A DNA stretch of 64,000 bases, from the NCBI GenBank assembly GCA_973895155.1, contig OZ316895.1, positions 24,681,538-24,745,537 on the forward strand, given 5' to 3'. This document shows, in pieces, positions 1 to 64,000 of the stretch. The stretch comes from Marsupella aquatica (Eukaryota > Plantae > Marchantiophyta). How positions within the stretch are numbered: the stretch's first letter is position 1; each line of letters opens with the position of its first letter. The notes beneath the pieces are model-generated. The model had not been told where the DNA came from. It searched no databases and worked only from the letters and a program-made list of their open reading frames with translations. The translations under genes and the position numbers were made by a program.

Positions 1-121
1 TTTACTTTAATATTTTGTCATTGCCAATCATGACCCGATTCTTGGATCAGTTTTGAAATATTGTTACGGTTCTGCGTGTGTGCATACTTTTGAAAAGGTC
101 CCAGGCTCCTTTTGTTATGTT

Positions 122-250
122 GTGCAGAGATGGCCAGATAATGTTTTCTGAAACCATTTGCTCCATTGCCAATGAGTGCAGAGATGACCAAATAATGTTT
201 TCTGAAACCATTTGCTCCATTGCAAATGAGTGCAGAGATGGCCAAATAAT
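122..250. repeat. Tandem repeat, ~54-bp unit, ~2.4 copies
   Basis: gtgcagagatg(g/a)cca(g/a)ataatgttttctgaaaccatttgctccattgc(c/a)aatga recurs at ~122, ~176 and partially at ~230. Confidence 0.85.
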
Positions 251-321
251 CTAAACTAACCACCACGCACTATTCACTTTTATGAAGATTGCGCTTCGTA
301 CTTTGACACACGCACCAACTT

Positions 322-432
322 ACCACTTTTTGAAAGGTTGCTTCATTTTAGTAAAGGATGCCCTGAGTAATTTGTGAACCACTTTTTGAAAGGTTGCTTC
401 ATTTTTGTGAAGGATGCCATGAGTAATTTGTG
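322..432. repeat. Tandem repeat, ~55-bp unit, 2 copies
   Basis: accactttttgaaaggttgcttcatttt...aaggatgcc.tgagtaatttgtg occurs twice in tandem. Confidence 0.85.
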
Positions 433-559
433 CGGGCCACTACTTACCACCGTGCATATTACTGGAAACCAGCTAATAGCTATAAAGAATGTTATCCAAA
501 CAGATTTTGATGTCAATTCCTTCCGAAACACATGGTGGCTTCATAGCAGACCCCTCGTG

Positions 560-750
560 CATCCAGGCTTTTTCTACAAAATGAATTTTCTCGACTTCCT
601 CTAACCAAGAATGCTCAGCTCGGTCCATGCAGGCTTTTTCTACAAAATGAATTTTCTCGACTTCCTCTAACCAAGAATGCTCAGCTCGGTCGGTCCAGGC
701 TTTTTCTACAAAATTAATTTTCTCGACTTCCTGTAACCAAGAATGCTCAG
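560..750. repeat. Tandem repeat, ~66-bp unit, 3 copies
   Basis: caggctttttctacaaaat(g/t)aattttctcgacttcct(c/g)taaccaagaatgctcag occurs three times. Confidence 0.9.
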
Positions 751-1668
751 TAACGGAAGTCCCCAACTTTCAAAACACATCCAAGGTTTTGCCCCTGACG
801 TTCCATAAGGACCTTTGAAATCGGATTTCTCCAAAAATCCGAAGTAGAATGACAGGATTGCTGCGGCATTCAAATAAGTGCCTCGAAGTAGAGTATTACT
901 TCTTCGACCCTCCCTGGCCGATCATACTCAGGGTAGCCAACCCTGTATTTTCCCTACAGCTTAAACTTTAAGAATATAACTTCCAAATTGCCAACCTGTA
1001 GCCCTTTTAGTTCAATGAAAGATTACTTGATTTATACAATTATTAAAATTGAATCAATACGATACAACATCAAATCCACAAACAAACTATAAGATCTCCA
1101 AGAATAGATGAATACACGTCACAACCGACCACTCTAACAAGAAACGGGGATAGGCCATAGCTCCAGCAGGACAAAAGCAGAAATAGTTAAACATCCTCGA
1201 CTCGATCCGAAACCCTAAACACAGGATGCGTGACAGCATAATGAAATGACTCGAGGTATACATATACTTGTATCTTTACGAATTAATGTGTGCTGAGTAA
1301 GCAAGTAATGTTCACCATAAAATGGCGGCCTGCTATGAATCGTCACTGGTCTGATGTATGCTTGCAGAATCCCGATTCGGTGTGGATGACACTTATTCAG
1401 TCCATCACCAGATTCCCTCACTAGAAGGCGTTTCCAAACAGACTACATCGAGGTAGGGAGACAACTGGATATTCTTTTCCCGCCTCAAATCATCTCTACA
1501 GTCAGATGCAAGCTCCAGCTTCATGTGTAAAAATCTGATATGTTGCCTGTCGAGCCCGGTAGTTTGGATTGCATGTAAGAGGCTATGCTACATATTGTAC
1601 GAGGTTTCTTCCTCCTATTGGGCCCATAGGAGAAATTGACCTCAAGAATGCTCGCTGGGTGTACACAT

Positions 1669-2848
1669 CTATGCTAGAAAGCCAAGCTTCTCACCATTCT
1701 TCTTCGCGAGTCTAATTAAACCCTGCCTTTGCTTGGCATCTGCACCAATCGACTTGCAGAACTCGGTTATAACCTGCAAAACAAATCATTGATTCACGTC
1801 TATTAAATTTGATTAATTTCCTTCAATAGATCCACGCAGCATGCGGAGATTGATTCACAGTATCGTGTAAACAATCCCCATCAATCTTGCCTTTCCGCAC
1901 TTAACAGCATCACTATCAAGCATGAAGTGGTAAGATTTAAGACATTCACTGGGACAATTCCCATGTCAACTTTCAAAGGTATGTCCTAAACTCTTTATTT
2001 GACAAACTCAGTAGTCCGGGGTGGATAATGATTTGCCGACTTGACTACTCCGGGTGTGCTTTCTTACTTGACAGTCTGACTTCTCCAGTATGCTTAAACC
2101 TCAAAAGCAGCCATTGAAATTGACAGGCCGGGAGTGTACGGACTCAAAACTTGTAGTACTTTTGAATGCTAGTTACGCACACGGCGACCTTGACAAGGGA
2201 TGTGGATGTGACGCACTGACTACTCCAATGCACTAAAAGTTTGCTAAGCACCCAACGAGATCGACAACAGGCGAAAGCTGTTAACACTACGCCAAAGTTC
2301 GTGAAATTTACAAACGCACCCAGCAAGACGGGCAGTCAGCTAAGGTTGTGTGAGATTCGGTCAGAGGTCAAGCATGAAGACTTAAGTGGTCGAAGCATAG
2401 AATTTCATCGCTCGAATTACAGACATTGGAGTACCAAAGTTCTAGAACCCCGACGCAGCCTTTACAGAACAGTACCACTACATAAATTTCATAAACCTTG
2501 GATGTGTTTTAAATGGCCGCCATCACATACCTGAGAGTGTAAGGCGATACCCTTCCCCCGAACTTGGTTGAATTTCTTAGCCCCCAAGACGTTCCGCGCT
2601 ACTACAACAAGCGGGGCGAAGATACCTTTCCCCCCGTTCTTATTTCCCATCTGCACTTGAGGTCTAACAGGCCTTGTTCCGACCTTGACAAAATCTACCG
2701 ACCGCCTCAGATGCACTCTTCCATCTCCGCTCATCTGCGATCCCCACTGCTGACCACGCATTTCCGAGGGCGATAATCCTTTCGACAGCGTTAAACATTT
2801 TGTAGATGACGAAGATGGTAGCACCGCTGCCGCACTGAAGGCAGCCAT
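1669..2848 (-). CDS. PGR5: PROTON GRADIENT REGULATION 5, chloroplast (cyclic electron flow), 140 aa, 2 coding exons
   Basis: Exons 2848-2531 and 1773-1669, GT-AG, phase 0. Translation has a Ser/Ala-rich transit peptide then GKGIFAPLVVVARNVLGAKKFNQVRGKGIALHSQ|VITEFCKSIGADAKQRQGLIRLAKKNGEKLGFLA*, the conserved PGR5 C-terminus. A 5'UTR intron acceptor (ttacag) lies 11 nt upstream of the ATG. Confidence 0.97.
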
Positions 2849-5800
2849 TCTCTTTCCCTCTGTAACCAGTCACAATCGCTCCAAGCAAACCTTCCCTGGC
2901 ACAATCTAGGGCACTGTCTAGCTGAAAACAACACTGACACAAACCCGTGTACGCTCAGCAACGGATAATTCTCAGCTTCTGGGCACTCGGAGAACGATGT
3001 CCTCGCGAAATCGGAATTCAAGCCAACGTTCATACAAGCGATTCAAGCAGCTGATTAATACCTACACACTTTCCTCCTATTCAGCCGAGGCCTCGGACGG
3101 CGTCTGCTTCCAGACTTTCAGATCTGCCGTAGACAACAAGGAGCCAGCCAAACAGACAACGTAAGGCCAAAGGCAATTCTGTTCTACTGCAAAGGTCACC
3201 AAATCTCACGGAAACCGGACCGCTCCAGAGCAGCAGTTCCAGTCCAGTGGACGAGAAGAAGGCAACGATGCTGCTCCACCTCGCTCCTGCCGCAGTTCTT
3301 TTGACATGTCGAGAACAAATCGACACTTCCAGAGATGCGGCCGCAAATCAGAGCACAAAACGTGCGGCCAAAAGGAAAAGCGTATCTCGTCGACTCGGCA
3401 CAAATGAGCGGCCCCGAGTGAAGGGAGCTCGAAGAGAGAGCATCATGAGGCACAGCACAGTCGACGCTCGAGAGGGAGGACGCGAGACACGGAAGCTTGC
3501 AGCCACGACCACCGGAGCAGAGACTCCCCGGCCCGGCAGCCCGGCAGCCCTCCACTTGGCTAGAATAAAATCATCATTTCTGCAAATTCCCCATTCGTCT
3601 AGATAGAAACTCCTCTTCGATCGCCGTCCGTTCTTGAGAATCGACGGCTCCTGAAGGCAAGTCTCTGAGCGCATAAAAATCGAGAAAAGGATTTCTCACG
3701 TGTTTTAAGGTTAGCGCTCTGTTACCGTCACCGTCAGACAGCTACAGTAGACCGACGGTAACATCAGAGAGGCTGGAAATTCGACAATTGTGGTTAATAA
3801 TGTCATCAGAGTGGTCTCATGTCATCAGAGTTGATGTTCCTACTCCACCGAAATGCGGAGCAGGTTGCAGACTAATTAAGGGCGGTAGCTGGGGACCACT
3901 GGTCAAGTTGCTTCTTTCCCCTGATACGTGGACCTCTCGTATCCGATAATAAGATTATTGGAGCACTGGTGAAAGGAGGCCTATCACAGGTTCCCTGGTG
4001 TAGAAGGCTGCCTACTCATGGTACTGGAGCTGGGGCACCCACCTGCTTGCCTGAGGGCGCCCAAAAATGAGATGAAAAATATGATAGCGGGAGGGTGGCG
4101 AGAATTAACCCAGATTGTCCCCCAAAAGTGTATGGTACGCTGCCAAGAAACAAAAAAGGGGTCCATTTGAGAGACACAATTCCACAAGCAAAAGACCCAA
4201 TACAGGGAAGGCAACCAAAGAGCCCAAAAGTTAGACCCTGGGAGATGTCCACCACAACAACAACCAGGAACAAACAGCCTAAACTCTACCTGGCTACCAA
4301 GTGACGAGCCTGGTAGAGTTCTGGGGTAGTCTGTGTAGGAGGGTCACACAAATGAACTTGACAAGGGGCTATGATGACGAAACCAAGGGCTGGGATATAT
4401 ACCGCTTTTGCTCTACACATATAAAGCACCCTGCAAGATCAAAGGCCCAATCAAAGGAAGGGTCAAAGATTGGGTGTAATGCCGAGTGTAGAACCCCAAA
4501 ACCTCCACAGCTGACATGTAGAACATGCCTTTGGGGTAACACAATACATAAAACTTACTCCTTAAGCCAGCAGCCCTCCAATGGCATGGCCGGGGACATT
4601 GGCAATTGTTGCAACCTTCATAATTGCGTACACCCATAGACCCACAATACGATCAGCAACAACCACGTTCGCAAGGGCCTAAACTCCAGGACAAGACAAA
4701 CTAAATCTGCACGTTGCTGATCACAAAGCCTATTCTCGGGTGGCAATGCATGTCATTGCTCCCTTTTGCCAGGGTACCCTGAGTCAAGGGCAATAGTGAC
4801 CACCACATCTCAAATGTGAGTGTCGCAATCCTCTCACTACCATGGCCACACCATAGAATATGGAGGCCCTCCCTGCCCAATGATGCCCCACAAACACAAC
4901 TATGTTGGCCTAGGAGGCATGGGTGTCTGAGGTAGACCAAGCTTGAGGGACATGGGCATGAAGAAGATGAGAGAACGCATCCAAAAGGGGCCCATAGTGG
5001 TCGATTGCTAGACAGCCAGGCTCCCAAACCAAGGCCAGAACAAAATCATAAAAGACATGCCCAAGCCAAGTCCAAATGTGCATTAGACAGCTCATGCTAG
5101 CAGGCATGCTAGAAAGGGTCTATCAGTGCGTACATGCGGTCAAAAATTGATTGCTGAACTCAGTCCATAGTATCTAATACAACCCCCTCAAAAGCAAGAA
5201 CCACTCTCCACACATCTTTAGGAAAGAGGGAGTTGGCATGGCCAAGCTTTAGGGTTTAGGTGGAGAGGGCTCCATTCTCCCAAGATGTAGTCAACAAGAT
5301 AGGCCCAAGGTCCCAAATTCAGCAGCTGATGGAAACAACCAACAAGGAAAGCAATTGAAGACTAGGGGTGGGTCGGGGGCAGGGTGGAAGAGGAGTCCCA
5401 AAGAGCTAGCAAGACAGAGCAATGGTGTCGTGCCAATCATACCAGCTGGGGCAGATGTCTCATTGGACCTCAACATCAGAGGGGGAAGTGGAAGGGGAGG
5501 AGTGAGGGGAGGAGGGTGGTGTTGGTGGACCAAAAGAGGGGTGGAGAAAGAGGACATGATGGGGAAAGGTACGTGGAGGAGGGGGGAATCCTATCGAGAG
5601 GAAGAAGGGGAAGTGGAAGAGGAGGAGTGAAGGGAGGAGGGTGGTCTTAGTGGACCAAAAGAGGAGTGTCCGAGGAAGAAGGAGATGACAGGGAAAGGTG
5701 GAGGAGGGGGGAATCCTACCTAGAAGAAGAATTCCGGCCATGAGGTCCTAGCTCAGGTACACTCATCACCTAAAAGGGGGTGAGACAGGCCAACAGCTTC

Positions 5801-6559
5801 CATGGCCCCCAAAGGCCGTTGGGCAGCTCAAGCTCAAAAACTAAAGGGCTGGCTGCAGGCACAGCCACCAGTCCCCAAAGCAGCACCAACCCCGAATAGG
5901 TGCCCCACCCCCAGCCTTGGGGGAACTCTCTCCCCAATAGAGCAACTCAAACCTGCACATTCCCAAGAATTTTTAGACAGACAGATGGAAAACATGTGCC
6001 CGGTCATGACCAAAACTAGGATTTTGGTCAAATTTACCTCGTTTGGGCTTTGTTTTGAGACGGGTCACACCACGCCCCCGCAGAACAGCGCACATCATCC
6101 ATTTTTCAATGGGCATCGACCATTCTTGAAGGGCGCCGACGCATTTCTTGTGGAGCAATCCTTTGTGCAGAACTTGGTGCACCGATCGCCCGAGTTACTG
6201 ACAAGCATGGTTTGCAGGAGCCACATATTCTTGGTCCACAACCTGGTCCACAGAATTATGGTCACTAGAAACCTCCAGGAAACAACTAATTTGAGACGAC
6301 CTAATGGCCAACTCTAATCTGGGATCAAACAATTGTGCTTCTCAATATACAACCAAGGGCATTCAGCCTGTTAGCTGAAGCTCAGCAAGTAGTCCCGGTC
6401 CAAAAGGTCTTGCAAAGATGTGCAAGATTGCAAGTCTGGCTATCAGTAAAGGACCTCAAGCTGCACATGTACGTTATCAATTTTAGCAAACGATGTTTTG
6501 TGGCTTGGCAATGTTGGCTTAGCAAATTGCTTGGCTAGATATCACTGAGAGAGTTTAGA

Positions 6560-7260
6560 TGTTAGAAGCATTTGCAACCGGGTTTGCAACAAATGAGTTC
6601 CCAGGATGTTTAGGGCTCATATTGATGGGTCCCTCATGTCACTCACTCAACGCCCAAAGGAACATGGAGAATGTTACTATGACATGAAAAATCAATACTC
6701 CATCAACATTCAAGTAGTGTGTGACTACAAGCAGAAAATAATTTTCATGTTCACAGGTATACATATTTGGCTTAGCCTTCACATTTTGAATTGTACAGTA
6801 TTGTTGTTAGTACATTCAATGTGTTGCATTGACCCCACATAAACTGTGAATTATTTCAGGGATGCCATGATCCTATGGTGATCTCACCAGCATTAGGGGG
6901 TCTCCCTTGTCGCAGTATTGTAACCAGGTCACTGTTCTGAACTGCTTGTTCTAGGAGGGGCAGTACATATTGAGAAACTCTGGCTACCAGGCCTGTCCCC
7001 ATATAGTATGTTCCTTCAAGAGGGCAGATATATCAAACAACAAAGAGGATTTCAACCGGGATTTCACCACTTGTGTTACAAAATGTCATATCACCAATGA
7101 ACATTGTATTGGAGTTTTAAATCTCATTGGCATTCACTGAAAGAGGTGAGGGTTCAGCTAAATAAAATAAATAAATTCAGTTTAATTGCTCGGATGGATA
7201 GGCCTTTGTTACAATAAACTGCATTATTATGTGATAGGTCAAAACAATGAATGGACTGAA
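6560..7260 (+). mobile_element. Decayed PIF/Harbinger (HARBI1-like DDE) transposase remnant
   Basis: AHIDGSL...RPKEHGECYYDMKNQYSINIQVVCDYKQKIIFMFTG, then an intron and degraded HD / SGY / PFK / FN / EHCIGVL motifs with stops and frameshifts. Element termini not found; 3900-8450 is probably TE-derived overall. Confidence 0.85.
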
Positions 7261-9550
7261 GATGATCAGATGAGGATCATGACTCAGTGGAGGGGGCAAA
7301 CTTAGCTGAGTATGAAGGACAGTCCAGGAGTAGCAGACGAGCAATAACATAGGCTAGGAACTCGGCTACAAATGCCTTGCTAGCACAAGTCATGGACTAT
7401 GCAGTGGCATTTCATAGAGCCCCTAGGAGATTTTTATCAAGTGAAGGGCTGCTCTTCATGAGAGTTTCCTGGTAAGTATGCTCTTTGCAGTTTGCCACAT
7501 ATGTATGGTCCTAAGTACAAGTATTATCAGGCACATGCGAGGGTCAGTTTAGGGTCATGCATGCAGTTTAGGTTGCTATATAATGAATTGGAAGCTTGCA
7601 CATTGTCCCATCCTGGCTCCTCATATCTTTTGTGCATCAAAACAGAACTGGACTTCTATCTAGAGTGTGAGGGCAACACAATGGAGAATCAAAAGCTTGG
7701 CTTGTAGGGAGGGGTAACCGATGCATCCATGTGCATTGCAATTTGGGGCTTCCCAACATGGCCATTGGGGTCCGTCATTCCTTTCAGGGGCATTTGGGGC
7801 ATCTGCTTCTTTGGCCTCTGTTGTTTTGTCTGCAATTTCTTGTGCTCGCCATCATTCTATCCTTGGCATCAATCACTTGAATCCTAAATGCATTCTTCTC
7901 TGCCAATTTTCCAGCATGCACCTCAGGGATTGGGCCTTGGTGTGGGACACCCTACTGCATATATTGAAGATGAAGCCTACTTTTGCCAAATTGTCTTACT
8001 GAATTGTATTGTGGCCAACGTTTGGAATTAGAAACAGCCAATCATAGGAAACCATGACTTATTTATGGGAGTTTCACGTTAATCTGAGCTGGTTCATTCC
8101 CATCTGTACTCATCTCCAAAAGTGCAATGTACATTTGAGGATATAAATGTGGGCTTGTGGATGAGACCAATCAACATTTGAGGATATAAATATGGTCTTC
8201 AGGATGAGACCATTCAATGGAACGAGTATTCGCGTGTGGGCTGGTGTGGGTCTGCGGTATGGAGAATTCACATTGTCATGTGGGCTGGTGCTTGACAGCT
8301 TGAGCGAGATGTGTGAGAGAGAGTCCACACATGATGGTCAGACGGTGGGTGTGTGGCCTTGTCGTATCTGGGAAAATAAATGCAGGTTGCTTTCTACACA
8401 TTATTGTGCCCTGGCTTGTACGTGTGATGTCGTTCAGCCCAAGAGATTCCAGAATAGCTTGCTTTCACTTTAAATAAAGAGTAACTTTTAGTTTGGGATT
8501 CTTTATCACAATTGCAGTTAGAGACTTTCCTTTCGTCTCTGTTATATTCTTCCTGCCTTCTAGATTTCTAGAGGCTTCTTGTGTCTCTTGCACTCCGTTG
8601 CTTTGACAGATTTTTGGGTTCAGAGGGCGAGTGGAAACTTCGTGGCTACTCTTAGCAAAATCGTCTTGCAATCAACGCTGGTTCCCAAGGCCCAGAGGTC
8701 CTGTGTCTAACAATAAGTATTTGCCATTCCTGGTTTGTACAGTTGCATTACAATATTTCACCAGACTGCCGAGATCCTTTCCATCTTCCCCCGAACACTG
8801 CCAAACAATTTGTTCTGCAACGTTATTCTTCACTACACCCGCACTCGCAAGATCGAACTTTCGCCATTCGGTTCACAGTCAGGTTGAGCCATCATGCAGA
8901 CCATCAGGAAAGGCAAGCTTTCATCCCTTCCAATTGCTTGCTTGCACCTCCAATGGCCATCTGTCTAAACCCTGTAGTTGTTTTCTGTTCCTTTCATCTT
9001 TTTACCCCCACCCCCCCCCACCCGGAATTATTTTGTTAGTCGAGGCTAACAAAATTATAGTAGCCATGAGAAATTGACACAACCTCGTCCTTGCCATCTT
9101 GCGTAAGAACTTGTCTAAGGAACGCCGTGAGTAGATACTACTGTACGTGATTGTACGTATGTGTCTGTCGGACTGATGTGGAAGGTTGTTAGAGGAGATT
9201 ATTATAGGATGTTTCCCTCCTTGCGGTCCTTGGTGGTTTTGTGCCTTTTTTCCGTGTCGGCTTTTTACCTCAACGAGCCAGTGAAGGAGTTCGTCAAGAT
9301 TGTCGGTGATGTGCGTACAGCAGCAGGACCTTGAGGGGTGCATTACAACCAGCGATCACTGGGACCATGTCTGAATTCAAAGTTTCGGCCTTATAGGGGA
9401 TTTCTCCATCTCCAGTCAAGTCGCCTGTCCGAGTGTGCCTTAAGTCTTGTGGGTCTCGAGTTTTTTCCTTCGTTGATTTCTGATTTCTGTGAGGGTGGGC
9501 AATTCGTTTTTTTCCTTGCTTTTTGCGGGTCGCTTCTCGTTGCTTCAGCC

Positions 9551-11697
9551 ATGGGGGCCAACACATCGAAAGACGTAGTTCCGGAGAAGAATGTGCACGA
9601 GTTCACAGTTCAGGTATGTGCCGGAGCGGAAATGTTGCCCGGTTTGGTTTTGTTTTGTTTTGTTTTGTTTTGTTCTGTTCCTTTCCAGCGGATTGACGTT
9701 GTGCTGGGACTGATTTGCCTACTCATTTTTTCTCTTTGCGAATTCCTTATAGATGACAGACCCAATTGGTTATTTCCTTGAACTTTGGATTCGTCCCGCT
9801 TATTGTGGATTACTGTGTTATCTCGTGCGTCGGGTCTAGAGAGTCTCCCTGTCCTTGCACATTATCTGCTGTTGCCGTTAAAAGTGAAGGGCTAAAGATG
9901 AAGCAAGGGAATGAAAGATCAATTACACAACGTGGCCACTGCCAGAAGAGGGTTTGACCGTCAAAGTCATTCATTGATTTATTGTGGCGTTGAGATTTAC
10001 GTTACCATATTTACCTAAACTTCTGCGAAATTGGATATACTTGCTTGCGGGTAGTATGAGAGCTGGCCTTGACTCCGATAGGTTGTTAGGAGGTTTTGTA
10101 ATGCGGGCTCGAATCAGAAATCATATTTTGCTCACTCGCTCGGAAAATTGACTTTCTGATGTGGATCATGATCAGGATGCATCTGGCAACAGTGTGGACT
10201 TGAGTACGTACAAAGGCAAGGTCTTACTGATAGTTAATGTGGCATCGCAGTGGTAATTCATCTGATGTCCCCCAAATTTGGTAATCATGCCCCGGTCCGT
10301 GCCTAATGAATGAAATTCCATTCGAATGCTTTTCATATGTGAGGACTGTCTTTTCATCAGACTAGATCTAATTTCCAGAAACATTTGTGAGTTCGTCCAT
10401 GTAGCAAAAAGAGCGCGATGACTCTTGTTTTATAATTGCAAACGCCTTTCTATTATTATGTTACATTTGGTCATACTTTGCTTCAGTAATCACTCTAGTA
10501 GAGTTGCGATTTCTTTGAACCTTTCTTTATATGCTGCAGTTAATTATTTTCCTGCATGGAGCAATAGCATCTTATCATCCAGCTGTTGCTTGGCTTGGGC
10601 TCTGTTTGTGCACAGTGGGTTGACGAAATCTAACTACAAGGAGCTCACAGAGATACATAACAAGTACCGAGATCAGGGTAGGGAATATCTATCTGAAGAT
10701 TTACATTGTCTCTATCGGGATAAGCTTCTTCCGAATGAATGGAATTCAAGATCTTACAGTCTTTGTCAGCTCAAGCCTGCTTCGTTTTTCGTCTTGTGGA
10801 CACGGTCTCTAAACTTGCATGTGTAGTTTCAGGGGCACCCACTTTGGATTGATATCTGGACTTGACTCTGGTTTTCCGTACAGGTTTTGAGATTTTAGCT
10901 TTCCCTTGCAATCAATTTGGCGGTCAGGAACCAGGAACCAACGACGAAATCAAAGAATTCGCTTGCACAAGGTTCAAAGCTGAATTCCCCATTTTTGACA
11001 AGGTAAGTTAGACTCTTTCTTGTGATTGCTTAGTGTGGCGTTCATTTTGAAAGTCATGAAGTTTCATGAAGCAAGACATGTTTCCAGTTCGTTAGGGTAT
11101 TTAATTTTATACAATGGTTCGTGGGTGTTCCAACAACCTCACAGGTGAATGTTAATGGAGCAGAGACAGCCCCATTGTACAAATTTTTGAAGGCAAGCAA
11201 AAGCGGAGGTATTCTGGGAGATAGCATCAAGTGGAATTTCTCCAAATTTCTCATTGACAAGGAGGGAAATGTTGTGGATAGATATGCTCCAACGACAAGC
11301 CCCACAAAGATAGAGGTACCTCGTTGTTGTCTTCGTGGCAAAAGGCTTCGCCAGTCACCAATTACTTGGATAGTTTAAGATGCCATCTGCAGGCCAAGAG
11401 CAGATGTTCACTGGCTGGGAGATAGTACTGAGGGTCCGAGTCAAACTTCTCATGCTTTGATCTGGGTTTTAATCGATGATTAGTCACAGAGCTTGCCAGC
11501 CATTTATTTGGGATTGAATGGTCTGAATATTTATCTAGTTGAGTTCATATCTTTAGATTCCAATTCCTGACATCGATTTGCAGACACAGTGCATGCTTGA
11601 TGAAACGATATGTAAGAAATATGTGCCTGAACGTTGCTGATGAATGGTATGGTTATCGTGTTTTTTTCTGCAGAAGGATATCAAGAAACTCTTGTGA
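9551..11697 (+). CDS. GPX: Glutathione peroxidase-like (Cys-type plant GPXL/PHGPX), 171 aa, 6 exons
   Basis: Exons 9551-9613, 10176-10252, 10616-10677, 10884-11002, 11145-11315, 11674-11697, all GT-AG. Motifs [14 protein letters not shown] (Cys TG|T split by intron 2), [39 protein letters not shown]. Confidence 0.97.
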
Positions 11698-12964
11698 CCG
11701 GGTTTCGAGTGTACTCTTGCACTGTCAGAAATTTTTATTACTCGTTTCATTGCGCTGTGCAAGTCTCCCTAATGAAGCCAGTGGCATACGAGTGAAATAT
11801 GCTCCGAGGATTGTGAAGCATCAGAGTTCTAGAAAAACTGAAATATGCGACCTCTTGAAAGTAATGTGACCATAGCTGTAGTGAATAAAAATTACCAGAA
11901 AACTTCAAGCTTCGCCAATTGTAGATACAATCAAAGTGACTTGTAGGGCTTGGGCGAAGGTTTGTTCCCTTTCAAACTCTTACTTGCCCTTTTAACATTT
12001 TATTATTAATTTCTTTGTAGGCAGGTGAGGCACGAGGGGTGTAGGGGATGATCCTCCACTGTCTGCAGGATTGCTTATAATAGTTTTTATTTATTATATT
12101 TATGGCATTCCTCAATGTAAGGGAATGATCCCCCATTTTCTGCATGATTGTCTATTACTTTTTTTTTCAACGCTTAGGAGAGAAGTTACAGAACATGAAC
12201 ACATGCTAGTGAATTAGTTCTATGGTGCAGTTCTAGTTTGATGCTGCTGGTTGCTACACTCTCTTTGGATTCTTGGCTTTCTTTGTACATACTAGCTACA
12301 ATGGATGACTGAACTTACTTCCTGGAAACCTGCATACAATGATGCAACCAAACAACTGATTTCGGTGGACTGTTCTTTTAATCTAGGACAGAAACGGTCA
12401 GTCATACCATCACCACGAAGAGTTGATTGATTGTCTATCTCTAGATTGAAAGACGTCACTTCGCTTGCAAAATGTTGAGTAGCATATCATTTCAATTCTG
12501 CGCAATGTAACATACAGGATCTGCCCATCCAAGTAAAGAATTCGTATGAGAATGAGGACGCCTTCTGGCGATCACTCAGTCCAGTCAACAGTTGGCGAGA
12601 ACTTACATTTCCCACCCCAAAAAGTCCGGGTAACTGAAGTGGATTCCCGTTTCACAAAATAATAAGTCCTGATCACCTGAGACTCTTCATAAAAAGTTAA
12701 CTGTTCAAGATCTGAATTTGAAAGGGAAATTATGAGAACCTCTTAAACCAAACCGTTGTGCATAGCTTAAGCAACTAGAGTTTGAATGAGGTTTAAGCTT
12801 TAACTCCCAAAGAAAACGGCTTTAACAACTTCAGTTATAAGTAAACTGCACTGATTGTAAGCAGCTCCCTATTCATGCACCGAGTATGCAAGGCCTCGCC
12901 TCTTGTCTACTTTCGGTATCAAGTAAAGTTTCCTTAAAGTTGAAACTACCATCAACTGACCAAA

Positions 12965-14898
12965 TTAGAAAAAAGCCAGTCCTCCGCCAGAAAATTCAAC
13001 CGCCTGCCAAATGAACAGAAGCTGATCAATGATATTACTCAAGAGTAGAAGATGCCTGCAGAGATGACACGAGAACATGCGGAACTCTGTTCTATACATT
13101 GATTTAGACTTGGGACGATGGAAAAATAGAAGTTCACTGATCCCCAAGTGCGGCAAGGCAAAAACTAAAGTTCAATTGAGTTTCTTGCAACAACTTCGTT
13201 CTACCAAGTCTGCCGGGCCGAACTGTTCAGAACTATACCTTGTACCGCTCTCAAAACAACGCAAGCAGGTTACTACCCCTATTGACCACTAAGAAACATA
13301 CCGGAGATGGCGCAAGAGTCGACACCCAATCTGAAGCATGTGATGGCAGCAGCCCGAGTGAATTGAGCTGCAAATGCAAATTGTGCCAAATTAGAGTAGA
13401 AAACAGGAATGACTTCTTCTACAGTGTAAGACAAAGCTGAAGTTGACCCGTTCTTGCTCTAAAACAAAGTCCAAACAGCCATGTACCTTATAGAGTCCCA
13501 TCCCCATCCCTATAAAGTTCATGAGAATGTAAAGAAGCTTTGGAAGAAGAGTATCTGTTCGAGCATCTTTGAAAGGTTCAAAAACTGCAACAAAACCCAC
13601 AATATTCCCACAAGCGCACCTTGAGAAATTCAACAAGTAAAAAGTCCTCCAATGGGCTCATCTAACTCCTCATTCTGTCATGCCTACAGTTTGACGAGTC
13701 CAGTAAAAGAAAGAAGTTCTTACTCTAAGGACAGACTTCATAACATGCATGATGATATTAAGACGGAAGTTAATCGAACTAGACCGTATATAAGTTCTGT
13801 CACTTGACTACTCTGACTGAGAGTTCCAAGTCAGGGGTAAAAGGGACTCATGGACGAATTAGTACTCAATACCCAAGCACTCTGCGGCGTAAAAAAGCAC
13901 TACGGCAAAACCTTCTCAAGAGTGACTCTTGCCTTTGTTGACACCCTGGAGGGCACTGATCGGCTGCCAAAGTGCCGAGAATGTGATTCCTATACTGAAC
14001 AAATGAACTGTGCTGCCAGCCATCCACATCATGAAGCCCATCATGAACAAATTCTTGAATGGTGCTTGGGCCGTCTCCCATGCTTTCTGTTCAAAGATAA
14101 CAGACAAATCGAGTAGAGCGCATTCAAATACAAATTCGTCTTCAAAAAAGTCAAATCAAACAAACTAGTATCTAGAAACGATAGAGCTTTCGAAAATCGT
14201 GAACAGTCAACAGCACCGAAGAAGAAAGAAAGTTGATCAACGTAGAACCGGAGGGAAGAATACATGAACGGAAGGAAGGAGGACAGAAAACCTAAATGAG
14301 AGAATGAATGTAGTCCGTGTCCCTTGTGTTTGCAAATTGAAGCAAGAACTTCCACCTGTACGGCTATGGTCGTTGTTTGCAGGGAAGAATTCTACTAAGT
14401 AATACAGGGGCACACACAAAACACATATGGGTTGGCTCACCGCTTGTTTGAAGTTCGCATCAATCTCCTTCTTCTGCTTACTGGGCACACTCTCTTCCTG
14501 CGAAAAAAGAATATCAATGATTTAGACCTTTAGGCTGCGTGGTCCCTCCTAGCAACTTTTGCACCAATATAATCAATCATTTTCACTACTTCGAGTCAAA
14601 CTCTTCTCCTAACCCTAAATTAATAGCCTTGCTGAATTGAAAGCAGAACTCATAAATCGAATTAAAACTGGAGGGGTAAAACGAAATAGATAGGACAACA
14701 CCAAATCAAAAAGGAAGGGAAGAGAGTGCCGACCAATTCAAGAGAGGAGCGGGAGAAGCCGATAGGATCAGGAACATCTCTCAAAGAGGAAGACGATGAA
14801 GTTGCAGCATCCGACAGCTCCACGGCCCACTTTCTACCTGCACTTACTGATCCTGTAGCTCCTCCTCCTCCTTTTCCCGCTCCGACCTTGTCCCCCAT
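12965..14898 (-). CDS. EMC4: ER membrane protein complex subunit 4, 192 aa, 6 exons
   Basis: Exons 14898-14734, 14497-14441, 14086-13933, 13584-13487, 13367-13302, 13003-12965. Motifs KAWETAQAPFKNLFMMGFMMWMAGSTVHLFSIGIT, KLNSLGLLPSHASDW, VEFSGGG. Intron 3 is GC-AG. Confidence 0.95.
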
Positions 14899-17299
14899 CC
14901 TGGTCACCAACCTTTCTTCGTACGCTTCTTCACTCACTAAACGAAGAATCAGATTTCTTTCTAAGCTCGGTCACAACGTCCTGTATGTACAGTGGGTGGG
15001 AATTACAGGTTAGAGACGGAAAGAGAACCCAGATGGAGGAATTGCATCGCCGAGCGAGCTTGAGACAGAAATACAACAGAGGAGTTCCGCACTCTATGGT
15101 TCAACTAGAATTAGACCATGCAGTGCAGTGTCCCTTAACTGTGAAACTACATAAAGTTTGGCGGGCATATATATAATTAGAAATCGAAGACTAACGAGAT
15201 ATCTGTAACAAGAGCAAGACTTTTGAACGGTTTGCACTCATGCTGGTTACAGATCTCAACATAATTCGACAAAATTTAGGTCGCGAGCCAGTACTGGCAG
15301 GACATATTTGTTCAACAGTTTAACAATTGCCAGAGGTGACCAATTACATTGCCTGGGCTGACTTCTTCCCAAAGATATCGAGGAAACAGTCTCGAGATCC
15401 TACAAAGATTTGACTCCCTCTAATCCCAAAGTTCCTATTCTTTCAAGAATCCTCAAATGGTCCTCTGCCCGGCTAGCGAGTAGAAGAAAAGCGGAGATAC
15501 TAAGGTCAATACCCTGATATTCTTTAGTGACTCTGCCCGCCAGAGCTGTGTTGCTCCCTCTGCCACTGCTCTGTCCCTTTCAGATGCATGTAGTCCACTA
15601 AGAGCTAGCACCGAGACGTCCACTATTCGACACAGTTGGCTAACTACAGCAGAGTACACTTAGCCGCACCCTTATGCTACAGTCCTTGACCTTCTTGGAC
15701 TCCCTGCAAGATTTTTCTCTTTGTTTATTTCTGAACTTTATGGAAGCAACATCACACGCAATGCAACGGCATTTCCTCTACTTGTGTATTGGTAAAGAGA
15801 GTGAAATCTGAACTTACGTTAAATTTGGGTGTCTTGATATGTGAAGAAAGGAGAGCAGAATCAAAACTCGTAGGAGTGAAAGTCTTTCAGGGATTAGGAT
15901 CTATTAACTCAATAATAGCCCCTCAAAATTTGGGCTGTAGCCCTCGCTTTTCGAGCACTATATCACACAAAGACCTGGAAACAGAGAAACAGGGCCTACT
16001 ACATACAAAACCCATCAATTGCAGAGTTCCTCGCTGGAAAGTTCATATTACCCCCAGCAAAGCAATTCGTATGTATCTGCGAATGTTGGTTCCCTACTCA
16101 TCAAATGAATGTCTTGCGCGTCGTGGACAAATTCACATCGGATTTCAGTGCTTTGACTCCAACATAGTAAAGTATATAAGAAATTAGGTTTAGCGAAAAG
16201 ATGACGACCTTGATCTGAAAGTTTCTCGAGTCAACTTCCCAACCTGGCCAAGGAATCGTGCAGATGTTTCACACAGTTGGTGTCCTCCGTGTTGGCAAGC
16301 AAAGCCCTCAAGTCCAGGAAAGGGATAACCACGAGCGGAATCTTGCTCTGCTCCGATCTTCTTGGCAGAAAGCTCCGCCTCCTGCTGAGCTCCACAAATC
16401 CGCTCGGCTGTTACCGCAATACTTCAAACCTCAGCCCAAGCAAAGCGCTTCAAAGAATGACATGTAATTTACCTCTGTCTAATTTACCTCGTTTGTTGCC
16501 CCCTCCGTGTGGAGCTGCTTTTTACGGTTAAGGTCGGCTATAATACTTTATGGAATACGGGGCCCTATATGCCCGGGCTTTTCAGTGCGCAAGGAGTGCG
16601 GTTGGTCCATAGAGAATGGGGAGGAGGGGAGTGTGGCGCAACGGACATTTATGGGGGGGCATTTGCGCCATGGGTGTCCATTTGCTCCATCAATGGTCCG
16701 GAAAACAAGCAAACGAATCCATCCAAGGACGGATCTTTCCTGCCCAGGAGTTGGAGTTATTTTGTATTAGGACAAAAGACAAAAAGTGTAGGATCTTTTA
16801 TTATACTTGTAAATTACTATAATTGACCATAATTATATAAGGTCTACCCAAGTATGAATGGCGACTGTAAGGGATATTAATCAAAAGTTACAATAGAAGG
16901 TTGCGCCAAAAATTCACTCAAATTTGACGTGCTATTTTGAGTAGAAGTAATGAAAACCTGAAAATGAAAAGAATACACCAAAAGTGATGTTTGGTATGGA
17001 TATGGATGATTTACCAAGCAATAAGAAAAAGCAGGAACCAATCATGACCATTCATCAAAATATATATTTTTACACCATTAGATCTATCCATCCATACACT
17101 CCATCTAGAATAAATGTCTACCCAAGCTGCCCTTTAGCCTGTAGTCACTTGCCATAGATAAAAAAATTCATTAAATTTCTTTACATTTAAATTCTTAAAA
17201 TTTAAACAATTGAAAAAAACTTCAAAAAATTGTAAAACTATTGAATATAAATAAAATGTTTATTTCTCTAGAAAAATTGAAGTAAAAACAAACAGATTT

Positions 17300-19330
17300 G
17301 TTCCTGTCGCTCAATTGTGTTTGGATTCCCAATCTCGCGTCTTCAATTTTTATGTGCAACCCACTACTGTAGTTATTGAACACAACCACAACATCTACAT
17401 GGTCAAGATCATACATAACATGCCTCATAAATTACATTGCAAAGTTTATATACTTTGTCTCTCCTTGAGATTTTTTTTCGCCTTGACATTTGTTTATAAT
17501 CTTTACACATTTATCTCTCCATAACATCTTTATCCTGTCTTGACATTTTTTGGTCACATTAATATTTTTATCTCACCATGACATTTTTTTCCTCTCCAGG
17601 ACATCTTTTTCTCTCCTCAAGATGTTTTTCACCTGGCTTGACATCTCTTCCTCGCTTCAACATCTTTCTCTCACTTTGACATCTTATATTTTTCTCATTG
17701 TGACATCTTTTTCTCACCTCACCATCATTTCTCTCCTCTACATATTTTCTCACGTCAACTACTTTTCCTCCCCTCGACATCTTTTTCCACCTCAACATTT
17801 CTCACCTCAACCCCAACTTCAACGTCTTTTGTGCATTGCACAAGCATGAGGCTAGTATCCCATAAAGGGATGAGTGGCCCCACCTTAGCATTAGAGTGAG
17901 GTTGTCAAATGCAAAATGTGAAACCTATTTTACTGTGCATACTGACATCATAGTGTATACCCAACTACTGCGCTGGCAAAAACAGTCAACTAGCAAACGA
18001 TATGTTTATATGGCCAGTTTTTAATGAGAATGATATAATCTTCTAATTAAGTGCTTGTGTGTCAGCTTATGATGTTAGGAATTGACTCGAGTTCCCGACT
18101 TTTAGTTAGTTTGGCCTTACTAGAGTTAGTTAACCCTGGATTACATTAGGATAAGATCCGTTGGTGTACTCTGTGTGAGATTGAGTGTTCTCATGTTTTG
18201 CATTGCTGCCTAGTCTGGAGCCAATAGTTTCTTACATATGAGTGAACCAAAAAGTGAATAGAAGCCTAGATGACCTTATCGGTATAGTATTACTAAAGTC
18301 AAAAGGCAAATATAGAATATTGTTGTGCATACGTTCTGCAGAGTGCTCAAGACTTTGCCCTTCACAATATGGTACATTGTCTTGTACAAACCTTATTGCC
18401 ACAGATCATATTAATTCTTCAACTTGTTGGGATGACATAGCTTGGTCATGAGCCTAGGTTTGCTTTGGTGTCCTTATCTTTGAATAGTTCCAATACCCTT
18501 TTGTTTGTAGAGTATCGTCATTAGTTGTTGAGGGGCATTGTTGTGGAGCATAAATGACATGGCCACGTAGTCAAACCAAGGGGTCTGCGGCTGGGCCTGA
18601 CAACTGGATTTCAAGGAATGTGCAAAATGCAAGGAGAAGGATTTGTAGGGTGTGAGCAAGGGTGGGAAAAGGGTACATAGTGGCACCTTGAGGCCCACCT
18701 CATCATCTCATGGTAAAGGAAAAATGTCATCATTATCGAACGGCCAAGAAAGCTTCCAGCCAACATGACATTTTATAAACAAATGGTGAGGAAACAAATA
18801 CAGGATTGTATATTATAGTGGTTAACTAATTTGATGCCAGTGCGTTACACAAAAGATGCCAAGTAGGAAAAGATATTGAGGACAAGGTTGAAGAGAGACA
18901 AATCTCAGGCAAGGCAAAGATCTCGATGAGAAGCAAAGATGTCAGGATCAAAAGGAAAAGATATTGAGATGAGGCAAAGATGTCAAAGAGAGGCAAGGAA
19001 ATTCAATGAGAAAAGTAAATTTTTAAGGCATGTGAAATGTCACTGTGACCATTTTGTCATCATAGTCATTGATTATTGCAGCCATGTGGTCATTAATGTG
19101 GTCATGGTGTCGAGCTGAGGCAAGAAATGCAGGCCGGGTTGTTAATGTGGTCATGATGTTGTTGCTATCATGGGATCAATGCCAGTGTGTTACACAATTG
19201 TCTTTGTAGTTGGGTAAATTAATTCAAGTTGGCTATCCTATCTCCCTTTCCTTTCTTGTTGGACAGAAATATTGAAGTGAGGTAAAGAATTGCAGGTGAG
19301 ACAGAGAAATGTTAATTCTCCAATTGGGTC
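17300..19330. mobile_element. Degenerate foldback/TIR element with inverted subterminal repeats
   Basis: Pyrimidine-rich (ttgacatctt/ctc) repeats at ~17450-17830 mirror purine-rich (aagatgtcaa/gag) repeats at ~18870-19030. acatgcctcataaattac (~17418) resembles the reverse complement near 19015-19032. Boundaries approximate. Confidence 0.45.
18073..18236. mobile_element. 164-bp solo LTR (TRIM-like) with 5-bp TSD TATGA
   Basis: Starts TGTTAGGAA and ends TTCTTACA. TATGA at 18068-18072 and 18237-18241. Related copy at 26194-26475. Confidence 0.85.
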
Positions 19331-19839
19331 ATTTGTGCAATCGTGTTCATAGGTACAAAATTTTGATCGAGTGGTGGTTGTTATTACTCAGGACTTGGCC
19401 AGGCCCTTCGGACGGTTGGTCATCAGGAATATTGAGTTTTATAAAAAAAAATAGCATATTGTAGACTTTGTGGCTCCTTGAGTCGGCAGTGGCGCCCTGT
19501 GCAGTAGAGCAAGTCAGACCACTATGTTTTTCAGATTTATTATTAGAGGCTGGCCCCCTAAACTACTGTTGCACAATTAGTGTGTTTTCCAGATTTCTGA
19601 TTGCACAGTTATTATGTTTTTAGTATTTCTGATGGCCAACCTTCCAAAGGAGAAACGTGGTCAAGTCCTTTAGTACATCTTTGTGGTCCATCAAATTCAC
19701 AAGACGTTGGAGGGGCATGGTTATAATGTACACAGGGCTTCAGTGTGTCCAGTGCCGTCGAGCCACAACAGCTCCGGCGCCCAAAATGCCTTGCCGTAAT
19801 TAGCACCGTCGACCACCCTGCAAGCTCACCGAGACGGCC

Positions 19840-19870
19840 TAGGGTTTAACAAAAGCCAGTAAAACCCTAA
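19840..19870. promoter_or_regulatory. Two telo-boxes (TAGGGTTT, AAACCCTAA) upstream of NOP56
   Basis: TAGGGTTT at 19840-19847 and AAACCCTAA at 19862-19870. Telo-boxes are typical of plant ribosome-biogenesis promoters. Confidence 0.7.
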
Positions 19871-20106
19871 CCGAGTCCAATGTGTGTGGGGTCGTGTTGC
19901 TGAGTGTGAAGTAGTATCGTCCTTGAGAGAGTGCAAATCTAAATGCCTGACGAGGTGTGGATGATCCCGATCCCAGAGCCGGTTACGCTTCTCTAGCTGG
20001 TCGATTCCTCAGAACTTCATATTGGGATTGTTGGGTTGGCGCTAATCGTTGGGACTGAGGAATTTTTCGTAGTCGGGCGCATTCTGATTCCCAAAGGAAG
20101 AACACG

Positions 20107-23100
20107 ATGTATTTGCTCTACGAGTCGGCGCCAGGCTATGCGTTGCTGGAAACCGTAGGGATTGATGAGATCGGCCAAAATTTGGAACCCGTGCAGGATT
20201 CTGTGTTGGAGTTCAGTCGCTTTGGGCAGATTGTGAAGCTGACTGCTTTTCAACCGTTCGAGTCTGCTGCTGATGCACTAGGACAAATCAATGCCGTTTC
20301 TGAAGGTCATTCCTCTCTCAAACCGTCTATCCTGTCATGTTCAGTGAATGTACCTATCTTTTTGGCTTTAGTTGTATTCCGCGGCTTCCTGCAGACAAGA
20401 AATAGGAAGGAAAGGAAGTTGTCTACCTTAATCTTTGTGCTGGATTTCAGCCGTTTTAAACCCTCTGTTGCAAAAAATGGTGGCATCTGATTATTAATTC
20501 TTAACGCCAACGGTGTACTTCCACATGTGGTCCGTCGTGACATCAGGAATTATCTAGTGGGGTGTATGGGATGTCCCATTGCTGGTGTACATTTGGTTCA
20601 ACTTGTTAGCGAGCATGCTATGGAGTGTTTACCTGGAATGTTGTCTGACGCATCTCACCTCCAATTCTACATAAGTGGAAGTCATGGGATTGCAAATGAT
20701 TAATTGTTGGCTTTCTCCTTGCAGGCATTCTGACCCCAGAACTGCAGAGCTTCCTGGAGTTAACTCTACCTAAAGTTAAGCCCGGCAAAAAAGTCAAGTA
20801 CAGCTTGGGTCTGTCAGAGTCAAAGTTGGGTTCTGCTATTCAGGAAACTACGGGCATCCCTTGTCAGAGCAATGCCTTCGTATTGGAGTTTATCCGTGGA
20901 GTTCGTCTTCACTTCCGCCTGTTTCTTAAAGACCTTAAGGTGAGATCCCGCTTGTTCCTTTGCGCCGTATTATTGCCCTTTATCGGCCATAAATAGAATT
21001 GAGGCTGTTATTCACTGCATTCTGATGTCGGGGGGGATATATGCCAACGAGATTCCGAAGGCAGTTGGGGGTACTGGCGGGAAGTGCTTGTTTCGTCGTA
21101 TTTCCCTATCTCCTGGGGTCCTTGCATTGCGAACTCAACGTGTGAGAATTGTTATTATTGTTGTTTACAGGAAGGTGATTTGGAAAAGGCTCAGCTCGGG
21201 TTGGGGCATAGTTATAGTAGATCGAAAGTGAAGTTCAATGTCAACAGGGTTGACAACATGATTATCCAGAGTATTTCCTTGCTGGATACTCTGGATAAAG
21301 ACATCAATACCTTTTCTATGCGAGTGAGGTCTGGATCTGCCTGTGATGCTATCCCGTTCTTATGACTCTTCGCTTCTGTTGATCTAAGCTGACTCAGTGT
21401 GTCGGTGTTCCTGTTAGGAGTCCGTAATGACTTTTCGCGTACTGCTTGACTTGAATTCAGAGAGTGGTATTCGTGGCATTTTCCTGAGCTGGTGAAAATT
21501 GTGAACGACAACTACCTGTATGCCAAAGTGGCGAAATTTGTGAAAGACAAGTCAAAACTCGACGATGATGCGATTCCGATGCTGACTGAGATAACGGGCG
21601 ACGAGGAGAAAGCAGAGAACATTGTGGAAGCAGCCAAAGCGTCCATGGGTATGAACCATCCGTGAGTCATGTCAGCGTCTGGGCAATGGATGCCAAATAA
21701 AGTCCACCTTTCCACTTTGGTGATCTGTCAATGTCCCTTCCTATGCATATAATGCAGTTTTTGGTGACTCATTTGTGGCCCCTGTTGTGCAACTGCAGGG
21801 CAAGACATATCTCCTGTTGACTTGATTAACATTGAAAACTTTGCCCAAAGAGTAGTGGATTTAGCCGAGTATCGAAAGCAGTTGCATTCATATTTGGTAA
21901 CCAAAATGGGGGACGTAGCTCCTAATCTGGCTGCACTCATTGGCGAGATGGTTGGTGCCCGGCTTATATCTCATGCCGGAAGTCTTACGAATCTAGCAAA
22001 ATATCCAGCTTCAACTGTTCAGATTCTCGGTGCTGAAAAAGCTCTGTTCAGGTGAAAATGCTAATGTCTTTAGAAGGACTTCCATTCTTGATGCTGACTA
22101 GATCTCTATTTAGCCTGGAGTGGGAGATTCTCATCAGTTTGGTGTTCCTGTGGTTCTTTGTAGGGCGCTGAAAACCAAAGGAAACACTCCCAAATACGGG
22201 CTTATCTTCCATTCTTCTTTCATTGGACGTGCCACTGCAAGAAACAAGGGACGGATTTCACGATATCTTGCAAACAAGTGCTCTATTGCCTCAAGAATCG
22301 ATTGCTTTTCAGGTGGGATACCGAAACCGTTTTGTCATTGTGCTGGTATGTTATACTTTTTAGGCTCAGTGCTATCCAAGATGGAATCATTTTTCTTCGT
22401 GGATCCACACAAGGGCAAGCTGCACTGTAAGGAGCTGTGGGAAGCCGACTGTCTATGTCCATCAAAAATAGTTTTGTACCCAGCAAAGGACATAGCCTTT
22501 CTTTTGGCGGCACTTCGTTGTAATGTGAAGTGGACCTCAAGCTTTTGACGTTCCCGATGGGTCGCTATAATGCCAGAGATCAGCTCGAATGTATTTGGCG
22601 AGAAACTGAGGGAACAAGTGGAGGAACGGTTAGAATTTTACGATAAAGGAATTGCACCCCGAAAGAATGTGGATGTCATGAAGGATGCATTGAAACTTGC
22701 GGAGGAGGGTGCTCAGAAGACGGAGGATGTAGACATGAACGAGGCAGATGCTGGGGCCCCAGCTGCAGGTTGTAATCTTCTTTCACCGCAATGCAGAGTC
22801 GTTTGAATACTGATTAATGGAGATTGTCAACCAAAGTCTAATCCAGTAATTGCCGTTGTAGAGATGTGATAGCAAGCAGGTCAACTATATTGAAAATCCT
22901 TCTGAAGATTATGAGAATGTTTTGCAGAGGGTGAGAAGAAGAAGAAGAAGAAAAAGAAAGATAAGGTGTCAGAAGTACAATTTGCTCCATCTCAAAATGG
23001 TGAGCGGGAAATTTCTAACTTGAATCTGATTTTGTAGGGCGATGAGAGTATGTTGAGGATACGTGCACGAAGGTGCTGGTTCTAATTCAAAACTTTCCAC

Positions 23101-23589
23101 TTCTGCAGGTGGTGAGAAGAAGAACAAAAAGGCCAGCAAGGAGCTGTCGGGAGTGACAGGAGTACAGGCCACTCCTGAAATCCCAGCTGGTGAGGATAGT
23201 AACGAGGCCCACATATTCGTGAAAGGAAATTTCTTTATTCACCTTTTGGAGGCTTACGGTGATTTTATACAATGATTATATATATATATATATATAGTAT
23301 TACCAATGTCTTACGTAATCCAGAATTGCATTTTGAGCCTTTTCCTGCCATTTTGCAGATGGAGAGACGAAGAAGAAAAAGAAAAGAAGCAAGGAGGAAG
23401 CGGTGACTGTCCCTGCAGAAAATGGTGAGGCGCAAGCTAACACTCAGCTCACGAGTGTGTAAGGAAATGAAAATTGTGTTCGACACTGTTGGACGTGTCT
23501 TCTGGTGATAGCAACTGAAACCTTTTCTGCCTTGTTTTACAGGTGGTGAGAAAAAGAAGAAAAAGAAGGTTGCTGCAGAAGCAGCTTGA
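20107..23589 (+). CDS. NOP56: Nucleolar protein 56 (box C/D snoRNP core), 11 coding exons
   Basis: Exons 20107-20305, 20725-20939, 21171-21328, 21461-21648, 21799-22051, 22164-22312, 22577-22768, 22928-22999, 23109-23189, 23359-23424, 23543-23589. Motifs [74 protein letters not shown], and a Lys-rich tail. Confidence 0.97.
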
Positions 23590-24997
23590 AAATGGAAGAC
23601 GACCAGCAGAAGAAAACTGCTCATGTATATGTACAACTACTACGTAAACTTTAACCAGGAGTCGAAGAAATCAAGCTGGTGATGATTTGTCAACCATGCC
23701 TGCTGCATTGCTAGTAACTTTCTTTCTAGTTCAGCTCCATTGGCTCTGATAGTCCTGAGTTATGGATAGAGGTGGGGTGATGCAGCTTAGTGGAAGGAGT
23801 TATTTAGATGAACATCCCAAAAATGTGATCAAATTCCTCAATACGTTAGTTAATGCAAACAGTTTAGTAGATTCAATGCTTAGGTGCTGATTAAGATTTT
23901 TGGCTAGAAATTGAAAGTATACAGCCAAACCCAGTGACCAAGGTAGTCGCTACAGCTAGTGAGCTTGCGACAGGATGGGGTTTGTGCCTCCGTTCTTTGG
24001 CTTTTACGTTTTAGTGGTGTTTTCCTCACCCGCGGCAGCTCGCTCATATGTGGCCAAGAAGTTTCCTGAAGCAGATAGGTGGAAATGTGTCACTGTTTAC
24101 TTGTCTTAAAAAATGCATGCCCTGTCTGAGCACTTTTCGTTGACCCTAATTTGCACATTTAAATCCTGTGGCGTGGACTGGAGTTTGGGGATATTATTGA
24201 ATTCACAGAGATTGGAGTTCTACAAACCTGGATGATCCGGCATTGAGATCCTCGTGGACCTGTCCAAACTGGCAAGACACAGACTGGGCTTACGTGCTGC
24301 TACTGACTTTTTCTTATGTATATTATTATGAACCCAAAATTCGTTACCTATGGTTTAAGTGTCCTCCCTCTTACTGAACCCTTTATCTCATGCTGTAAGT
24401 TGAGATCAATGTTGGGCCCGAGGATGCAATTCAAGCTTGCTGAGGAGTCGGACTTATTTTAGCACTCATTTCTGGGCTACGGTGAGTGTGAGCAAGGTCT
24501 TCAACTTTAGGAGCCAACAGCAGCACATTGGTCGTAGGATGATTGATGTGGGTATGTTTTCTAATTTGACATACTTGAAGGGCACATAGATTGCACCATT
24601 GAAACCCCGGAAAGCTCTGATGAAGTGGATTGCTTCAGTTAAACTACGAAATCCTGGCCCTATTTATATTGAAGTTTGGAGCCATGGAGGTCCGTGGAGG
24701 TCCGTTTGGGCTGTCTGGGGAGTTTACTCCAGGAAGTCTTACTCCATCTTGGCAGTCCCCAAGCCAGCCACAATACAATGGAAACAGCAGCTGGCAATCT
24801 CCAAACCGTTGGATATGCTCTTAGTGATCTGGACCCAAAAATGCATCTTTGCAGATTGTCATTGGGGAATAGTTATTTGACCTGTAGCATGATAATACCG
24901 AACTGTGGAAGCTTTCGTCTTGTTTGTGGTTCTAGTCAAAGTATTCATATGCATTACAAATTATGGGGATCCCACAAGCGGAAAGACCCAATATAGG

Positions 24998-25185
24998 GAG
25001 AAAAAAGGGAAAGACCCCGAGAAGAACAAAGAGGCCAAACAAGCCACGGAGTCCCCCACAACAACAAAAAGCCCACTAAGAAGCTGACAACGAGAAAAAA
25101 GGGAAAGACCCCCAGAAGAACAAAGAGGCCAAACAAGCCATGGAGTCCCCCACAACAACAAAAGCCCACTAAGAAGCTGACAACT
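24998..25185. repeat. Tandem repeat, ~94-bp unit, 2 copies (TE-derived)
   Basis: gaaaaaagg(g)aaagacccc.agaagaacaaagaggccaaacaagcca.ggagtcccccacaacaacaaaa(a)gcccactaagaagctgacaac occurs twice. A separate 21-bp duplication lies at ~25326-25368. Confidence 0.9.
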
Positions 25186-26116
25186 AAAACCCTACCTGGT
25201 GGGAAACTGAAACCTTGGTGGAGCTCCTGAGTAAATCAAATAAGAGGTCATGAAGGGGAATCAGTCTAGATGCCCCCAAACCAATTCAAAATTTGCTGGT
25301 AAAAGAATGGTGAAAACCTGAGCCTTCTGAAGTGCAACCTACGCCCTCTGAAGTGCAACCTACGCCCTCTCCCTAAACAAGGCTAGGAGGACTTAAACAA
25401 GGGGTTTCAATATCTCTACAACTGTAGTAATCCTCAGTATATTTCTTACCTGATCAAAATGAACTCATGAACCTCTATGTTGGATCTTGCTGGGTGTGCT
25501 CTTTAACTTGGGTTCTTTGGGTCCTTTGACCTTGCATTTGGTGTAAGAGCAGTTGGCCTCCTCTTCAGCTGTGGTGAAAGGGCTCTTGGGCTGGTCAGTT
25601 TGCTATTGCTGAAATTGGTCGGTTCAGGTTTTATTGGTCTATATAAATAAATGGCTTTGAACACTAAGGACCCACACACAAATGTGTGCTTCTTGTGGGG
25701 AGATGTCAAGTAAGTCAGAGATGACTAGCTCCACAAAATGAAGCGAAGATTTCTTCTTAAGACATTTCTGTAACCAGCAAATTTTTTTATTTGGAATTTC
25801 ATTCTCTTTTAGGAATGCCCAAAATCTTACTCCAGGAAACCCAATAGGGCAAAGAAACAAACCCTGGATTTTGATTCTTGAACAAACTGATCAAGAGGAC
25901 TGAAATCGGAAAGAGTCAAATGCGCTACAATGCTACAAACGGTTATGAAGAGTAGTTGTCTTCTCTTCACCTTTGCTGTGGAGTAAATTGAATTTTGTGG
26001 TTGTGCTCGACTGTGCTTTGAAAGCTGCAGCAAGCCGAAACACAAAATACAAACTTCCGAATTTTGAAGCAAACCATGTATTTGCTATGCTGATCCACAA
26101 CAACAAATTTGTGTTT

Positions 26117-27265
26117 CAGCTTTTTACTAACCTGTCCTCCAAACTATCTGATATTACTAACATGCCCCCCAAACAAAATTAATTATCAACCTGTGTTAGG
26201 AATTGACTCTCTGTTCCCGGCTTCTAGTTAGTTTGGCCTTACTAGAGTTAGTTTAAGATAAGATCCACTTATTTAGGCTCACACATCTTAGTCACCCTTG
26301 GGGGGCATAGGTTGGAGTGAGAGTTTTCTTTCCCTCATTCTTCACATTTACTCTCATATGCTATGTATCCTTCAGGAGTTTCTCCACTCGGAGTGTCTCA
26401 TCGGTGTAGCGTCTAATTGAGTGTCTCTTTCATGTTCCGCATTGTTGTCTAGTCCGGAGCCAACAGTTTCTTATAACCCCCCCCCCCCCCCCAAAAAAAA
26501 TGCATTTGGTTCATTATTAACTCATATATGGGTTTTCATTGCCATGTGGCAAGTTGCTATTGGCTAGCCTTAACCCGCCACCGGCCCCCCTTCCCCTTTT
26601 CCGCAGGTTTTCCTGAGTAAACTTGAGGCCTGAAAGTGTTGGGTTTTTGTGAGGGGAGTGTGGAGCAAAAAAAAAGTATTTTTGCCCCTTCCGGACACGT
26701 AATTGTGCCCTGCAATGAAATGTTAGATATTGCTCTAGTCTTGTGACTCATGAGCTAACCACAGTTAGGCTAACTCAGGTTAGGACTTAGCTAAAGTTAG
26801 CGGTAGTGCTGTTGTGCATATAGCCAGGGCTGATGCCAGACCCTGGTGGAACTTAGGCTCATTGGTACGGAGCTAGTTGAGAGATAGGGAGAGCATGTGC
26901 TGTGGATGCTTGGTATGGCCTGTCGGCCTAGAGTGCAGTAAAGCTCTTGTATGTTCCCGTGGACGTAGCCTCATGTGGAGGTGAACCACGTATTTCTCTG
27001 TGTTGACTATTGTGCGTTGGATGGTTCATGGGCTTGCTGTTGCGAATGTTGTCTATGCTCAACATGAAGAAGAGGGGCTAAGTGGGGTGACAGCTAGCGG
27101 GTTAAGGCTAGCCAACAGTGAGTTGCCACATGGCAATGGAAACCTGTATATGAGTTAATATTGACCCAAATACAAAATGGGGGGCGGGTTGCTAATTAAT
27201 TTTTTTGGGGGTTGGGGCACGTTAGTAATATCGGATAGTTTGGGGGAGAGGTTAGTAAAAAGCTG
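26117..27265. mobile_element. Non-autonomous Mutator-like MITE, ~170-bp TIRs, 10-bp TSD
   Basis: Left arm cagctttttactaacc...(interrupted by a solo LTR)...ggctagccttaacccgc is the reverse complement of gcgggttaaggctagcc...ggttagtaaaaagctg. Flanks are ATTTGTGTTT and ATTTGCATTT. Confidence 0.85.
26194..26475. mobile_element. 282-bp solo LTR nested in the left TIR of the MITE
   Basis: Shares both ends with 18073-18236 (tgttaggaattgactc...cttactagagttagtt; ...ctagtc.ggagccaa.agtttctta.a). TSD degenerate. Confidence 0.8.
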
Positions 27266-27504
27266 ATTTGCATTTTTGAAATGCACATGCGCACTCATGA
27301 AGTGTCATCTTTTATCCTCTGAATGCTCTTCTGGTAAACTCAATATCGATATTGTTTATGGAATTAGCACATAAACTTACCAAAATGAATGATGGTCTCT
27401 CTATCCTCCCATGCCATACAACTCCCTAGAATAGCCCTTCAACTACTCCTGCTCTCCACTAGGGCTTGCATTTCATACCACACCATGGAATAGCCCTCCA
27501 GCTA

Positions 27505-28765
27505 CACTCTTTACAGTATTTAGTCTCACACACTCTAATTAGTGTGAGGTTATATTTGAGGTAAGTGACAGTAATTAAGGTGTGTGACACTAATATGGTA
27601 TGACACTAATTTTGGTCACAAGTCAATTAGTGTCACACATCTAAGTTAAAAAAATAGAATGGACAATAGTGAAAATTTGCTTACAAAAAAATTAAAAATG
27701 TGCACAATATTTGATTACGGGTTACAAAATTTATTACCCAAACATTGAGAAAACACCAGAAACTTATAAAGTCTCCATCCATGTACTACTCAAACATTGA
27801 CCAAACTTCAGAATTTATAACTCCGTCTCACATAGCACAAAATTGTATTTTTGGGTACTCAACCACATTGAGCAAACAAGATATGTTTAATTGATTCACT
27901 TCTATCAACTATGAATAACACATGTTGTCTCACATAAGCCACAAACTAACATCATTTTCACTCTCCTACAACCTGTCCCTTGTGGCTCATCCTTGCAAGA
28001 CGGCGTATAACCCCAAGAGAAGTGGGTTGAGTTGGCTCTTCACCTGGTTAACCAACATCAGGAGCCACTTCAATAGTAGCATCACTGTTAAGGCCAACTC
28101 GACTCCCTTCAAAATTCACTTGATTACTTGGCTATGATATTCTGAAGCTCAGGTGTAAGTTGATTTGTAGACTATACAACACTGACATTTAGAGACAAAC
28201 TGGTGTTTATATTTGAATTTTGTGCATAAGACATGCCATGTCTGTCAACATAACTGTTCACTTCAGCTATAGAGTCCCTTGCCAATGTCAAAAACCAATG
28301 TTGGCCTGGATTTATCAATTTCCCAGATGTGCCGTGTGTCCCAGTCCCCACTTTTGTTGGGTCTTCATTTATCATTTTTTGAAGTGTAACAAGGATCGGA
28401 TAAGCCAAAGGAGACACAGATTAATTACCATGACATTTTGACATAGTCTCGGGCATAGTCTTGATTCTCTTTCCCTTGCTCTAGAAAATCCAGCTATGAT
28501 GACAAGCTAAAACACAAAGAACCTTTCTAAGAAATACACACAAAGAGATGTCGTTGGTAGTCTGGATAACTTTGGAGTGGGTCCAGTTTAGGGTTACCAC
28601 CAATAACATTGTCACCTTTAGTTATCAATATTTTTTAGTATGTTAATTTATTTTTCAAAATCAGGCGTGGCGGTAAATAGTGTCACTTGGCTGAAAATCA
28701 AGGGCTACCCCTAATTAGTGCGTGTGACACTAATTGTTTCGTGACACTAAATACTGTAAAGAGTG
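27505..28765 (-). mobile_element. Internally deleted Tc1/mariner (pogo-like) DNA transposon, ~25-bp TIR, TA TSD
   Basis: TA|CACTCTTTACAGTATTTAGT(C/G)TCAC ... GTGACACTAAATACTGTAAAGAGTG|TA, with subterminal gtgacactaat repeats. The minus-strand fragment (PGQHWFLTLARDSIAEVN...LSLNV...QL.PELQNII) resembles a transposase C-terminus. Confidence 0.8.
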
Positions 28766-30788
28766 TACTTGTGCTCAATCATCTCTAGGGCTCCCATACC
28801 AGCACACCATGGAATGGCCCTCCGGCTACTCCTGCTCTCCACTAAGCCTCCCATACCCACATACCTTGGAGTAGCCCTCCTGCCAGCATCTTTCCACCCA
28901 CAGCCACACATACTCCATCCCATAGCCCTATGACCTCTGTAGCTCGTTGCACTCCATCCCAACCACCATCAATTTGCAAGAGCAAACAAGCTTAATCAGG
29001 TGCCATGCATTTTTGCTCTTGGTGCAAATGAGTTTTTCCTTTCACAGGCAAAGAGCATATTTATAATTTTTACCCACTATCATACAACATTTTTTCCTGG
29101 GTTTTTCACCTCAAAGTGCAAAATACACAAAAATACCACGACCTTCATTTTTTAAAACCCTGCCACTCACTTATGCAAACAATTTGCAAAATTCTGTACA
29201 TAAAGGTGGTCATTTGCGTGGTTGCACAGTGTCCCCTAGCACTAGGGTACTCCAAAAGTACAGTGCCCCATCCGAAGGACAGTTCAACGGCCTCTTGTGG
29301 GCAGCACGTAACTCGGTCTGCTGGGCCCCCTCACAAACTTGGAGAGGCGAGAGTTTTGGGTCTTTCTTTGGTAGGAATTGTCTTTCTTACGAATCTTATT
29401 ATCTGTGCAGCTTCATTCAGGCTTGGGTGAGGAGCTTGTCTTCGTGAGGAAGGAAACATGAATTCACACCGATCAAGCTGTACATATTTCAATTTTTTTT
29501 GTTTCTCAATCAATCCTAACACATTTGAAATTATTCAGTTTTATTGATTATTTGGGGCGGACTCAATTAGCACTAAGGTAGTTTTCACTCCCCGGGCATA
29601 CATCAAATGCTGTATCTTATTTATAAATTTGCAACTACAAGCTAGAGTTGGGGCCTAGGCTTCTAGAGTGAAGTCTCTAGACCATAAGTCCATGACTCAT
29701 CATGTAAATAATGAGAAAATTGATGTCTATGATGTATGTCATGTCAAATGATAATATGATTACTTTTTGTTATGATTTCTATTTATATTAAAAACTGATC
29801 TCTATGGCCCCACCATATTATATGTGCATAAGTGTGATGTAAAATAGAAAAACTAGGGATGTGCATAGATAAAAATACTATGGTTTGTTATGTCTGTTTA
29901 TTAAAATGATGATATGTATGATAATTTTTTATTATTTAATTAATCTTCAAAATATATGAATAAGAAATATATTTTGGTAACATTTTTATTATACTCCCCG
30001 TTATTCACCTTCAAAGAACGAGTAGTCAGAGCTAGTATAATTCATTCTTGACCTATGCCAAGTTTTTTTTCCAATCTATCCACATTGTGTTTCAACTCTC
30101 TTGAGAGGTTCTGTTGTGTTGAGCGACTGACCTGTGAGTCTATGTTTTCGAGCTCTCCAACAAATTTGCAAATCAATAATGTATACTCTCGAACTCGACC
30201 AGAAATCAACCCAGAGTTTCATATATGCGCGTTTTATAAAACTCGGAGGATTCCCAAAACACGAACAAGATGGCTTCCTTACTAACATTGCATATGCAAA
30301 ACTGGATGGCACATGTCAAGCTGGGTTATAGTGACTGCACAATTATTTTGTTGATGAACCCAGTTGCGGACTCGCAATAATAAAAATTACCCCGTGAATG
30401 GCTCACCTACCCACCACAATCATTTGGGCACTGAAGGGCACTGAAGAGCCTCCACAACCACAAAATATGGTTAAGCTAGTATCATAGTGAGCTGTGCTCC
30501 AAAGCCTCCAAGGTTCAGGCGTTGATATCAGAGACTCTGGACCTCTACAACCCTTGAAAGAATGATAAGCCGAGTAAACGTGATCACTGAACTCACGCAC
30601 TTGAAGGAGGCTTACTTAAAGCTAACTATTACCGTGCAGGTTGGGAGAAATTTGAGGTTTCAACACGGCCATCTTATAAGCTATATCACATACAAGATTT
30701 CCCACGAATCGGCATCACTACTTTAGACGAGAGCAATTAACTTGACACCCACGCGCGTTATTTCATGCCAAGTTTGCGAGTTGACTTC

Positions 30789-33700
30789 CTACAATAATTT
30801 CTCTTTCAAATACGTTTCCACCTCCTCCTGGGGCATGTACTTTAAGCTAACCATGTCTGCTACTTCACTTATGACCTGCAAAATTGACAATTGAGAAGTA
30901 AGCTACCTTTAAATAACTCTAGTAAGCTTCAGACTCCAGTTAAAAAGTTAGTCTGCAATAACAGACGTCCAGCAATGAATTCGAAACTATGTGGAATGGC
31001 AACAGCATAAATTTAAGAGATGAAACATGATAGTTCGATTTTCAAGTTACTTCCAATTACTGACGTTCAACATATCCACCAACAAACCTTTCCAGACAAG
31101 TTCTTACCTTGAGACCGTGCTCAAGATCTTCTCTTGTATGGGCAGCTGATATGCAAACTCTTGCCCTTGCTAATAGCAACGGCGTCGCTGGGAAGGCCAC
31201 CGTTACAACTGCAACCTGCCAATTTGTTGAGAAGTTCAGAGTATGAGACTATATGCACAAGGGCCGGGACGAATTTGAACAATAATGAGATGTGATCAAG
31301 AGTGACAATCAAATGAGCAATTAAATATCCCATCAGCCGTAGTTCAGATCCACACCAACACTGCAGGTCATAGGACAATTTCATTGAGCACCCTAGTATG
31401 GGATACCTATCCATAAAGGTCATCCACCGATAATCTACACGAAACAAAATAAACTAGAGAGCGTCAAGTAATAATAGAAGGGAAAACATACATTCCGTTT
31501 GAAGCATTCACGAGAGAAAGCGGGTATCTTGGCGGGATTGTAAAGCATAACAGGCATCACGGGGGAATCTTCATCGCCAAGCACTTCACAACCCATTTTC
31601 CTTAATTCCTTCCGGAAAAAGTTGCTATTTTCTCTTACTTGGACCAGTTTCCGAGCTCCTGCATAACAATTGATCAAGAAATTTGTCAAACTAGCCATGT
31701 GCAAGCATATTTTAAGTTGCTTTTGTCATTCCGTCCTGCTCAGATGTGAGGGCCAGATATTTAACCCCTAGATATCTGCAAACAAAGCATATTCAACAAA
31801 ATCAAAAATTATGGTCACTACCGCTTACCTCGGTCCGTCCCATCCTCTCCCAGGATGAGTTTAATAGCGGAAACAACTTGCTCGACAGCAGGTGGAGACA
31901 TGGCTGTGGCATACAGGTGGCTAGGAGACGTGTGCTTCAAGTACTTTATCAGATCCTGCAAAGCCAGTAAGTACCCAAAGGTTGCAGGAATAACTTATTG
32001 ATGCTTAATTTGTGTCAAGGGCTCAGTGTACCTAACAGACCATCGCCCTTATAATCAACTCAATTTCCAATGTTCATTCAGAAATGGCCAGCTGTTGCAC
32101 CAAGACAGACATGGTGACTTACATCTTCGGTACTTCATTCTCGAATTCCTTCAACTCCTTCTTTAGATGTTGTCCTTGTTTCAACTAAAGCCATTGATTC
32201 CGGCACCAGACTTGAAACGACTCCTAGTCGGTGCCCATTCACGGCTTGACATATTGACAGTGAGAAGAGGAAATGTGGATAAAGACACACACCTCTGATC
32301 CAGCTATGTAACCCCCACACGAACCAAAAGATTTAGTGAAGGTTCCCATCATCACATCGATGTCTGCAGGGTCCACTCCTTGTTGCTCACATACGCCCCG
32401 CCCCGTCTTACCAATGGCACCAATACTGTGTGCCTCGTCAAGATAAATATGAGCCTGCTTTCAAGAAACAGGAAAATCCGGGGACATCAGATGTGAAGCT
32501 TTCATTCCGATATTGCATAAGAGCAAGACAGCTTCACTCTCTAACGAACAGACAAGCTATGGCAGAACAAGTTAATCTAGAAAATTTGAAATGAAATCGC
32601 GAAAGGTACGCTGAAGGATTACAAAAAATGTCTATTTGTTTGCGCATTAAAGAACAAGAAATATGAGGTTCGATAAAAACGAAATGTCTGTACAACTTAC
32701 AATAGTGACAAGTACACTCCAATGCAACAACAGAAATCTAGAAGAGTGCCGGTTGTTGCAAAAACCTTGTATTTCTTTGTGATGGCAACAATTTCTCTTA
32801 GCCGACAAAGTTCACCCTCCATGCTGTAGATTCCTTCGACAATCACCAGTATCTTTTTCCATGGTCTATGTGTTCGAGGCTGCCCATCAGCAATAGCTTG
32901 CCTGAGAACTGCCTCAAGATGCTCTGGAACTGAAAGACATGAAACATATGTATAACTAGAAGGACGGAGGAACAGAGGCAGCTACTTTCCTAGAAATACG
33001 AAACGAAATGTACAGCTCGATGGTACAGCACAACAAGACAAATTTCAATGATCATGGCCCCTACTATTATGTTGGAATACAGAAACTTTGGCTCCTGAAC
33101 CACGTGCCCCCGCCACAATTGATGAATGATTCAATGAATCACTGATAATGAGACATCCCTACAAAAAATGATATTGTCAACTGGTTACTCCAGTAACTGA
33201 TTCCAATACAGCTCTGAACTGCACTTGCCAGAGAGTGTACAACATCATTGAAAAATCTGTGCAGGATTCACAACTCCATGTTGAGATTGGTTGTAATCTT
33301 CAATACTTACAGCCTTATCTTTTATATGGACGCTGTACACGACAGTAAATTCCAAGTGTCAACTTCTGTCAGAATCTGTGAGCAATTCAGATATTATTAC
33401 CGGTTACAATTCGCAGCTCTTACACAACACTTCCAACGATCCTGTGGGTGAATAAATCGAAGTACCTTTCCCATTAAAGCAGGCAAAGTTGTTGAGTTTG
33501 TTGCAAAACCCATGCCGAAAGTTAGTGCAGCAGGCTTTCCAACATAGCTTGCAATCAGTTTCTCGAGTTCTTCATGTACAGCGGTTGTACCTGCCCGACA
33601 GAGGATAGACTTTGTGTCATGGCCACCCGTACGGAGTTCCAAAATCTATTTCACTTCAACTACTTCTAAGATCAATTTTATTGAGCTCGTACATACTGAA

Positions 33701-35274
33701 AGAGTAAGCGACTGCATATACTTACCACCATCCACACGGCTGGCACATGTGCTAATTCCATACTTTTCCAACGAATCCACCACGCGTGGAGTACAGTAAT
33801 CATCGTGGGCAGCAAAACCCAAGTAGTTGTAGGACCCTAAGTTTAAACAGTGTCGAGAATTGTTTTCTCGCCTGCAAAACGGGAAAGAGAGTTTGTAAGA
33901 ATTAAAGTTCTCCAGAAACAACACCGGTGGAACCTACCCCGCTGCCTCAAAACACCCGCACCCTGAAAGAATTGTCTTCCCTCCGCCACCCATTGAACAA
34001 GATGTACGGCCAGGGAAGCCATGTCACATCGAATTGGGCGTAGCAGCGGCTCTGATCTGTAGCAATAAGCCGGAAAGTGCTAGAACCATGTTGAGTTCAC
34101 AAGCCATTGAACTGCCTTAGCTGGTAATTTATTATCTGTAAGCTCTGGAATTTCCATTTCTTGAAACAAACCGATCAAGGAAAAAATGTTTCCAGTCAAA
34201 GTGGACCCTTCAACCTCCGGCTAGAACCTTGCTCGGTTTAAACAGAAAAATTTACTCAGCCTCCAAGATTGTCCACATGCTTCGAAATCGGGGACAATAC
34301 CTCGTCAGTCAAGCGGAATTCCATGGAAGGCCCAAGTGCAAAACGAAGATGAGGTTGAAGTCCAGGCATGAACACCAAATGACAGCAGCTCAGAGCAGGC
34401 AGCTGTGCCTTGCTGTCTAATTGAATCGGAACTTACTGCAAAATCTTCTCGTCGTCGTATTTCCTCTCCACGACATCAATCCAAGCATTCGGAGCACTGC
34501 AGATGGGCCGATTGAAGCAATCCTGTAGTTCCAACCCGTTTCCGTACTCAATTAAAATTTTCCAGTAGTACACAACAGTTGCAAAAAAAAAGACACAGCA
34601 TGATCGACCTAATGCGCACGTAAATCAAATGACCACATGCACATCGTATCAAGGGGAATGCTCGTAGAATGGGAAGTCTGTGCCACAATTTGGGAGGAAA
34701 TTCGCCTAAAACCTGCTCGGGCATTTACAGAGGATTTAAACTCAAATAAACCAAAGTTGGCTTCTTCAGTGTGGGGTAAATTCACATTGACATAACCCAT
34801 TCTGCACAGGTGCATTAGCAATGGAAAAAACACAAAACAAATGCAAATCTTTCCTGTATCCGGTGATACAATCGCCGGGTGTAGAAGTCCTCAAAATCGC
34901 GACAGAGTGGTGCATAGCCCTGCGAATGAAGAATCAAATACTTTCATCTCCAAGCAAATACATGAATGAGATTGAAGGCCTAGGGGCCCTGTAGGGAAAG
35001 ACATCAACAACAAACATGGATTAAGCACGTCAAGGGCGACGAGGTGTTGAGCGAGAGACAATGGCACTGTCTACACAAGCGGCGAGGAAGCAAGAATACT
35101 TCGACAAAAGTGACATGTCTACTGCCGAATGAGCCCCTAAGAACTGACCGTTGGAGCTGATGCATCTGACTTTTGAAAGCCGCGAATTATGTCTCGCAAA
35201 TGCCCGAACACGAAGAGAAGACCGTAGCTGAAGTAGGTCGTCAATGCCGCGAAATAAGGAATTGTCACAGCCAT
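30789..35274 (-). CDS. LCB2: Serine palmitoyltransferase long-chain-base subunit 2, 485 aa, 12 coding exons
   Basis: Exons 35274-35149, 34919-34854, 34522-34437, 33871-33726, 33590-33466, 33158-33065, 32929-32766, 32454-32293, 31955-31829, 31658-31492, 31215-31108, 30875-30789. Motifs [21 protein letters not shown] and the PLP lysine motif GTFTKSFG. Intron 2 requires a GA donor. Probable 5'UTR intron 35932-35277. Confidence 0.96.
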
Positions 35275-38200
35275 ATCTGTAACCCTGCTCTACCTTTTCA
35301 AAACGGGGAACACTACTCTACCCTCCTCTGTCGAGTGCCCCCTTTCTTTCCCGGTCGTTGGTCCTCTACCTTATTCTCACCTTTCTTCTATTTCCTGTCC
35401 CTTTCCAAATACGTTAAAGAGAAAATTCGGATACTACCAATGCCTCCTCTCCATCCTTCGCCGCGACGGAGCAGCAAATCCTCCTGCCTAAAGGAAATCC
35501 CGGGTGTTCATTCCTCTATGCCCAACATTCCTTCAGGTTTCCCTCCTCTACCTGCTCCACACTAAACCTGCACGTCTCTAAGAACCACTGCACAGAGTTC
35601 CCAACAATATTCCAGACATCCCAAGTGCCGGCCAATCCCTCCTGCTCCGCTTGTGACCTTGTGTCCCTCTCGCAATCGAATCGAACATTCCCAACGTGCA
35701 CATGACTGTCTGCTCGAGTCGGCGGCACCGCTGCTGGTCGGTCCTACTACAGTCCAGGCCAGACATTGCCCTCTCCTCCCTCGCCAGATCTCCACACGCC
35801 AGCGAGATCTGAGAAAGAAGAAAAACCTCGAAGGTTCAACGAATGATCACGAAGGATGCGAGTCAGTCAGGAGGCAGAGGAGCTGAGCCAGCAGCAGCTG
35901 CTGCTACTTCTGCTCATGGAAAATTGACTTACTGTCTGTGGTGCGCGGGAGAGCAGCGAGCAGCATTCCGTTTCAAGTTAGCGATCATTCTGATTGATGT
36001 TTTGTTTACTATTATTAGCTCGTCTTGTCTTATAGCTCCGTCCGAATGATTATTTGTTATTTATTATTTCTTGTGTCGGTAATCACTAATCAGTCCCGGC
36101 CTCCCGGGAGTGCGAATGTCAGCGGAGAGCCGCCTGAGCGGTTGACGTGATTCCGATAGGGGGTGCTCCACCCGTTTGTTACCGCGGTTAGGGTGCTGCC
36201 CAGGGGCCACCGTCGTATCGGAGACGGTCACATGTGTAAGGGTTGTCTGGCATGTAGTCAGCCCTTAGATTTTTCTCTTTGTATTTTCGGTACAGAGAGC
36301 CTCCTTTCTTTTGAGGAGGGGTATGCAAACATCGTAAGTTAGTAAATATAAAACCCAGATATAGTTTTACCATATAAAACAAAATAATAAATTGTATCAC
36401 TAAAGTTTTAATTTCTTTCATGGTTTTGGCTAATTGCATAGTAACCACTTGTTGCATGGCCCTTTAACTTCTATGTTTTATTTTAGAGATTCACTTTTTC
36501 TTGTCTATTCCCAAAAAAGTCATTCAAGTTTTTACATACAATAATGTCATGGTTAGGGGCATAATGAGGATAAAGCCCCTCAAAACTTGGGCTACCGCAT
36601 GACAGTCTAAGTGAATTAGAAGATGGCACCTTTTAGTTTGAGGGCTGCAAAGCAGAAGGCCCTTAACATACAAGTTGGGCCTAAGGGACAGGTTCCGTGG
36701 CCAGGGGCAGGGAGTACAATCACTCCCTCTGACACCCCCTGGGGCCCAAATACACCATATGCCAAGGTGTACACAGTATTTTTAATGTATGAGCTTTGAC
36801 TTAGGAGCCAATGAGAATGCCATGTATTGTTCCTATACAGGGGCAGGGGGTACCCCTGAAGTTTAACCGGGAGTGTGAGGGAAAATCATACTCCCTACTA
36901 CAGTATTTGTACACCCCTCAGTCCCTGGAAAAGCTGCAATTTTATTGGCTTAAAAATTCTGACAGTATTTGTACTCCTTACTCCCAGCCCCATGGAACCT
37001 AGCCCATCTCCCTAAAGTGCTGGGAACAAGCCTTGAGCTGTGGCCTGGTCATTTGATGATGCTGTTACTTGTCAGCTGGGCAAGACTTAGAGCCCAACTC
37101 GCATGTGGCCACCCTGAAGGATGCTGCGCTTGGCACTTGCTAAGCCCTTGGTGAAAAGCAGATCTAGGTTTAGAACAGAACACTCATGAGTATTTGCTCA
37201 AGTGCCGCATCGTTGCTTTTGTTTTATCCTGGATTCACAGGTTGGGACCTCAAAGGGCCGGAAAGTTTCAGGCCCTTGCCCTTGGAAGTCCACAATCTGT
37301 GCTGTCAGGTCTGCCAGAGGAAGGGGTTCAAGCATTATTGTAAGTTGTGCTCTATCAAATGCTGCCAGGAGTCAATTTAGGGCTGCATTCTTCAGGACTG
37401 TGGACATGTGGGCCTTAGTGCCCAGGTTTGTGGTTTCCGGGTCAACATTTGCAGACGCACTTTTCCCCAATTGAGCACCTGTTGCTGGAGATGGCAGCTT
37501 CAAATTTCACAATCAAAGCATGTCATGCCTCTCATGCTCAAAAGAGAGCTGTGATTGCACTTGCACGACATGCACAGAGAGTTAAGCCGTACTTATGCTT
37601 GGGCAAGGAAAACTGCTGCCAAGTCATCAGGAGCACAAGCAGAGTAAGTAAACACTCATCATGAACAACAAGTGTGAAGTAAAGCATTTTGTTGTAATTG
37701 TTTTTCAAAGGTCGGGAAACATTAAGGGCCCAAAAGTTTCCTAACTTTGCCCTTCCACCTCCACTAAAGGCATGCCGTCGAGCCAGGCTAATAAGCTTCC
37801 TAATGAGATGGGTCAGGCACAAAGTTCTTAATATATAATATACTGCCAAACATCAATTGAGGGCTGCAAATTCCAAGGGCCGGCTACATGGAAGACAGCT
37901 CTAAGGGTGTGGAATTGCGGCAAACAGTGTCATAATTGTGAGTATTGTTATTGAATTCATTCTGGCAAATCAAGTCATCACCTGGTTTGCAATATCTGTC
38001 TGTAAAAAGCTAACTTCAGTCCAGTACTCTGTTGAGGACCCAAAATTGGTCCTAGGATGTGGTGTCAAACTTATCTGGACTCTAGATATTAGTTTGGCCT
38101 ACTGTGACCATACTTGGTCAAGGGGCTGGTTTTGATTTTCATTCAGACCATGATGAGTAGCCATTCTAGCTCTTCCCAGCCAAAGTTTTTTTGAGTTCTT

Positions 38201-38682
38201 TTCCTGGTATGTTGCTCACACCTGGCCAGACATGTTTTTGCAACCTATTTCAGCAGGAAACAAGTTTTCAGAAGCTGATTTCACCTCATATACATTTTTC
38301 CAGACTGTCAAGTAGAATTTAATTTTCTCCCAACTTCCCAAAACGTCAATTTTCTGCAGCACCAGATTTTTAAATTATTTGCATGAACTTGTTACTACTA
38401 CACTAGACCAGGGTTGCTTAGGGAGAGGATCCCAGCAAGGTTCCCAGGGCATCCAATACTTGTATACCATATTTTGGATCAGAGAACATTGACTGTTATT
38501 GGGAAGCATAAGATAAGAGAGTGATGGTTGGGGGCAAGGAGCACTTTATAGGAGCACCTTCAAGAATCTTGGACTCAAATCCCTTGCAGCACTTATTACG
38601 GTCAAAGAGCCATGGGAGTACATATGATACCTTTCTGCGAAGTGCACATCAAAAAGTAATACCATAAGGTGTACTGTGCTAT

Positions 38683-39965
38683 TAGGGCGTGTCAAAGCAC
38701 GGCCGTAACTCAGTTACGGCTTAGGACATAAATCACTCTTATGGCCTGGACATAACTCCTTATGGGGTACCTAGAAAGGTGCCGCGTAAGTCTCATACGT
38801 CCTAAAGTTGTATGTCCGTAGGGTGACGACCGTCCGTTTTTTGGAGAAGCCAGAACGCTGCCCTGTCACTAGTCACTGCAATGCCCGCCCACACTTGTGG
38901 CCCTTTGACTCGTTCCCCTGTGGTGTCGTTCGTTGTCTCCTACAAGGGCCAACAAGTAGCCCCTACAATGGTCTGAAAATGTGATTGTCATGCAAAGATT
39001 TGCTCCGTGAAGCTTCAAATAATGCTTCAATCTAATCAAACTAGCTCTCACAGAAAACAAATGAGAGAAGGAGAACGAGAGTGACCAAATGCGCTGATTA
39101 GCAGAGGCCTTGCAAGTAATAGAATATCAAGCTTGGCTCTGAGGAGCTCCATTCTTCGGTTTAGAGGTTTAGATTCACTTGGCGCTCTCTCTTGATCAAC
39201 ACAACGTCAAATTGTGGTCTGACTCCGATTACCTAGAGTCATCAGTCTCTTCTCCCAACACATTGTAACGTCCTCGATGAATAACAGTCTGATCAGATTT
39301 GGTTTTCCTCCAGCATTGCCTGCAAGTCCCTATGCTGCATAATTCTTTCGTTCATTCACCGGCCCACCTGGAAAATCATCGGTGAAATTGACGTGGGTTC
39401 ATTCGTTCCTCCTTCCGCAAAACTTTCACTGGCAGAGTGGCACATGCCACTATGCGTACTTATAGTTTACCACTGTGTGGCATTCTTCACTCGCCACTCG
39501 TGCAATTCACCACGGAGAATGGAACTCATTCTGGACTTCGAGCGGACTGCGAGCTTACTCCGTCCTAAGAATTGAGATTCAGCTGGTTCCTTTGATGAGC
39601 ACAAACGAACAGAATGATATGTAATTCAGGCTCTGAGCCAAGACGTTGTGGCACAGCAGAGGGACCGCAGGACAAATTCCTCCCAAGGTCCAAGTATTGG
39701 AGAAGAGAACTTGAATTGAATTTTGTAAAGCTGATGGAGCGGGGCAGAATGGCAGATTTTTCTTTAATGGTGAATGGTGGCCCCAGCAGCAAGTGGTGTC
39801 TGCATTTGTCACCAGCCATAACTCCAGTTTCTACCCCGTAAGGAGGTTTTACGGGAGGTGTCAAAACCTGTCGCTCTTGCCCATAACGATTCCCGTAACA
39901 TATTTTATGGATTTCTTAATGAGGGACACAAGGCAGGGCTTACGGCCATGCTTTGACACACCCTA
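38683..39965. mobile_element. hAT-like non-autonomous element, ~26-bp TIR
   Basis: TAGGGCGTGTCAAAGCACGGCCGTAA ... TTACGGCCATGCTTTGACACACCCTA. No clear TSD. A second right-end copy (tttgacacacccta) lies at 40875-40888. Confidence 0.7.
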
Positions 39966-39989
39966 GTGGCCACAGGTCCAATGGACTGT

Positions 39990-40450
39990 CTTTCCCATAA
40001 TAAACCCAATAATTGTTCCTTCTCCATATCCAGTAGCACAGGTTGAAAGGATTTTCTATACCATAAGGACTGTCATTACCATAATAAATCCAATTGTTAG
40101 TTTTTATTACTGAGTATTTTTCCTTCTCCATATCCAAGTAGCACAGGTTGAAAGGATAAGGACTGCCAATAACATAATAAACTCAATTGAATGTTCTTTT
40201 TTATTACTGAGTATCGTTCCTTCTCCATATCCAAGTAGCACAGGTTGAAAGGATTTTCTTTACCATAATAAACCTGATTGTTTTGCCACAGGTTGAACGA
40301 TTTTCTATACCATAATACACCCAATTGTTCTTTTTTGTTACAGAGTATTGTTCCTTCTCCATATCCAAGTAGCACGGGCTGAAAGGATTTTGTATGGCAT
40401 AATAAACCCAATTGTTCTTTTCTCTTACTGAGTGTTGTTCCTTCTCCCTA
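39990..40450. repeat. Degenerate tandem repeat, ~90-110-bp unit, ~5 copies
   Basis: Repeated ttccttctccatatccaagtagcacaggttgaaaggattt...ccataataaacccaattg. Confidence 0.85.
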
Positions 40451-41587
40451 CCCGGCTGCCTGGCTGGTGACGCTTGTTTATCAGCAGGAACCACCACACC
40501 ATATAATATGCAGGGAGTATGTATTTGTTCCCAACCCAATGGGGAACCGCTGTACATGTACGTAGCATACCCTGAGTTATTATTGGGCCACATCACTTTC
40601 AAGGTGGGTCTGGTGTTAAACTTAATGGTGAGGGGCACGAGTAAAGCCGTGTAGCACAGGGACAGGGCGATAGGAACCAGAGGGGCTATTTTGTGCAAAA
40701 ATTCCGGGGGCTTGAGCTATGGTCCGTGGACAGGGGGGTTACCTTCTTGCTTTGCGAGTCCAACATCTTTAAGCATGATAATGGACTTTGAGCCTGACAG
40801 CCTCACACAACCCATAAAATTAACAACTACCCCTTCTCCACGGCCGTCACTTCAGTTTTTTAGCCACAATTAAGTTTGACACACCCTAGTAAACCTTGAA
40901 CACCATGTCCATGCTGGCTTACAAAAAAAAACCTTGAGCCCAAGCCTCAGGCTCATGTCCTTGTTATTAGGGTTTAAATAGGATATGGCGTTCCTTAAAT
41001 TTCTAGTCATTTCTCGTTTCGCGCCTTTAGCTTCGAAAATAAACATAAATGACAAAGTAATTCAAATTGAAGGCTGATCATGTGACTCGCATTCAAGCGT
41101 CATGGAACTGGTATGTTATATAGATTTGTTTTTGTTCCTCTCGTTCAGTAAAAGTTGGAAATCTTTCCTCGAACAATGTTGGTCCCATCTTCGAGTTAAT
41201 CTTTGCTCCTTTCAACAATATTCTTCTATCTCCTCTCTGCCCCAAACGAACCCCGGACACGTATGGGGCACAGTTAATACATCTCTGTTTGCAGTCCCAA
41301 AAAATCTAAAACCCTCGCTTATCGTAATGCTATTCTCACAATAGGCAGGTCCCATAGCATCCAACATCTGTAGAGCCGCGCAAACAGAAGACTGTCCAAA
41401 ATTAACGAATGACTACTATTCTACATGCTTGCTTGCATTTACAGTCGACTATATTATCGGTGTGATCCAAACTATAACTATATTTGCCACTCTTTTCACA
41501 GACAGTGGACTGAATTCTGCACCATCTGATAAGAGGACGTTCAATTTCGAAGGGGTTCACAGCCGTATGCCAACCCATCAAATGTAA

Positions 41588-43598
41588 CTATTTTTGCCAC
41601 TCATTCACAGACAGTGGACTGGATTCTGCACCATCTGACGAAAGGTCGTCCAATTTCGAAGGGTCCACAACCGTATGCCAACCCATCAAGTACGGTATCA
41701 TGTACTGCACAAGAAAGACGACTTTACCGACTGAGCTATTGCAGAATTTAGGGTTGGTCAGATAATTACAGATAGTCACGAAAGTGGAATCGGAAAAGGT
41801 TGTAAGTTAAGAAATTACATTGGCTGATGAGCGCAAAACGGAATATTCTGCTCGGGTAAGAGCAATGCTTATTTTTGCTTCCAAGGCTTCCAACTTGTTC
41901 GACACATCTGCACGTGCGATATTAAGCAACGCTGTTATGCAAAGTCACTGAAAGAATTGGAAAACTAACACTAGGAGAACAATCATGATTTTAGCCAGGA
42001 TAGCAGACAAGACAGAATCAAATCAGAGACAGCAGACCCAACGATACAGAGCTCCACCAGTGTTCATAAGATGCCAAGGGATTTAAAAATGGGATTTCAA
42101 TTACAATACGATACTTACAAAAGTTGAAGAAAAAGCCTGTCTGGTCGTTCATCGGTTCCACTTTCAAGACTTTCCTTATTTTGCCTGCATCACTGCATCA
42201 CCGTTGAAGGTTCCCTCAGTTCCTGCGGCAACCATCCTTTCTTCGAAAAAGAGACAGTAATTGCATTGGAGGAAATGGAAAGCCACGGGGAAGGGTTTCG
42301 TTTGTCTGCTGTTCACTTTTCTTGCTGAGGGTAATAACTGGATAAGTGTGGGAATGTTAAATTCCCTTACAGCCCTGTGCAAGGCTGGATTTTGAACCAA
42401 GTAAGGATCTACAGAAAATTGAAATCGTACTTCTCTACATCATTCAAAGTTCTTCCTTCGGTACCTTTTACCCATGAGTGGGTCATGGAAAAATTCACAG
42501 GTTTCTCCCATTGATAACCCCACTAGAGTCCCCAACTCCAAGACAGAGAGAGCTATAATCTGTACACACAGGTGGAGTGGGTAAATGCACTCGTTCCAGC
42601 TGAAAATTGGTATACATACATTTGAATTTTGCAATCGATATCTCTTGTGATGACCAGGGATTAACTGAAACTATGAAAACTGTCCGCAGAATCGATTTTC
42701 CGTCTAGCTCTTGACAACAGCATCTCCAAACAAAAGTCATGATAACAGGCATGATGTAACAGGGCCTCACAATCAAGGTACCCTCACCTGCTTTCGGCTC
42801 CAATCATATTGTCGGGGTCCCAGAGCAGGAGCGAATTCCAGATACATACTTCCTTCTCTATCAAGTGCGAAGTCGCCTGTCTGCAGGATCGGCAGAATGA
42901 GCCAAGGTACCTCTCTTCAAAGCAACCAAAGACAAATATTGACAGCGCCCTTGTTGCACACAAGAAAACGTGGATAAGCGAGGCTGAACCAAAGTTCAAC
43001 TCACATCAAGGATTTTGAAGATCGGCTTGCCAGGTTTCATACTCATGGCCCCCTTTCCCTTGTAGAACGTGTAGTCTGCAAATGCTCTGCGACCTTGACT
43101 ACCTTTACATGTTTCCAAAAGATTGGAGCACGGCAAACATAAGAATGTCAGAGGCAGGCGATGACTCTTTAAACTAGATGGAACCCTTTACTTCAGATTT
43201 GGGAGGAGAAGATGACAACCCACCGCTCTCGGTTCAGCAGTCAAAACGAATGGACAAGAAGAGACAAGATCGAACGTTCATTCCGCCACAGATGTGTTTG
43301 CTAAAAGGTTTTTGGTTTCTTCTTGTTACATCTATCTCGTTGGAGTAAACTTCTCTCTCAAGGAATCGCAACAGCATTGACTGCATTTAGATGAGATATT
43401 GCGAGCCAAGAAATTGACCATAACGTTAACTATAAACGGGATGTTTAAAGTGAGTACGCCACCATTGCCGCGTTGGACAGTTGGGACTACTGATGTTGAA
43501 TAGTCAGACTGTCGTGATCGAGGAGCTGGCAGTTCTAGTCTGAAAGGCTGAGTAGACACCACAGGCCGTAGAGTAGAAACTAGTGTCAGCCCTCCCAT
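41588..43598 (-). CDS. WHY: WHIRLY single-stranded DNA-binding protein (organellar), ~233 aa, 7 exons
   Basis: Exons 43598-43463 (less certain), 43102-43005, 42880-42788, 42559-42465, 42192-42119, 41907-41819, 41704-41588. Motifs YTFYKGKGAM, EFAPALGPRQYDWSRKQ, CEFFHDP, KVLKVEP, IPYLMGWH. Confidence 0.93.
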
Positions 43599-45229
43599 CC
43601 ACTTTCTGCATTCAGCACAAGGAATACGTGGTTTAAGGAATACAGTGTTCCCAATTCAAAAACTGACTAGGACGAAGGAAAGTAACGAGTACGTACCATT
43701 TCCTAATACTGCAAGCACAACCTCTCTACTTAGTTCTAGGAGGGAAAAACCGATGCAAACGCCAGATTTGTCCATTTCGCAACATTACCGAGAAAACTTA
43801 GGAGATATCGTAACAAAAGATCAATCCGGAAGATTCAAAAACAGTTTTCACCCAGAAATCCAGTGAATCGGTTCAGAACAAGAGGGACTAAACATAGAGC
43901 AGTTTGGTGGAAGTCGCCGAAGGACTCGAGTGACAAAACAGTGTCGCACGCCCAGTTGAATTGCAGATTTATTTAAATCAAGAAAATCTCGCAACAGAAA
44001 TCAACCGATGCTTTGCAAGCTAACGTGAATGTGCAAAGAGGCATGAAGTAAGGGAACATTCCCTAGTTGGACGGAAAAAGAGAAGATTGTACTCCTGAGT
44101 ACAAAAGTACCTCTCGGTCCAGTTACGTTTCTAATAAGTACGCGACCAAGCATCTTGCTAGAGTGACATTTCAACAGACACGGCCGCTAATGCTAACACA
44201 TGAGCTACTCCTCTACTGTGGAAGGATTCAGAAGGCATCAACAGAAGTGGTAGATGACTTTCGCCCAACTTGCAAACCAGAGACGAGGAGGAAGCAGCAG
44301 CAAACCTTGACGCCGCAGAGAGACGCATGGTCAGGGCGCCACACAAGGCAGTCATCGCCGTGAAGTACTCCGCGTATGAAGAACCTCCTTGCCGAATCGT
44401 GGAAGAAATTTCCTAATTGGCAATCTGCAAACAACTACTGTAGAGCTGGATCCCAACAATCAAGCAACATTGTTGAGCTTCAGGTCTGTCCTCGAGAAAT
44501 CCTCGCGGGAAGCAGTACCTCCAAAACCCTCGATAAACCTTGTTGGACAGATCGATCGGGACAAGGTTCCAAAGTTGGAGGTATTTGCTTGATCTACCCT
44601 CAAAATTAAACTTGTTACTTGATCTACCCCTTGAGGTATATGAACGGTCCAGATCTGAGATCGAAAGGTACATCAATAATCCAGATTTGGGAAAAGTATC
44701 GAGGGCGTTGATTTAGCAAACTTTTTTCAGAAGGGGGTCTACTAAGCATATCCTCCACGAAGTTGAGCTCTGGATGTTTGAAACCAAGTTTGCTAGCTAA
44801 CTGGTGTTATTTAGGGTAATTTCCTCCAATTAGAAAAATGTACGGTGATTTTTTTCAGTCGCACTGGTGTTATTCAGTCTATTTTCCTCCTATGAAATAC
44901 AACTACAAGGAAATTTTTCAGTTGCATCAGGATTTTGTTTTGGGTTGTAACATGCTACAACTACCCGGCTCTGGGATGCACTCTCAAAGGAGGAGGTACC
45001 CATCTTCATCGTCTAAAGTGGGAGACTGAGAAAGTTCCTGAGCTCTTCCCAGATGCAACTTTTGTTTTTTGGCGGTTTGAAGTTTGAAATATATTAAGGA
45101 CTTACTAGAGGGGGATGTTAAATACACCCCACCTTCCCTATCTTCACCCTAATTTAATAAACCCACCCCAAACTGACCTACCCAGGTCATTACCCATTTC
45201 TCACTTCCAAAAGTTTTCAATCAACAAAT

Positions 45230-45795
45230 TTTGACTTTCAATTTCTCCCATGACATGGGGCTGAATTGGATTTGATAGAAGCAATTTGGAAAGATATTTG
45301 CAAGAAGTCTAACATTGTCAACTTTCATTACAAACTGAGAGAGCAACGAAGTTTGAAAGATTAGCTTGTCATTCACTGTACACTTCTCTCATTTGTGAAA
45401 GTTTATGAATATCAACTTTTTACTTTCAACTTCTCCCTTGATATATATAGCAACTTGGAAAGATCTCTCCAATAAGTTTGATATAGTGAACTTTCACCAC
45501 AAATTGAGAGAGCTATGAATTTTCAAATACTACCTATCTGTGACTGTACATCTTCCAAAAGTTTTGGATCAGCAATATGAGCTGTTCCAATTCCCCTTTG
45601 ATGTGCAGCCCAATGGGCTGTTCTTGGGTTCAAAGCACCTTGGAAGAATTTTACAACCAGTCTAAAATTGTGAGCTTTCACTACAAATTGAGACTGAGAG
45701 CTATGAATTCCCAAAGATTGCATTGTCACTCTCTGTACATTCTTCCTACCTCCAAAAGTTTTTTCTCAGCAAATTCAGACTTTCAATTTCTCTCT
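45230..45795. repeat. Degenerate ~175-bp tandem repeat (3 copies) at the insertion site of the large MULE
   Basis: ctttca..acaaa.tgagagagc.a.gaa.t...aa.a...ctgtaca recurs at ~45320, ~45490 and ~45673. Confidence 0.65.
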
Positions 45796-46505
45796 TGCAC
45801 GGGTATGATAGCCATGACAGAAAACAGAAAACAGAAAACCTGTTACCAGGAAATTTTTTGCTGTTAACAGTCAAATATAACTGTTACCAGTAAGCGATTC
45901 TCTGTTACCAGTTTTGCATCAACCATAGCCCTTTGGTCCGAATGAAAAACTACGCTAATCACAAAAATTTTCTGAAGTGAATTAGGTTTAAAACAAACAA
46001 TTATTGTGTGCCATCCGATGGATGAAGAGTACTAGCAATCCTCCCTTGCAACAACATTTTGATCTGGAAGATAACTGAACACGGTATGGGGACTATACTC
46101 AATGAAACATTCATTCAAATATCACTATTCGTCCAAGCTAAAAAGTGAACCTTAGGGTGGGACCCACCACAGAACAAGTGAAGAGTAGTGTCCAAATGAA
46201 CTCAATCAAAATGAGTTCACTTAAATGGACCGAGTACCGTGACAAACAAATGACAAAACACCTCCTAACGATTTATTTCAGAATAATTGAATAAACGTGG
46301 CTTGAAAGATAAAACATAATGATATCAACTTACACATTTTAAATAAAACATAGTGTAATGCTTACACTACACGCGTACATAATAAAAGCAGCGCCCGGCG
46401 CTAACCAAAAAATACTGAATAAAACAAGTAACATATCCGTTGGGTAAAGACAAAATAGTGACTATCCGTTATATTGAACGACCTATGCGAAAGTTTCAGC
46501 CCCTA

Positions 46506-49500
46506 TTATAAGCCATTCAAGTTCTGCCTCTCCAAGACAAGCCTGACTTCGCCCACAGTCAAAATTGGTTGGCTACAAAGAGTCGACTCCTCAACCTCAA
46601 GTTTGAAAACATTTATGTACACCCAGTATAGATGTTTACAAGGCATGTACGACTTGCCACGCAAATGTCGTAGGAAGAAGTCCTCACAAGAGCAAGCAGG
46701 GAAGATACAGATTTGCACGAAGTACGTGCTTGGTGATCAAAGGTTCTCATGGGTTCGAATTGAAATTGCTTTCCAAAAGCATTTCCAGTCCGAACATTCC
46801 ATTCCCCATCCAAACTCATCTCTTCTTGTCGTGCAAACTCCATTCGCTTAGTGTGACCCACAGTGAGATTAGACCGAGGTCTTGAGTTCCTCCCATTCCG
46901 ACTACCCAGTCGGACATTTGGCTCCAAAAACCTTATTGTTTCTGGGAACACGTTCACATTTATCCTGAGGTCAAACAAAGATGGCGCAGATCGACTCGAT
47001 CCTGTTGTTCGGGCTAAGACAAGTCCTTGCTCTTCGAGGAACGTGATTTCAGAAGGAGATAGGTTTGTACCCTTCAGAACAGGCAAAATTTCAGGAAGAG
47101 GAGGAAGCTGATGAACACCACGACGCGGACGACTCTTATAACAGGTTTGGTTTGGGCAGAACCAAATCATTTTGGAGATCGGTTCACCCCTGAAGAGATG
47201 ATGGCCCTTCACGACAATTCCAACAACACCGTCAAACAAATGGAAGCCAACCTTCTTGATACGATTTCGACAGTCATCGCGATCAGAACTCCCATTGAGT
47301 GTCCCGTTACACTAGGGACCTGTTCCATACTTGGACGTCCGTCGCAGCTACCACTGCCCCAGAGGGACATCCTTCTCGAGCACAATCGTGCGTGAAAGTG
47401 GATTCTGAAGTGAGGCTGGTGCACTGAGCGGAGGTTTTGTGGATCTTGTTGTACGGGTTGTTTGAGGGGTATTGTCCAATGAATCAGTATCACCATCTGA
47501 TGTGTCCATACCAGAGAGATTCACCACTCTTGTCACAGGATCATAGAATTTGAGGGAATGGAGGCAAAGTCAGTTCTGTTTAGGTTTTTCCTTTTCAAAC
47601 CATGAGTATTTGGTGTGGTTATGAGAACGGTGTCATGCCGATGGGAGTCTTGTGGAGAGACAGTCCCTTTTGCGTGTCCCTTTCTCTTCATTGACTTGGT
47701 CACGATATCTCCGTTGAGGGGAGTACTTCTTTCCAAATCGAAGTCCGCCGCGTTGGAAAGAGGCATGTTGGTCGCATCTTCAAATAACCTCGGCAAACCT
47801 GCTTGATCGGCGGAACGGAACGCCAATTCCCATATAGTCGATCCCTTTCCTCTGTTCAACCCTTTTCGATATGCATTGTATCCCGCAACTTGAGACAGGG
47901 CTCGGTTTTGGTCCACTTTGCATGCTTCAAAAAGATCAACTTTTTTCTTTGTAGCCCAGGCTTTCATAGACGCATGCCTTGATTCTGACCCTGTACAGTT
48001 TGGAATCAAGGCACCTTCTTCTGAGCTTTTGCTCTGCCATAGTCCGAATGCAATAATCAGTACTAGCATTGTATTACCAGCGCCCGGCGCTGGCTCCGAC
48101 AAGTATTTATAACATACGTGAAATACAATTTAGATTATGATTCTGGAACTTTATGGACATGTTGGACTCAAATACGAGCAAATCATACCAACGCCTGGCG
48201 CTAATATAAAGTTGATGGAAATGAAAGACAAGAGAGGAGATGGATGTCATACCACTCGAATAAAATTGCCCCACTGGCGCCATCAAACAACCCACTAGGA
48301 TATCCAGCTTTGTAGCATCATGAGCTTTCCAGGGACACAGTTTCCTGATTGCCACCAAACCACAATCTCTCGGGACATGCGATACGCTACCACAAACGTT
48401 GGAGTGTTTCTTAGTTTCTCCCAAAGTCTCCGATGTTTCGATTGACATTCTTCGAGTACTCCTTCCTTGGAATGCGATGGAAAGATTGATAAAAGTGAAA
48501 TGCATCAGAGCGCTCCCTCTCTGGGTCTGGGTGTCCACCAAAAAAAACATTTCGCACAAGATTCCGTCCAGCTTGTGCATTGTCCACCATAAACCCTTGG
48601 ATGACAACCTCCTGTAATCCATTCTCCTTGCAAACCTCAATTATAACTCTCCAAGCCTTTTCGAAAGACTCAGTGTCTTCACCTTTCAACTTGCATGTGA
48701 AAACTGTACAAAGTGCACGGAAGTTATGGTCGTAGACATGCGCGCTAAAAGTAAACCAATCGGTTGTGATACGCTGCATCACATCAAAACTGACCCAGGC
48801 TCCTTCGAGTCTTCCACCAGGTTGCATCTGTCTCAAAAGATCCACACCGGAACCGTGACCCTTCGTGGTCATTTTAAAGATGTGAGGCCTGTCATCTTGA
48901 CATCCCTGACCCAGGAGCAAATATCTCTGGAGAAATGACAGGTTAATCTTCTTCTGCATTTGCGAGAGAAAATCAAGTTCACCCCGACCCTTTTGGTCTA
49001 TCCTAACGCTCCGACAAAGAGATGCAAACTTCTGGGGAGTGGAAAGTACCATCACAGACTTCCATATTTCAGTTTCTTCGATATCAACCATGTCGTCAAC
49101 ATGTTCGCAGAGAGCTTTCACTATGGACCCTGTAGCAGAATTCAAGATCCCAGCTGGTTTTGCCAGAGGATTGGCTTCATGATTTTTTTAATTAAATCCT
49201 CAGCCATCTTCTCCGCACTCCTACAGAAGGTTTTTCTACCTGGATGATTATGCTCACCTATATGAATCGCCAGGCGGGACATATGACTACATGTTTCCAC
49301 ATCAAGTAATACTTGCGGGTACATATAGAACAAACGGGCAGGGCAGTACTTGACACAAAAAGGAATCTGATCACAATAATGACACACAACACCGCCCTTT
49401 TCGATAAAAGATCCGACACCATACTGACCACTAAGCTTTGGAGTACCCTGCCATGCCTTAGCATTTGCCTTCTTCTTCCTTTGGAAGTACTCGCAGGACT

Positions 49501-50236
49501 TGTTCCAACATTCAATGAATCCCGTACAGGTAACCTTACCGAATTGCCAAAGTTTTTTCGGCTGAACGTTCGCAGTAGTTGGAAATATGTGTGTCCAAAT
49601 GTAGCAATCTTTGGCACGGTCCATGTCCCTAAGCCTAGAGCCTTTAGAGAGCATCTTGTCAATGGGTGGCAATTCAAACACGACGTTCCTGTTGTACTTA
49701 GTTGGCAGACAGGAGACTTGCTCATGTCTAAAATCACCCGTTGATATGAACCTCGATAACTCGCTATGACCAATGGATTTGAGTAACGTATCCATTGCAC
49801 TCCGTCGATACACGACCTCCAACTGGTTAGAGCTTCCTGGAGTCTCACCTTTAACGATAGCATGTTGTGGGACTTTCATTTTCAACGTAGGACTTGGAGT
49901 GTGATCCCCATCTTCACTAGAAGAAATCTCGACAACATCAAATGGAACTTGGGGGACACTGGACGGTCCTTCATGTTGTCTTACTCGAAGTGAGTACAAA
50001 ATCCCCGCGTATAGATGCCAAAACCGTTCACCATCATCCACATTGAATGTTGCTGCATCTTCGATGTCATCACTGGTTTCGAGCTCTCGAACAATGGCCT
50101 CAATATCATTCATCCTCAAATCAAATCTCCCGCAAAGGTATCTCTCTCGGACCTGCTTGTACGTGTCTTCCATAGGGACGGGGATGGTCACAATATCTCC
50201 AGTCCCGAATCGGGATAGAACGATGGACCGAGACAT
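46506..50236 (-). pseudogene. MULE transposase: GCM-like zinc domain, DDE core, C-terminal SWIM finger; disrupted
   Basis: N-terminal C..C.N..C...C..C...CPAR...H.GEHNHP. DDE core VSFDVM, FMVDNAQAG, DAFHF, then PNCTGSESRH after intron 48252-48034. SWIM finger CSCEDF...PCKHLYWVY. Frameshifts (~49185 and others) and TGG->TAG / CGA->TGA-type stops. Confidence 0.88.
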
Positions 50237-51199
50237 TGCAATCGAAAACAAATAACGAGGGCTGTAATGTTTCGAGGAAGAAAAGTCTATGGTAATATGG
50301 AGCTTATATCAGTCGAACATGGGAACTTCACGTTAACAGATCCGTTTGTATAAGACATAAAACATAGTCGACATAGGATCTGTTGGCGACATAAATGATT
50401 TTTGTCGTTTTTCCCCGATAAGTCCGGATCTCAGACGCATACATAATGCCAAAAAAGACACCACAAAAATCTTTAACAGACTCTAAGATATTGTATAGTT
50501 GGAACAATTTGAGTAGCGCCTGGCGCTAACTAAAATGTCTCCAACATAATATGCCCCAAATCTCGATATTTCATACTAGCCCCTGGCGCTAGTATACGAA
50601 AAACCCCTCCAGATATCCATCAATACTATGAAATAATTGGATTGAAATGATCAATGAAAATGTGAATTCTTTTAAAACTATGGATGAAAAATACTCGTTA
50701 TCACTAGCGCCGGGCGCTAGTATAAGATGCAAGTAATGTTTCCCAAAAACCATTAAAACAATAGACATTTCTTTAAATATGGGGTTGTTTTGATGAAATT
50801 TATATATTCGAGGCACCATTTAAGACCTATTCTATAGCTGTTGTTTTTACTAGCGCCTGGCGTTGCCATGACAATCATCCAAATTATCTACTTCAAGGGA
50901 TGTTGTTTATAATAGCGCCCGGCCCTAGTATTCCAAGTGAGGGAGGAAAACGGTCATAACGGTAACATTTAACGGTAACTTTTGAGTTCCGTGTGTGTTA
51001 CGCTTCTTCTACCGCTTGATTTAGCTAATTAAGTTCTCAGCATACATACATTGGAATCCGCCAAACTTACGAGCTTCTCGCTTTAATCGAAGAGTTCCGC
51101 TGAACTCCACCTCCTTCTAGAATATATTACACATTGAGAGTTGATTAGAGTTCCATAATTTCATTGTACGATAGTTCGTACGCTTCTGGAAGGAAGACG

Positions 51200-54100
51200 A
51201 TGGAGGTATTCTCCTGTCACGCGATTGACATGGGTCTTAACACCAAAGACGTCACTATGGGTGCCAAAACCATCTCCTTGTACCTGAGGATCACGAAGGG
51301 ATGCTGTGAAGGCCGGTAAACACCAATTTATGCCCTTAACACCAGAATATCATAACAAGACTCCGTCACACATCACCCAAGCTCAATCCCTAAGAACCAA
51401 GGTTGGGAATCAGATCCGAGCTCATGATAGTTCTGGTGAGAAGGAGTCTTCATATCGGGCCCGTACACACAGGGCCTAGCGCTACGGTGCGCATAGGTCT
51501 ATACGTATGCTTACTGTCATAGGTATGTTTCTATTCCGCCGCCGGAATGTACCCATAAACCAGTGACTCTTGACTGATTCCCGGCTTAGGGACTTCTAAG
51601 CCATTGCCCCACCACTCTGCCATTCCACTCTCAGCAATCAGAGCTATGACAGTCCTCACCCAGCCCGCTTCAATGCACCCTGTACACCTCTCAGTGGCGC
51701 TGCTAGTCCCATCATACACTTAGATTGCCTCACACACACACACATCCATGAGAGAAATGAGGCCTGAGAGGAAAACTCAATTAGATTCAACGATGTGCAC
51801 AATAGTTCACTGAGAACACTTGATCCGAACAATAGGCCCGAAGGCTGTCTACTCCAGATTGCAGCGTGCTTGCCCCGCAAGCCCCATGCTTGCCATGCAA
51901 GCTCAATCCTGAACCTAAGCCCGGCTCACTCCAGATTGCGACTGCATATTGGACTCAAACCAATCCCGTACTTGCCTTGCAAACTCAATCCTGAACTCAA
52001 CCTCCTTCATTGCACTTCATTCTTGGGGGCACATACAGATCTCACACCTCCAATTCAGAACGTCAAGTTACGCATACATAGTTGACTCGACTTCAAAGCT
52101 GGTACCAGGCCTAACGGCGATCTACCCCAGACTGCAATGAGGCCCGGCCTCACGCTTGCCCTGCAAGCTCCGCTCTGGCCATAGATCCCTTAGTGCTCTC
52201 CACCAGACAAAGGCCGGGACTCCCCATGGATCACGTAGCCTTGCCAGACTGAACAGTAAATGCTCCTCCTGCTGCCCCTCAATCAGTGTCTCAGCCTCCC
52301 TAATGTGCTCACCACAAATCAAATTGACATCCTCCCCACAGTTTACAATCACCAATACATCACCTATCACCAAGGCTCTGTATCGAGAGAAAAGAACCCA
52401 GTTGTGCTACTCACTAGAAAGAGCCACAATCCAGCTCGCAAACCTAGCAACCCGTTGCTGTGAAGCTTGGCTGATTACTCCCTGAGTAATAGCACAACCA
52501 AGCTCTCCCCCAACACGCAGCGTCCAAGTCCAGCCTTGCTTGCACAGAGCTCCTCCCTGCTGCTCAGTCTAAGTGAGATCACACAACTGAAGTCCCCCCC
52601 CCATCTCTACCGGGGGGCTGCTCTATATACTCTCATACTGAGCCCAAATGGCTGGGTACTACGCTGCTGGAGCCCCATCCCAGCCCTAACAGAGTCGCCA
52701 CTATCTCTAACTACTGAACCCTAACTCGCAGCTTTATTTCTATCTCGAATTGGCTATGTACTTCGGATTTGGCCCTCCTCCATGGTTTTCGCGAGCTTAC
52801 GCCTCCTCTCCCGATTTCTGTATTCAACCATTTGCTGCGTGGATAGCAGCGTTGGAAGCGGCTTGAGCTCCTCTTTCCAACGAGGTCAATTATAGCCCAT
52901 TTGGTCAAATACACAGAGAGTTATGCCCCCGCAACCGAGAGGGGGTACTCACTGCTGCGCTAACCCGAGTTACATAGCTAACCCGAGTTCGGCTAACCTA
53001 GCTATCCTATCTAACCCGAGTAGAGCTAACCCGTGGTCTCGGGTTAGGCCGCTACCCGCTATCCGCTAACCTAGCCTAAGCTGAGCCCGAACCCGAGCTT
53101 ACCTATGCTAACCTGAGCCCGAGTTTAGGCTAACCCGAGTTCAATCTAATCCGAACCTAGGTTAAGCCTAAGCTGAAGCTGTGCTGACCTAAGCTAAGCT
53201 GAAGCCGTGCTCACCTGAGCTAAGCTGAAGCCGTGCTCACATAAGCTAAGCCGTGGTCGAGCTTGGGTTAACCCGAAACTGAAGCCGAATCCGCTAATTC
53301 CGGCCATAAGTTAACCCGTCACACTAATCAGGCCGTATCTCTCTTAATACACCTCCGTTTCCCGAGTGTTTTATATCGATTTTACTCGCCTTGACCAGAT
53401 CTTTCCAATGCTCTTTACAGATCCGAATTTGGTGACATATTGAAAGAGATATGGTCGTCGACCACCCGCGATATAGTTTTTATTTCCCTACTCTTAACGC
53501 CATGATTGCCCTTATTCTTGCCATCTTGCTAATTGTTATGTAATATCAATAGCTACTCCTTGCATATAGCAACCTACTTAATCAGATTACAAAATAAGGA
53601 CCATGTCATTGGCGTCACATCTCCTCTTCATCCAGAGGGTATAGTGTTGTTCCTGACCAAGAGCGAGCTTATTTTGAATCCTCGTAGTCTTCGTTTACTG
53701 GTTCAGTTTATACACGTCGTGTAACTCGTTCCACAAAGTTGTTGCCTCCTACTTCTGTTAGCGCTGTTTTGGTTCCTAAATCTCTGGGTAGAAAGATGGA
53801 GAACCTCGACACGATTGCGATCCAAGATGTTTCGGACTGCGCACTCGCAGAGACTGATCTCATCTCAAAACATGTCATGTGTTTTGGAAAGGATTCTCGT
53901 GGATTTGACAAGGAGCCGCCTTGAATCCCTCTATGCCGATTGGTTCATATGGAGGTGGTTCGTACTTTGCAGAAAGATAGCTCTTCCATCGAGAAGCTAA
54001 AAGACTCATTTCGCAGTATGGGTTACAATTCATCCATAGGAATGCGTTTCTATGTGCAGCCAACGGATGAGAATGGAATTGTTCTGACCTGTACCCAGGA

Positions 54101-57100
54101 AATTCGTGAGTCATGGGATCCAATTTGGCAATTGGAGAACGAGAAGTTTGAGGCTGAATGCAAGGCTGATCCAGATTTTCTCGTGTTGAAGGATAAGATG
54201 TTCTCTGTCTTCGATGGAAATCACAGGCTGTACTCATGGACGCTTGTTACCGAGGAGAACCCTGACAATCCAAAATACCATCCTTGAGTGCTCTGCACAA
54301 TATTTAAGGGAGACAAGGGATCTCTTATTGAAATTGAGGCAGCTATGCACACCGTGAATCAGTAAGTTCTCATTCTTTTCCGGTACCTTCTTTGAATCTT
54401 GCGAGTGTTCTATTTAAGAGCGCTTGGCGCTGGTTATAGATAAATTGTACTTTGACTCTAACTCGCTGCATCTCTTCGTGTAGGCTTGGCCAAGCAGTTG
54501 TTGAGCCATCTTGGATTCTCGATGCAGATAGAATCAAACTAATTATGGCGCATGACCTTGAGTATTACAGTAAACTGATTGACCCGTCTAATTTCAAGAA
54601 GTTTGAGAGCATTCGGCTAAAGACTCGGAAGGGGTCATGGTATACAAAGAAGATGCCACAGGAAGCTCTTGTTTACATTCTATGTGAGAATAAGATAAAG
54701 TCCTATTCTCACCAATTCAAGCTTGACATGGAGGCAGCTGAGGCTCAAGGGAGTCCCTGGTCGGTGGACAAGATTTCCAAACGCCATGCGGCCATGATGA
54801 AGGACGCAACCAAAGACTGGGCAGTGAAGTCATCAAAAATTACGCCCTTGTTAAGTCCTGAATTTGAAGATTTTCTTAGTACATGTGCAAAAATGTATGC
54901 TGTCACAGAGAGAAACAAGAGAGAGAAGAAGCCTGACGACGTCGTATGTACAATGGACCGCGCCCGATTGTTCACTGCTGTTTCTGCCCTAGACCCAAAG
55001 TTGCGGAGCATCCTACTTATGGCACATTGCAATCCTGAGCTGCGGAGACAGTTTTTCCACCCGGCAAGTGTTAACGACGACCCAGTCAAACAATGGTGTC
55101 ATACTTGGATCACTTGGAATAGTGTAGAGGGAATTGTTGTCGGCATGTTACATTCATGTGTGCGTGAAGTAGAGCAAACTATGCCCGCCACTAGATTGGA
55201 AGAGTGGAATTGTGGTTCGTTTGATGATCTTGTTCAGTTTGTTACAAATGAATTCAAGAGATATGGTGATTCTATGAAGAGTAAGTTCTTTCACACTATG
55301 TGGCCTTCAAAGTATCCAGACAAAGAAGACTATACCCAGAAAAACCAGAAGCAGGCTAAAAGGTATCTTTACAGGTTCTACATGCACATGGAGGTAACCA
55401 AACCTGATTACTTCTGGGCATATCCTGCAGCTTTCATGAAGTGGATTACAATAAGTGAGGATGATGCCATAGCTGATTTGTACTCCATGTACCCAGCAGA
55501 GGGCATATTTCCTCCAAGACCTATGACAGAATGGGAGAGAACTCACTGCCCCTAGTATCTAGATACAGATAGATGGGATTCTCCTTTTGATCAAAGGGAG
55601 AAAGATGCATTCCATAAGCTTTCAAAGTCCCACATACCAGCAAAAATTGTGTCCGACATGAAGCAGAGCCTGCTAGACAATGTAGACAAGTCTGCCACTG
55701 ACTTGCAAAGTATCTGTGAAACGACTATTGTTCATGTGGACCGAAGTCGCAAACCTCGAGCGAAAGCAAAAGCGGAGTTAGCAGAAACAAGCGAGTCAAC
55801 AAAATCTGGGAGGAAAAGTGAGTATAGTGTTCCCTAGTATGGCCAGCGCCTGGCGCTGGCTTGAATTATCATGCGAATTCACATTTCTTTCTACATTCTT
55901 AGGCCTTTGTTGTAACCTAAGTGATTTGCATTTGGTTAGCGCCTGGCGCTAGCTTGTTTGAATACTCAGGATTTACTTGTTCTAACTAGGACCTATTGGT
56001 AATTTAGGAGGAAGTCTAATACTGCGGGAACAAGAGATACTAAAGTGGATGCTACACCTGAAGTTTCTGAGGCAAACACCGGAGCTTGATCGGACCCCAT
56101 TACTCCTGTCGACAAGGGGAAGGTAATAGTTCCGGTTGACGCCACAAGTACCAGGAAGAAACGAAAGAGAGCTATCAAAGGTGGACCTTCTTCAAGGGAG
56201 AGTGTTGCAGCATCTGGTGTCCAACGTGAAGTTGGAAACTTCAAAACTAGAGTGTCTTGTCATGCCATGGTTGAGACAAGCATATCCGAATTTTTGACTC
56301 GACTTTCAACAAGGGGGAAAAACCTGAATGGGTTAGTAATGTGGAGAAGTGGGGGAAGGATCTCGTTAAGTCGGGATATAAAGAGAAGGGTGTTGTGCGG
56401 GGAGGAAAAGAAAGATCATTTGGAGTGGATGCGGGTTTCATTTACCTACCAACCGGGTTCAAACCAACGATCATAGATAAGAAGGTTCCTAAATGGAACA
56501 CTCCAGATCAGTCCATGGCTAGATCTTTTTTCAAGTCCATGGATCCATTTCTATCAGATGATGGATTCCTTGCAATTCTACACAATGGGGAGTATGATCC
56601 CATGTCTCAAGTCATTGCTGCCTGTCAGGAATCGAGAAAATTTCAGTGCATATGCACGCATAATGTTGTAATGTCTGTCCCGATGTACGCGGCAAAGACA
56701 GACCGTCAGGTAATCATGTACTCTTAACTATGTTGCATTTTGAAGTATAACTTGTTTAACCTGGAGTTGCCAACTAACACTTGGGATTGCTTTCCGCAGA
56801 TGTTTACCCTCAGGCTGGACATATTTGGTTGAATTAATGGGAAATGCAAAATTCCCAAAGACCCTAAATTCCGTCCACTCTCCATCAGTGAGGACCCCTC
56901 GGTCACCAATTTGATCGGAGTCCCTTCTCTCAAATCCGATCCATTCCCGCAAATGGCGTTTTCTGGAAATGCTCGCCTGTCTGTTGGGTTTATGCAATCT
57001 GTCATTGAGCTTGTCACCCGACCTCATCATATTTTTATGGATTGGACCGCAGGGGCTGGAAGCTCCTTCATTGCTAGAGACTTCTCCAGGAGGTTTGTGC

Positions 57101-57788
57101 TCGGGATAGAACATAGAAAAGAATTTATTGAAACCACTTCGAAGATTTTCATGGATTTGTTGTCTCCCAAAGAGATTGCACTTTTACCTCCACCTATGCC
57201 TATTGCCGACAGAAAGAAGCGAGATAAGCTTTGGTCGGTACTCAATTTTGATTCTGATGATGAGTCCAGTGAAGGTGGAGATGGAGAGGAACAAGGTACA
57301 GGGGACTCGGAGGAGGAAAAGGAAGAACCTTGTCGATCTCCTGATGAAACCGATAGTGATGACTCTTCCGAGTAATGTTCATAAACTCGTAAGCTTCTTT
57401 CTCCATTCCCGTCAATTTATAACATTGATGTGTTGTTTTGGAGAAAGGCACCTAACTTCCTGGATTTTGTTTGATCAGGTCAGAGTGGAATGCAAGGAGA
57501 CGTTTGAAACTGCGAAGGAGGGTTGCTAGACACAACATAGAAACACCAGAAAAACCTTTTGTTCTTCCCTCCTATGTAGAGAAAGCCGCAAGGAAAACCG
57601 AGAGCACAAGGACGCTTTGCTGGGAAAACAAAGGTCTTCGGTTACGAAGGGGTGTTGGCAGGAAGTTCATTAAACATCCTTATGTTGATGACTTCTCCCA
57701 CAGCCAGTACGTAGATGATGAGGTTGTGTCCACGGACAAATCCGAGAGTACAGATTCTGGTTCCGAATCAGAATCTGTAGAATTGTGA
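51200..57788 (+). pseudogene. Element-borne spliced gene: ParB/Srx-like N-terminal domain plus C-terminal beta-class (N4C/N6A) DNA methyltransferase-like domain; disrupted
   Basis: The ATG at 51200 continues in frame across the solo LTR into 53625. Motifs IPLCRL...VFDGNHRL (54213); VDAGFIYLPTG...PKWN (56443); VIELVTRPHHIFMDWTAGAGSSFIA...RFVLGIE (57040). Introns ~54362-54483, ~55818-56007 (phase unresolved), 56710-56799, 57372-57478. Stops at 53685, 53922, 54285, 55553, 56087, 56830. Confidence 0.75.
51215..53619. mobile_element. 2,405-bp solo LTR with 5-bp TSD TCTCC, inserted in exon 1 of the ParB-MTase gene
   Basis: TGTCACGC...GCGTCACA termini. TCTCC at 51210-51214 and 53620-53624. No gag/pol coding. 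Internal gctaacccgag repeats. Confidence 0.9.
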
Positions 57789-59456
57789 CATGTATTGAGG
57801 AATTTAGGGAGTAATTTTTTACTAGCGCTTGGCGCTATTGTCTTCCCCCGAACACAAGCCCCGGGCACTATATTCGAATAGTGAGCCAAGGGGCGCTCTA
57901 TTCGAATATAGCGCCCAGGGCGTTGTGTTTGAGTTTGAAGTCAATTATTTTATTTTTTGGACTTGTGGCGTTGTGTTCGAATTGTGGCGTTGTGTTCAAA
58001 TTTAAGGTAATGTGCTTGAATTTTGGCTTTGTGAGATGCATGTAGGGTGTAAGTAGGAATGATAGACATAGAAGTTATGTGTATTAGAGAGGAGTGTGTT
58101 CAAGTTTAGGTTTTTTGACTTCCCAACAATATTTGCTCAGGTCAAAGGATGTGTAGCTAAATAATTGAACCACTGAAATTACACAAGGGGAGAAATCAAA
58201 TTTCAATAGTAAACAAAACCTGACAAACCATACGTACCAAGTGTACTATTATCATTTAGTAAAACATATTCGTCCACTTTTCACAGTTGTTTGGTTTACT
58301 GTGGCCAATTTGCTCGTTTCTATTATTTAATCTTTTATCATGCAGCCTGGAATGTTTGTGAGACTGCTTTGTTTCTATTGGAGTGCCTTGATCTTGAGGG
58401 CAATGGAAAATTGAAAATAGAGAAAGTGAGTCATCAGACCTAATTATGCACATAGGCACTATGGGTTTCTTTGACAAGACGTCGTGGCGTCAGTCAGAGG
58501 TTGATGTGAAAGTCCGTTGAAAGTTCACAAGCACAAGAATATATTGATACTTTCGGATTGCTGCTTAATATTTTGGAAAGAGCACACACTTCTCTGAGAA
58601 TGAAGTATTTTGAAATTAGCTTACATTTCTCAAAGGACGATGGATTTCGCAAGTTAAAAGTGCGGATGAGTCGGACGATTTTAAGTAACGTATTGTAGTT
58701 GCAACCCAGTTACCTTTCTCCTATAGTCACTTGTGCATTTTCAAACACAAAGTCAATTTCGAACACAACGCCCGGGCGCTGTGTTAATATGGCGCTGTGT
58801 TTGAGTGAAAACATTTTTTTTGCCTAAAGTCCCTGTTTTGACCATATTCAAACACAACGCCCGGGCGCTGTGTTCGGGGGAAGACAATAGTACCAACTTG
58901 TATTCAAATCCTCTCATTGAGTCCTTATAAATTAATGCCTCATTCCTTGTGTTTTTTACAAGCGCCAGACGCACGCCAAATGGTGATTCATAAAGTGAAT
59001 ATTTCCGGCTCTTATTTGTTTAACATGGCCGTTTGGTCTTTGTCGTGTCCTACCAACGGTCATCAGAATGAGACAAATAGTAGTCAATACATAGTATAAT
59101 ATACGTTTGGGATACCAACGGCCATTTCATTTAGGTCCGTTATTTTTCCAAAGAAACCCACATCGGCTGTATTCAGATGACATTTTTGGATCTCTAGGAT
59201 GACATTCGGATCTCTTGTTGACAACTTTTTTGCACGACATTTTTGGATCTCTTGTTGATGGCATCTCTCTCAGACAACATTTTAGGATCTCTTTTTGACG
59301 ATAATTTTCAAGGACGACACTTGTCACGGACGACAAGTTTTTGGACAGGCGACTGTTTTGAGACCGACACCCGTTTTCGGCCCCTTTGCGGACTTTTTGC
59401 GTACATTTTTTGCATTTTTTAGAGGGGAAGTTGCCACTAGATTGGATTTATTAAAC

Positions 59457-60250
59457 ATGGAGAGAAACGGTAAGCTCATGGATTGGGAGGCAGCGTTCCT
59501 CCCTTCTCGTGTGCGTCCGGAAGAGAGCCATTTCAGTTCTTTTGAGTCACGGATGGATACTGAAGAGACTGAAACCTCTACTTTCCTAAACCGTCACGCT
59601 CTACCGTATGATGAGACTATTAGTCCTGGAGAAAAGAACATCCCGTGGATCGTCGATTCTCCACCGCTCCCATTCGCAAGCAGGTTCTCGTCTCATGAGG
59701 TTGTTCCTGTTGATGGTGTACTGCCAATCGATAGGAGAGTTCAAGAAATGTTTGGGCGAGTTGACTTTAAGGACAGTAACATTCCCAATGAAACTTATAC
59801 GAGGGCAGTGCGTCGGGGTCCTTTTGAGAGATACATTCGATTGCGTGGTCTTGGATTTAAGAAAAATTGGAGGAGAGAAGCGGCTGGAGTGGAGGATGAT
59901 TGCAACTCTGAAAGCTAGATGCAATCACTTATTTGTTGTTCCTCCCGTTTTTCACAAAGAACGGCATCGCATTGTTCAATTTGGTGATCACTTTAAGCTA
60001 GCACCGAGCGTTGCTTAAGCTCTTTCGATGTTTCAGGATGGAGTCACCCTCGGCTTAGTTTTTAGGGTTTTCCCCGGATGTTGTCTTCAGGAATTCCATA
60101 GTTTTTCCTGCAGTTGTTGGCTGGCGCCCAGCGCTGCTTTTGTTTTACTGGAAATCCTCAGCCGGGGTCGACCGTGGCTTCTGTATATCAGATTTCTAGG
60201 CCTGCAGGTTTTAACTTATATGTGCGTTTTTTGGACCTGCGCCGAACGCG
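59457..60250 (+). pseudogene. Third ORF of the large MULE, unknown function, frameshifted
   Basis: ATG 59457 opens 153 codons (MERNGKLMDWEAAFLP...). After an apparent frameshift at the A-run near 59862, a protein-like frame continues (KIGGEKRLEWRMIATLKARCNHLFVVPP...*ALSMFQDG...GCCLQEFHSFSCSCW). 3' end uncertain. Confidence 0.5.
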
Positions 60251-63200
60251 TTATGTACTTTGCGATTATATATGGCAGTTTTATTTTTCCCCTACGCATT
60301 TTGACATATATTGGTCTCGGATTTTGTTTATCTCAATTGTTAGACGATTTTATTTGTTGTAAAATACATGATTCCGTCTAGTCCAATTTCCTTTCACGCG
60401 AATTTGATCGTCTTAATTTCTATACCAATAGTTTGAAACACATATTTCGTCCACTTTTTTCATGATCATTGTTCACTGCTACCCAAACATTGTTCATTGG
60501 TAACAGTTTCTTTTTGCTGATAATAGTAACTGTTTGCTGTTACTGTTATTTGTTTGCTGTCGTTTGTAAATTCCCCTCTTGCACCCTAAACCCAACACTC
60601 CTAACAATGGAGACAACACACATAATAGATTTGAGGGACGTCTGTCTCCTGCACCTTCTCTATGTCATGGATCGTCTATCAAACACTCTCCCCCTTCAGT
60701 GACATAATATACAGTTTCTAAAGATTCGCAACTAGTTTCCTGCTAAAGACTACACAGTGTTACTATGCTTGAGAGACAGTTGGCTCGTCTTGATGCTTTC
60801 CACTGGATAATTTGAGAGCCAACGAGAGAAAAAGTTGTCCAGATTGACAGCACATTTCAAGATTTGTTTGTGTAACGTTACAATGTTGGGTCAAAATGGT
60901 ACTCCGTACACATATAAGCAAAGTCTATCTACCCATGAATCCTATGCCTTATTCTCTCACAAGTAAAAAACTAAGAGCTTACGTCCTTGTGATTGGAACC
61001 CAGTAAAGTATTGAGCTTCTTCCAACCCTTAGTGATAACTAAGAGCTGAGATTTTCATTCAGAGGAATCCACCTACTCTTAAATCCTCACTTATTCATCT
61101 CTCCAATCTTCATCTTCAAGCTGTTAAATTTTGTGCCCTCCCCTTAAACCACAACTTGCCCTATATAAGGGGAAGTGTCCAAGATCTCCCGCTTTTTCCA
61201 CATTTCAATCACTGTTCTCCTCTGCATGCCAATTTGGTCCACAATTTCAGGAAAAAACTCCTTTTTATGGTAACTATGGGTAACCATAAAAGTAGGTAAC
61301 TACGGGTATTGGTCTTACGGGTACCATACGGTTGTGGTTTAAGTTATCTACAGTAAGTTTGAAAGCTTAGTTACAATCCCTGATATGATTTTCTTTGTCA
61401 TCTTCAATGGACAGGCACATCCAATTTAAATGTAGAGAGATATTTCTGAGTGGTACTATTTACAGATCGGTGATTTTATCTCCAACATTTTTGTGGCTCA
61501 GGTGTCCAACAAGCATGACAACAACATTCGGGGTAAATATGTTGAGTGCATGTGATAATGCGGACGTATTTGAAGGTTGCTTCAACAAAATGAACAACAG
61601 CACCCGTCCAAAAACGAGACTCCAACCTGCCTCGTAAGCTTCTCCCTCACATGCATCATATCCTCCGGTTCTTTAATGTTTCTTCTGCACAAGGACGTCT
61701 GGTCCTTATGATGAGCTTTCTTGGTGATGAGGCACATCGCGTTATTATGGATCAGGTAGCTTTCCTTTTTGTATGTAAGTTTATCTTGGAGGCTACTAGA
61801 GAGCAACTGCTTGACCCCACCAAACAGTTGCTCGCTTGCTATGGTGATGCCAAATGTGCACGAATAAGAGTGACCCTAATCAAACCTGGTGATTTCTCTA
61901 AAAATCCTGTTACTAGACGGAGTTGGAATCTCAATGACAACCCGACTGCTGAGTCTGCCAAAAGCAAAGGCATTTACGTTAATCAAACACCCCAACGTGG
62001 GAGAGGACATGGGAATTACACTTGGCGTCCCAACACTCCTAACAATGGAGAAATCACACATAATTGATTCTAGGGACGTCCGTCTCCTGCACCTTCTCTA
62101 TGTCCTAGATTGTCTATCGGACGCTCTCCACTTCAGTGACATAATATACAATTTTTTGAAGACTCCTGATATATTAGCATCTGTTGCACATTGATCAAGA
62201 AATGTTGAAACTAAGTCAGAACTTCCATATAGAATGTTTCTTTACGTTGTTAGCAGTAGAGTACCCATTTTTACATCAATAGGTTGTGTTCCTTTGACAT
62301 CGACGGTTTTATCTATATGGATTGTTGTAATCTCCTGTCCATGCATCTTCTAAAGTTATGCTGTCAATTCATCTTTACATCAATCTAGTAGGTTGCTTAC
62401 CCACTGAATTCTCAATTCTACTGTTTTCCTTATAAGTCCCAATAAGTAAAAACTTTGGCATAATTTCTTGATTTCCGCTTGTTGCTATCCTGGTTGCTAT
62501 ATATCTAAGGATCCATTGTTGCTTTCATTTAACTTAACTAGTATTGTATGCTGGTCCAGATGACTAACAGCTTACTATATTGCCTAATGGTTGACGCACA
62601 TCACCCAAAAAAATGATCGAGCCTCACTCCACTTTATCCATCTCTTATACACCAGCCGAGCTTTTGAATGGCTACCCCTTCACAATATCTTTTCTGATTT
62701 TTTCACCATGCTTCACAACAAAGACCTGACCCCTACATTAGACTCAGTCTGTTTTGGATGGAAATATTTGGAATCTATTGCTACATTATGCTATCATCCA
62801 ACACAAGTTTTTTGTTACTTCAACATCGACACACTATTATCTACTGAAACCTTACATATGCGGATGCCACTCTAAAACGGTTCATAGAATTCCTTGATCC
62901 ACTAACAAGATCCAAAACCCAGCTACCCGAGAACGCAGACTATAGCCATGTATGCACCACCGACCTTCGGATCATTCACGACAAATTCCTATGAACTGCT
63001 CTCTCATTTGGTCTCAATCACATTCTACTTCAACCCACCAAGTTTAACAAAGTTTTCCAGGGAATTCTTCGCGGATGGATACTATTATGCTCATTTCTCA
63101 ACTTAGAAGACTCCCTCACTGACAAAGGAACACGAGTACTCCTTGACATTTGCTACAACTACTGGATGGCAGGGGCTCAATGCAACACCGGTCGACATCG

Positions 63201-63434
63201 AGACCATAAAAATGGATACCTCTCCACCATAGCTATTTCAGAGCTATGATTCCTCCTTGATTGATTCTTCTTTTTTGGTCTCGACAAAGTTGCAAACAAT
63301 GTTTGCATCCTTTGTATCCATCACATTTGGGTACAAGCACTCCACCTTTCAGGCCAAAAGATGAGTCCTTACGGAGATTTGGGCTTCGGATAGACATAAA
63401 CTTCATTAGTATTGAGGGTTCGGGCAAGGAGGAA

Positions 63435-63690
63435 TGTGGAAACCCTACTTATTCTCATAAACTAGCGTTAAGCGCGCCCGACTATACATACACATATACC
63501 ACATGTATGCTTTGTGTTCCGCCATCAGAGCGTACCTTTAGTCAATAGCTCGATCAACCCGGCTTAAGGACTTCTAAGCCTTCATGCTGTCCGCCTCCGA
63601 TCCGGATTCATTGATGCGGCTCTCAACTTGGGCTCGCAACCAATGTCCGCTGCTGGCACCCCATGCACAAAAGTAAAGCTACATCATCAA
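63435..63690. mobile_element. LTR fragment related to the 51215-53619 solo LTR
   Basis: Shares cccggctta(a/g)ggacttctaagcc and the preceding ttccgcc...gtacc context with ~51530-51602. Confidence 0.55.
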
Positions 63691-63694
63691 TTAT

Positions 63695-64000
63695 CAGTGT
63701 TTTCCATCAGTCCACCTGATATTAGTCGCCACATCATCTCAAAGAGGCCGCCAAGTTGAGGCGGCCAAAAATTTGGTGTCCGTATCGTACGGATATCACA
63801 TCTCGGCGAGACCCGTCGAGATAGTCTGATGTCCGTATGATACGGACACCAAATTTTGTCAAATTTTTTTGGGGGATTTTTTTGGGGGGGGGGGGATTTT
63901 TCAAAAAAAAATTAATTAATTAATTATTTTATTTTTTTGTTCTTACGCCAATCTCGGCGAGGTCAGCTGAGATTGAGTCAATCTCAGCTGCCCCAACTAA
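63695..64000. mobile_element. Probable left end of a hAT-like element with an internal hairpin, truncated by the window edge
   Basis: Starts CAGTGTTTT, has GC-rich subterminal repeats (atctcggcgag) and a 90-nt foldback at 63768-63857. The other end is not visible. Confidence 0.45.

Follow-up and report, generated by a model that had tools for sequence, protein, structure and literature searches.

A multi-copy Mutator-type element of the liverwort Marsupella aquatica with a ParB-like and apparently non-catalytic amino-methyltransferase-like cargo gene

A Mutator-type, multi-copy transposable element was located in a 64-kb window of the Marsupella aquatica genome (the whole stretch analysed, 64,000 nucleotides of contig OZ316895.1). 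Opposite its transposase the element carries a cargo gene that joins a predicted ParB-like region to an amino-methyltransferase-like domain. The cargo protein is likely to be a DNA-binding anti-silencing or helper factor. The reading favoured here, at a probability of about 45%, is that it is a non-catalytic self-binding factor which would act on the element's own palindromes and, without methylating DNA, sustain transcription or mobility of the element. The combination of ParB and amino-methyltransferase as transposon cargo is already known in algae, and what is new is a land-plant Mutator version that is apparently non-catalytic.

The element occupies positions 45801–60575 of the window, with GGG at its start, CCC at its end and a perfect pair of 9-bp target site duplications (TSDs, CTCTTGCAC) outside at 45792–45800 and 60576–60584. 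The terminal inverted repeats (TIRs) are degenerate and partly composed of repeated CTGTTACC units; the left TIR (45801–45920, plus strand) includes four CTGTTA[CA]C units and the right TIR lies at 60456–60575 on the minus strand. The inverted-repeat score of the terminal 120 bp was 73, whereas 300 shuffled sequences averaged 28 and none scored above 52. The preliminary description had proposed this TSD pair and the GGG...CCC termini, and both were recovered, as were the components it had placed between the TSDs: a minus-strand transposase, a divergent spliced gene on the plus strand, a third ORF and a dispersed palindrome. Its estimate of about 12.4 kb for the element without a nested solo LTR agrees with the computed 12,365 bp, of which 7.7 kb is coding DNA. 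A search of positions 45000–61500 against Rfam gave no match. The criteria for Mutator-like elements (MULEs) given in the accessible text of PMC6446971 include a TSD of 8–11 bp, a range that contains the perfect 9-bp duplication. The TSD and the transposase evidence together fit a divergent MULE.

The Mutator-type transposase gene lies in pieces on the minus strand (46506–50236). Its reading frame is shifted near 49182 and 48474 and interrupted by additional stops, and a putative intron lies at about 48252–48050, its acceptor position being approximate. Five relatives of the transposase were found at 51–59% identity. A low-confidence structural model of a transposase homologue (P0001, pLDDT 51) was compared using Foldseek, where the top four rows were ISCth4, taken here to be a transposase of the IS256/Mutator family, with a best E-value of 1.2e-3. 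The Pfam MULE profile gave no match to the transposase. A SWIM-like motif was placed by Pfam profile at 46509–46736 on the minus strand, where the window piece itself had an E-value of 1, and in a distant relative (L001) the SWIM finger reached 21.4 bits, above the cut-off of 19.6. A C-terminal finger of this type is a frequent feature of plant MULEs. L001 was the single metagenome locus obtained among 37 candidates with the transposase alignment, and it matched the transposase alone; neither cargo nor palindrome was seen on its 4.7-kb contig, which is too short for a test. The same alignment gave 0 of 18 in prokaryote genomes.

The repetitiveness of the element was examined using contigs of public sequencing runs, six of which contain parts of the stretch, X5 and X6 with small shares of it. 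Depth over the whole element was measured in four runs and the left end was surveyed in four (X1, X3, X4 and X5), three runs being common to both. The depth changed in a step exactly at 45801, from 90 to 1575 in X1 and from 310 to 6416 in X4, where summed contig depth is not equivalent to copy number. Unlike flanks preceded positions 45797–45801 in at least 6 loose-end rows among the 21 listed, in X1, X3, X4 and X5, and five contigs each in X3 and X4 had loose ends at the left terminus (agreement 0.47). The same left terminus was thus found at several insertion sites, the survey being one of the left end. On the right side, unique contigs started at 60520 in X1 and 60547 in X4. The step in depth, the contigs linking the terminus to unlike flanks and the perfect TSD all show that the element described earlier is real.

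The cargo gene was as repetitive as the transposase. The unique flanking contigs of X1 had a depth of 19–20, compared with 1217–1709 for bins of the transposase and 861–1511 for bins of the cargo gene. Dividing the median depth of the cargo by that of the transposase gave 0.83, 0.97, 0.86 and 0.74 in the four runs. With the cargo at 0.74–0.97 of the transposase depth, it is therefore not a single-copy host gene, an outcome the preliminary description had asked to be checked, and it likely travels with the element in other copies, a linkage drawn from depth; no contig joining transposase and cargo in another copy was present among the contigs of the four runs. The gene has introns of host type, which would suit a single-copy host gene caught by chance between the element ends, but it also sits within the perfect TSD pair, and that explanation is largely refuted, its probability being close to negligible.

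A further set of contigs with similar high depth was present in X1 (289–426, or 15–22 times unique) and X3 (442–629, or 13–19 times unique; all values hand-picked from the tables). These contigs cover the left subterminal region, the transposase, the promoter and the cargo exons, and they contain insertions at three frameshift sites of the window copy. Because contigs of similar depth lie on both genes and carry insertions at these sites, they probably represent a younger subfamily with both genes, probably intact.

The cargo gene was modelled as about 1,225 codons on the plus strand (51200–57788), divergent from the transposase and with GT-AG introns. The exons are at 51200–51214/53620–54361, 54484–55817, 56008–56709, 56800–57371 and, probably, 57479–57788, the last being predicted from splice sites. 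After codon 5 the gene is split by a 2,405-bp solo LTR (51215–53619) with TG..CA ends and a 5-bp TSD of TCTCC, which confirms the nested LTR described earlier. The LTR is absent from other copies, in which the joints run from 51209 to 53620 and from 51212 to 53623 (X1, X3 and X4). The gene contains six in-frame stops, at 53685, 53922, 54285, 55553, 56087 and 56830. Each differs from CGA or CAG by a single C-to-T change, in a CG or CHG context. The reading frame also shifts twice, where exons 2 and 3 join and near 56310. The window copy of the element is dead: its cargo gene is interrupted by these stops and frameshifts and by the LTR, and its transposase by two frameshifts and additional stops. 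It was disabled by the solo LTR and by C-to-T decay. A second insertion, a non-coding element of 1,050 bp with perfect 19-bp TIRs and a TA duplication, lies at 57838–58887 at the end of the palindrome at 57824, and contigs without it have the joint 57835 to 58888 (X1, X3 and X4). The disruption of both main genes, this TA-flanked insert, the probable fifth exon and the missing methyltransferase motif IV are observations beyond the preliminary description.

Relatives of the cargo were sought with the exon-3 piece, for which HMMER gave 39. Five of the ten that were looked up came from Calypogeia fissa, on five contigs differing in size. A word-based search with exon 3 among proteins of near length gave no match, nor did the 356-aa middle region find relatives among long proteins by the same kind of search; these blanks are weak because HMMER later gave the 39 relatives of exon 3. 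That the window copy is a pseudogene would be expected of a neutral passenger, captured once and then amplified in the manner of a Pack-MULE with no benefit to the element. Amino-acid changes make up 19 of the 22 classified differences between the window copy and the others, as private decay predicts, and the count was rejected as a selection test, the differences being mainly private to the dead copy. However, the LP[TN] motif and the motifs around it are conserved across relatives at about 28–68% identity, and the protein P0008 is open across the exon-3 stop and frameshift of the window copy. The same domain pair is also described on unrelated algal transposon superfamilies (PMC12477816; bioRxiv 10.1101/2025.02.11.637652), and a neutral passenger was judged improbable.

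The first recognisable part of the cargo protein is a ParB/sulfiredoxin-like region (53925–54361, plus strand) with the motif DGNHR at 54213–54227. DGxHR/GxxR is the consensus of the ParB/sulfiredoxin nucleotide-binding motif. The region matched the TIGR03187 DGQHR profile at an E-value of 0.15 and the N-terminus of PD-Lambda-5_A, which we take to be ParB-like, at 0.0017. The Pfam ParB profile did not match, the NCBIfam matches were below significance, and comparison of the ORF with PDB sequences, PHROGs and phage genomes gave nothing meaningful. The ParB identity is thus predicted from the DGNHR motif and weak profile matches. The preliminary description had proposed a cargo of ParB plus amino-methyltransferase; the ParB part is weak, and the methyltransferase part is borne out as a permuted beta-class fold.

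The amino-methyltransferase-like domain lies at 56320–57200 on the plus strand. It has YLPTG in the position of motif IV and DWTAGAG as motif I, and the motif IV region precedes motif I in the permuted order of the beta class. Exon 4 matched the DpnA-type methyltransferase M1.HpyAVI (E 4e-4), and the protein P0022 matched PF01555 with an E-value of 6e-5, below the cut-off. The structural model of P0022 had a pLDDT of about 90 in its N-terminal half and low confidence in its C-terminal half, and the best Foldseek match was CcrM (E 3.6e-4). With VIA the same model matched CcrM, M.BceJIV, M.MboIIA, M1.HpyAVI and M.PvuII over 141–167 residues (Z 7.2–7.9); the top two rows, Trm14 (Z 8.8) and aTrm11 (Z 8.1), covered just 82 residues each. 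The profile of the family alignment A4 gave no match to PDB sequences and no alignment to the FP_Mushu methyltransferase, and for P0022 the count in viral contigs was 0 of 20. The permuted motif order, the fold and the SAM-binding loop are those of CcrM, M.PvuII, M.RsrI, N4CMT and MpDN4MT1.

The catalytic motif differs from that of these enzymes. CcrM, M.PvuII and M.RsrI have a motif of the DPPY/SPPY/TSPPY type, whose first and fourth residues serve to activate the target base and to stack against it. A motif of this type is also kept in the eukaryotic enzymes N4CMT and MpDN4MT1, according to the available parts of bioRxiv 10.1101/2021.02.12.428880 and PMC8885841. In the cargo family the corresponding sequence is xLP[TN]G, which was aligned opposite DLPYG in the DNA adenine methylase of a cyanophage; here the family consensus DlgFi-LPTG lay against DMVFCDLPYG (E 0.0015, probability 17%). 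None of the 38 aligned rows that are ungapped at this position has a catalytic motif [DNS]PP[YFW] or DLPY, the count being made on A4 (40 rows; one gapped, one a misaligned exon-4 piece, P0026 omitted). The first position is mostly Y, A, F, S or C and the fourth mostly T or N. The sole SPPY among the 39 homologues (P0045) sits upstream of the domain. Motif I (DxxxGxG) and an acidic motif II are present where visible, with the usual F replaced by T or S, and the form D-W-[TS]-x-G-x-G with the following G[LI]E is kept in the window and in all three Calypogeia proteins that reach it. Because the fold and motif I are kept but motif IV is absent in 38 of 38 rows, the domain is predicted to be a SAM-binding amino-methyltransferase fold that is probably non-catalytic. 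An inactive methylase domain within a transposon has a precedent in DIRS1 (PMC4738411).

The retained motif I with G[LI]E and the entire beta-class fold could also belong to an active amino-methyltransferase of a non-canonical type, which would place 4mC or 6mA within the palindrome or next to it and so block host silencing by 5mC. The palindrome contains CCNGG, bacterial 4mC enzymes use sites of the CCSGG type (PMC8885841), and 4mC enzymes of bacterial origin function in Marchantia (bioRxiv 10.1101/2021.02.12.428880). Such activity was nevertheless considered quite unlikely, as the first position of motif IV is never D or N and the fourth never Y, F or W in the 38 rows. The earlier suggestion that the methyltransferase fusion marks the element is therefore unlikely to hold, and the family-wide loss of motif IV shifts the prediction from a protein that writes a mark to one that binds or shields.

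The 13-bp palindrome AGCGCCNGGCGCT was found 12 times at no more than one mismatch, at 46390, 48079, 48190, 50515, 50578, 50706, 50852, 50914, 54419, 55845, 55938 and 57824 (span 46390–57836). All 12 matches in the 64-kb window are inside the element; by chance the window would contain 0.02. All are non-coding, in 3' regions, introns and the promoter (p about 9e-6); five are in the divergent promoter region (50237–51199) and five in introns. The CpG observed/expected ratio of the promoter is 1.18 compared with 0.55 left of the element, partly owing to the palindromes themselves. Pieces of related contigs often begin or end beside the palindromes (joints 48094 to 48187, 50416 to 50506 and 50720 to 50907; loose ends at 50703 and 50931), which suggests that the palindromes are conserved islands. 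When viral contigs were scanned for the palindrome, 85 loci turned up, nearly all of them with a single match; these were rejected as relatives and ascribed to chance, none being related to the element by tblastn.

The palindromes might instead be bound by the transposase or by a host factor, with a co-mobile cargo whose protein aids transposition or has a chromatin function and does not recognise the motif. The AtMu1 transposase is reported to be sufficient for sequence-specific activation of its own family (bioRxiv 10.64898/2026.08.24.746577), and related palindromes with other spacers (2 and 3 bp) on the nested TA-flanked element indicate that this type of motif is not unique. Searches of the cargo's middle region with Pfam, NCBIfam and long proteins identified no DNA-binding domain. 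However, the TIRs have a repeated unit of their own, CTGTTACC, in the part of the element where the accessible text of bioRxiv 10.64898/2026.08.24.746577 places transposase binding, and in the red-algal Plavaka elements inverted repeats recur beside a ParB-like accessory gene (bioRxiv 10.1101/2025.02.11.637652). Binding by another factor is accordingly a possible but doubtful explanation of the palindromes.

Self-binding by the cargo protein is preferred on indirect grounds, namely the VANC-like placement of the motif in non-coding DNA, the separate unit in the TIRs, the ends of contig pieces at the motifs and the retained CpGs of the promoter. Under the self-binding reading the transposase would bind the CTGTTACC units of the TIRs, and the shared divergent promoter would drive both genes. 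The cargo protein would load on the palindromes of the promoter and introns, with its predicted SAM-binding, non-catalytic fold serving as a DNA-gripping module, and would protect CG and CCNGG sites against methylation by the host or bring in host activators. The outcome would resemble that of VANC, but with parts that are derived from prokaryotes and unrelated to VANC. A more specific proposal, which was considered somewhat unlikely, is that in this Mutator lineage a ParB-like clamp, part of a module of the bacterial partition type, would load at parS-like palindromes found in all non-coding parts of the element and spread along it, while the dead methyltransferase fold would grip or read host-methylatable cytosines, with anti-silencing as the result. 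ParB proteins bind palindromic parS sites through an HTH and form a CTP-dependent clamp. If this were true, the palindrome variants on the TA-flanked element would imply several transposon families with protein-motif pairs of their own.

Genes combining ParB and amino-methyltransferase are reportedly known from green algal transposons, for which Iyer 2011 is cited. A closely similar system is Sola1-1_Ec32 of Ectocarpus, which has a ParB plus N4C/N6A methyltransferase accessory gene for which self-binding and self-modification were proposed (PMC12477816). Both are giant DNA transposons with an accessory gene opposite the transposase strand, encoding ParB-like and N4C/N6A methyltransferase domains, and the Marsupella cargo, with ParB-like (weak) and PF01555-like domains in one gene, follows the arrangement of the algal accessory proteins. 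The accessory proteins are of 1,104 aa in Sola1-1_Ec32 and about 1,225 codons in the Marsupella element. Sola1-1_Ec32 is, however, a Sola-1 element of a brown alga with a 4-bp TSD, whereas the Marsupella element is Mutator-type with a 9-bp TSD in a land plant, and the Marsupella cargo, lacking motif IV, was likened to the Sola1-1_Ec32 protein by domain description. In the red alga Bostrychia the Plavaka accessory genes PAG2 and PAG3 encode a PF01555 methylase and ParB-like domains, and homologues are carried by Mutators of Chondrus crispus (bioRxiv 10.1101/2025.02.11.637652). The likeness to PAG2 and PAG3 thus extends to methylase and ParB-like domains as cargo, including on Mutators; Plavaka has three accessory genes. 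The Plavaka genes keep the two apart, one joining the ParB-like domain to a 2OG oxygenase and another joining the methylase to SET, whereas both domains are fused in the Marsupella element. The Plavaka inverted repeats beside the ParB-like gene are proposed binding sites under the same self-binding hypothesis (bioRxiv 10.1101/2025.02.11.637652), but they form tandem arrays, while the Marsupella palindromes are dispersed over introns, promoter and 3' regions. A self-binding role is thus proposed for the algal ParB-methylase cargo genes in the available parts of both sources (PMC12477816; bioRxiv 10.1101/2025.02.11.637652).

VANDAL elements are likewise MULEs with accessory genes, and their short VANC motif is concentrated in intronic, intergenic and terminal non-coding DNA (PMC5735166). 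The earlier analogy with VANDAL, in which the motif is confined to non-coding DNA, stands in this respect, with 12 of 12 palindromes so placed. The VANC motifs are 9-bp, non-palindromic tandem repeats, in contrast to the dispersed 13-bp palindromes, and anti-silencing is demonstrated for VANC (PMC5735166) but is a candidate role for the Marsupella cargo. Pfam searches of the cargo pieces and the third ORF showed no domain in common with VANC. In the available part of bioRxiv 10.1101/2025.02.11.637652, VANC is described as the sole protein with reported binding to its own transposon and an epigenetic effect on it. The preliminary description knew of no plant MULE family with this cargo. The literature searched, which lay mostly outside subscription papers, Repbase and Dfam, yielded no land-plant Mutator described with such cargo; the kind of cargo itself is known from Ectocarpus Sola1-1_Ec32, red-algal Plavaka and Chondrus Mutators. 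The family offers a sharp candidate target in the 13-bp palindrome, and its likely young subfamily could be a source for cloning an intact gene. As there are also relatives in a sequenced liverwort, Calypogeia fissa, self-binding can be put to a direct test in a land plant.

The third ORF (59457–59918, plus strand) encodes 153 aa in a multi-copy region. It had no match in Pfam, NCBIfam, PHROGs or PADLOC, and no Pfam family matched either the cargo pieces or this ORF. An ATG-initiated ORF of the same length occurred in 5 of 500 shuffled sequences, and a stop-free run as long in 0 of 500.

The nested non-coding element at 57838-58887, within the Mutator-type element, was delimited by perfect 19-bp terminal inverted repeats and a TA duplication, and some copies of the host element do not carry it. 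The element may come from a second family, one that has a motif of its own. Its insertion point lies at the end of one palindrome of the host element, and related palindromes occur within the insertion itself, with 2-bp spacers at 58767 and 58856 and a 3-bp spacer at 57910. The solo LTR at 51215-53619 is likewise nested in the Mutator-type element, and its contig depth in the public sequencing run X1 was approximately 7,400-8,500, far above that of its host. Tandem repeats of 26 and 33 bp are contained within this LTR at 52959-53251.

A distant relative of the transposase was identified on a 4.7-kb metagenome contig (L001:844-4161), where it is apparently intact, consists of two exons and contains a SWIM finger. 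The low-confidence structure model of the transposase homologue P0001 gave a ubiquitin-like fold for the N-terminal ~100 amino acids, with many Foldseek matches at E values of 0.02-0.1; the counterpart of this predicted region in the window is 50236-49950.

On the left side, about four units of 160-200 bp form a degenerate tandem array (45190-45800), at the end of which the Mutator-type element is inserted. On the right side, depth increased again at 61041-61600, indicating a further repeat beyond the element. A 127-bp duplication of 88% identity is also present here (60591-60717 and 62029-62154), the first copy beginning 7 bp past the right target site duplication.

Elsewhere the window contains a host NOP56/NOP58-like gene with long introns at 20059-22548 (NOP5NT, E 7e-22; Nop, E 2e-16) and, at 40012-40453, a tandem array that is degenerate. 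Inverted-repeat pairs at 26116-27266 possibly represent a small DNA element.

Follow-up and report, generated by a model that had tools for sequence, protein, structure and literature searches.

Introduction

ParB-fused accessory genes, and binding of their products to the element itself, have already been proposed for transposons of brown and red algae. In Ectocarpus, the accessory protein of Sola1-1_Ec32 (1104 aa) is described as ParB-like with an N4C/N6A methyltransferase, and the proposal made there is that the protein binds the transposon encoding it and modifies that DNA (PMC12477816). The available text on Plavaka PAG3 of Bostrychia describes ParB joined to a 2OG oxygenase, with internal inverted repeats proposed as binding sites, and the same source reports homologous accessory genes in Chondrus, where they lie in giant Plavaka and Mutator elements (bioRxiv 10.1101/2025.02.11.637652). 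In Arabidopsis, VANC targets are reported from non-coding DNA, both within introns and in intergenic and terminal regions (PMC5735166). Among bacterial proteins, KorB has twelve dispersed loading sites, reported to be odd palindromes of 13 bp, and VirB is described as a ParB-family anti-silencer (PMC13768133); KorB acts in long-range repression and VirB in anti-silencing (PMC13768133, PMC11790492).

Here we describe a window of 64,000 nucleotides of the liverwort Marsupella aquatica (contig OZ316895.1, positions 24,681,538 to 24,745,537), which holds a land-plant, Mutator-like case of this kind together with a defined 19-bp candidate site; both are new. Compared by description, its accessory protein resembles that of Sola1-1_Ec32 in size, in its two domains and in lying on the strand opposite the transposase, but the latter belongs to the Sola superfamily of a brown alga, and its target site is not given in the part of the report available (PMC12477816). 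With Plavaka PAG3 the element shares a ParB-fused accessory gene and candidate sites within the element; PAG3 differs in its red algal, EnSpm-type setting, its oxygenase effector and its tandem arrays of repeats beside the gene, where the present sites are dispersed in introns and promoter (as described in bioRxiv 10.1101/2025.02.11.637652). VANDAL/VANC is alike in that the element is Mutator-like, has poor TIRs and carries accessory genes, and in that a short motif is amassed in its non-coding regions. VANC motifs, however, are described as 8-9-bp, non-palindromic tandem repeats, whereas the present sites are palindromic and not tandem, and the anti-silencing proven for VANC is suggested here by analogy (PMC5735166). 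KorB with its operator OB (plasmid RK2) and VirB (Shigella) have a ParB-family N-domain and a central DNA-binding domain, both predicted here, the latter weakly, and KorB, as here, has twelve palindromes of odd length that are dispersed and shared by its relatives in conserved form; these systems differ in being bacterial, in site sequence and, as reported, in having no methyltransferase domain, and the box of the present protein reads DGNHR (PMC13768133, PMC11790492).

These results extend the ParB-fused accessory architecture to seed-free land plants, and, with a candidate site defined at 19 bp and an early hint that it is conserved, the question of self-binding becomes directly testable. 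Were the proposed role true, the system would be a second, independently evolved case of anti-silencing, would place a ParB clamp on eukaryotic chromatin and could offer a sequence-targeted epigenome tool.

The host element

The element is flanked by a 9-bp target-site duplication, CTCTTGCAC, inside the 8-11-bp range of the Mutator superfamily (PMC6446971). Its termini (GGG..CCC) carry degenerate TIRs of ~110 bp with ACAG/CTGTTACCA repeats, which, with a SWIM motif read by eye, agree with the long or degenerate TIRs and SWIM finger of that superfamily. Its features are:

45801-60575, unstranded, Mutator-like DNA transposon, 14775 bp (11313 bp minus two nested inserts)
45792-45800, plus strand, left target-site duplication, 9 bp, CTCTTGCAC
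60576-60584, plus strand, right target-site duplication, 9 bp, CTCTTGCAC
46513-50248, minus strand, transposase gene with a Cys/His-rich N-domain, a D..D..DxxH..E core and a SWIM-like motif at the C-terminus; intron ~48034-48252
53798-57788, plus strand, accessory gene in divergent orientation to the transposase gene, with a ParB-like N-domain (DGNHR), a helical middle and an N6/N4-methyltransferase-like C-domain
54362-54483, 55818-56007, 56710-56799 and 57372-57478, plus strand, accessory gene introns
59457-59918, plus strand, ORF3, 153 aa, no family found
51215-53619, unstranded, solo LTR nested in the promoter region (TG..CA, target-site duplication TCTCC), no real site inside
57838-58887, unstranded, MITE-like insertion, 1050 bp, TA duplicated at CTAG, TIR TTGTCTTCCCCCGAACAC, four 14/15-bp variant palindromes

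In the present copy the transposase gene is broken by frameshifts and stops, and the accessory gene has premature stops. The SWIM-like motif at the C-terminus of the transposase reads CSC..CKH, and alignment A5 shows conserved D135, D202 and DxxH (D228-H231) with ESxH downstream, which would fit the MULE pattern. The transposase matched no Pfam MULE family and its structure model (pLDDT 37) was unusable, so the GCM-like domain named in the earlier reading is putative, and ORF3 returned neither a Pfam family nor a usable Atlas match. Many divergent copies of the element were found in sequencing runs of organisms A, B and C, and no related locus was found in the metagenome, genome and viral contigs searched.

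The palindromic sites

A sequence-only reading of this DNA had pointed to a dispersed palindrome, AGCGCC(C/T)GGCGCT, in the element. Twelve sites were confirmed that fit AGCGCC-N-GGCGCT with 0-1 mismatch (6 perfect, 6 with one mismatch), all unstranded, alongside three weak ones:

46390-46402, palindrome 1, perfect, downstream of the transposase stop
48079-48091, palindrome 2, perfect, transposase intron
48190-48202, palindrome 3, 1 mismatch, transposase intron
50515-50926, cluster of five palindromes (50515, 50578, 50706, 50852, 50914) within the divergent promoter, 270-680 bp upstream of the transposase start codon
54419-54431, palindrome 9, 1 mismatch, accessory gene intron 1
55845-55950, palindromes 10 and 11 (55845, 55938), accessory gene intron 2
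57824-57836, palindrome 12, directly downstream of the accessory gene, right flank broken by the nested insertion
58961-60135, weak sites 58961, 60000 and 60123

At ≤2 mismatches the window holds 28 strand-matches against 0.73 expected, a number reached in 0 of 100 shuffles. The central base is not restricted to C or T, as had been proposed, but free (T 8, C 3, G 1), and the half-site consensus extends the proposed 13-bp motif to 19 bp, RCYAGCGCC-N-GGCGCTRGY, built from the symmetric 9-bp half-site RCYAGCGCC. All 24 half-sites have a purine at position -3, 23 have a pyrimidine at -1 and 14 have a C at -2; a CCNGG core is present in 10 of the 12 sites. No metagenome contig contained a match to a 21-bp extended motif.

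All 12 sites are non-coding, against a non-coding share of 34% of the element minus its nested inserts (p=2.4e-6). Their leave-one-out PWM scores (18.5-31.5) stand far above the best scores in exons (2.9), in the LTR (7.4) and outside the element (5.6), in agreement with the observation that main exons, nested LTR and the DNA beyond the target-site duplications are free of sites; the LTR match at 51471 (score 7.4) was treated as being at chance level. No comparable site occurs in the 49 kb of the window outside the element, host-gene introns included, and two of the element's five introns (56710-56799 and 57372-57478) also have none. Sites 58961 and 60123, rightly called weaker, have 2 mismatches each, and 60000 is a third weak site; 60123 mirrors 46390, flanks included (43 nt, 74%), the pair lying 440-590 bp from the two element ends.

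Some copies had been credited with extended stems, but no arm-to-arm covariation beyond the consensus was found among the sites; hairpin selection was rejected for this reason. Spread by tandem duplication was likewise rejected because the flanks of different sites are unrelated (best 18/30, null 95th percentile 18). Judged on sequence, the symmetry of the 9-bp half-sites about a free centre, the lack of covariation between arms and the unrelated flanks would fit the site of a protein dimer.

Conservation across copies

Conservation relative to flanking intron, proposed earlier as a check, was seen in accessory gene intron 2, where 1 of 26 motif positions is variable across other copies versus 37 of 164 elsewhere (p=0.017), a comparison that covers one of five introns and 2 of 12 sites in copies related to each other. 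A single contig that is 86% alike shows no change at any of the 26 motif positions versus changes at 26 of 164 in the rest of intron 2 (p=0.016). Many contigs stop within the second intron-2 motif, so variants there may be hidden, and the listed substitutions do not explain every difference, covering 26 of 30 in the X6 contig and 8 of 14 in X5 record 18. The latter, a contig of organism C, has the two sites with their 93-bp spacing unchanged; the central base of one is flipped, and 25 bp of the intervening sequence did not align. Intron 2 has 28 variant-free 13-bp windows, 9 of them away from the motifs. In some copies the spacer between promoter sites has been replaced (joint 50720 to 50907).

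The accessory protein

Homologues of the accessory gene are present in liverworts, and the structure model used here is that of the Riccia homologue P0026 (pLDDT 71.6), which is 19-22% identical to the window's segments. Its residues 146-304 matched the N-domains of Noc, ParB and KorB in all of the top 10 rows (Z 6.9-7.7, rmsd ~3), above sulfiredoxin/SbnI (Z 3.7-5.6). Residues ~301-520 matched four ParB-family DNA-binding domains at Z 4.3-5.1 (ParB 6s6h, Z 5.1; KorB 1r71, Z 4.7, 107/114 aligned; SopB 3mky, Z 4.4; Spo0J 1vz0, Z 4.4), tied with unrelated helical proteins. Every Z for P0026 is below 8, which according to the tool may mean a common arrangement, and the model predicts a ParB-type N-domain and, weakly, a ParB-type DNA-binding region after it, which is the domain order of ParB. 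At its cut-off Pfam named no domain in the window's 13 ORF pieces and no family for the accessory gene middle; Pfam searches of that middle and of ORF3 found no VANC-like domain. Sequence searches against solved structures gave nothing significant, and Foldseek against PDB and viral libraries gave no match at E ≤0.001, with ParB/Srx entries at the top of the weak PDB list.

The C-domain resembles N6_N4_Mtase (PF01555) in the homologues at E 9e-6 to 5e-5, below the Pfam cut-off (Atlas 0.95), and SAM-binding motif I is kept near the C-terminus (DFAGGWG / DWTAGAG). Catalytic motif IV, (S/D/N)PP(Y/F/W), is absent both from the window and from all 4 homologues covering the region: where described 4mC/6mA enzymes have SPPY/DPPY, the window reads YLPTG and the homologues DLPTG, DMPSG or DMPTG. 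N4CMT of bdelloids and MpDN4MT1 of Marchantia likewise have a permuted N6/N4-type fold in a eukaryote, one of them a liverwort, but are described as host genes with SPPY, 4mC activity and no ParB domain, unlike the transposon-borne DLPTG/YLPTG domain found here (PMC8885841; bioRxiv 10.1101/2021.02.12.428880). This domain is more likely to read or block modified bases than to write them actively.

Competing explanations

As in the algal accessory proteins as described, a ParB-like domain and a domain of DNA-modifying type occur together inside a DNA transposon; a ParB/Srx N-terminal fold (homologue model, Z < 8) is found in the same element as twelve copies of the 19-bp dyad, and we infer that the two are cognate. 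That these are cis-acting sites for an element-encoded protein, as originally suggested, is the best reading because, in this window, they are confined to one element, are less variable across copies than the rest of intron 2, have a symmetric half-site and coexist with a protein whose homologue is predicted to have a ParB-type N-domain and, after it, a region weakly like ParB DNA-binding domains; the accompanying idea of a methylation target fared poorly, motif IV being non-canonical and a CpG gradient lacking. The element's own ParB-like accessory protein probably binds the 19-bp palindrome. The twelve palindromes would then be its likely loading sites, with the protein predicted to dock as a dimer on each; by analogy, each subunit would take one half-site. 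A sliding step gated by nucleotide, like that of KorB/VirB, could let it spread along the element and keep the divergent promoter free of host silencing, an outcome modelled on VANC. That it both binds the site and has an anti-silencing or self-activating role we rate a serious possibility, somewhat short of even. In its fullest form the proposal is tentative: a land-plant transposon may run a bacterial-style parS/ParB system in chromatin, in which the dispersed 19-bp palindromes serve to load a nucleotide-gated clamp that slides over the 11-kb element, its methyltransferase-fold domain writing, reading or blocking a mark on the DNA, which would allow family-specific escape from silencing, and a nested MITE with wider-spaced half-sites hitchhikes or descends from a sister family.

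The same protein might instead bind the sites as a KorB-like autorepressor, or write a 4mC/6mA self-mark at the CCNGG core, and not be an anti-silencer. We consider this rather unlikely, even with five of the 12 sites clustered upstream of the transposase ATG, the repressor KorB among the closest folds and, for a self-mark, the N6_N4_Mtase resemblance, the retained motif I and the CCNGG core, CCSGG being described as a 4mC target (PMC8885841); the SPPY/DPPY form of motif IV is missing, and a methyltransferase target would not need 19 bp. Binding by the transposase, through its Cys/His-rich N-domain, or by ORF3, so as to activate cognate copies or synapse ends like AtMu1 transposase or Spm TnpA, seems to us unlikely: AtMu1 transposase is reported to bind and hypomethylate its own family, and the mirrored pair 46390 and 60123 would suit such a binder, but AtMu1 binding is described at TIRs (bioRxiv 10.64898/2026.08.24.746577), whereas the termini here bear a different repeat and no palindrome, and most sites lie kilobases inside the element. 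With that different repeat at the termini, a terminal role is left to the transposase.

Two further origins are both improbable. GC-rich cores such as GGCGC are found in sites of E2F-type host factors, and transposons can amplify host sites, so that the element might have recruited a host transcription factor; however, the E2F consensus requires a T-run that the half-site does not have, typical plant factor sites are shorter than a strict 19-bp dyad with free centre, and the 49 kb outside the element, host gene included, hold no full site. Alternatively, the palindromes could be neutral or structural (small mobile palindromes, insertion footprints or hairpins) and persist where harmless, GC-rich palindromes being tolerable in non-coding DNA only; a MITE-like insert with similar palindromes adjoins one site, and the replaced promoter spacer points the same way. 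Against this, the motif is less variable than the surrounding intron 2, the sites have no duplicated flanks, shared target-site duplication or arm covariation, and the LTR and outside DNA, equally tolerant, are without sites.

CpG content and nested insertion

Each motif contains 2-3 CpGs, yet none of the 24 CpGs in the cores has undergone a transition, although this copy is dead, a point in favour of the proposed loading sites. CpG o/e with distance from the sites (0.78, 0.69, 0.65, 0.71, 0.90) shows no gradient and no local protection, and is higher in element non-coding DNA (0.90) than in outside DNA (0.55-0.62); CpG depletion was dropped as a proxy for protection because there is no gradient around sites and age is confounded.

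Four further palindromes, at 57857, 57910, 58767 and 58856, had been counted among the element's spacer sites. They are indeed palindromic, but are 14/15-bp forms with wider spacing that belong to the arms of the nested 57838-58887 insertion. Three contigs of X3 show the joint 57835 to 58888 across this 1050-bp insertion.

A 19-bp palindrome in the non-coding DNA of the element

The palindrome is a real feature of this DNA. Allowing up to two mismatches, AGCGCCYGGCGCT gave 28 strand-matches across the window where 0.73 were expected, a count reached in none of 100 shuffles, and it came first when k-mers of the element's non-coding DNA were ranked de novo. With a free centre and at most one mismatch, 12 sites remained in the window, all within 46390-57836. 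The 24 half-sites share the consensus R (24/24), C (14/24), Y (23/24), AGCGCC, and their outer flanks are AT-rich; the consensus thus extends beyond AGCGCC, making the site a 19-bp dyad, RCYAGCGCC-N-GGCGCTRGY. Beyond this consensus the arms of the 12 sites showed no further agreement (position -1: 8/12 versus 5.8 expected, p=0.11), nor were the flanks outside the 19-bp sites similar (best 18/30; null 95th percentile 18). Under a leave-one-out position weight matrix the sites scored 18.5-31.5, compared with best off-site scores of 5.6 outside the element, 7.4 in the LTR and 2.9 in exons.

The element is flanked by a 9-bp duplication, CTCTTGCAC, around 45801-60575, and alignment of its ends revealed a degenerate TIR of ~110 bp, rich in ACAG/CTGTTACCA, in which no GC palindrome was found (MULE features follow PMC6446971). 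Its target was an array of diverged 160-200-bp repeats (45198-45797). The minus-strand gene codes for a putative DDE transposase in which D, D, DxxH and ESxH are conserved; one named relative, from the liverwort Calypogeia fissa, matches at 62% over half the query. The accessory gene has five exons on the plus strand, and neither gene is intact in this copy. Two inserts are nested in the element, delimited by joints in contigs of public sequencing runs.

Nested inserts
51215-53619: solo LTR, TSD TCTCC, in the divergent promoter region
57838-58887: MITE-like TIR element of 1050 bp, TA duplicated; joint in 3 contigs of run X3

Without them the element measures 11313 bp, 34% of it non-coding, and all 12 sites fall in that fraction (p=2.4e-6, inserts removed), upholding the sequence-only reading, which had placed the palindromes in introns and spacers and not in main exons. 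Three of the five introns carry sites.

The 1050-bp element went into the CTAG that borders site 57824; its joined flanks re-form the consensus right arm of that site. Four palindromes previously counted as spacer sites of the host element (57857, 57910, 58767 and 58856) must be reassigned to this insert; they have the same AGCGCC half-site with a wider spacing (centre 2-3 bp), and a G at 58768 in other copies completes one of them. The insert may be hitchhiking, or it may derive from a sister family. By eye, 58262-58300 within it resembles the element's right subterminal 60435-60480 (AAACATATT..CGTCCACTTTT), a likeness unreported by blastn. The solo LTR contains internal 26-bp and 20-bp repeats; in each of the four runs its coverage was far deeper than the element's.

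Variation among copies and conservation of the sites

Comparison with four public runs from three organisms covered all 30 bins of the element with many divergent variants (6827, 12113, 407 and 1863 matching contigs per run), identifying it as a multi-copy family. One subfamily has 40 other bases in place of 50721-50906, with joints right after 50706 and right before 50914, so the number of sites differs between copies. Intron 3 (56710-56799), palindrome-free like one other intron, is absent from some genomic copies: in DNA contigs of two runs, X1 and X3 (depth ~2200 each), 56705 connects to 56798 across 2 letters.

Intron 2 of the accessory gene (55818-56007) was picked beforehand for comparison with these runs. 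Among the best 40 of 41 variant rows, at least 38 of its positions vary. The palindromes had been put forward as cis-acting sites, and an initial indication of their conservation relative to flanking intron came from those rows: at least 1 of 26 motif positions varied versus at least 37 of 164 others (Fisher p=0.017; 2 of the 12 sites, in copies that share descent), a contrast that held minus splice-proximal bases (p=0.007). Weighing against the contrast, 28 13-bp windows of the intron were variant-free in the same best 40 of 41 rows, 9 of them outside the motifs, and many short contigs terminate inside the second motif. One contig across the entire intron, at ~86% identity, differed at a minimum of 0 of 26 motif and 26 of 164 other positions (p=0.016), its listed substitutions accounting for 26 of 30 differences. 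A contig from organism C (listed substitutions, 8 of 14 differences) kept the two sites at the 93-bp distance they have in the window, with the centre of the first flipped and the spacer partly unaligned.

A ParB-like accessory protein

Searching with the middle exon of the accessory gene yielded 82 relatives (E ≤0.001); the 7 with named sources among 10 looked up came from Riccia sorocarpa (6) and C. fissa (1). KAL3677308.1 and CAM6082146.1 are examples of homologues in these two species. One homologue, P0085, is full-length at 1207 aa. Another, P0026, was modelled from a 53-row alignment (mean pLDDT 71.6), and residues 146-304 of the model resemble the N-domains of Noc, ParB, KorB and PadC (Z 6.7-7.7, the top 10 of 10 rows), which score above sulfiredoxin and SbnI. 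The box in this domain is DGNHR. Residues ~301-520 matched DNA-binding domains of ParB, KorB, SopB and Spo0J among 48,161 chains (Z 4.3-5.1). Their position behind the N-domain is the correct one, but unrelated helical proteins scored equally well; on this model, a ParB-type DNA-binding region is no more than a lead.

The C-domain resembles N6_N4_Mtase. Its motif IV reads DLPTG, DMPSG or DMPTG in the four homologues covering it and YLPTG in the window, departing from the SPPY/DPPY described in PMC8885841, and judged by this motif catalysis is doubtful. 4mC in Marchantia is described in bioRxiv 10.1101/2021.02.12.428880.

Proposed mechanism and alternatives

A long, symmetric, free-centre site found in just one element, which itself codes for a ParB-like protein, is most simply the predicted operator of that protein, which we consider the probable binder of the palindromes. 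KorB uses its central HTH to load at twelve TTTAGC(G/C)GCTAAA palindromes and then slides, and VirB, of the same fold, relieves silencing (PMC13768133, PMC11790492); VANC targets lie in introns, promoter and terminal spacers, the placement seen here (PMC5735166). Together with confinement of the sites to the element, these parallels favour a scheme in which the accessory protein would load as a dimer at the 19-bp palindromes, spread along the element and counter silencing, a scheme that, including the binding itself, we hold only tentatively by analogy. A CpG proxy followed no gradient away from the sites and hence lent no support to anti-silencing.

The same protein might instead act as an autorepressor or self-mark the element. 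Alternatively, the transposase or ORF3 may be the binder, for which AtMu1 offers a precedent (bioRxiv 10.64898/2026.08.24.746577). The palindromes might also be a neutral by-product, or be bound by a host factor. No full palindrome was found in the introns of an intron-rich host gene at ~20100-23590, which by eye we take to be NOP56-like. This gene and the named homologues suggest that the host is a land plant, probably seed-free.

According to PMC12477816, Ectocarpus Sola1-1_Ec32 has, opposite its transposase, an accessory gene that combines ParB with an N4C/N6A methyltransferase; self-binding is proposed for its product, and similar proteins are credited to Iyer 2011. Other papers describe a ParB plus 2OG oxygenase gene adjoining tandem inverted repeats in Bostrychia Plavaka elements (bioRxiv 10.1101/2025.02.11.637652) and adenine methylases fused to ParB-HTH in chlorophytes and chytrids (PMC4738411). 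With self-binding already proposed for algal ParB-fused accessory genes, the concept is already published as a hypothesis. Our literature search, with most subscription papers outside its reach, found no land-plant Mutator/ParB case; added here are a Mutator-like element of a land plant as the setting, a 19-bp site dispersed within it, and an initial test of that site's conservation.

Other repeats in the window

Short degenerate repeats (GACA..TTTTTGGATCTC) lie upstream of ORF3 at 59180-59360 and are resembled by GACATCTTTT arrays at 17510-17804, which have an inverted partner at 18955-18992. Three inverted-repeat pairs ~1.0-1.3 kb apart (26116-27266, 27503-28767 and 38678-39970) are probably other MITE-like elements, and a 31-nt inverted repeat at 63768-63857 has arms 28 nt apart that are 94% complementary.

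Follow-up and report, generated by a model that had tools for sequence, protein, structure and literature searches.

A liverwort Mutator-like transposon carries a decayed accessory gene with a predicted methylase fold and an altered catalytic motif, and 15-bp palindromes as candidate binding sites

We analysed a window of 64,000 nucleotides, the whole stretch of DNA considered here, from contig OZ316895.1 of the liverwort Marsupella aquatica, and found that a dead accessory gene in it belongs to a Mutator-like DNA transposon with defined ends. We propose, tentatively and with somewhat less than even confidence, that the protein of this gene family, which would combine a methylase fold with the loss of the usual catalytic motif, binds palindromes of its own element and helps it to evade host silencing. 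The novelty of this arrangement is lowered because a gene with ParB-like and N4C/N6A methylase domains opposite a transposase has already been reported in Ectocarpus (accessible text of PMC12477816). The features of the element are as follows.

45792..45800, left target-site duplication CTCTTGCAC, 9 bp
45801..60575, Mutator-like DNA transposon, 14,775 bp (12,365 bp minus the nested LTR and its duplication)
45801..45912, left degenerate terminal inverted repeat
46600..50236, minus strand, broken gene, probable MULE-type transposase; 3′ end approximate, intron at ~48034–48252
49528–49244, minus strand, Cys/His-rich GCM-like region of the transposase
48785 to 47994, minus strand, transposase residues: D near 48785, D near 48584, DxxH near 48506, E in TGSESRH from 47994
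51200..51214, plus strand, start of the accessory gene, first five codons; ATG at 51200, which shares the frame of 53625 when the LTR is left out
51215..53619, nested solo LTR, TG...CA, 2405 bp; 5-bp duplication TCTCC at 51210–51214 and 53620–53624
53625..54361, plus strand, remainder of exon 1; stops at 53685, 53922 and 54285; ParB-like motif region ~53925–54300
54484..55817, plus strand, exon 2, ~400-aa domain; stop at 55553
56008..56709, plus strand, exon 3, methylase fold's first half, preceded by a low-complexity linker; YLPT at 56443–56454; stop at 56087
56800..57371, plus strand, exon 4, motifs X, I (DWTAGAG at 57040) and II (GIE) in the methylase fold's second half, then an acidic tail; stop at 56830
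57479..57788, plus strand, probable exon 5, a low-complexity tail whose basic part precedes an acidic one, after a 107-nt GT-AG intron of matching phase
57836..58888, nested inverted-repeat element with TA duplication; 52-nt arms 81% complementary; skipped by some contigs
59457..59918, plus strand, small third open frame, 153 aa
60475..60575, right degenerate terminal inverted repeat
60576..60584, right target-site duplication CTCTTGCAC, 9 bp

Elements of the Mutator/MULE superfamily make target-site duplications of 9–11 bp and have terminal inverted repeats starting with G, and the present element agrees on both points, being flanked on both sides by a 9-bp direct repeat and having GGG at both ends. 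The terminal repeats are ~100 bp long and align left against right over 96 nt with 65% identity (E = 3.5e-5, comparison of 2 x 2.2 kb), at a score of 79 compared with 57.5 for the best of 1049 decoy windows and 77.5 for the best of 300 shuffles. Arms at 46381/60102 were considered as termini and rejected; these are palindrome copies, and the real termini lie farther out. The element is multi-copy, many divergent contigs spanning 46000–60500 in four public runs, and it was through contigs from these runs that other copies were compared. Contigs without the LTR connect 51209 to 53620 and 51212 to 53623, and the summed contig depth of the LTR is several-fold greater than that of the remainder of the element. 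The 153-aa frame had no match in Pfam, PHROG or NCBIfam. Host genes in the window are eukaryotic only.

The original prediction had the accessory gene begin at 53625, which proved to be the edge of the solo LTR, the reading frame starting at the ATG at 51200; its description of the gene as intron-bearing and transposon-borne held, the element having defined ends and relatives sharing the exon edges. The element ends, the true start codon, the palindromes described below and two frameshifts are additions to that prediction. The window copy is dead, carrying six stops and the two frameshifts (one close to 56006, the other within the T run 56291–56295), and each stop is explicable by one C-to-T or G-to-A change. 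Another frameshift at ~56330 was rejected, spanning contigs being gapless there. For exon 1, the intact relative P0077 shares the exon edge and has Arg at both TGA positions, and the relative L001 is 64% identical across 113 aa; for exon 2, the relative P0001 is 47–48% identical, shares the exon edges and has Trp at the stop position. Neither Pfam nor ESM Atlas assigned a family to the exon 2 domain; a reading as penicillin amidase (Atlas 0.84, 81/256 features) lay below the tool's threshold and was rejected, as were chance matches to TRAPP, Anthrax_toxA, CagT and galectin. The relatives of exons 1 and 2 included no viral or prokaryotic locus. A word-index search with exon 1 at longer lengths gave none among 847 candidates, which is weak evidence. 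Judged from splice phases alone, all exons would encode one protein of ~1,220 residues when intact.

The C-terminal piece matched 5hek in the PDB (E = 3.5e-4) and PRK13699 in NCBIfam (E = 1e-3), and in ESM Atlas its top score was 0.94, 24 of its 30 hits there belonging to the PF01555-only set. The Pfam family PF01555 itself gave E = 0.15 on the window copy, its gathering score of 26.7 lying above those of exon 4 (12.5 bits), P0004 (23.5) and P0052 (24.5); P0052 spans positions 2–212 of its 221, and 20 of the 64 alignment members match it at E<=0.01. A profile search of the PDB returned beta-class methylases only, with a best E of 1.9e-6 and identities of 11–17%. The relative P0004, which is 35% identical to the window copy and stands in for it, was modelled by AlphaFold (pLDDT 75.6), and Foldseek placed CcrM at the top for this model (E = 5.8e-7), with M1.HpyAVI and M.BceJIV among the top matches. 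The model thus agrees with the permuted beta-class amino-methyltransferase fold proposed originally, and the domain is predicted to have the Rossmann methyltransferase fold of this class. The motifs called at that stage are present as well: DGNHRL from 54213, D-A-G-F-I-Y-L-P-T-G with its Y at 56443, then LSDDGFLAI and the SAM-binding end FMQSVIELVTRPHHIFMDWTAGAGS...VLGIE with its D at 57040, catalytic motif IV preceding SAM-binding motif I in the beta-class order. By alignment, the SAM-site motifs are kept across relatives, motif I (D-x-x-x-G-x-G) having its D in 36/38, its first G in 33/38 and its next G in 33/39, and motif II being acidic (E/D) in 35/38.

The catalytic motif [DNS]-P-P-[YFW] is absent, as had been suspected; the window copy has YLPT and relatives have xLPT or xLPN in place of DPPY/SPPY. 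Across 36 relatives the first position is A in 11, Y in 10, F in 7, C in 3, S in 2 and R, T or D in 1 each, that is, D/N/S in only 3, and the fourth is aromatic in none. Canonical writing of 4mC or 6mA appears unlikely because this fourth aromatic residue is missing in 36/36 relatives, and the activity of N4CMT was abolished when these two motif positions were replaced (accessible text of PMC8885841). Copies vary at 24 places, of which 19 are third codon positions (p = 5e-6); all the variants that fall within the altered motif IV are synonymous. These comparisons indicate that YLPT is a stable state of the accessory-gene family, not decay of the window copy, and that selection has maintained the methylase fold since the catalytic motif was lost. 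The earlier suggestion of a DLPT ancestry survives in part: a D-type ancestral motif is plausible because one distant liverwort relative has DPPT, but DLPT as the recent ancestral motif of the subfamily was rejected, variants at 56443 all falling below the 25% listing share. The domain has 75 relatives; an organism is named for six, all liverwort proteins, with no algal protein among them. In a tree, 8 family sequences stand opposite 8 phage enzymes across a 100/100 branch, and a donor was not found.

The motif G-x-H/R-R following a beta strand binds nucleotide in ParB/Srx proteins, and FDGNHRL, with DGNHR at 54213, is present in 3/3 sequences compared. Of the ParB/Srx domain originally predicted, this motif stood and the fold was not confirmed. 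The ParB-like part had no match in Pfam, PHROG, NCBIfam, the PDB or phage and plasmid searches, and neither P0077 nor L001 had a ParB match in Pfam, the PDB, phages or plasmids. With a narrow ParB profile, the score against phage ParB domains was equalled by 8/60 shuffles, and that of the comparison skipping the insert by 5/60 shuffles and 2/19 real decoys; the best alignment has helix, Gly and motif in register, though shuffles reach its score. A single-sequence model of this part had a pLDDT of 32. From the DGNHR motif alone, we infer that the N-terminal domain is ParB-like.

The accessory gene and the probable transposase gene are arranged head-to-head, and palindromes are scattered through the non-coding DNA of the element.

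46389..60136, 14 palindromes TAGCGCCNGGCGCTA, 15 bp, <=3 mismatches, starting at 46389, 48078, 48189, 50514, 50577, 50705, 50851, 50913, 54418, 55844, 55937, 57823, 57856 and 60122

The count is 0 in the 49 kb outside the element and 1 in the LTR, compared with a shuffle mean of 0.04, and all 14 lie outside modelled exons. Their centre is CCWGG/CCSGG-like (core CCNGG), and 24/28 of their CpGs are intact with 1 transition only, a count biased by the motif definition. In L001 (46–64% identical), 19 copies of a different palindrome, AAGCCCNNGGGCTT, occur in the same intron and 0 in exons; this array is a single case defined post hoc and may be an unrelated nested repeat. MULE transposases are DDE transposases with a C/DxxH motif and an N-terminal finger of WRKY-GCM1 type, and the transposase motifs listed above were found by eye against these signatures. 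The transposase gene had no match in Pfam, PHROG, NCBIfam or the PDB, and single-base insertions at 46761, 48474 and 49182 set its other copies apart in contigs.

In the reading we favour, the accessory protein, rather than the transposase, would bind the 15-bp palindromes, probably as a dimer on the two-fold site; such binding may occlude or open sites containing CpG and CCNGG, and protection would then spread along the element, as VANC does for VANDAL elements. Palindrome binding by the accessory protein is likely on the sequence evidence, and shielding from silencing by a VANC-like protective factor is possibly its role, by analogy. Any such protection did not last, because the window copy decayed through stops each explicable by a single C-to-T or G-to-A change. 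A bolder version, which we hold to be unlikely, is that liverwort Mutator elements invented independently a second anti-silencing system from bacterial parts, in which a ParB-type clamp would load at parS-like 15-bp palindromes co-evolving with the protein, and a catalytically dead, SAM-binding methylase fold would grip or flip cytosines there, and therefore protection from host 5mC would extend over the whole element.

The palindromes might instead be bound by the zinc-finger-like region of the transposase, the accessory protein having a structural part in transposition (end pairing or transposase loading) unrelated to silencing. One palindrome does lie near each end (46389 ~590 bp inside the left end and 60122 ~450 bp inside the right), WRKY-GCM1 domains of MULE transposases have been proposed to bind and regulate their own elements (accessible text of PMC1702500), and the AtMu1 transposase alone activates cognate copies according to a 2026 preprint (10.64898/2026.08.24.746577). 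However, the palindromes are mostly internal, within the introns of the two genes and in the promoter region that these share, and the terminal repeats contain 0 palindromes and carry a short repeated word of their own; we regard transposase binding as rather unlikely. An active methyltransferase with a non-canonical motif, writing 4mC/6mA at its own palindromes (CCNGG) and thus blocking host 5mC or marking self, would fit the conserved SAM-site motifs, the intact predicted fold, the DPP retained in P0052 and the palindrome centre, CCSGG being recognised by the nearest bacterial relatives of N4CMT (PMC8885841); the same mechanism has been proposed for algal elements (PMC12477816; bioRxiv 10.1101/2025.02.11.637652, all three in their accessible text). 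It is made quite improbable by a motif IV whose first position varies freely and which lacks the stacking aromatic residue throughout.

It is also improbable that there are two adjacent accessory genes, comparable to red algal PAG2 and PAG3, or conserved cargo with a palindrome-independent function. No protein with both the N-terminal and methylase parts occurs among 75 matches (lengths 60–453 aa), annotated Calypogeia proteins start within the linker region, and the exon 2–3 junction is in phase only given a 4-nt difference found in other copies. Yet intron 2 is a 190-nt GT-AG intron into which a promoter would not fit, exon 2 has no natural stop, exons 1 and 2 are linked in L001, and the Ectocarpus protein is a single fusion (accessible text of PMC12477816).

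A single accessory protein acting on its own element has counterparts, described here from the accessible parts of the cited papers. In Ectocarpus, the accessory gene of Sola1-1_Ec32 encodes a ParB-like domain and an N4C/N6A methylase opposite the transposase (Dinatale et al. 2025, PMC12477816); compared by description, both are large genes with both domain types and of similar size (theirs 1104 aa), and self-binding is put forward there too, as a proposal only. Theirs is a Sola-1 element of a brown alga, whereas ours is Mutator-like with liverwort relatives; their methylase is predicted active, whereas the catalytic motif is lost here; and palindromes were found here, with none mentioned in the accessible text for theirs. 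Among red algal Plavaka genes, PAG2 joins PF01555 to SET and PAG3 a ParB-like domain to a 2OG oxygenase (bioRxiv 10.1101/2025.02.11.637652); by description these likewise place PF01555 and ParB-like domains on DNA transposons, including Chondrus Mutator elements, inverted-repeat arrays adjoin PAG3, and its ParB call is also weak (HHpred E = 0.29); self-binding is a proposal in the red algal account as well. In contrast to our one inferred gene with dispersed single sites, their two domains sit in different genes, where other domains accompany them, and their repeats are tandem arrays; neither a SET nor an oxygenase domain was found in the accessory gene here.

The short motifs that VANC binds lie in introns, between genes and in terminal DNA (PMC5735166), and its system is described as the only transposon system for which binding to the element itself and a change of that element's chromatin have been shown (bioRxiv 10.1101/2025.02.11.637652). 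Like the VANDAL elements of Arabidopsis, ours is Mutator-like, with an accessory gene and short motifs in its non-coding DNA that differ among related families. Unlike our proposed protein, VANC has DUF1985/DUF287, 8–9 bp non-palindromic motifs and a shown function; neither domain gave a Pfam match here. Fold and motif order resemble CcrM, M1.HpyAVI, M.RsrI and M.PvuII, and the two-domain order resembles phage ParB_N-N6_N4_Mtase fusions (AcaML1 Gp24, Gp25), but all of these keep DPPY/SPPY/DPPF, and unlike in the phage fusions ~650 residues separate the two parts here and introns are present. Horizontally acquired beta-class folds are also found in the Marchantia (MpDN4MT1a/b) and bdelloid rotifer (N4CMT) host enzymes, which have SPPY and shown 4mC activity (bioRxiv 10.1101/2021.02.12.428880, PMC8885841, PMC10406627); one set is from a liverwort. 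The link to these originally suggested was not supported, SPPY being absent among the relatives compared here. Our gene, moreover, is transposon-borne; 'ParB' is absent from the main text of the first two papers. The liverwort family was not found in the literature searched, which largely leaves outside subscription papers and bioRxiv supplements, where land-plant PAG homologues may be hidden.

ParB and methylase accessory genes are hence already known from brown and red algal transposons, where, in the accessible accounts, they are proposals with no defined binding site. The present family provides a well-defined candidate site in its 15-bp palindrome, a relative having a different palindrome, and liverworts include an established genetic model. 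Moreover, a methylase fold apparently selected despite the lost catalytic motif would challenge the proposal that such proteins write 4mC/6mA, and both the candidate site and the lost catalysis are within reach of standard binding and methyl-transfer assays.

The accessory gene (51200-57788, + strand, exons 1-5), which would combine a ParB-like with a methylase-like part, lies inside an element with a 9-bp flanking repeat, inverted-repeat ends and multi-contig coverage, in line with the original prediction that it is transposon-borne. The features are:

45801-60575: element unit, flanked by the 9-bp repeat CTCTTGCAC, GGG at both ends
from ~50236, opposite strand: broken putative transposase gene, head-to-head with the accessory gene, motifs read by eye
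51215-53619: solo LTR, 2405 bp, TG...CA ends, duplication TCTCC
57836-58888: nested inverted-repeat element, TA duplication, adjoining a palindrome copy
59457-59918: small open frame towards the element's right end, 153 aa, no family match
20059-22545 (+): host-gene exons, NOP56/58-type snoRNP protein (PF08156, PF01798)
13394-13657 (-): host-gene exons, EMC4-like protein

The ends form a degenerate inverted repeat of ~100 bp scoring 79; the highest scores among 1049 decoy windows and 300 shuffles were 57.5 and 77.5, respectively. Many divergent contigs from four public runs cover 46000-60500 throughout, at a depth that is not a copy number, and the element is therefore a repeat family; it was inserted where a degenerate tandem repeat (45198-45800, units of ~160-197 bp) ends. 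In the putative transposase a Cys/His-rich region is accompanied by D, D, DxxH and E motifs, ordered as in MULE transposases. Because it matched nothing in any protein or structure library searched, the term 'Mutator-like' rests on the ends and the motifs read by eye. WRKY-GCM1 fingers are described in MULE transposases (PMC1702500), and the 153-aa frame is possibly a third accessory gene. Elsewhere the window carries eukaryotic host genes, 4 of 85 scanned open frames reaching the Pfam cut-off. Inverted-repeat pairs resembling small non-autonomous transposons occur at 26116-27266, 27603-28757, 38678-39970 and 63768-63857, and a direct repeat, 88% identical, lies immediately right of the element (60591-60717 and 62029-62154).

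Every motif named in the original prediction was located at its position, but the gene edge placed at 53625 proved to be the border of an insertion: the ATG is at 51200, and the solo LTR splits exon 1 five codons after it. Contigs join 51209 to 53620, hence LTR-free copies exist. The LTR is far more abundant in the public runs than its host element, and contains short tandem repeats at 53080-53260. The gene is intron-bearing, as had been claimed, with four GT-AG introns (122, 190, 90 and 107 nt) and exon edges matched by relatives; exon bases amount to 3670 in this copy, giving 1225 codons once 4-nt and 1-nt differences of other copies are included. The protein relative P0077 terminates where exon 1 does, with Arg in place of both TGA codons of this copy, P0001 covers exon 2 at 47-48% identity with Trp where this copy has a stop, and exons 1 and 2 are linked in the related DNA locus L001. 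Intron 3 (56710-56799) is missing, as exactly 90 nt, from some contigs of runs X1, X2 and X4, which represent either a subfamily without this intron or a processed copy. Six stops, each one C-to-T or G-to-A step from a sense codon, and two frameshifts indicate that this copy is dead. Two metagenome relatives conserve the middle domain (54484-55817, ~400 aa) at 47-48%, and blocks including KGSWYTKKMP and HCNPEL are invariant; searches with the domain yielded no fold assignment.

The predicted methylase-like C-terminal part gives a real signal. Residues from 56833-57189 matched the beta-class enzyme M1.HpyAVI (5hek, E=3.5e-4) and NCBIfam PRK13699 (E=1e-3), and scored 0.94 in the ESM Atlas, where 24 of 30 matches belonged to the PF01555-only set; Pfam by itself gave only E=0.15. 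A full HMMER search returned 75 cluster representatives at E<=0.001. Among 30 proteins looked up (28 from this search, P0001 and P0077), six carried an organism name, five being from Calypogeia fissa and one from Riccia sorocarpa, both liverworts, which makes a liverwort the probable host of the window. The methyltransferase fold was found by both profile and structure search: a 64-sequence profile against the PDB hit beta-class methylases only (5/5, best E=1.9e-6), and the AlphaFold model of relative P0004 (pLDDT 75.6, pTM 0.70) had Foldseek matches including CcrM, M1.HpyAVI, M.BceJIV, METTL3, M.RsrI and M.PvuII at modest TM-scores of 0.3-0.46, with the same picture against viral structures. 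In a small tree that took in only relatives spanning both halves, 8 family sequences formed one side of a 100/100 branch opposite 8 phage methylases, from which no donor could be named; the Riccia protein P0052 (KAL3696265.1) stood on a long branch without a firm position.

The alignment of P0052 to PF01555 (positions 2-212 of 221) fixes where motif IV lies, YLPT in this copy (56443-56454). The suspected alteration of this motif is family-wide. Of 40 aligned relatives, 36 extend across it; among these, position 1 is A (11), Y (10), F (7), C (3), S (2) or R, T or D (1 each), position 3 is P in 34, and position 4 is T in 26, N in 5 and never aromatic; DPPT occurs in P0052 only, which by its sequence may be nearer to an active ancestor. 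Motif I keeps its D in 36/38 and its glycines in 33/38 and 33/39, and motif II its E/D in 35/38. DPPY in CcrM holds the target amine through its D and P (PMC10406627), and changing SPPY to APPA in the bdelloid N4CMT abolished activity (PMC8885841); the Marchantia enzyme MpDN4MT1 has TSPPY (bioRxiv 10.1101/2021.02.12.428880). Catalysis thus looks lost from the family. Across 56290-56520 the family copies vary at 24 places, 19 of which fall on the third base of a codon (p=5e-6); the variants inside motif IV are all silent, so selection has kept the altered motif. Since the catalytic motif was tested and is absent, the protein, judged on its residues, belongs neither to the active N6_N4 methylases nor to the 4mC writers, and the suggested kinship with the latter finds no support. 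An active non-canonical 4mC/6mA writer, for which the retained motifs I and II could speak, is accordingly a very doubtful reading.

For the proposed ParB/Srx domain the evidence is at the level of the motif DGNHR. FDGNHRL is invariant in 3/3 available sequences, the region by eye is ParB/Srx-like with a ~48-residue insert, and helix, glycine and motif all line up in the best ParB alignment. The region matched nothing in any library searched; 8/60 shuffles scored as high as its profile against 154 phage ParB domains, and 5/60 shuffles and 2/19 real decoys did so once the insert was skipped; a single-sequence structure model failed to give a usable fold. We treat ParB as a lead from the motif, one that precedent makes more probable. 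In Ectocarpus, Sola1-1_Ec32 is described as carrying a 1104-aa ParB-like and N4C/N6A methylase gene opposite its transposase, and binding and modification of the element itself have been proposed for the gene's protein (PMC12477816); red-algal Plavaka and Mutator elements are described as carrying PAG2 (PF01555) and PAG3 (ParB-like) next to arrays of inverted repeats (bioRxiv 10.1101/2025.02.11.637652). The relevant section of Iyer et al. (PMC4738411) lists no land-plant clade of this kind, ParB is absent from the passages on extra MULE or giant-element genes in PMC6446971 and PMC6431247, and our literature searches found no paper on this liverwort transposon-borne family.

The element also carries palindromes that the original prediction did not report. 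TAGCGCCNGGCGCTA (<=3 mismatches) has 14 copies in the element, 1 in the LTR and 0 in the 49 kb outside (shuffle mean 0.04). All 14 lie outside modelled exons (nominal p ~1e-6 at a 37% non-coding share): they sit in introns of the two genes, in the promoter region that the genes share and in subterminal DNA; intron 3 alone among the first three introns is palindrome-free. Palindrome CpGs are intact in 24/28, a count biased by the motif definition, against an exon CpG o/e of 0.61. In L001, intron 1 has 19 copies of AAGCCCNNGGGCTT and 3 of GAGCTNCNGNAGCTC and the exons 0, a single case with motifs picked after inspection; a ~20-bp tandem array of AAGCCCNNGGGCTT fills the intron at 336-1152. Related words (GCCCGGGCGC, GGCGTTGTG) occur in the arms and interior of the nested element, which may exploit whatever factor binds the palindromes.

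From the element, gene model, fold, catalytic-motif loss and palindrome placement documented here, we tentatively propose that the accessory protein would bind the palindromes as a dimer, beta-class folds usually being dimers (PMC10406627), and that the bound protein would shield the element against silencing by host 5mC. VANC, the anti-silencing protein of Arabidopsis VANDAL elements, is described as protecting them by way of motifs that lie within introns, between genes and in terminal DNA (PMC5735166), a placement like that of the palindromes. The palindromes could instead belong to the transposase, with the accessory protein structural; their subterminal copies would suit this, those in introns of both genes resemble the VANC pattern, and we consider it somewhat unlikely. 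That all exons encode one protein is inferred, with no transcript and no full-length relative among the sequences found, and two genes or unrelated cargo would fit this; exons 1 and 2 are linked in L001, and such a reading seems improbable. This copy is real but dead, and the transposon accessory gene that it represents is conserved; if the protective role holds, the gene would work in the manner of VANC or of the factors proposed for algae.
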